Source of the DNA: a virus
Taxonomy: Duplodnaviria; Caudoviricetes
DNA length: 24,829 nucleotides
Reading direction: 5' to 3' (one strand)
IMG/VR virus record: IMGVR_UViG_3300028283_000029
Coordinates: 1-24,829 of that record
Position 1 is the stretch's first letter, and every line of letters starts with the position of its first letter. Both the position numbers and the translations under genes were made by a program. The notes under the pieces were generated by a model, which made no database searches, had not been told where the DNA came from, and saw only the letters and a list, made by a program, of their open reading frames with translations. Below are positions 1-24,829 of the stretch, one piece after another.

Positions 1-131
1 TTGACAGCGATGTTTTGTTCATAGGCCAAAATTGAGAAGTAATAACTCTTCTGCTTTTTCACTTCATACCATGCCTCCAAGAGAACATCGTAATCGCACC
101 ATTTGGCTTTTAGTCTTCCAGGTCTACCCAT
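1..131 (-). CDS. DGR reverse transcriptase, N-terminal fragment (continues beyond window start)
   Basis: ATG at 131-129 opens MGRPGRLKAKWCDYDVLLEAWYEVKKQKSYYFSILAYEQNIAV.., open to the window edge. It resembles the N-terminus of DGR RTs (D..NL..A....K.K......FE.NL..NL pattern) and sits directly after TR, where the RT lies in BPP-1-type cassettes. Catalytic motifs are not visible. Confidence 0.8.
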   Translation of the reverse strand, partial: MGRPGRLKAKWCDYDVLLEAWYEVKKQKSYYFSILAYEQNIAV

Positions 132-147
132 ATTATATAAAAGCGAG

Positions 148-184
148 GTGGCCAGACTTTCGGACTTCCTACTCGAATGACCAC
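148..184 (-). ncRNA. Structured spacer of the DGR RNA between TR and RT
   Basis: Minus-strand GUGGUCA (184-178) pairs with UGGCCAC (154-148), 7 bp including one G-U, enclosing AGUA-GG-AAGU-CC-GAA. Confidence 0.45.
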
Positions 185-289
185 GCTCTTAGATTTCTGT
201 CGTTGTGAGACAAGGATGATGCTCCCTTTTAACGATGGCCCACTCCGGCGTCCCTTGAGATTCCGGCTCACGGCCCTGGTGTTAAGAGT

Positions 290-401
290 CTGCCACGGAA
301 CGACACATTTCGATTTGAGTTATTCCGATTGTTATTCCAATTGCGCGCGCCCACCCCGGCGTAATAATTGTTATTCCAATTGAAGAAACCGAGGGGCGCA
401 A
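290..401 (-). repeat. DGR template repeat (TR)
   Basis: 112-bp ungapped match to 873-984 (offset 583) with 15 mismatches, all at TR adenines on the coding strand. In the target frame TR reads APLGFFNWNNNYYAGVGARNWNNNRNNSNRNVSFRG, with 12 AAY codons. Confidence 0.96.
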
Positions 402-416
402 AAACATATTCAAGCA

Positions 417-758
417 TCACCCTGTACTTTGGACTTTCATCCAGGCACCAAGCATGCGACCCACCTCATCAATATTGAGTTGGCTTACACGATGCTTTTG
501 CTGGTCGATGTACTTGAGCTCAAAGGCCAGATTGATCAGTTGTCTGAGCGTTTCATGCTTGACATCAAACTCCGAAAACGATGTTTTCTTGATGTACCGC
601 TTATTTGCGGCAACAGCCAGCTCCAGGATATCATAACCGAGTTCCCGGATTTTGGCTGCCAGCAAAAACTTCTCAAACTTTGGAAATTGCCTGAGCATGA
701 TATTGTTGTACAATATCATGTCCCGGATCTTCTTTTCGATGAGCAAGTATTCCGACAT
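417..758 (-). CDS. avd: DGR accessory variability determinant (Avd, four-helix bundle)
   Basis: 113 aa with FPKFEKFLLAAKI and C-terminal EVGRMLGAW, typical of Avd. Lies between VR and TR. Confidence 0.92.
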   Translation of the reverse strand: MSEYLLIEKKIRDMILYNNIMLRQFPKFEKFLLAAKIRELGYDILELAVAANKRYIKKTSFSEFDVKHETLRQLINLAFELKYIDQQKHRVSQLNIDEVGRMLGAWMKVQSTG

Positions 759-827
759 GGGCGCAAAAATAGGGCATTTCCTTTTAAGCGCAAACTTTTT
801 TCAAGATGTCAAAGAACAATATATGGG

Positions 828-851
828 GGCCACTCACTACCGCTCGTGGCC
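828..851 (-). promoter_or_regulatory. Hairpin/cruciform downstream of VR (candidate DGR target-recognition element)
   Basis: Minus strand GGCCAC-GAGCGGTAGTGA-GTGGCC, 5 nt after the target stop codon. It has a 6-bp GC-rich stem. Hairpins 3' of VR/IMH are known retrohoming elements. Confidence 0.65.
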
Positions 852-856
852 GACAT

Positions 857-2863
857 TTATCCAATCAAAAGGCTGCCACGGAACGACACAGACCGATATG
901 AGTTAGACCGACTGTAAGTCCAATGGCGCGCGCCCACCCCGGCGTAATAACCGTTAGGCCAATCGAAGAAACCGAGGGGCGCAAGTTGGTTAAGGATGTA
1001 GATATAACAATAGTCATTCCCCATCAAAGCAGTCCCTGGGCCATAACTATCCTTGCTCATGGGTAAGCCTGCAGCTGAGACCTTGTAGGCATTCGATGTG
1101 CGATCCACAGCACCTGAAAAGACCTGGTTTGATCCATTGCCATATAGTACCCCGAATTGACCACAGAAATCAACGTCAATCTCATCATACATGGCTGCCA
1201 CGCCGGTGGCACCCCAAAGATCTGTTGCCAGCGATACGCCTGAAGTGACGTTCTTCAGATCCACTGATTCCTTCAGGATGTAGAACTTGCAAGTAATGCT
1301 GGTCAGACCATTGGCATAATCAGCTGTTAAAGCTGAGGTGTCAACGTAGGCACCGGCCTTGTTTTTCAGTTTAAACGTGTTGCCGGAGAGATCGCTAATG
1401 GTAAAGATTTTGTCTTTCAGAAGCGTTGCCCACTCTCCAGTTAAGGATCCTCCAATCTGGACCGGCTTTCTGTTTGCATAGTTTGAATTGACTGCAACTG
1501 CATCGGTAACCGTCACCACTGCCTGTGCTGCCCTGGTGATGGCTGCAATGGCCTGTGCAGATTCGGCAATACTGGTGACACCCGGCAGGAATTCATATAA
1601 GTTGCAATCAATGGCCACTCCTGAATCCTGGCCATTGTGAGTGGTCTTATTAAAGGGAGTACCACCTCCGCATTTTCTTGCTTCACCTGGTGCAGTTTTG
1701 CTGCTCCAGTATGCATCATCACAAGCGGCATAAGTGACACCGCTATCATAATAGTCAACCCCGTAATAATTGTTGCCACGTGGTTCTGAAGGACTCACAC
1801 CGTTAAAGGCACAATTTGCTGTTCCGATTGCAGCCTGCTTGTGAATCTGAGTGACAAATCGCAGCCATTCAGCTGCAAAGATTGTCATCACATGATAGCT
1901 TGCACCACGGCTCTTGATCGCATCAACACTCCCAGCATAGATGTCAGCAGGTGATTTACCGTTGGCTCTGCAATTAGAGAAACTGCCCGCATACAGATTA
2001 TCGGTGCCCGGATTAAGCCTCTTCATCCCACCGTCTGAGCTGATTGGGTTGCCGAGCTTGATCGAACTGGCCACACCCTTATTAGCGAGGGATCCTGATC
2101 CATCCAGATCAGAGGCGGTGATGCCAGTTAGCGATGGTTTGAATTTATCCAGGAAGATACCTCTGTTGATCCTACTGCCGTTGATGAATACTCTGGGAAG
2201 GAAATAACCTGCAGCGTTGGCAGCGGCTTCATCCTTAAAATAGCCCTCCGGCTTAATATCGCCCGTATTGTCGGCGTTTTTCTTGCCCCAGGCCATTGGG
2301 TTCCACACCAGGATCGATCCATCATGAGAAACCTTATAATTGCCGTAATTCGAGGAGCTGATATCGTAGGTCCCGTTAATGGGCAGGACTTCTTCACCAG
2401 GATGCAAGGCATTATATGCTCCAAGCAGCTCGGGAGGGCAAATTCCAACCCCGAAACCACGTTTGCCTGGCTCTCCGATGTGATTCACCAGGGTACCGGT
2501 CTGAAGCATTACTTCGTTTCCGGTTGAATCCAGAACAAAAATCCTGCCTTCAGCGTCCAGACTTAGCCTGCGGATGCCTGCACCAGGTGAACCGGGTTTC
2601 ACAGCCCTCTCAATGAAGTCCCTATAAGCTGCAGACGATTCTGCACCGGTCGAGTCGGAATTTCTCCACTGAGCGTTTGCCACATCCCAGATCCAGAATG
2701 AATTTGTTGCTTTTACCATGGCGAAGTCGCCCGGATCCCCGACCGGCCTGAAGCCTGTCAGCTCACTCGAGGTTTCAAACGGAAGGCCGTCCTTGGTAAT
2801 ATAATGAACAAAGTCGGCCAGAAGCGTGCCGAGATTTACGATTTTACTTGTTCCTGTTGACAT
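857..2863 (-). CDS. DGR target protein, predicted receptor-binding/tail-fibre protein with C-terminal CLec-like variable region
   Basis: 668 aa, last gene of the tail module. It has TTHNGQDSGV..NLYE and a terminal VSFRG, as in CLec/FGE-type DGR targets. VR encodes residues near the C-terminus. Confidence 0.88.
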   Translation of the reverse strand: MSTGTSKIVNLGTLLADFVHYITKDGLPFETSSELTGFRPVGDPGDFAMVKATNSFWIWDVANAQWRNSDSTGAESSAAYRDFIERAVKPGSPGAGIRRLSLDAEGRIFVLDSTGNEVMLQTGTLVNHIGEPGKRGFGVGICPPELLGAYNALHPGEEVLPINGTYDISSSNYGNYKVSHDGSILVWNPMAWGKKNADNTGDIKPEGYFKDEAAANAAGYFLPRVFINGSRINRGIFLDKFKPSLTGITASDLDGSGSLANKGVASSIKLGNPISSDGGMKRLNPGTDNLYAGSFSNCRANGKSPADIYAGSVDAIKSRGASYHVMTIFAAEWLRFVTQIHKQAAIGTANCAFNGVSPSEPRGNNYYGVDYYDSGVTYAACDDAYWSSKTAPGEARKCGGGTPFNKTTHNGQDSGVAIDCNLYEFLPGVTSIAESAQAIAAITRAAQAVVTVTDAVAVNSNYANRKPVQIGGSLTGEWATLLKDKIFTISDLSGNTFKLKNKAGAYVDTSALTADYANGLTSITCKFYILKESVDLKNVTSGVSLATDLWGATGVAAMYDEIDVDFCGQFGVLYGNGSNQVFSGAVDRTSNAYKVSAAGLPMSKDSYGPGTALMGNDYCYIYILNQLAPLGFFDWPNGYYAGVGARHWTYSRSNSYRSVSFRGSLLIG
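873..984 (-). repeat. DGR variable repeat (VR)
   Basis: Encodes APLGFFDWPNGYYAGVGARHWTYSRSNSYRSVSFRG and differs from TR only at TR adenines (6 A>C, 5 A>G, 4 A>T). Confidence 0.96.
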
Positions 2864-2881
2864 TGGTTATGAGTTTAAAGA

Positions 2882-3208
2882 TTAAACGAGGAAATCGATT
2901 TTGCTGATGGTTCCTGCCTTGCCTGAACCATTAAGGACTGCGACCCTGACAAATATCCCAACCGGGGCAATGGGCCAGTTCCAGCTATGCGATGTCTTAG
3001 CAGGATCCACCGTTTGTACTGAACCAGGAACAACATCGAAATGCACACCGGCAACGCTCTGCTCCAGCTGCAGCTTCACGTCAGTTGCAACGATATCGAC
3101 ATACTGCGCCTGTATGACAGCGCATTTACCATCAGTAATCTGTACGGCATCAAAGGAGTGATTCCCGCCTGTGATCGCGTAATTTGGGGATTGTTTTATT
3201 AATGACAT
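2882..3208 (-). CDS. Small beta-rich virion protein, paralog of the C-terminal domain of 5409..5981
   Basis: 108 aa in the tail operon. Shares IKQ..Y...G..SFD.V, EQS..G..F, K.SH..N and GTI..I with the C-terminus of 5409..5981. Confidence 0.7.
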   Translation of the reverse strand: MSLIKQSPNYAITGGNHSFDAVQITDGKCAVIQAQYVDIVATDVKLQLEQSVAGVHFDVVPGSVQTVDPAKTSHSWNWPIAPVGIFVRVAVLNGSGKAGTISKIDFLV

Positions 3209-3239
3209 AATATTACGTTTTTACTTGTTTGTGTTCTTA

Positions 3240-4064
3240 TTAATGATCAGCATCAATTGCAGCTCCGCCACCGCCAGTTGGTAATCCCCAAAAGACTGAA
3301 TCCACGAAATTGATCAGATACTGGAATGATATATAATTTGTCACAGTAGTTGACGCACCGGAAACGTAGACATCTCCATTAGCCTTTATTTTCAATACAC
3401 CTGGTGCAATGGTACCGTTAAAAAAGAATCCCATTAAATCGCCAGTGGGCCTGTGACCTGAAGGCAGACTTGTAATCTTTCCCGCGGTGATACTTGCATT
3501 GAATGCGGCCAAAAGCATGTAATGACCCATGGTGTTCTTTTCAAGTTTTATCCCGTTAAAACCCGTGGCTGCAGCAAATCCGGTCAAATAGGAAAGAGTC
3601 TGCAGGCTCGTTAAATTCGAATTCAGTGTTATCTGGGAAAGTATGTAGGCACTTAGTTTGCTGATCATCGGCAAGGAATTGAAAACAATGCCACCCGAAG
3701 GAGGAGTGCTTTCATATGCAAATACATACCTTCTAATCTCCCATACATCATGGGTACTGCCATCTTTAAAACTTCTGTTTTCAGTAGTATCAATATCTTC
3801 GACCAGGTACAATCCCTTTGATTCATTCTCAGTGAAACTCACGGCAGGTACATAACAGATCTCTTCACCATCGAAGAAATACCCCTCAGTAACGTCAACC
3901 GTGCCCGCTACGGTGAGTTCCATGCCGCAAACGATGAAATGTGCCTCTGCGGGCAACAAGCCCGTTAAAACGGCTTTTAAAAGGGCTTTTTCCACGTTTT
4001 GAATGAACTCCCAGTCTGTAGTTCTGAGCGGCTGCCCGCCACTAATGCTTTTCAATATATCCAT
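3240..4064 (-). CDS. Baseplate-attached tail fibre/adaptor protein
   Basis: 274 aa after the baseplate wedge genes. The C-terminal ITSLPSGHRP...LKIKANGDVYV segment resembles the common LP.G.RP tail-fibre domain. Confidence 0.65.
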   Translation of the reverse strand: MDILKSISGGQPLRTTDWEFIQNVEKALLKAVLTGLLPAEAHFIVCGMELTVAGTVDVTEGYFFDGEEICYVPAVSFTENESKGLYLVEDIDTTENRSFKDGSTHDVWEIRRYVFAYESTPPSGGIVFNSLPMISKLSAYILSQITLNSNLTSLQTLSYLTGFAAATGFNGIKLEKNTMGHYMLLAAFNASITAGKITSLPSGHRPTGDLMGFFFNGTIAPGVLKIKANGDVYVSGASTTVTNYISFQYLINFVDSVFWGLPTGGGGAAIDADH

Positions 4065-4522
4065 TAGACAAGTTGTATTATGAACAATTTACCGGCGAGC
4101 TTATATTTCTGAACATAAGCCGCGATCACGGCGCAAAAATCTGATATCGCCCTGGGAACCTGAACGACAAAATCAACAGTAACAGAATCCTCTCCACTAT
4201 AAACGAAATCATCAGGATCAACCATAAAAAAATCAATGTCAGCGGATGGCGGATCGGTAGAAAATACCCAGGGACCTAATTGATACCCTTCGACAATTTT
4301 GATATCTGTCCGGCCATACCTGGAATTGAGCAGCTTCTCGAGATAACACACCTGAGGTGTCATTTTTGCTTCTTTTAAACTTTGCGACCATAACTGGCGA
4401 AGCTGTTCCAATATCGCAGATAGATACGAAATGAATACTTTCACCCATGCAATGAACACCGGCCTTCGCCTGTTGTGCGGCAGCAGGATTTGAATAACCT
4501 TATATAATGAGAATCGAATCAT
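4064..4522 (-). CDS. Putative baseplate wedge protein (Mu gp48/P2 gpI position)
   Basis: 152 aa, overlaps its neighbours' start/stop codons and follows the baseplate-J-like gene. Function assigned by synteny only. Confidence 0.6.
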   Translation of the reverse strand: MIRFSLYKVIQILLPHNRRRPVFIAWVKVFISYLSAILEQLRQLWSQSLKEAKMTPQVCYLEKLLNSRYGRTDIKIVEGYQLGPWVFSTDPPSADIDFFMVDPDDFVYSGEDSVTVDFVVQVPRAISDFCAVIAAYVQKYKLAGKLFIIQLV

Positions 4523-5409
4523 TCAATACTTACGTTAACATTATCTACGAATGTATAGGAACTGTCGCTTGAAATGATGAAATATCCAGATACACTTTCA
4601 ACCTTCATATCAACCAAACTATAAGTACCTCCCGCAGGTTTGTGATATGCTGAATTCAATTTAACGTCAATTACTCCTTCAGCTCCCTGAATGGCATCGA
4701 TTAATTTAGAAAGCATGATCACACCATCAAACTCCAGGGCACCTGCATAAGCAGCGATGGCATCAGCGATTGGGAAAACCGATGCATCCCTGAGCAGCGA
4801 GTTATTTCCGGCAAGGACCAACCGGTCGCGGACAATAGTGATATTGATCTTCAGATAATCGGCTGCCTGCGAAACGATCTCAAGTTTCACCCCGGCATCT
4901 TTCCACTGCTTCCAAAACTCGGTGAATGTTGCTTTCTCCGTAACATCCAAAGCAGCTTTTACTCCATTCACCTCTTTGGCAACTTTTAAAATAACCTTTC
5001 CATCCCTCTCTGCAGCTGCCGCATATTTCACGATCTTGGATGCCTCATCGATCCGGTCGTAAACATACTGTTCCTCGATCCAGGTGAGGGCATATCCATA
5101 CTGAAACTTCTTACTCTCCTCAGCATACCAGCGCAGGGTATGAGGCTTTTTTGATGCAAGCAGATTGCTGATTTCCGTTTTATGGCTGTCAAACAATGAT
5201 TCGACAATCCAGGAACCCACTGCGAATACCCAAATCCAAAGCCGCCATACCGCAACTTTGCTCACTGAAGTAATATCAGCAAGCAGCGTCTCCCAGGTAT
5301 CCTGAACGCTATATGAGTTATTTGCGTCAACCACGTAATCATGCAGTTCCTGAAACGTCGATTTAACAACGTTCAAACGGTCGTATATTTCACTGATCTT
5401 GCGAGCCAT
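4519..5409 (-). CDS. Putative baseplate J/gp47-like wedge protein
   Basis: Probable start at ATG 5409 (MARKISEIY), which overlaps the upstream TGA. Contains SKVAVWRLW, PHTLRWY..FQYG and L.DAIQ..EGV.DV motifs, and lies in the baseplate cluster. Confidence 0.7.
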   Translation of the reverse strand: MARKISEIYDRLNVVKSTFQELHDYVVDANNSYSVQDTWETLLADITSVSKVAVWRLWIWVFAVGSWIVESLFDSHKTEISNLLASKKPHTLRWYAEESKKFQYGYALTWIEEQYVYDRIDEASKIVKYAAAAERDGKVILKVAKEVNGVKAALDVTEKATFTEFWKQWKDAGVKLEIVSQAADYLKINITIVRDRLVLAGNNSLLRDASVFPIADAIAAYAGALEFDGVIMLSKLIDAIQGAEGVIDVKLNSAYHKPAGGTYSLVDMKVESVSGYFIISSDSSYTFVDNVNVSIE

Positions 5410-5981
5410 CAAACCCTCCAAATGATTTCATCAATTGTACCTGTTGCTCCACTTACATCAACCCTGATCCTGGTATAGTCAGTTACAAGACCTGCGATGT
5501 TAAAGGTATGCGAAGGCTTATCTGCATCCAACTGAAAGGTTGCCCCGGTGATGGCTGAGAAGGATATCCCGTCGAGAGACTGCTCAACATAAACCCCAAC
5601 GGTCCCGGTCATAGAACTGTAGTTGATCTGCACGCTCAGTTCATCGCCAAGGTTTGCCAGTCGCACGCCATCAAAGGATGTATCCCCATCGGCCAGGTCG
5701 TAAGCAACAACTTGTTTTATCTGTATCATGTCATCCTGTGTTATGGAAATTTCTTCACCGAGTCCTGAAACTGGTTTAATATTGTTCCGGGTATAGTAGT
5801 CGAGTACTGAGGCATTGATTACTTTATCCGGGACCAGCACTTTGGTTCCTGGTGCAATGGCCATGTCAAGTCTCAAAAAGGCGTTAGAAGCAATGATATC
5901 GAACACGCCCTCGATGCTACCCATTTCCTGCAGTGCGATATCGAATATTGTTTGTCCTGATAATGCGATTACCGTCTTCAT
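5409..5981 (-). CDS. LysM/P2 gpX-like baseplate protein fused to a C-terminal beta-sandwich domain
   Basis: N-terminal GQTIFDIALQEMGSIEGVFDIIASN..PGTKVLVP is LysM-like. The C-terminal ~105 aa are paralogous to 2882..3208. Confidence 0.75.
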   Translation of the reverse strand: MKTVIALSGQTIFDIALQEMGSIEGVFDIIASNAFLRLDMAIAPGTKVLVPDKVINASVLDYYTRNNIKPVSGLGEEISITQDDMIQIKQVVAYDLADGDTSFDGVRLANLGDELSVQINYSSMTGTVGVYVEQSLDGISFSAITGATFQLDADKPSHTFNIAGLVTDYTRIRVDVSGATGTIDEIIWRV

Positions 5982-6271
5982 GCGTATTTTGCCCTTATCT
6001 TTAACTGAGTGCCTGATCTTAATTCCGAAATGCTTAAACCGTCTCTTATGAACTGCATCCTGATCTTGCGCAGCATATCGGTTGGATCCTCCTCATTTAT
6101 GAAATTGCGAAGCCCTACTCCGACCGTGGCTGATTGTTTATATTCACCCTCACCCGACTCAAGCAGATCCCCCTGGTGCTGCAGAGTGGCATCACCAAGT
6201 ACAAAATCCCCGGCTTTGCAAGCGAGATCACCAGTGATCGTATCAATCATTATGTCGGTTACTTTCGTCAT
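5978..6271 (-). CDS. Putative gp25/gpW-like baseplate (sheath initiator) protein
   Basis: 97 aa, coupled to neighbours, with GDF..GDAT.QHQ..LL...GEYKQ...GVG. Called from size and position. Confidence 0.6.
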   Translation of the reverse strand: MTKVTDIMIDTITGDLACKAGDFVLGDATLQHQGDLLESGEGEYKQSATVGVGLRNFINEEDPTDMLRKIRMQFIRDGLSISELRSGTQLKIRAKYA

Positions 6272-6490
6272 TTAACTCATCGTTCCAGTGCATGTTCCTA
6301 CATTGCCCCCGGCAGTACATCCACTTGCTGTGGTACCGGTAACGGTTCCTGATTTAACAAACAAGTCAATGGCATCGGCAATTTCTGATGCCAGACTCAA
6401 AAACGCCGCTTCGGGATTCGTGGTCTTCCCCTTAGCGGTAGTAAACGCCTGGTTAATATCCTGGATCAACTTTGCTTTATTGAGTGCCAT
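6272..6490 (-). CDS. Small baseplate-region protein
   Basis: 72 aa, translationally coupled (TAATG at 6490). N-terminus is helical and the C-terminus is Gly/Thr/Cys-rich. It follows the spike gene. Confidence 0.6.
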   Translation of the reverse strand: MALNKAKLIQDINQAFTTAKGKTTNPEAAFLSLASEIADAIDLFVKSGTVTGTTASGCTAGGNVGTCTGTMS

Positions 6491-7005
6491 TACTTAAATA
6501 GTTTAGGTATGCGTAAACTTAGATCTACAAACTCCTGTATATTAATCGGTGTTCCGCTGGGACCGGTACCCGTTGTTACCGTCAATTTCATAATTTCATT
6601 AACGAGGTCCGAAACAAGCGTTTTAAGGTTTTCCTGGTCGTTTTTGATGGTAAACTTTGCCCCCTCCAGATTGATCTCATTATTCTTGCTGTCGATGATA
6701 ACGGTTACCTTTTTGTGCTTGTACAGGATCTTCTCCGGATCATCCACTTTGCACACGAACAAATCACGTAAGTCACCATGATTCGCACAAACGACAACCT
6801 GGGATCCCACCGTGGGATAAATTACGAATTTGTCACTGGCTCCGTCGTCCGTTGCCTTCAGTCGTACTTTGGTTAGCTCCAAACCGCCGATATCCACACT
6901 GCAGGTATCCCCGGTTATTTTCGTCACCTTGGCATAAGCAAAGATGTCGCCGTCCGGTTTACGGAAACGCTTCAGTGATTCGATGGCCTGAGCACGCTTA
7001 TCCAT
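6490..7005 (-). CDS. Baseplate central spike (gpV/gp45-like)
   Basis: 171 aa with an OB-fold-like N-terminus (AKV..TCSVDI..VRL..PTVGSQVVV), a beta-strand-rich middle and TGTGPSGTPIN. Confidence 0.72.
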   Translation of the reverse strand: MDKRAQAIESLKRFRKPDGDIFAYAKVTKITGDTCSVDIGGLELTKVRLKATDDGASDKFVIYPTVGSQVVVCANHGDLRDLFVCKVDDPEKILYKHKKVTVIIDSKNNEINLEGAKFTIKNDQENLKTLVSDLVNEIMKLTVTTGTGPSGTPINIQEFVDLSLRIPKLFK

Positions 7006-7970
7006 TATGCTAATTTCCTTCCCAGTTCAACTTTCTTAGAAATCCCTGCCTCGCTTGCTGAGGTGGTTACCGAAACCACATAATAAGTTCCGGTCTTGTA
7101 CTCGTAATCCTTATCGATGATTTTGGCTGAATACCCTGGATGACATTCGGGAATAGCCCAGCCGGTGATTGCGCCTTCATAACCTGTAAAAACAACATAT
7201 TTAAGTTCCGCTTCTCCAAGTTTTCTCAAAGTTGCTGCATCAACAACCCCGTTTTTTTTAATGCATCTCTTTTCTCCTCCAGTAGTTCCAACAGTAACTA
7301 CGGTCCGCTTGCCATCAATCGATATCCCTTCGACTTCTATTTCACATTTCCGATCTTCTGCGCGTCTATATTTAAGATCACTCTTTTCTATATTGATAGC
7401 AAAATCGTATTTTACTTCTCCAAATTTTTCAATATATGGCGGATGAAAGTGAAGTTCATTCTCTTTCATGTAAACATTTCCCTTTGTTTCCTCTTGCAGT
7501 TTATTCAATACATCCCGGCCATTGGCTTTGCTGACAACAAACTTGTCATATTGAATTTCATAATCACACTTGAGGGTTATTTTCTGAGGGAGTGATTTAT
7601 TGACCTGGTCAACCACATACTGCGCTACATCCTTGCTGGTACAGTTTACAAATTCTTTATCCTTGACCGATACACGGGTCCTGTATATGCCATCTTCACA
7701 GGATAGGGTAATGGTGCCATCGTCTGTGGAAACGCTTTCTAAATAGCCTTTAAATTCAGTTTTAAGGCTATTGTCATACCCGAGTTCAATCAGCACTTCA
7801 TCCCCACACTTGATCTTGCCTTCAACTTCGAGCTGCTTGTTAAGTTTGGACCCAGGGAGTTTAATAATGGCCGTATCGCAGAGGATATCCACCGATTCAT
7901 GGATCTCCACCGATTCAAGGAATAGAAGCTTGAATTTCCCGATCTTTATATGCCAGTCAATATTATACAT
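7005..7970 (-). CDS. Baseplate hub (late control D/Mu gp44-like)
   Basis: Probable start MYNIDW at 7970, overlapping the upstream stop by 8 nt. Contains DTAIIKLP, GDEVLIELGY..EFKGY and CEDG motifs. Confidence 0.78.
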   Translation of the reverse strand: MYNIDWHIKIGKFKLLFLESVEIHESVDILCDTAIIKLPGSKLNKQLEVEGKIKCGDEVLIELGYDNSLKTEFKGYLESVSTDDGTITLSCEDGIYRTRVSVKDKEFVNCTSKDVAQYVVDQVNKSLPQKITLKCDYEIQYDKFVVSKANGRDVLNKLQEETKGNVYMKENELHFHPPYIEKFGEVKYDFAINIEKSDLKYRRAEDRKCEIEVEGISIDGKRTVVTVGTTGGEKRCIKKNGVVDAATLRKLGEAELKYVVFTGYEGAITGWAIPECHPGYSAKIIDKDYEYKTGTYYVVSVTTSASEAGISKKVELGRKLA

Positions 7971-8520
7971 CTTCCTGAATGAGTAATTCTGTAATGTCGT
8001 CCGAATATGCCGAAATAGTAAACCGCTGTACATTATCGCCTTTGGTAAAAGGAAAATTGAATGTATCGATCACCAGGTGATTGATGTTAAAAATTTTTGT
8101 CAGATTGCATTCAATGTCTACTGAACCGTTTTCACACAGCTCGCGTAGTTTTTGAAGATCCTGCTCTGGGAATGTGTTGGCATCGTCATAACTCATGAAG
8201 GTCCCTTCAATGGTTATCTGGTAATCATCCTGTGTCCAACGTTCTTTAATCGTGCCCCGGCCTTTTCCTTTGGCTACTGTACGTTTTGCAACCACATTAC
8301 CGCCGTCAACCGTGATCATGGGTTCAACCGGGAAGATCCAGAACTCCTCGTTCTCATCTTTGCGCAACTTCACCGGCATCACCATAGGATATCCTAAGGC
8401 ATTCGAAGGCACAGACTCCTGAGATCCACCCGATGTATTGTCCAGGTAGATGTATTCATCCTTCCCCGTATCCTCGAGGTTGATCCTTACCTTATCAATG
8501 GGGCGTGAAACGGGAATCAT
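7963..8520 (-). CDS. DUF6046-like tail tube initiator protein
   Basis: 185 aa directly after the tape measure gene. Contains EPMITV..RGTIKERW..DDYQITIEG and Q.FTISAYSD. Confidence 0.7.
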   Translation of the reverse strand: MIPVSRPIDKVRINLEDTGKDEYIYLDNTSGGSQESVPSNALGYPMVMPVKLRKDENEEFWIFPVEPMITVDGGNVVAKRTVAKGKGRGTIKERWTQDDYQITIEGTFMSYDDANTFPEQDLQKLRELCENGSVDIECNLTKIFNINHLVIDTFNFPFTKGDNVQRFTISAYSDDITELLIQEDV

Positions 8521-10631
8521 GTGTTTGCCTGTGCTAATGATAATACCCTGGTCAATTCATCGAGGACCATATCCCGCATTTTTTCCGCATTTTCTTTAAA
8601 ACCTCCGGATGACGAATTGAAATTCATGGTCCCTACAAGCTCCTTCAGGTTAATAGTGATATTCGTGCTCTTGGATCCACCCGTAGCCACGGCTTCAGAA
8701 ATTTTTGCTGAAGGGCCTGCAGGAGTAGTTCCCTTTTTCCCACTACCAGTACTGGTCGATCCGGGAAGGGCCGGAGGAGAAATACCTGGTTCGTAAGTTC
8801 CCTGGTCACCGAACGAAAAGCCCTGGTTATCCTGTGCAGCAGCGACAGGGGCAGAGACGCCCACTACATAAACAGGTTTTACTGCGGATGACTGATCTGA
8901 CGTCGCTGCAGCTTTTGCCCGTTCATTAGCCAGGTTAAGTTTATAATCTGTTCCGATTCCTTTCACCAGGTCAGCCGAAGAGGCAACAGCGTTCTTTACG
9001 GCATCATAGCCGCTCAGGTCGATCACGCCCTGTTTGGCACTTTGCCAGGCTCCTTTGAAATCGCCGGTAAACAATTTATAGATTGCCGACCCCATTAAAC
9101 CCAGACCGCTGATGATCCCTTTTACACGATCCAGCACAAAGGTTTTCAAAATGTTTCCGAATCCCTTGATCGTATCCCATACGGTTAAGATCACGGCGCG
9201 GAAACCTTCAAATTTATTCCAGGCAAGAATGATCCCGGCCACCAGAGCACCAATCCCAAGTACGATCCATCCAATGGGAGAAGCCAGAAAGGCGGCGTTC
9301 AATAACCACTGAACAGCCGTCCATGCCACTGTAGCACCCACCACGATCCCACTCCAAAGCACCTGGGCTTTTGTTGCTATCAGCGACTGCCACATGGCTT
9401 TAACCTTTGCCCATAATGAAACAGCCCAAGCATTTTCTGAGATGCAGGCCAGCATATTGACAAGGGTAAGTGCCCCTACAACTCCCTGTATAGCCAATAC
9501 GGCAATTTTAAAGCCGGGAATTGCTCCTTTGACTACATTGAACAGGCTTATGCCAAAGTCTTCGACAGTGGCCTTAATTCGAGCCATTTTTTCAGAAAAG
9601 CTGCCCATTACGATCTGCGCCTGTTCGTTTGCTGATTGGGTGCCTGTAACTGCAGTGGTCAGTCGGCCTATTTCATCCGTGCCACTGATCAGGGCGAGTG
9701 CGGCATTTTGGTTTTCCTTCCCAAATAATTTAGTGATCAGCGCAGCATCATTCATGGCGGGCTTAAGAAGGTTGAGACGATCCCTAAAGCTAAGACTGGT
9801 ATTGCCCAGATTCTGGATATCGATACCTGCTTTGACCAAAGCTTTTTGAGTTTCGGGAGGCAGGAACCGGCCCTCAGATAAAGTGGCCAGAACGTTTCGT
9901 ATTGCGACCCCGCCTTCAGCTCCTTTTTTGCCTGCTTTGTCAAGTACCTGGATCGATGCATTCAGTTCCTCAAATGAAACACCGGCCATTTTTGCGGCCA
10001 TTCCGGAGTTTTCCAATGCGGCTTTGATTGCAGGGAGTTCAGCAGATCCTTCTTTTGCAGCTGCAGCCATGACATTCATCATACTTGACATCACCCCGGC
10101 TGCCTTGGTAGGATCATCCAGGGAAACCTGGAACTGGTTCATGGCCGTGGTAAGTACCTCGGTTGCCGCAATGGTATCCCCGCCCATGGTTTTACTCAGA
10201 ATAGCTACATTATCCCCCATCGCTTTAAGAGCTGCAGGAGTTTTTGCAATGTCTGGGCCCAGCTGTGAAAGTATCAGTTTATACGACTCAACACCGGCGG
10301 CGGCACTGCCTCCGAAAGTCTTTGCGGCTTGCCGGGCGTATCCTTCGATCTCTTTTAACTTATCCCCGGTCACACCGGTTATGGCCGAGAGTTCAGCCAT
10401 ATTCTTGTTCAGATCAACACCCGGCTTGATGGCCGTGTCTATGGCCTGACTAAGATTGTCGATTGCATTCTTGACATTATTAGCAGCAAAAGCGCAATCC
10501 CCGAACTTCTGCAAAGCCGAGCGCAGGGTATTGGTTCCCTTTACTGCCGATGTCGCCGTTTCATTAATTTTAGCAAACGTGGAAGTGACGTTACCAGTAA
10601 CATTGATGGTATATGTTGTGGTATTGCTCAT
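8517..10631 (-). CDS. Tail tape measure protein
   Basis: 704 aa, Ala/Gly-rich and helical, with a TP901-type core (GVSFEELNASIQVL..AGKKGAEGGVAIRN) and a hydrophobic LNAAFLASPIGWIV segment. Confidence 0.93.
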   Translation of the reverse strand: MSNTTTYTINVTGNVTSTFAKINETATSAVKGTNTLRSALQKFGDCAFAANNVKNAIDNLSQAIDTAIKPGVDLNKNMAELSAITGVTGDKLKEIEGYARQAAKTFGGSAAAGVESYKLILSQLGPDIAKTPAALKAMGDNVAILSKTMGGDTIAATEVLTTAMNQFQVSLDDPTKAAGVMSSMMNVMAAAAKEGSAELPAIKAALENSGMAAKMAGVSFEELNASIQVLDKAGKKGAEGGVAIRNVLATLSEGRFLPPETQKALVKAGIDIQNLGNTSLSFRDRLNLLKPAMNDAALITKLFGKENQNAALALISGTDEIGRLTTAVTGTQSANEQAQIVMGSFSEKMARIKATVEDFGISLFNVVKGAIPGFKIAVLAIQGVVGALTLVNMLACISENAWAVSLWAKVKAMWQSLIATKAQVLWSGIVVGATVAWTAVQWLLNAAFLASPIGWIVLGIGALVAGIILAWNKFEGFRAVILTVWDTIKGFGNILKTFVLDRVKGIISGLGLMGSAIYKLFTGDFKGAWQSAKQGVIDLSGYDAVKNAVASSADLVKGIGTDYKLNLANERAKAAATSDQSSAVKPVYVVGVSAPVAAAQDNQGFSFGDQGTYEPGISPPALPGSTSTGSGKKGTTPAGPSAKISEAVATGGSKSTNITINLKELVGTMNFNSSSGGFKENAEKMRDMVLDELTRVLSLAQANT

Positions 10632-10646
10632 TGTTCACTATATTTG
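10615..10646 (+). promoter_or_regulatory. Bacteroidota-type primary sigma promoter
   Basis: -7 box TATATTTG at 10639-10646 matches TAnnTTTG. GTTG at 10615-10618 lies 20 nt upstream (-33-like). ATG at 10662. Confidence 0.6.
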
Positions 10647-10661
10647 CAAAAATCAATCACT

Positions 10662-10850
10662 ATGGAAACGGCTGTTACAGTCCTCTTTTCAATTGTTTTC
10701 GGTATCCCGCTTCTTATCGCTTTCATTGAGTTGGTCCGACTGTTTTTTGTAGGGATTTATGAGATGTGGCGCAAGTTACTTTCCGGTCCTTCTGATACTG
10801 ATGATTCTACTTTCTTAGAAAGATACAGGGAACGTAATCGTATTCATTAG
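10662..10850 (+). CDS. Small single-pass membrane protein (antisense moron)
   Basis: 62 aa from ATG 10662, with a hydrophobic N-terminus (VTVLFSIVFGIPLLIAFI) and charged tail. It fills the gap between the chaperone and tape measure genes and has its own promoter box. Confidence 0.65.
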   Translation: METAVTVLFSIVFGIPLLIAFIELVRLFFVGIYEMWRKLLSGPSDTDDSTFLERYRERNRIH

Positions 10851-11014
10851 TCCCCTGCTTCTTTTTCCCTTTGCCTGATATCCGCCAACTGTTTAAAGGT
10901 CTCTGCCCATTGCTCGTCACTTAATTTGTCCGGGTCGATGTGCAGGTAATACCGCAGCATCGTATTTATATACCCTATCTTATTGTGGGTGATAGAGCCC
11001 TGGGCAGCCTCTAA
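10847..11014 (-). CDS. Tail assembly chaperone C-terminal (GT) extension reached by -1 frameshift
   Basis: The -1 frame is open for 55 codons (LEAAQG..MLRYYLHIDPDKLSDEQWAETFKQLADIRQREKEAGD*) from slippery G GAT TTT at 11020-11014. Not in the ORF track. Confidence 0.8.
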   Translation of the reverse strand, partial: LEAAQGSITHNKIGYINTMLRYYLHIDPDKLSDEQWAETFKQLADIRQREKEAGD

Positions 11015-11322
11015 AAATCCTCTACCTCCACTTCTTTAGTTGTGAGCATGTCCTTCAGAAAGGGTGTGATGGCGAAAAAGAACTGATTGTTGGTCTTGAT
11101 CTCGTCGCTGCCACCCAGCCAGATGGTCTTCAGAAATTGCTCGTTATTTTTAATGGGGTCCTTTGAGGCGCTGGAGTTTGCATAAGAGACTTCAACGCGA
11201 GTGGGATAGCGCAGGTAGGCAGCATGCCCGTCAATGACGAACTTTTTACCTGGACCGTACTTCTTCTTCCACTCCTCGAGCTGTTCCTTGGAAACTTCGC
11301 CGATCAGTTTTTCTTTTGCCAT
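11011..11322 (-). CDS. Tail assembly chaperone (G form)
   Basis: 103 aa between the tube and tape measure genes, ending on a slippery heptamer directly before TAG. Confidence 0.82.
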   Translation of the reverse strand: MAKEKLIGEVSKEQLEEWKKKYGPGKKFVIDGHAAYLRYPTRVEVSYANSSASKDPIKNNEQFLKTIWLGGSDEIKTNNQFFFAITPFLKDMLTTKEVEVEDF

Positions 11323-11338
11323 AATAGAGTCTTAAGAA

Positions 11339-11749
11339 TTAAAGTACCTGGTGCTGTAACCTCAGTGCGATGAACGGCAGAGTGCATTCCATGTTCTTAT
11401 CACCCTGTTTCATTTCCTTGGCACTCTCGGTGAACATGATATGAACCATCCGGTCGGTGATCAGGGTATCGCCATTGGAAGGATTTCCATAGCTGATCAC
11501 TGCATCTGTTATGATGTTCAGGATGGATCCCATGCCTTCGGCAATAAGAAGTTCCAGCTCACTCTGGGTGCAGGTGATCTCACCTTCGTAGTTCACGTTT
11601 CCGCTCTGGATTGAATGAGGATAACGACCCTTGGCATGAAGGGCTTCACGTTCGATTTTCTCGGAGTATTTAATACCCCGGATGCCGGTGATATCACGCT
11701 TGCCTACGACAAGCGTGATATCTGCGAATTCATATTGTCTGCTGTCCAT
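11339..11749 (-). CDS. Tail tube protein
   Basis: 136 aa downstream of the sheath gene. Contains YEFADI..GIRGIKY..GRYPHSIQSGN..YEGEI and KQGDKNME..LPF. Confidence 0.82.
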   Translation of the reverse strand: MDSRQYEFADITLVVGKRDITGIRGIKYSEKIEREALHAKGRYPHSIQSGNVNYEGEITCTQSELELLIAEGMGSILNIITDAVISYGNPSNGDTLITDRMVHIMFTESAKEMKQGDKNMECTLPFIALRLQHQVL

Positions 11750-11768
11750 ATAAGTGAGGATGTTGGAG

Positions 11769-12218
11769 TTACTTTTTCTTGTATAACCAGCCTTTTACCC
11801 TGATGGTGCCAGTGGAATAATGAGACACGGCAAAACGGTAATAAGGCAGGGAGAGGTGAGATGCTATAGTCCATATGTAACCTGCATCAGAGGTTGAAAA
11901 CCTTACGGTTGAGAAGACAGTCGGAGCTGCCGCAGTAAGGGCGACAATATTTGTATATACCGTGGATCCCAAAGTCACCCAGTTTGAATTATCACTCGAT
12001 CCCTGGATCGCTACATAGGTGCTGTCTGAGGAACCTGTCATGTGATCAACAAAGATCTGGAATGATCCGTAGGTGAGTTCAGGAACAACCGAAGCAGCAT
12101 AATACTTAGTCTGATTGTCGGTGAGCGTATCGGTGTAGTTAGCCATAACTACACGCTGGGCATTTGATGATACTGCGAAAAGCAGTGAGATTGCAAATAA
12201 AACAAAGAGTTTTTTCAT
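11769..12218 (-). CDS. Signal-peptide-bearing beta-rich protein
   Basis: Probable start at ATG 12218 (149 aa). MKKLFVLFAISLLFAVSSNA-Q is a classic Sec/SPI signal with an SNA|Q cleavage site, preceded by an A-rich leader. Confidence 0.8.
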   Translation of the reverse strand: MKKLFVLFAISLLFAVSSNAQRVVMANYTDTLTDNQTKYYAASVVPELTYGSFQIFVDHMTGSSDSTYVAIQGSSDNSNWVTLGSTVYTNIVALTAAAPTVFSTVRFSTSDAGYIWTIASHLSLPYYRFAVSHYSTGTIRVKGWLYKKK

Positions 12219-12243
12219 GATTTTTATGGTTTTTAATGGATAC

Positions 12244-13440
12244 TTAAACGGTAATTGCTTTGAAGCCCAGGTACACGTCGATATACCTTGCGTAACCGAA
12301 AGGACGTACACGCACTCTGACGATAACCTTGGACGTGCTAACCACGTTCTGGGTGGCATCGATGAAGCATTCAACGCCCCTGTCTTTGGGGTTGGTCACG
12401 TCTGCAGAGAGTTCACGGTTTGCAGTCATCTGAAGAGCAATGGCATTCTCAACTTTACCCTGCCAGCTCTTAACCTGCGTCACCTGCATGGTGCCATCGG
12501 TATTTACCGGGATCTCGTCAAGGAGTTCCTCCAGGAGGGTGTCATAAGCAATGCGATATGCCTTGTCGATTGTACGACGGGCCGTTAAACTGCGATAATC
12601 GTCGGTCACCAGGGTACACAGCAGGTCATCGCTGAAGAAATAACCACTGCGGCCTACAAAGGTTCTCAGGGTAATGTAACCCTTGTCATGGATGCTTTCA
12701 ACATCGGCATTCTCAACTTTGATATCCTTAATGAAAGCAGTAAGGGATTCAATTGGACCGTCTTTAACGCGGCCAATATTACGTTGTACAGGAATCGAAG
12801 CGATGCGACCGGCCAGCATGCCCATGCAGGCATTGCCTGAGGTGGTCACGGTATCCCCGATCAGGATCCCCACGCGGTTGTCAGAAGCTAAAGTCTGGTC
12901 CGATAATGCAACGGCAGATCCACTGTATGCACGTCCCTCAAGGATAGTAAACAGGGGGGCCATCAGGGTTTCAGTTGCCCATTCACCCAGAGCCTGAGCC
13001 TTGAGCACGGCAGCCTCGACATCCTCATCCAGGCCGTGAGTTACCGTTGGAGTATATTCTGCGGCAGGAGTACGTGAAACAATCAGTCCCCTTAAGCGGC
13101 CATTGGCTGCAAGAACCAGGGATTTTCCATGGGTCAGATCCTTATCCACCATCTGAGCCATCGTTACGGTGTTGGCAAAAGCCATCAGCCATACTTCAGT
13201 ACCATCTCCGGCCATCGCATAGAAGTCGGTGAATAACTTTACGATGTTCGGATTGTTGGCTGTGGTGATACCAAGGGTATCTTCCAGGTCAGCAAACTTG
13301 CGAACAATATAAGCAGTCGACAGGGCAAACTTCTGACTCACGGCCACGCCGGTGCAGAGGATTCCCAAAACGCCATCAGGACTCGGTATTACCGATCCAA
13401 GTGCGCCATTTTCAAACAATATTTTAACTCTTGGAAGCAT
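12244..13440 (-). CDS. Tail sheath protein (DUF2586-like)
   Basis: 398 aa starting MLPRVKI.F.NG.LG. Contains GRIASIPVQRNIGRVKDG, KGYITLRTFVGRSGYFF, R.IDKAYR and VRPFGYARYI.V.LGF. Confidence 0.88.
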   Translation of the reverse strand: MLPRVKILFENGALGSVIPSPDGVLGILCTGVAVSQKFALSTAYIVRKFADLEDTLGITTANNPNIVKLFTDFYAMAGDGTEVWLMAFANTVTMAQMVDKDLTHGKSLVLAANGRLRGLIVSRTPAAEYTPTVTHGLDEDVEAAVLKAQALGEWATETLMAPLFTILEGRAYSGSAVALSDQTLASDNRVGILIGDTVTTSGNACMGMLAGRIASIPVQRNIGRVKDGPIESLTAFIKDIKVENADVESIHDKGYITLRTFVGRSGYFFSDDLLCTLVTDDYRSLTARRTIDKAYRIAYDTLLEELLDEIPVNTDGTMQVTQVKSWQGKVENAIALQMTANRELSADVTNPKDRGVECFIDATQNVVSTSKVIVRVRVRPFGYARYIDVYLGFKAITV

Positions 13441-13441
13441 A

Positions 13442-13648
13442 TTAAATCTCCTCGCGTTTTATGGTTACTATGGTATCACTCTGCAGACTTTCTGCATGGA
13501 TGCGGGCAAACTGAGGTTCCAAAAATGCGGTCCCGTCAGAGGTGAAATACAGAATGTCGACCGAATGAGATGCAAAGACCTCTGCAGCACGCTGTTTCAT
13601 AGATTCAGGATTTGTCGCCTGAATAAGGGGTTTCTTTTTTGTTGCCAT
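13442..13648 (-). CDS. Hypothetical protein
   Basis: 68 aa fitting between holin and sheath genes, with a YFTSDGTAF motif. Confidence 0.65.
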   Translation of the reverse strand: MATKKKPLIQATNPESMKQRAAEVFASHSVDILYFTSDGTAFLEPQFARIHAESLQSDTIVTIKREEI

Positions 13649-13659
13649 TTCTGTTTTGT

Positions 13660-14124
13660 TTACGATTTATCTTTCTTGGATCCCATACCGTATTTTCCCA
13701 TCGTTTCAACGATCTTTTCAATACCACGGGAGCCGAAATAAAAGCTCATGATCAACATCCCCCACTGGCCGAGCAGCTCCACGTAGGCTGAATTAATTTT
13801 AAACGTGGGAACAACCACGCCATTGATAATTTCACGGCCCATGTTGCCGTCAATAAGGCTTAACAGGGAATACATTACCAGGATAAACACCAGGACCAGG
13901 GGACGGATATTCTTGGCCAGCCATGAATCGCTGTTCATATCAACCTTCAGCCGCTGGGTCAATTCATCCTGTGCCTGGGATTCTGCCTGAAGCAAAATCT
14001 GTGTGAGTTCTTTCTTTGCAGCTTCTCTCTCGGCATCGGTGGTAACGAACTTATCGATGATCCCGCCAACCTGGCCAATCAAACCACCTCCAAGAAGACT
14101 GAGTATTTGTTCTACAATTGGCAT
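13660..14124 (-). CDS. 3TM-type holin
   Basis: Contains IIDKFVTTD.E, DMNSDSWLAKNIRP, hydrophobic helices and FYFGSRGIEK. Adjacent to the endolysin. Confidence 0.82.
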   Translation of the reverse strand: MPIVEQILSLLGGGLIGQVGGIIDKFVTTDAEREAAKKELTQILLQAESQAQDELTQRLKVDMNSDSWLAKNIRPLVLVFILVMYSLLSLIDGNMGREIINGVVVPTFKINSAYVELLGQWGMLIMSFYFGSRGIEKIVETMGKYGMGSKKDKS

Positions 14125-14654
14125 GATGCGTTGTATGTATGTTTAACACGGTTATTCCAGCCGTCAAGAAATTTTGCAAACTTAGGTTTTGACTCTACCA
14201 GGTCTTCGTAGAACAGATACCGTGATTGCATATATCGAAGTGCGATATTGTCTTTAAAAGTGTTGGCAGCAGCTATTGTCTTTGGCCCGATAATTCCATC
14301 TTGCTTGCACCCGGCAGTACGTTGCAACAGAATTACTGCAGAACGGGTACCTGCATTAACTCCGTGATCAAGTACCTGAAGGGACAACTTAATGTCAGAT
14401 AAAGCCTCCAGCCGCATCGGAGTATAGAATCGCTCAAAATAAATCTCCCTGGCCATCTCACTGGTCAAACCCCTGATGTCATCGATATCGATATCCCCGT
14501 CATGATCCAGATCGTAGCGATGCTCCCCAACCGTTTTGAGAAATCTCAAAGAGACGCCGAGTTTTGTTGCGCCTCCCGGATCAGCGGGATCATTAACGAA
14601 GCCCCCCTCATTTCTAAGGATAATTTCAATAATCCGGTTAAATAGATCAGTCAT
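14112..14654 (-). CDS. Endolysin, glycoside hydrolase family 108 with peptidoglycan-binding domain
   Basis: Contains EGGFVNDPADPGGATKLGV, D.GVNAG, LQR..G...DGIIGPKT and F..GW.NRV. Confidence 0.93.
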   Translation of the reverse strand: MTDLFNRIIEIILRNEGGFVNDPADPGGATKLGVSLRFLKTVGEHRYDLDHDGDIDIDDIRGLTSEMAREIYFERFYTPMRLEALSDIKLSLQVLDHGVNAGTRSAVILLQRTAGCKQDGIIGPKTIAAANTFKDNIALRYMQSRYLFYEDLVESKPKFAKFLDGWNNRVKHTYNASCQL

Positions 14655-14920
14655 TATTCAGTACAAAATTTGCAAGCATCCTGATTTCTTTCAACATCCC
14701 TGAGTCTTCCGTCATGTTTACTAATTCGCTTTTCATGTGTTTCAACCTTGCTTTCAACAAGTTCTAACTTACCGTCGTGGATGATTCCCTTTTCACTGAT
14801 ACTCTTAAGATTCACGTTCATCTCCTTGATTTCAGATAACACTCTTGTTAAAAAGTACCAGATTACTGCGAGTGCTGCTGCTATGATTGCCCGGTAAAGC
14901 CATGTTTCGAATTCCATCAT
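14654..14920 (-). CDS. Small membrane protein with coiled coil (holin/lysis accessory candidate)
   Basis: 88 aa with one N-terminal transmembrane segment and a coiled-coil tail. Translationally coupled to the endolysin. Confidence 0.65.
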   Translation of the reverse strand: MMEFETWLYRAIIAAALAVIWYFLTRVLSEIKEMNVNLKSISEKGIIHDGKLELVESKVETHEKRISKHDGRLRDVERNQDACKFCTE

Positions 14921-15001
14921 CGACCTTGAGTTTTGAAAGGCAGCCTACTCCCTAAGCGTATTAGGTTTCGGCTTCCCTTCGTTCCTACCCTATGAGAAAT
15001 G

Positions 15002-16027
15002 TTAAGCAGTTGCGTCTGCGGAATAGATCGCGGCAATGGCAGTAGCACGCAATGGAAGTGCGCAGTAGCGCATCTGGAAGTTGATCACGTCGCCCTTGTT
15101 ATCAGGATCGGCATATTTTGCGAACATTTCAATCGTCCCCATGGCCTTCATGACTTCATCCTTATGGAAGGCGAACGATGAAATAGTATCCGTTGCTGCG
15201 GCAGCGGCTGCATAAGCAGCTTTTGCACCGGTATTGATATTGAACACCGGAGTGGCAGAGGTACGGAATAATTTGAATCCAAACAGGGTGCCATTGACCA
15301 TGGCAGCCTTATAAAGGTTGAGGTCGGCTTCGATCAGATGGCTTTCATGGGTCGGGTTAAGAACCAGGATACGGCCATCTGCCGGAAAATCCAACAGATT
15401 AAACTTGGTCATCAGATCAAGTACATCTTTAAAGGTCAGCTTTTTCTTTCCTGATGCATCAGCAGCTCCGCTCGAGGCGAGAACCGGGGTGAGTGCAGAA
15501 TCAGATGACGGGCACCAGTTCCATGCAGCCAGTTTACAAGCGGTTTTCAAAAGTTCCTGCTTGTGGCCGTAAATGACCGAGGCCATTTTATCATATGCAA
15601 GTTCCATAGCTTCCACGTTGCGAACCACGGTCGAAGTTGTATCCAGGGTTTTCAATGCGAGTTCCTTAGGTACGTCGGTGCGGGATGCAACAGCAATGGG
15701 ATATGAAGTATTATCGATAAGCACTGAAGGATTGGCCCCTACTTCGGCCAGGTTGATCTTGTTATATTCAACCATTGCGCTCATATCCCTTGCCTGGGAA
15801 ATAAATGAATTCTCGGGGTAAAACTTTTCAAGCAGGATATCGGTCCAGATTTCTTTCTGAAGTCCTGCCATCAGGATCCCGCTGCCCAGGGGGGCAAAGG
15901 AAAGAAGGGTACCACAACCCACTGCAGCAGCCATTGAAAGCACCGGCGGGATGGAAAACAGTGCGCCGATGACCAGCGCGACAACCACGTTAAAAAACAG
16001 GTTAAAGATGTTTAATCGCTTTTTCAT
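15002..16027 (-). CDS. Major capsid protein
   Basis: 341 aa following the protease/scaffold gene. Contains KEIWTD.LLE.F, ELAYDK..S....H and P.DGRILVL.P.H..L. Confidence 0.8.
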   Translation of the reverse strand: MKKRLNIFNLFFNVVVALVIGALFSIPPVLSMAAAVGCGTLLSFAPLGSGILMAGLQKEIWTDILLEKFYPENSFISQARDMSAMVEYNKINLAEVGANPSVLIDNTSYPIAVASRTDVPKELALKTLDTTSTVVRNVEAMELAYDKMASVIYGHKQELLKTACKLAAWNWCPSSDSALTPVLASSGAADASGKKKLTFKDVLDLMTKFNLLDFPADGRILVLNPTHESHLIEADLNLYKAAMVNGTLFGFKLFRTSATPVFNINTGAKAAYAAAAAATDTISSFAFHKDEVMKAMGTIEMFAKYADPDNKGDVINFQMRYCALPLRATAIAAIYSADATA

Positions 16028-16045
16028 TTGTATTTAAGTTTGAGG

Positions 16046-16978
16046 TTAATTCACTGATTTATATCCGGCCTTCAGCTCTGCAAATGCAGTGGGATCTTCT
16101 TTCTGCATTTTTGCAAGTCCCCTGGGGTCTTCTTTGGCCCACTTCAGGTAGTTCCAGTCCTGGCGACCTTCGGCAGCCGACTTACCTGATTTTGTCTTAT
16201 CGCTGAATGTCTGCTTTGCGGGCATTGCATCGATCAGGTCTTTGGCCTGCTTGAAATCGCTCACTGCGAGTTTTTCAAACGATTCACGCTTATCAGCCGT
16301 TAAACGGCCTTCAGCAATTGCTCCGTCGAGAAGCGTCTTGGCTTGTGCCAGACGATAATCGTTGAGTTGTTTTTCGGCTTTCTCCTTCTCGGCTGAAAGC
16401 GCAATAACGGCAGCATTAAGCGCGGTTGGGTCGGTCTCTTTCGATACCTTGAGCGCGGCAGCTGCTTCTGCGGTTAACATGATTTTGTCCATGGAATTTT
16501 CGATTTGATTTTTATTGATAAAAGCTTCTAAGTTCAATTTAATGGCATCGGAGGTACTGAGCAGCTCACCTTTTTGAGAATAGACCCTCAGGCACTGATC
16601 ATTGGAAGGTACTGCAGCCAGGGAGGCTTCCAGTAGTTCCCAGTCGGTGACCACCGGTACAAGGCCGTGATCTCCAAACGATCTTAACTCGGCTGCATTG
16701 ATTTGGATCCACATCGAGGATCCCTTAAGAAAACCCCGCTCTACTTTTCCCTCGATCTTCTTTGCATCCTCATCCTCGGTGTCAAACACCGGATCGGCTA
16801 ACAGTTGTTTCCCGTCAACACGCAGGTTATCCCAGCGTCCGATCAGGCTTTCCTGCTTGTGACCATGCAACATAACCGGATTGGATTTGAACCGGTCGAA
16901 CTTACCTCCGGCGTTTAGTACAGCAAAACCGTGGCTGTTTACGCGGGACTCGTCGTTTAATATAAATGGCTTTGGCAT
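16046..16978 (-). CDS. Prohead protease with C-terminal scaffold region
   Basis: Contains NSHGF..F.SNPVMLHGH...IGRW, KVERGFLKG.S and WELLEASL..VPSN. The C-terminal half is helical. Confidence 0.87.
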   Translation of the reverse strand: MPKPFILNDESRVNSHGFAVLNAGGKFDRFKSNPVMLHGHKQESLIGRWDNLRVDGKQLLADPVFDTEDEDAKKIEGKVERGFLKGSSMWIQINAAELRSFGDHGLVPVVTDWELLEASLAAVPSNDQCLRVYSQKGELLSTSDAIKLNLEAFINKNQIENSMDKIMLTAEAAAALKVSKETDPTALNAAVIALSAEKEKAEKQLNDYRLAQAKTLLDGAIAEGRLTADKRESFEKLAVSDFKQAKDLIDAMPAKQTFSDKTKSGKSAAEGRQDWNYLKWAKEDPRGLAKMQKEDPTAFAELKAGYKSVN

Positions 16979-17000
16979 CTTTGAGCGAATGAATTTCGAG

Positions 17001-17014
17001 CAAACATACGTTTG
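17001..17014. promoter_or_regulatory. Overlapping divergent TAnnTTTG boxes
   Basis: CAAACATACGTTTG gives TATGTTTG on the minus strand (17008-17001) and TACGTTTG on the plus strand (17007-17014), in the divergent intergenic region. Confidence 0.5.
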
Positions 17015-17121
17015 TAAAACCGCTCAGGCAAACATCCATAAAACACTAAAATACTTATACATAACTGTACGCGCGTTTTTTTAAAATAGCGCTTTTTACC
17101 ATCATTTTTGTAAATAAAAGT

Positions 17122-17601
17122 ATGGCACCCAGACCCAAGAGACCAGGACGGTCGGTTAGGAATCCAGAGAAATACGAATACGCCTACCTGCTGTTCATGC
17201 AGAAAGTGCAGCAAGACGACATCTGCAAACGTGTCGGGGTTTCGCCTCCGACCCTTCTGCAGTGGAAGCGCAGTGGCGGCTGGGAAGGAAAACGTGCTGC
17301 CCGCACCATCTCCCTGGATGATCTCATGCAAAAGGCCCTGCAACGAGTCAATGATTTGCTGGATAAAGAAGAAAATTTTAATGCCGATTCGTTTGCAAAG
17401 GCCGTCAAACAGCTCAAAGAGCTTAAAACATCCTCAACGATCGATGACGATATCAGCTCGTTCATGTCCTTCCAGGATTTCATGATCCAGCAACGATCCA
17501 ATTACCGGGACCTTACCGACGATTTCATCAAGATGGTGACCAAATACCAGGATATCTATATTCAATTCCGTCTCGGAAATGGCAAATTACCGAACAAATA
17601 A
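17122..17601 (+). CDS. Putative terminase small subunit (HTH, DUF1804-like)
   Basis: HTH-like A..LF....Q.DIC.RVGVS..TL..W...GGW. Overlaps the start of the large terminase gene. Confidence 0.75.
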   Translation: MAPRPKRPGRSVRNPEKYEYAYLLFMQKVQQDDICKRVGVSPPTLLQWKRSGGWEGKRAARTISLDDLMQKALQRVNDLLDKEENFNADSFAKAVKQLKELKTSSTIDDDISSFMSFQDFMIQQRSNYRDLTDDFIKMVTKYQDIYIQFRLGNGKLPNK

Positions 17602-19090
17602 AGAACTTCACGAGCGTTGGAATAACCGCGTCGAGTGGGTGTTGTCTGAGGACTTTCACCTGGAGGATTCCCCCAGGGAAAAGGAGGACCGCATCGAGCG
17701 AGCCCGCAAGGATTATGCCTTTTTCGTCAGTACTTACTTCGGACGACTGGCCCCCAAAAAATGCGGGAAATTCCAGATCGATGCTGCAAACTACCTGAAG
17801 AAGACCAAGGAAACCCGTGCCCTGTTCGAGTGGGCCAGGGGACATGCCAAGAGTTCACACCTTTCGCTAATGATCCCCCTGTGGCTGAAGATCCAGTCAC
17901 CAAAGCAGCTCAATGTAATGATCCTGGTGAGCAAAAGCGAAGACCTGGCCATCCGCCTTCTTAGCGACTTACAGGCCGAACTGCAGTACAACAAGACTTT
18001 TATTAACGATTTTGGGGAACAGGTGAGAACCGGTTCCTGGGCCGACGGTGAATTCAACACCACCGACGGCTGTTTATTCATGGCCGTAGGAAGATCGCAA
18101 AGCCCCCGAGGACTTAAGGACCGGGGGAAACGGCCCGACTATATCGTGGTGGATGATATCGACGACGATGAACTGGTACGAAATCCCCGCCGCGTGGGCG
18201 ATGCCCATGAATGGATGCTCACGGCCCTGGCCGGGACCATGGAGATGGGCCGGGGACGATTCGTAATGGTAGGAAACCGGATCGGAAAAGACAGTATCCT
18301 CAGCCGGTTTTCACTTCGACCTGGTGTGCATCATACTACCGTCAATGCCCTGGATAAAAACGGGATCCCCAGCTGGAGTGAAAACTACAGCCGCGACGAG
18401 ATCCTGCGCATGAGGGACTTCATCGGCGAACGCAGGTTCCAGAAAGAGTACATGAACAACCCGATCAACGAGGGTACCGTCTTTCAGAAAAAGCACATTC
18501 AGTTTGGTCCAATGATGGATCTCAAACACTATCGTACCCTCATCTGCTACACCGACCCGAGTTTCAAGCAAAGCCTCACGGCTGACTTCAAGGCTACGAT
18601 CCTCGTGGGCAAGACCCCTGAGGGACAATTTCACGTCCTGAAAGTTTATGCCGATCAAACCTCGGTAATGACGATGGTCTCCTGGCATTACGAGATCATG
18701 GATTATGTCAAGGGCCAGGTGCCGGTAATGTATTTCATGGAAAGCAATTTCCTGCAGGAACTGCTGCTTGATGAATTCAAGAAAGCCGGTAACCTCAGTG
18801 GCCACCAGATCCCTGTGCGCGGGGACATGCGCAAGAAACCCGACAAATTTGCCCGTATCGAAGCCATGCAACCCCTGTTTGAACGAGGATTGATCACAAT
18901 GAACCAGAAAGAAAAGGACTCCCAGGGAATGATCGTGCTGGAAGAGCAGCTTCTGATGTTCGAGAAAGGCAGTAAAAGCCACGACGACGCGCCGGATGCC
19001 CTGGAAGGTGCAATCTGGATGCTTTCACAGCGCAGCCGTGCCTCCAATGCTCAATACATTTCAGGATTACGAGAAAACAGACACTATTAA
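17579..19090 (+). CDS. terL: Terminase large subunit
   Basis: Walker A-like ARGHAKS, Walker B RPDYIVVDD, and nuclease motifs YTDPS and HDDAPDALEG. Confidence 0.94.
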   Translation: MANYRTNKELHERWNNRVEWVLSEDFHLEDSPREKEDRIERARKDYAFFVSTYFGRLAPKKCGKFQIDAANYLKKTKETRALFEWARGHAKSSHLSLMIPLWLKIQSPKQLNVMILVSKSEDLAIRLLSDLQAELQYNKTFINDFGEQVRTGSWADGEFNTTDGCLFMAVGRSQSPRGLKDRGKRPDYIVVDDIDDDELVRNPRRVGDAHEWMLTALAGTMEMGRGRFVMVGNRIGKDSILSRFSLRPGVHHTTVNALDKNGIPSWSENYSRDEILRMRDFIGERRFQKEYMNNPINEGTVFQKKHIQFGPMMDLKHYRTLICYTDPSFKQSLTADFKATILVGKTPEGQFHVLKVYADQTSVMTMVSWHYEIMDYVKGQVPVMYFMESNFLQELLLDEFKKAGNLSGHQIPVRGDMRKKPDKFARIEAMQPLFERGLITMNQKEKDSQGMIVLEEQLLMFEKGSKSHDDAPDALEGAIWMLSQRSRASNAQYISGLRENRHY

Positions 19091-19091
19091 T

Positions 19092-19319
19092 ATGAAAAAA
19101 CTCCGGGAATTCATCTTCCGCATACGCTTGCGCAGAGCCGTTAGAACTGCAAATAAAGAGGCTCAACTCTGGAACCGCCGAATGCTGGTCATCGCCTTTG
19201 AGGGACGACCTAAAGTATTCGAGAAACAGCGGCTTAAAGCCCTGATCAAACAGGGTTACTTTAAAAAAGGGGTCACCATCGAGATCCTTGAAAAAATGGC
19301 TTATCACATAACACGGTAA
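19092..19319 (+). CDS. Small basic hypothetical protein
   Basis: 75 aa from ATG 19092, just after the terL stop, filling the gap to the next gene. Confidence 0.65.
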   Translation: MKKLREFIFRIRLRRAVRTANKEAQLWNRRMLVIAFEGRPKVFEKQRLKALIKQGYFKKGVTIEILEKMAYHITR

Positions 19320-19323
19320 CAAG

Positions 19324-19806
19324 ATGTTTTTAAACGAAAGCGAACTCAGATCGGTAATTTACAGTTACCAGCTTAACGAGATCCTCGAACTGTCAGAGGA
19401 AAATGATACCACCGACATCGTTTTGATGGCGATATCGGCAGCCGTGGAGGAAATGAAAAGCTACCTCTCACCCAACGAACAGGGTCGCTGGAACGATGGC
19501 CGCAAACGCTATGACGTAGCGGCCATCTTTTCGGCCACCGAAGATGCCCGCAATCCCCTGATCCTGGAACTCTGCAAAAACATCGCCCTGTATTACGTAT
19601 GCCGACTTGCAAACGTCGATATCATACATGAAAAAGTAAAGGAAGGTTACGACCGGGCCATTGACTGGCTGGAAAAAGTTTCAGGTACCGGGAAATCAGC
19701 CGGTGCACCGGCACTCTCTCCCGATCTTCCAATCCTGGCAATTCCTGAAGCAGACGTTTCTCTCATGTTCCGTTTCGGAAGCAAGGAGAAGTTCAACCAC
19801 GAATAA
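19324..19806 (+). CDS. Mu gp36-like (DUF1320) head-tail adaptor
   Basis: Contains A..EMKSYL..RYDV.AIF..RNPLIL..C..IALY and YDRAIDWLE.V..G...PDLP. Confidence 0.85.
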   Translation: MFLNESELRSVIYSYQLNEILELSEENDTTDIVLMAISAAVEEMKSYLSPNEQGRWNDGRKRYDVAAIFSATEDARNPLILELCKNIALYYVCRLANVDIIHEKVKEGYDRAIDWLEKVSGTGKSAGAPALSPDLPILAIPEADVSLMFRFGSKEKFNHE

Positions 19807-19840
19807 CCCAATAATTAATGCAAATCCTCAAACGTGAGCG

Positions 19841-21049
19841 ATGAATAACAGAAAACAGGGCCAAGGGGCCGTTAACTTGAAAGCCAGCCCCACAGGGCAG
19901 CAAATTGCCAAAAATCGCAAAGACGGGTATTACTCAAAAATAGCCCCGAAAGCAGTAAGCCAGGCACGCAGCGATATCGCCACCTGGAAAGCAGCCATAC
20001 GGCAAGCCTCAGCCATTGAGAATCCGCGCAGGATTCGCCTGCAGAACCTTTACAAAGACATTCTCTTTGATGCCCTGCTTACCTCCCAGATCGAAAACCG
20101 CAGGATGCAGACCATTTCCTCTCAGTTCACACTCACTGATCAGAACGGCAAGGAAAATGAAGAAGCAACGGCCCTTCTGCGTTCCTCACGTTTCTATTAT
20201 GACCTGGTGAAAAACATCCTCGACAGTGTTTTCTTTGGCCCTACCCTGGTTGAATTACTCTCTGATCAAAACGGCCTGCGGGTAATTACCATTCCGCGTA
20301 ATAACATTGAACCAACTAACGGTATTCTGCTGCTCGATGAAAACGACAGCCAGGGCATAGAGTACCGTAATGCAAAGGAATTCGGCAGCTGGCTTCTTGA
20401 ATTCGGAAATCCAACCGATTTCGGATTGCTCAATAAAGCCATTCCGCATGTACTGTTCAAACGATATGCCCAGAGCTGTTGGAGTGAGCTGTGCGAGATC
20501 TACGGGATCCCGCCCAGGGTAATGTACACCAACACCCAGGATCCCGCCATGCTGAGCCGGGGTGAACAAATGATGCGCGACATGGGCGCAGCCGCCTGGT
20601 TCATTATTGACTCAACTGAAAAGTTTGAATTTGCCAAAGGAGCCGATACCAACGGCGATGTATATAACAACCTCATCCGCCTGTGCAATAATGAGAACTC
20701 TCTGCTGATCAGTGGGGCCGTAATTGGTCAGGATACCAAAAACGGGAACGAGAGCAAGGAAAAAGTCTCCGTTGAACTACTATCCCGCCTGGTCGATTCT
20801 GACAAATCCATGGTTGAAGGATATTTCAACTCGGTCGTCCTGAATGCACTATTTAAAATCGGCGCAATTCCCGACGGTCTGGTATTCAAATTTGAGCAGC
20901 AGGAAGACATCAACCGGCTTTACACCTGGACCCTGGGTTTCATGCAATACATGGAAGTGGATCCGGAGTGGGTCAAGGAAAAGTTCGGCGTTGAAGTTTC
21001 AGGGCCAAAACAGGTCACAGGTCCCGCCGGTTTAAGTTTTTTCGACTAA
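19841..21049 (+). CDS. Portal protein (DUF935/Mu gp29-like)
   Basis: Contains LY.DI..DA.L.SQI..R, GLLNKA.PHVLFKR.AQSCW...EIYGIP.R and S.LI.G..IGQ. Lies between gp36-like and MuF genes. Confidence 0.88.
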   Translation: MNNRKQGQGAVNLKASPTGQQIAKNRKDGYYSKIAPKAVSQARSDIATWKAAIRQASAIENPRRIRLQNLYKDILFDALLTSQIENRRMQTISSQFTLTDQNGKENEEATALLRSSRFYYDLVKNILDSVFFGPTLVELLSDQNGLRVITIPRNNIEPTNGILLLDENDSQGIEYRNAKEFGSWLLEFGNPTDFGLLNKAIPHVLFKRYAQSCWSELCEIYGIPPRVMYTNTQDPAMLSRGEQMMRDMGAAAWFIIDSTEKFEFAKGADTNGDVYNNLIRLCNNENSLLISGAVIGQDTKNGNESKEKVSVELLSRLVDSDKSMVEGYFNSVVLNALFKIGAIPDGLVFKFEQQEDINRLYTWTLGFMQYMEVDPEWVKEKFGVEVSGPKQVTGPAGLSFFD

Positions 21050-21065
21050 GCCCCTTCAGGGGGCT
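21037..21065 (+). promoter_or_regulatory. Candidate programmed -1 frameshift signal (portal to MuF)
   Basis: In-frame heptamer T TTT TTC (21037-21043), a 5-nt spacer, then hairpin AGCCCC-TTCAG-GGGGCT (21049-21065). The -1 frame is open straight into the MuF ORF. Confidence 0.7.
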
Positions 21066-21219
21066 CCACGCATCACTTGGTAATCTCTACCATGTAGGAT
21101 GCGATTGCCATTCCATCGTAACCCTGGCGGCCCAGGATAAGAAAGCAGCCGCCATCGATCCAAAGGTTTTTGAAGCGGCCACAAAGCACATCCATTCCAA
21201 GGGCCAGTACTCGGCGAAA

Positions 21220-22521
21220 ATGCTCGGGGATCCACAGATCAAAAAGTTAATCACTGAGACAAACAGGGTCCTAAATACTGCAGTCGATAAAGGGTTAAAG
21301 GATAATATGCCTGCGGATGAGACCGTAAGCAAACTCCGAGAGGATGTCTTTGTGTTTTCCGCCTGCAAAACCCATATTCAGTTAAAGGAAGTTTCAACCA
21401 GGTTACTCGATGAGAACGGCAAAATCCAGTCCTGGCAAAACTTCTCTCGGCAGGTAATGGCAACGCATAAAGAATACAACGAGAATTACCTTCAGGCCGA
21501 ATACATTTTCGCTACCTCCAGTGCCGAAATGGCTGGCCGTTGGAGCCAGTTCGATCAGGAGGGAACCAGGTATAACCTCCAGTACCGCACCGCCCAGGAT
21601 AACCGGGTACGTGAATCTCACCGGGCCATGGCCGGGATCACTTTGCCCGCCGATGATCCCTTCTGGGATTCTTACTTTCCTCCCAACGGATGGCGTTGCC
21701 GCTGTACCACAGTCCAGGTATCCAAAGGCAAGTATCCCGAAAGCGACTCAGGGGATTCAATCAAAAAAGCTGAAGTAGCCACCACCCAGATCGATTCCAA
21801 AGGCCGCAACCGTGGCGAAATGTTCCGGTTTAATCCCGGCAAGCAACAGGTTATATTTCCTCCGAATCATCCGTATTACAAGGTAAAAGCCGCTATTCCT
21901 AAGACCCTTGAAAAAGAGGTCCCCAAAGAATACACCGACGAGGATATCAAAGTACTCATGGAAAGTTCGGGGTACGAACGCTGCCTTAAACGGGTTGAAA
22001 CGGATAAGAAATTCAAACCATACGCCAACGTGAAAAAGGAAGAACTTGCTGCGATCAATCACTACACTGAAGGCGGTTATTTTAAACTCAATTCAGGATT
22101 GGCAAAAAAAGACAATACTCCCTCCGTTACGAGTCTCGAAAAGGTATTGAACGCTGCCCTGGATAAACTCCCAAAGGATAAAGACCAGGCATATTTTAGA
22201 GGCAAGAGCTTAAGACCCGAAGTTGTGCAATTGTACAAAAAGCATTTTGAAGACCAGACTCCAAAAGAAGAGCATAACTTTACAAGTGCAACCAAAAAGA
22301 AAACGATTGCCGAGGATTTTGGTGCATCCAACTTAGGGGAACATTCAACATTATTTAGGATTCATGGAAAGAACGCCAGGGACGTTCAGCCTCTGAGTGA
22401 ACATTGGAAGGAGGCTGAAGTACTATTCAAAAGCAAGACCAGATTCATGGTCAGGGATTTCAAGGAAATAAAAGTAAAGGATGAACTGCGTTATGAGGTG
22501 GAACTGGAAGAGATTGAATAA
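21220..22521 (+). CDS. MuF (Mu gp30-like) minor head protein with C-terminal ADP-ribosyltransferase toxin domain; frame is open from 20995
   Basis: MuF motifs LQYRTA.D.RVR.SH and FW...FPPNGWRCRC. C-terminal ART motifs HYT..GY..LN..L, ALDKLP, YFRG, FTSAT and EAEVLF (R-S-ExE). Confidence 0.9.
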   Translation: MLGDPQIKKLITETNRVLNTAVDKGLKDNMPADETVSKLREDVFVFSACKTHIQLKEVSTRLLDENGKIQSWQNFSRQVMATHKEYNENYLQAEYIFATSSAEMAGRWSQFDQEGTRYNLQYRTAQDNRVRESHRAMAGITLPADDPFWDSYFPPNGWRCRCTTVQVSKGKYPESDSGDSIKKAEVATTQIDSKGRNRGEMFRFNPGKQQVIFPPNHPYYKVKAAIPKTLEKEVPKEYTDEDIKVLMESSGYERCLKRVETDKKFKPYANVKKEELAAINHYTEGGYFKLNSGLAKKDNTPSVTSLEKVLNAALDKLPKDKDQAYFRGKSLRPEVVQLYKKHFEDQTPKEEHNFTSATKKKTIAEDFGASNLGEHSTLFRIHGKNARDVQPLSEHWKEAEVLFKSKTRFMVRDFKEIKVKDELRYEVELEEIE

Positions 22522-22679
22522 TCAGCATCGGGGGGATAGCAGCTATCAACCTTCTTTGCGAAACGGCGGCCTGCAATGCGCACCTGTTCTTTTTCCGGCT
22601 CTGTCATGGCTGCCCATTCGCGATCTTGCTGCTCTTCAATCTTGCGAAATTTCTCCTGTATTTCTTTTGAAAATGCCAT
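22491..22679 (-). CDS. Small charged helical protein convergent with MuF-ART (candidate immunity/antitoxin)
   Basis: 62 aa from ATG 22679 (MAFSKEIQEKF..). A TATCTTTG box lies 19 nt upstream, and the 3' end overlaps the ART gene by 31 bp. Confidence 0.55.
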   Translation of the reverse strand: MAFSKEIQEKFRKIEEQQDREWAAMTEPEKEQVRIAGRRFAKKVDSCYPPDADYSISSSSTS

Positions 22680-22698
22680 GATGCTTAACTTGGGAAAA

Positions 22699-22706
22699 CA
22701 AAGATA
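22699..22706 (-). promoter_or_regulatory. Bacteroidota -7 promoter box
   Basis: TATCTTTG on the minus strand matches TAnnTTTG. No clear -33 box was seen. Confidence 0.55.
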
Positions 22707-22757
22707 CAACAGATTTCGACATTTCGTTCACCTGATTTAAAATATTTTTAAAAAGCA

Positions 22758-23303
22758 ATGAAAAACGACTTCTTCCAGAACCTGCTTACCGACCTGAAGG
22801 TTGACCTGATGGATGAGTTCGACAAGAACTTCGAGCGGAAGGGGTTTTTTGATGATCCCTGGAAGCAAACCCGTATGCCGAACCGCCGGGGATCCCTGCT
22901 TATGCGCACGGGGGCACTCAGGCGAAGCATCCGGGGAGTGGTCAAGGGTAACGGGATCCAGTTCTTTTCATCCCTGCCCTATGCCGCTATCCATAACGAG
23001 GGAGGAACCATCACCGTAACAGCCAAAATGAAGCGGTTTTTCTGGGCGATGTACTATAAAACTTCGGGTACCGTGACCAAAACGGCCAAAGGACAGGCCC
23101 GAAACACAGCCCGTAACCGGGCCTTTGTCGCTGAAGCCGGGTATTGGAAGGCCATGGCCCTGAAAAAAATCGGCAGTAAAATCAAAATTGAGCAGCGGCA
23201 ATTCTTGGGCCCCCATGAAGGGGTTGACCGGGTAGTACAAGCCGTCGTAGACCGCAGCATGAAAGACTTTGAAACATCAATTAATCAACAATTAAAGCGA
23301 TGA
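22758..23303 (+). CDS. Phage virion morphogenesis protein (Mu gpG-like)
   Basis: Contains F..NFER.GF....W, LMRTGALRRSI, PYAAIHNEGG and QRQFLG. Confidence 0.88.
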   Translation: MKNDFFQNLLTDLKVDLMDEFDKNFERKGFFDDPWKQTRMPNRRGSLLMRTGALRRSIRGVVKGNGIQFFSSLPYAAIHNEGGTITVTAKMKRFFWAMYYKTSGTVTKTAKGQARNTARNRAFVAEAGYWKAMALKKIGSKIKIEQRQFLGPHEGVDRVVQAVVDRSMKDFETSINQQLKR

Positions 23304-23812
23304 AACAACTTATAAACCTGATCAAGTTTCGCCTGCAGGAAAAGGTACCTGCCCTGAAATATATCGATGAAGACTGGGGACAGTTGGATTATTACAACCC
23401 GAACCAGCCGGTGAAGTGGCCCTGCGTGCTGATCGACGTGAATCAGGTCGCCTGGACCAACGAGGGACAGCACGTGCAGCTCGGCAATGCCAGCGTTTCG
23501 ATCAGGGTGGCCGACATGCGCCTCTCAAATTCCAACATTAAAGCCCCTCAGGTGCAACGTACCAGGGCCGAGGGTATCTTTGACTTACTGTTGAACATTC
23601 ATGCAGCCCTGCACGGCTGGACGGGCGACAATATGAATTCTCCGCTCACCAGGTTAACCACCCGTAAAGTGAACCGGGATGATGGCATAAGGGAATTCGA
23701 GGTGATTTACGTTTCACAGATCACCGACGACAGCGCGAAGATCCTCTATGAGTCATACCCGATGACTGCACAAAAGATCCAGATCGTGGTTGAAACAAAA
23801 AACCCGGCTTGA
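23300..23812 (+). CDS. Putative tail terminator/completion protein (gp37-like)
   Basis: Contains VPALKYIDEDWGQL...PVKWPCVLID and I.AALHGW. Overlaps the upstream stop (ATGA). Confidence 0.7.
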   Translation: MKQLINLIKFRLQEKVPALKYIDEDWGQLDYYNPNQPVKWPCVLIDVNQVAWTNEGQHVQLGNASVSIRVADMRLSNSNIKAPQVQRTRAEGIFDLLLNIHAALHGWTGDNMNSPLTRLTTRKVNRDDGIREFEVIYVSQITDDSAKILYESYPMTAQKIQIVVETKNPA

Positions 23813-23823
23813 GACCGGGTTTT
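23797..23823. terminator. Bidirectional intrinsic terminator
   Basis: AAAAAACCCGG-CTTGAGA-CCGGGTTTT between convergent genes. Confidence 0.75.
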
Positions 23824-23848
23824 CACTGTTGTTACGCTGATGCGCTTT

Positions 23849-24040
23849 TCAATTACGAAATATCAGTTCATCACCCGGAAGGTGATCGGTGATCATCACC
23901 ATGATCAGGGAAAGGTCCAGTGGATTAAGGTCACTGGCTACACTCACCAAGCGGGATAAAGCCCTGATCCTATCTCTGATCTCTTCGCAGTCCAGATTCG
24001 GAACCACAAGTTCAAATTTACCGTCCTTGCTTACGATCAT
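23849..24040 (-). CDS. Hypothetical protein
   Basis: 63 aa, with ATGA overlap to the BRO-N gene stop. Confidence 0.6.
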   Translation of the reverse strand: MIVSKDGKFELVVPNLDCEEIRDRIRALSRLVSVASDLNPLDLSLIMVMITDHLPGDELIFRN

Positions 24041-24702
24041 CCCTCACCTCCTTTCTCAAAAATCTGCAGCTGGCCGTTGCGGGTATCTTCAAGCTGGTTC
24101 AGGTACTTGATCCTGCGCTCTCTGATCTCGGCCTGCTCCTTGCGGATGCGTGCCATGCGCATGATGTAGCCCGAAAAATTTCCAGATACGCGAATGCGGT
24201 CGTTGAAGCTGCAGAATTCCTGCGGATTGCGACGACGGCGGCTATCCCGGCTGCCACTGGTTGTGCTCAGTCGAAGCCTTTGCAGCAATTCAAGGTAGTC
24301 GTAATACGGATGCCCGTTAATGATTACCCCGTGCAATCCCAGCAAATCGGGGGCCACGGTCATGGAATAGGATCCTTTGCGGCGGAGAGCAGGCATTACT
24401 TCGCTTGTTACCCATTTGCGGAACCGGCGTGCTTCTGGTTTGTTGGATCTGAAGACAAGTCCATAAAGACCTGATTCATTAACAAACCAGGTTGCTCCTT
24501 GACGACCTGCCAAAAGTTTAGCCCGTTCATCATCATCGAGCCGTTTAATAACCTTACTTGGGTTTGTGTGATCAAGAATGTCGCAAACATCAATTGCAGC
24601 GAACCAGGGTTGATCTTCCAGGACGATTGTCCTTAATGGATGGTGTTCATCAAAGCTGAACACGGTTGGCAGCGTACTGCCATGCTCTTTTTGTGATAGC
24701 AT
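24037..24702 (-). CDS. BRO-N domain protein (antirepressor-like)
   Basis: Contains LRT....QPWF.A.DVC.IL, RLDDDE and VNESGLY.LVFRSNKPEARRFRKWVTSEV.PALR..G.Y. Confidence 0.92.
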   Translation of the reverse strand: MLSQKEHGSTLPTVFSFDEHHPLRTIVLEDQPWFAAIDVCDILDHTNPSKVIKRLDDDERAKLLAGRQGATWFVNESGLYGLVFRSNKPEARRFRKWVTSEVMPALRRKGSYSMTVAPDLLGLHGVIINGHPYYDYLELLQRLRLSTTSGSRDSRRRRNPQEFCSFNDRIRVSGNFSGYIMRMARIRKEQAEIRERRIKYLNQLEDTRNGQLQIFEKGGEG

Positions 24703-24723
24703 TGTAATTTGATTTTGGTAAAT

Positions 24724-24803
24724 AAAAAGGGCCGGTCACTGCTACCACATTCATTGCAGGGCAATGAAAGAGCTCGGGACTTTCACCCGTGTGCCGGCCT
24801 TTT
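24724..24803 (-). ncRNA. Structured leader RNA upstream of the BRO-N gene
   Basis: Outer stem GGCCGG-CAC...GUG-A-CCGGCC followed by a U-tract. Inner hairpins CGGG-UGAAAGU-CCCG and UUCAUUGC-CCU-GCAAUGAA. Confidence 0.6.
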
Positions 24804-24829
24804 CTTGTTCTGTCTTTGGAATTTACCCT

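What the first reader, a model, noticed from the sequence alone, without database searches (positions are those of the whole stretch)
1..2863. DGR diversifying the terminal tail protein of a Mu-like contractile-tailed phage
Seen: TR 290-401 and VR 873-984 align without gaps over 112 bp. All 15 mismatches are at TR adenines (29 A in TR; 6 to C, 5 to G, 4 to T). TR has 12 AAY codons, 10 of which are changed in VR (D,P,G,H,T,Y,S,S,Y,S). avd lies between the repeats, and an RT-like ORF begins at 131. Known: this is adenine-specific mutagenic retrohoming with BPP-1 gene order. Each AAY codon can reach 15 amino acids without a stop, so 12 codons allow about 15^12 (~10^14) variants. DGRs in transposable Bacteroidota phages have precedent (Hankyphage). 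Inference: the absence of non-A drift suggests a recently active element that switches host-receptor tropism.
Basis: partly seen in the sequence, partly recalled or inferred. Interest (0 to 1): 0.9.

Follow-up and report, generated by a model that had tools for sequence, protein, structure and literature searches.

The report
Active phage tail-tip diversifying retroelement
A lake-water phage carries two repeats that differ only at adenines, next to a helper gene and the start of a likely reverse transcriptase, so it likely rewrites the tip of a predicted host-binding tail protein to change which bacteria it infects; this is a real but well-known kind of system.

Summary
Confirmed: a real diversity-generating retroelement (DGR) on the minus strand, in BPP-1 order (target-VR, avd, TR, RT). 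TR and VR align without gaps, with 15 of 15 mismatches at TR adenines. The contig ends 43 codons into the RT, but two database proteins match all 43 residues and are complete 337-aa RTs with LGNVSSQ and YMDD. Activity is supported: a database protein is identical outside VR and differs at 10 adenine-reachable positions, and contigs from two lake runs differ at TR-adenine sites in 14 of 14 listed positions. The target folds as an FGE-type C-type lectin (TaqVP, Z 29.2) with a predicted trimeric N-terminus. Sheath and Mu-type head genes are present; transposition is inferred from relatives only. FP_Mushu already combines transposase, sheath and DGR, and this scan noted a similar DGR on other DNA. 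Two small extras: an optional FCCH-like barrel inside the lectin domain, and a conserved boxA-like motif before avd. Ordinary system, new member.

The parts
1..131 (-). First 43 codons of the DGR reverse transcriptase, cut by the contig end
   Evidence: 43 of 43 residues identical to full-length 337-aa RTs P0409 and P0411, which carry LGNVSSQ and YMDD; 41 of 43 to the L060 RT, which is PF00078 and 33.9% identical to BPP-1 Brt
132..286 (-). TR-to-RT spacer (155 nt), likely the structured 3' part of the DGR RNA
   Evidence: 144-166 nt in 14 loci; conserved in 9 aligned loci, 11 of 38 predicted pairs with a change on both sides; on its own it folds no better than shuffles (z -0.61)
287..401 (-). 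Template repeat (TR); 112-nt core 290-401 with 29 A and 12 AAY codons; 3' end likely IMH*
417..758 (-). avd, accessory variability determinant (113 aa)
   Evidence: NF033474 92.1 bits, cut-off 80; PF22296 89.6 bits, cut-off 40; phrog_3206
764..794 (-). Bacteroidota-type promoter-like site ending 5 nt before the avd start codon (consensus recalled; function inferred)
   Evidence: 2 matches in the window, 0.28 expected, 3 of 100 shuffles reach 2; the full pattern lies before avd in 10 of 14 loci
799..817 (-). boxA-like motif (core 807-817) between the VR hairpin and avd; antitermination role inferred
   Evidence: core found before avd in 13 of 63 avd loci, namely all with Avd at least 77% identical; the 19-nt pattern lies in tRNA clusters in 10 of 18 viral loci; resembles published boxA sequences
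828..851 (-). Hairpin 3' of VR with a GRNA loop (GGTA) and a 2x2 GA/GA internal loop; likely target-recognition cruciform
   Evidence: 7 of 7 pairs show changes on both sides in 11 loci, 94.8% of cells paired, 0 of 500 shuffles as high; position
870..984 (-). Variable repeat (VR), about codons 627-664 of the target; core 873-984; 3' end likely IMH
857..2863 (-). Target gene, 668 aa: predicted trimeric N-terminal stalk plus FGE-type C-type lectin domain with VR at the C-terminus
   Evidence: AlphaFold2 pLDDT 87.8; TaqVP Z 29.2, rmsd 3.2, 305 aligned; Mtd Z 11.6; TvpA Z 11.2; Foldseek E 1.4e-11
1283..1567 (-). FCCH-like beta-barrel (residues 433-527) inserted inside the lectin domain; optional in the family
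   Evidence: Z 9.5 to a phage FCWL1 chain, Z 8.9 to the UBA1 FCCH region; present in 63 of 88 aligned rows; PF16190 precomputed on homologues but no Pfam hit on this copy
2459..2863 (-). Target residues 1-135, predicted homotrimer
   Evidence: score 0.78, best of 3 controls 0.00; mark reached by 20 of 30 solved homo-pairs and 1 of 23 single chains; runs agree in at least 47% of contacts, pLDDT at least 65
2882..13440 (-). Context: contractile tail module (baseplate hubs, tape measure, tube-like gene, sheath)
   Evidence: sheath phrog_907 E 1.5e-42, hubs phrog_4930 and 5233, tape measure phrog_28; DUF2586, DUF6046
15002..23812 (.). Context: Mu-type head and packaging module (capsid, protease, terminase, gp36, portal, MuF, neck)
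   Evidence: Portal_Mu 1.6e-67, Mu gp36, Phage_Mu_F; PHROG head families

Best explanation
This is a diversity-generating retroelement at the end of a phage tail operon: its template and variable repeats differ only at adenines and the variable repeat differs between assemblies, and it likely works by adenine-mutagenic retrohoming to rewrite the binding surface of a predicted trimeric tail receptor-binding protein. Steps. (1) avd, TR and RT are transcribed on the minus strand, from a promoter just before avd and/or by read-through from the tail genes (inferred). (2) An RT-Avd complex copies the TR RNA and misreads adenines (established for BPP-1; here inferred from the substitution pattern and the RT motifs of near-identical proteins). 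(3) The cDNA replaces VR, guided by the IMH end and the GRNA hairpin 18 nt downstream (hairpin conservation shown, role inferred). (4) Twelve AAY and two TAY codons in the last 42 residues change while the scaffold stays fixed (shown in database proteins and contigs). (5) The new lectin surfaces change which surface receptor of a Bacteroidales-like host is bound (inferred). The phage most likely replicates by transposition like Mu (inferred from head genes and relatives).
For: A-only mismatches, P 4.9e-11. Across 12 non-redundant related TR/VR pairs 198 of 363 A sites differ against 8 of 976 other sites. Avd over its cut-off. Two full RTs identical over all 43 visible residues, with the DGR-type SQ motif and YMDD; 120 of the 120 listed homologues carry the SQ motif and none QGxxxSP (motif per PMC3521204). 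P0001: no difference outside VR, 10 inside, all reachable from TR codons by A changes. Run X2 record 7 (522 nt, depth 5.2): 12 differences, 7 listed, 7 of 7 at TR-A sites; run X3 holds both the window's allele and a variant piece with 11 differences, 7 listed, 7 of 7 at TR-A sites. In two related clusters 6 of 7 same-length members compared differ from their first member only in the last 42 residues (clusters 3 and 4). Fold matches three solved DGR variable proteins. N-terminal trimer model 0.78 against control 0.00, with the calibration counts given under parts. Last gene of a tail module with sheath. Transposase phrog_310 in 5 of 6 ORFs tested from head-module relatives; three DGR-end relatives share a terminus with two repeats and then run into unrelated host DNA; in L062 that host's MutS equals a protein named from a Bacteroidales bacterium.
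Against: The RT of this contig is not visible past codon 43, so a lesion further on cannot be excluded. Only contigs could be laid, at depth 2 to 7, and 9 of the 23 differences in the two variant pieces were not listed by the tool; no allele frequency or rate. TR invariance was seen only for 331-401 in two contigs. The target has no tail-fibre family hit in Pfam, PHROGs or NCBIfam, and its nearest annotated phage matches are hypothetical proteins. The same cassette also sits in integrase-bearing phages (L003, L064) and in Mu-type phages whose head and sheath proteins are only about 25-40% identical, so relatives do not fix this phage's lifestyle or host. The spacer does not fold better than shuffles.
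Confidence: 0.85

Rival explanations
1. A real, active DGR, but the target is not the primary receptor-binding protein: it is an accessory virion adhesin (collar, baseplate or head decoration) that binds particles, biofilm matrix or a secondary receptor, so variation tunes attachment and not host range.
For: No tail-fibre family hit; closest solved fold TaqVP is a monomer; several BFVD matches are labelled tail collar fibre; FCCH-like barrels decorate tail tubes; DGR-targeted tentaclins are proposed adhesins.
Against: Last gene of the tail module, where BPP-1 mtd-type genes sit; predicted trimeric stalk; viral DGR targets are mostly tail proteins.
Confidence: 0.1
2. A once-active DGR that is now dead in this lineage (RT broken beyond the contig end); the VR alleles seen are standing variation or come from recombination with co-occurring related phages.
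For: RT not visible past codon 43; related phages with similar cassettes occur in the same runs at higher depth; the cassette is exchanged between phages.
Against: No non-A drift in 85 non-A sites; P0001 fits this TR at every VR codon and is identical elsewhere, whereas the VR of relative L058 shows 4 non-A mismatches to this TR; both RTs with an identical N-terminus are intact.
Confidence: 0.04
3. An ordinary duplication or an assembly artefact next to a group II intron or retron RT.
For: Best NCBIfam match of the related RT is the group II RT/maturase model (123 bits), far under its cut-off of 300.
Against: A-only pattern P 4.9e-11; the same layout in 14 loci; Avd present; SQ motif, not QGxxxSP; an independent contig spans VR unchanged (it may be the window's source).
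Confidence: 0.01

Closest known systems
Bordetella phage BPP-1 DGR (mtd-avd-TR-brt)
   Same: Gene order; A-only mutagenesis; C-terminal VR in an FGE-type C-type lectin (Mtd Z 11.6); GRNA hairpin 3' of VR; related RT 33.9% identical to Brt.
   Different: Hairpin stem broken by a 2x2 GA/GA loop instead of an unbroken 7-10 bp stem; target carries an FCCH-like insert and a different N-terminus; contractile tail, Mu-type head.
Faecalibacterium phage FP_Mushu and Bacillus phage BalMu-1
   Same: FP_Mushu: annotated transposase, transposition protein, tail sheath, avd and RT after the tail genes. BalMu-1: sheath, FGE-type target, avd, RT in the same order (only its right 23 kb was fetched).
   Different: Gram-positive hosts; RT 29-34% and Avd 31-43% identical; target matches only over the last 77 residues in BalMu-1 and not at all in FP_Mushu.
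Bacteroides Hankyphage p00
   Same: Transposable Bacteroidota phage with an active DGR at the end of the tail module, divergent head genes and a terminal methylase.
   Different: Flexible siphovirus-type tail; target 2239 aa; no match to this target, Avd or sheath; RT 29%, terminase 30%.
Thermus aquaticus variable protein TaqVP (5VF4)
   Same: Best structural match: Z 29.2, rmsd 3.2, 305 aligned, 17% identity.
   Different: TaqVP is a 381-aa single-domain monomer; this target adds a predicted trimeric stalk and a 95-residue barrel.
Winoviridae and the proposed Alisviridae (Mu-like Bacteroidota phages)
   Same: Mu-like structural proteins; Winoviridae core includes a sheath, Peternella is myoviridal; sheath matches Flavobacterium myophages.
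   Different: Terminase only 31-34% identical to their members; the word retroelement does not occur in the Winoviridae paper's main text.

Membership tests
Diversity-generating retroelement | TR/VR pair with mismatches at TR adenines | tested here: met
   15 of 15; 16 of 16 over 115 nt
Diversity-generating retroelement | VR inside a protein-coding gene, AAY codons in frame | tested here: met
   12 AAY codons in frame with codons 634-658 of the 668-aa ORF
Diversity-generating retroelement | Intact RT with YxDD and (I/V/L)GxxxSQ | tested here: inconclusive
   Only 43 codons in the window; two complete proteins identical over those 43 carry both motifs, but they are not shown to come from this phage
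Diversity-generating retroelement | Avd accessory protein | tested here: met
   NF033474 over cut-off
[quoted passage not shown]
   TaqVP Z 29.2, Mtd Z 11.6, TvpA Z 11.2 on a predicted model
Diversity-generating retroelement | Population variation at TR-adenine sites with constant flanks | tested here: met
   P0001 10 of 10 reachable; 14 of 14 listed contig differences at A sites, 9 unlisted; contigs only
Diversity-generating retroelement | RT-dependent retrohoming shown by experiment | not testable with these tools
   needs a cultured host or a reconstituted assay
BPP-1-type phage DGR | Order target-VR, avd, TR, RT on one strand | tested here: met
BPP-1-type phage DGR | GC-rich hairpin with GRNA loop 4-34 nt after VR (PMC3240598) | tested here: met
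   828-851, loop GGTA, 18 nt after VR, covarying; stem interrupted, unlike the published ones
BPP-1-type phage DGR | Tropism switching | not testable with these tools
   no host or receptor data
Mu-like transposable phage | MuA-type transposase and MuB | tested here: inconclusive
   Not in the window, which ends before the early region; present in head-module relatives (5 of 6 ORFs)
Mu-like transposable phage | Mu-type portal, gp36, MuF, protease | tested here: met
   Portal_Mu, gp36 and Mu_F over cut-off; the Mu protease match is under its cut-off
Mu-like transposable phage | Fixed ends joined to unrelated host DNA | tested here: inconclusive
   Seen for relatives L060, L062, L002; neither end of this phage is in the window
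Contractile-tailed phage | Tail sheath and baseplate genes | tested here: met
   phrog_907 E 1.5e-42, baseplate hubs
Hankyphage group | Close sequence similarity, sheathless flexible tail, giant target | tested here: not met
Winoviridae | Shared core protein clusters by whole-genome clustering | not tested
   only terminase (31%) and sheath comparisons were made
Group II intron or retron RT | QGxxxSP motif; curated model cut-offs | tested here: not met
   0 of 120 homologues; all under cut-off; tested on relatives

The most novel reading that the evidence does not exclude
This lineage of freshwater Bacteroidota DGRs borrows the host's rRNA antitermination system: a boxA-like element just after the VR hairpin loads Nus factors on the late tail transcript and carries it through avd and the roughly 285 untranslated bases of TR and spacer, tying mutagenesis to lytic induction. 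The target is also a distinct sub-type, a trimeric lectin with an optional FCCH-like barrel that could be a second, constant binding domain beside the variable one.
Probability: 0.35. Interest if true: 0.55.

Novelty: new member of a known kind. Interest (0 to 1): 0.3.

Why it matters
As a DGR it is one of tens of thousands already catalogued (PMC8144416), so it changes nothing in principle. It is a clean, active, non-gut example with natural VR alleles, useful for following phage-host matching in lake Bacteroidales. How DGR expression is regulated is still poorly understood; if the boxA-like element works as proposed, it would give a simple testable link between Nus antitermination and DGR RNA supply, as already described for CRISPR arrays.

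Tried and rejected
Extending the RT in the own genome: G000 is the window alone. GTDB scans: no relative of the target; the RT found 2 loci, 56% and partial, so no named close host. Pfam and PHROGs on the 43-aa RT piece: nothing. Pfam on the target, its insert region and its ends: nothing. Rfam: 0 in the window, only tRNAs in 4 related loci. Mu-transpos_C in four viral records: none over cut-off; all are 28-73% complete and L062 was not searchable. Further VRs in the window: none. Spacer folding alone: z -0.61. Rows dropped from the read counts: pieces that are the TR laid on VR (X1 record 3, X5 record 13; loose ends run into the TR flank) and pieces of related phages with differences outside VR (X1 records 2, 4, 5, 6; X3 records 11, 12; X5 record 14). 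Rejected: artefact or plain duplication; group II intron or retron; membership of the Hankyphage group; the 16th mismatch as a variable site. Literature searches with no hit: DGR + FCCH, DGR + boxA, boxA + antitermination + Bacteroidetes + consensus + tRNA. The eLife paper on boxA and CRISPR arrays is not held. No earlier scan notes on this genome or on the boxA idea.
Full report
Observation. The window is a 24,829-nt contig and is all that is held of this genome. Its only long repeat pair is 284-401 against 867-984. On the minus strand, TR 290-401 and VR 873-984 align without gaps with 15 mismatches, all at TR adenines (6 C, 5 G, 4 T; 29 A in TR; chance 4.9e-11). The pair extends to 115 nt with a 16th A-to-C mismatch, which reads the same way in 14 of 14 loci, some near-duplicates. 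I read it as the fixed IMH/IMH* difference (inference). No other VR lies in the window.

Cassette. The order on the minus strand is target-VR, hairpin, avd, TR, spacer, RT. Avd passes curated cut-offs. The RT ORF is cut after 43 codons and alone matches nothing. Locus L060 (84% identical DNA over window 1-3124) encodes a 337-aa RT matching 41 of those 43 residues, PF00078, 33.9% identical to BPP-1 Brt. Two members of its cluster, P0409 and P0411, match 43 of 43 and are complete, with LGNVSSQ and YMDD; 120 of the 120 listed homologues have the SQ motif and none QGxxxSP. The SQ motif marks DGR RTs (PMC3521204, passages). A hairpin at 828-851 has a GGTA loop 18 nt after VR; in 11 loci all 7 pairs change on both sides, 94.8% of cells pair, and 0 of 500 shuffles reach this (relatedness can inflate such counts). 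It fits the GRNA hairpin needed for homing in BPP-1 (PMC3240598, abstract and section 10), except that its stem has a GA/GA internal loop. The 155-nt spacer is conserved with some covariation but folds no better than shuffles.

Activity. P0001 is identical to the target outside VR and differs at 10 VR residues, each reachable from the TR codon by adenine changes alone. Five lake-water runs hold half or more of the sampled words. Laying contigs of five runs in two calls: X1 has the window's allele across the whole stretch (possibly the source); X2 record 7 has 12 differences over 907-1428, all before 1130, of which 7 are listed and 7 face a TR adenine; X3 has one piece with the window's allele and one with 11 differences, 7 listed, 7 facing a TR adenine. 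Depths are 2 to 7, 9 differences were not listed, and I set aside TR pieces and related phages (see Tried and rejected). In clusters 3 and 4, 6 of 7 same-length members compared differ only in the last 42 residues. Over 12 non-redundant pairs, 198 of 363 A sites differ, mostly to G, against 8 of 976 other sites.

Target. AlphaFold2 on an 88-row alignment gave pLDDT 87.8, pTM 0.82. [quoted passage not shown] Residues 433-527 form a separate barrel matching a phage FCWL1 chain (Z 9.5, rmsd 2.1, 82 aligned) and the UBA1 FCCH region (Z 8.9); it is present in 63 of 88 aligned rows, and PF16190 is on record for several homologues though not detected on this copy. Three copies of residues 1-135 scored 0.78 against a best control of 0.00; that mark was reached by 20 of 30 solved homo-pairs and 1 of 23 single chains, the counts hold only roughly for a trimer on my own alignment, runs agreed in at least 47% of contacts, pLDDT at least 65. 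Only a trimer was tried, and a pass may reflect likeness to solved fibres. No tail-fibre family names the protein. Receptor binding is therefore an inference from fold, position and the general rule for viral DGR targets (PMC8144416, passages).

Phage. Sheath, baseplate hubs and tape measure precede the target; portal, gp36 and MuF are Mu-type. The window stops before the early region. In six relatives found through the 23300-23812 gene (45-62% identical), 5 of 6 long early ORFs match transposase phrog_310, and the one neighbour tested matches phrog_296. Three relatives of the DGR end (L060, L062, L002) continue RT, a 136-140-aa ORF, a D12 adenine methylase, a shared terminus with two repeats 22-23 nt apart, then unrelated DNA; in L062 this is a chromosome whose MutS equals a protein named from a Bacteroidales bacterium. 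Against over-reading: the cassette also occurs beside tyrosine integrases and on Mu-type phages with distant head and sheath proteins, so it moves between phages.

Expression signals. A match to the Bacteroidota promoter consensus (recalled, not from a call) ends 5 nt before avd; one other match lies before the protease gene; 0.28 were expected. Just upstream, 799-817, is a motif whose core resembles boxA of E. coli, B. subtilis and a Legionella CRISPR array (PMC13753749 and PMC7862264, passages). The 19-nt pattern occurs in 18 viral loci: 10 in tRNA clusters on the same strand, 4 in these DGRs, 4 elsewhere. The core precedes avd in 13 of 63 avd loci, all of those with Avd at least 77% identical, including duplicates of the same contigs. 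As it lies upstream of the putative promoter, it could act only on read-through transcripts; it may instead be part of a promoter. This is the novel case, untested.

Comparison. It works like, and on every feature testable here belongs with, BPP-1-type phage DGRs; RT integrity in this copy is open. FP_Mushu has transposase, sheath, avd and RT and BalMu-1 has sheath, FGE-type target, avd and RT, so the combination in the title is known. Hankyphage (PMC6199706 and PMC12135933, passages; record) is transposable with an active DGR but has a flexible tail and an unrelated target. Winoviridae and the proposed Alisviridae are the nearest described phage groups (PMC8776804 and PMC10367356, passages), at 31-34% terminase identity. 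Tentaclins (PMC10743442, passages) have another architecture. Searches of the held library for DGR with FCCH and DGR with boxA returned 0 papers; the library lacks most subscription journals, and I opened no supplements, of which the catalogue in PMC8144416 may list these relatives.

Verdict. Real, very likely active, ordinary in kind: new member of a known kind, interest 0.3.

Noticed in passing
window 21220-22521 (+) and 22491-22709 (-): MuF head protein fused to an ADP-ribosyltransferase domain (PF04233 plus PF03496, both over cut-off), followed by a small acidic antisense ORF with no family hit; looks like a MuF polymorphic toxin (family recalled). Hankyphage has a small antisense ORF at the same place.
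   Followed up: partly
window 799-817 (-): boxA-like motif between the VR hairpin and avd, shared with phage tRNA clusters.
   Followed up: partly
window 764-794 (-) and 17001-17032 (-): Two Bacteroidota-type promoter-like sites, before avd (5 nt from the start codon, perhaps a leaderless mRNA) and before the protease gene.
   Followed up: partly
L060 9960-10170; L062 13016-13220; L002 8926-9150: After the methylase: a conserved stretch of about 100 nt with inverted repeats and no Rfam match, then two near-identical repeats 22-23 nt apart and a switch to unrelated host DNA, like a transposable phage end. A similar stretch follows the methylase in integrase-bearing L003.
   Followed up: partly
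L003, L064-L067, L005-L007, G001, G002: Closely related DGR cassettes sit on very different phage backbones (integrase-type and distant Mu-type), with swapped target N-termini: the cassette and tail tip move as a module.
   Followed up: partly
L060 8670-9092 and protein P0300: A 136-143-aa ORF of no known family follows the RT in 7 of 7 close viral loci and in L060; in P0300 it appears fused to the RT (525 aa).
   Followed up: no
Campylobacter phages CP220, CPt10, IBB_35 and others: The target's residues 133-366 match hypothetical proteins of 15 Campylobacter phage records at 26-28%; the CP220 protein is the best BFVD fold match (E 5.7e-19). Whether these have a DGR was not checked.
   Followed up: no
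window 24037-24702 (-): Bro-N antirepressor at the edge of the missing early region.
   Followed up: no
window 11769-12243 (-): A secreted-looking ORF of no known family between the sheath and tube-like genes.
   Followed up: no
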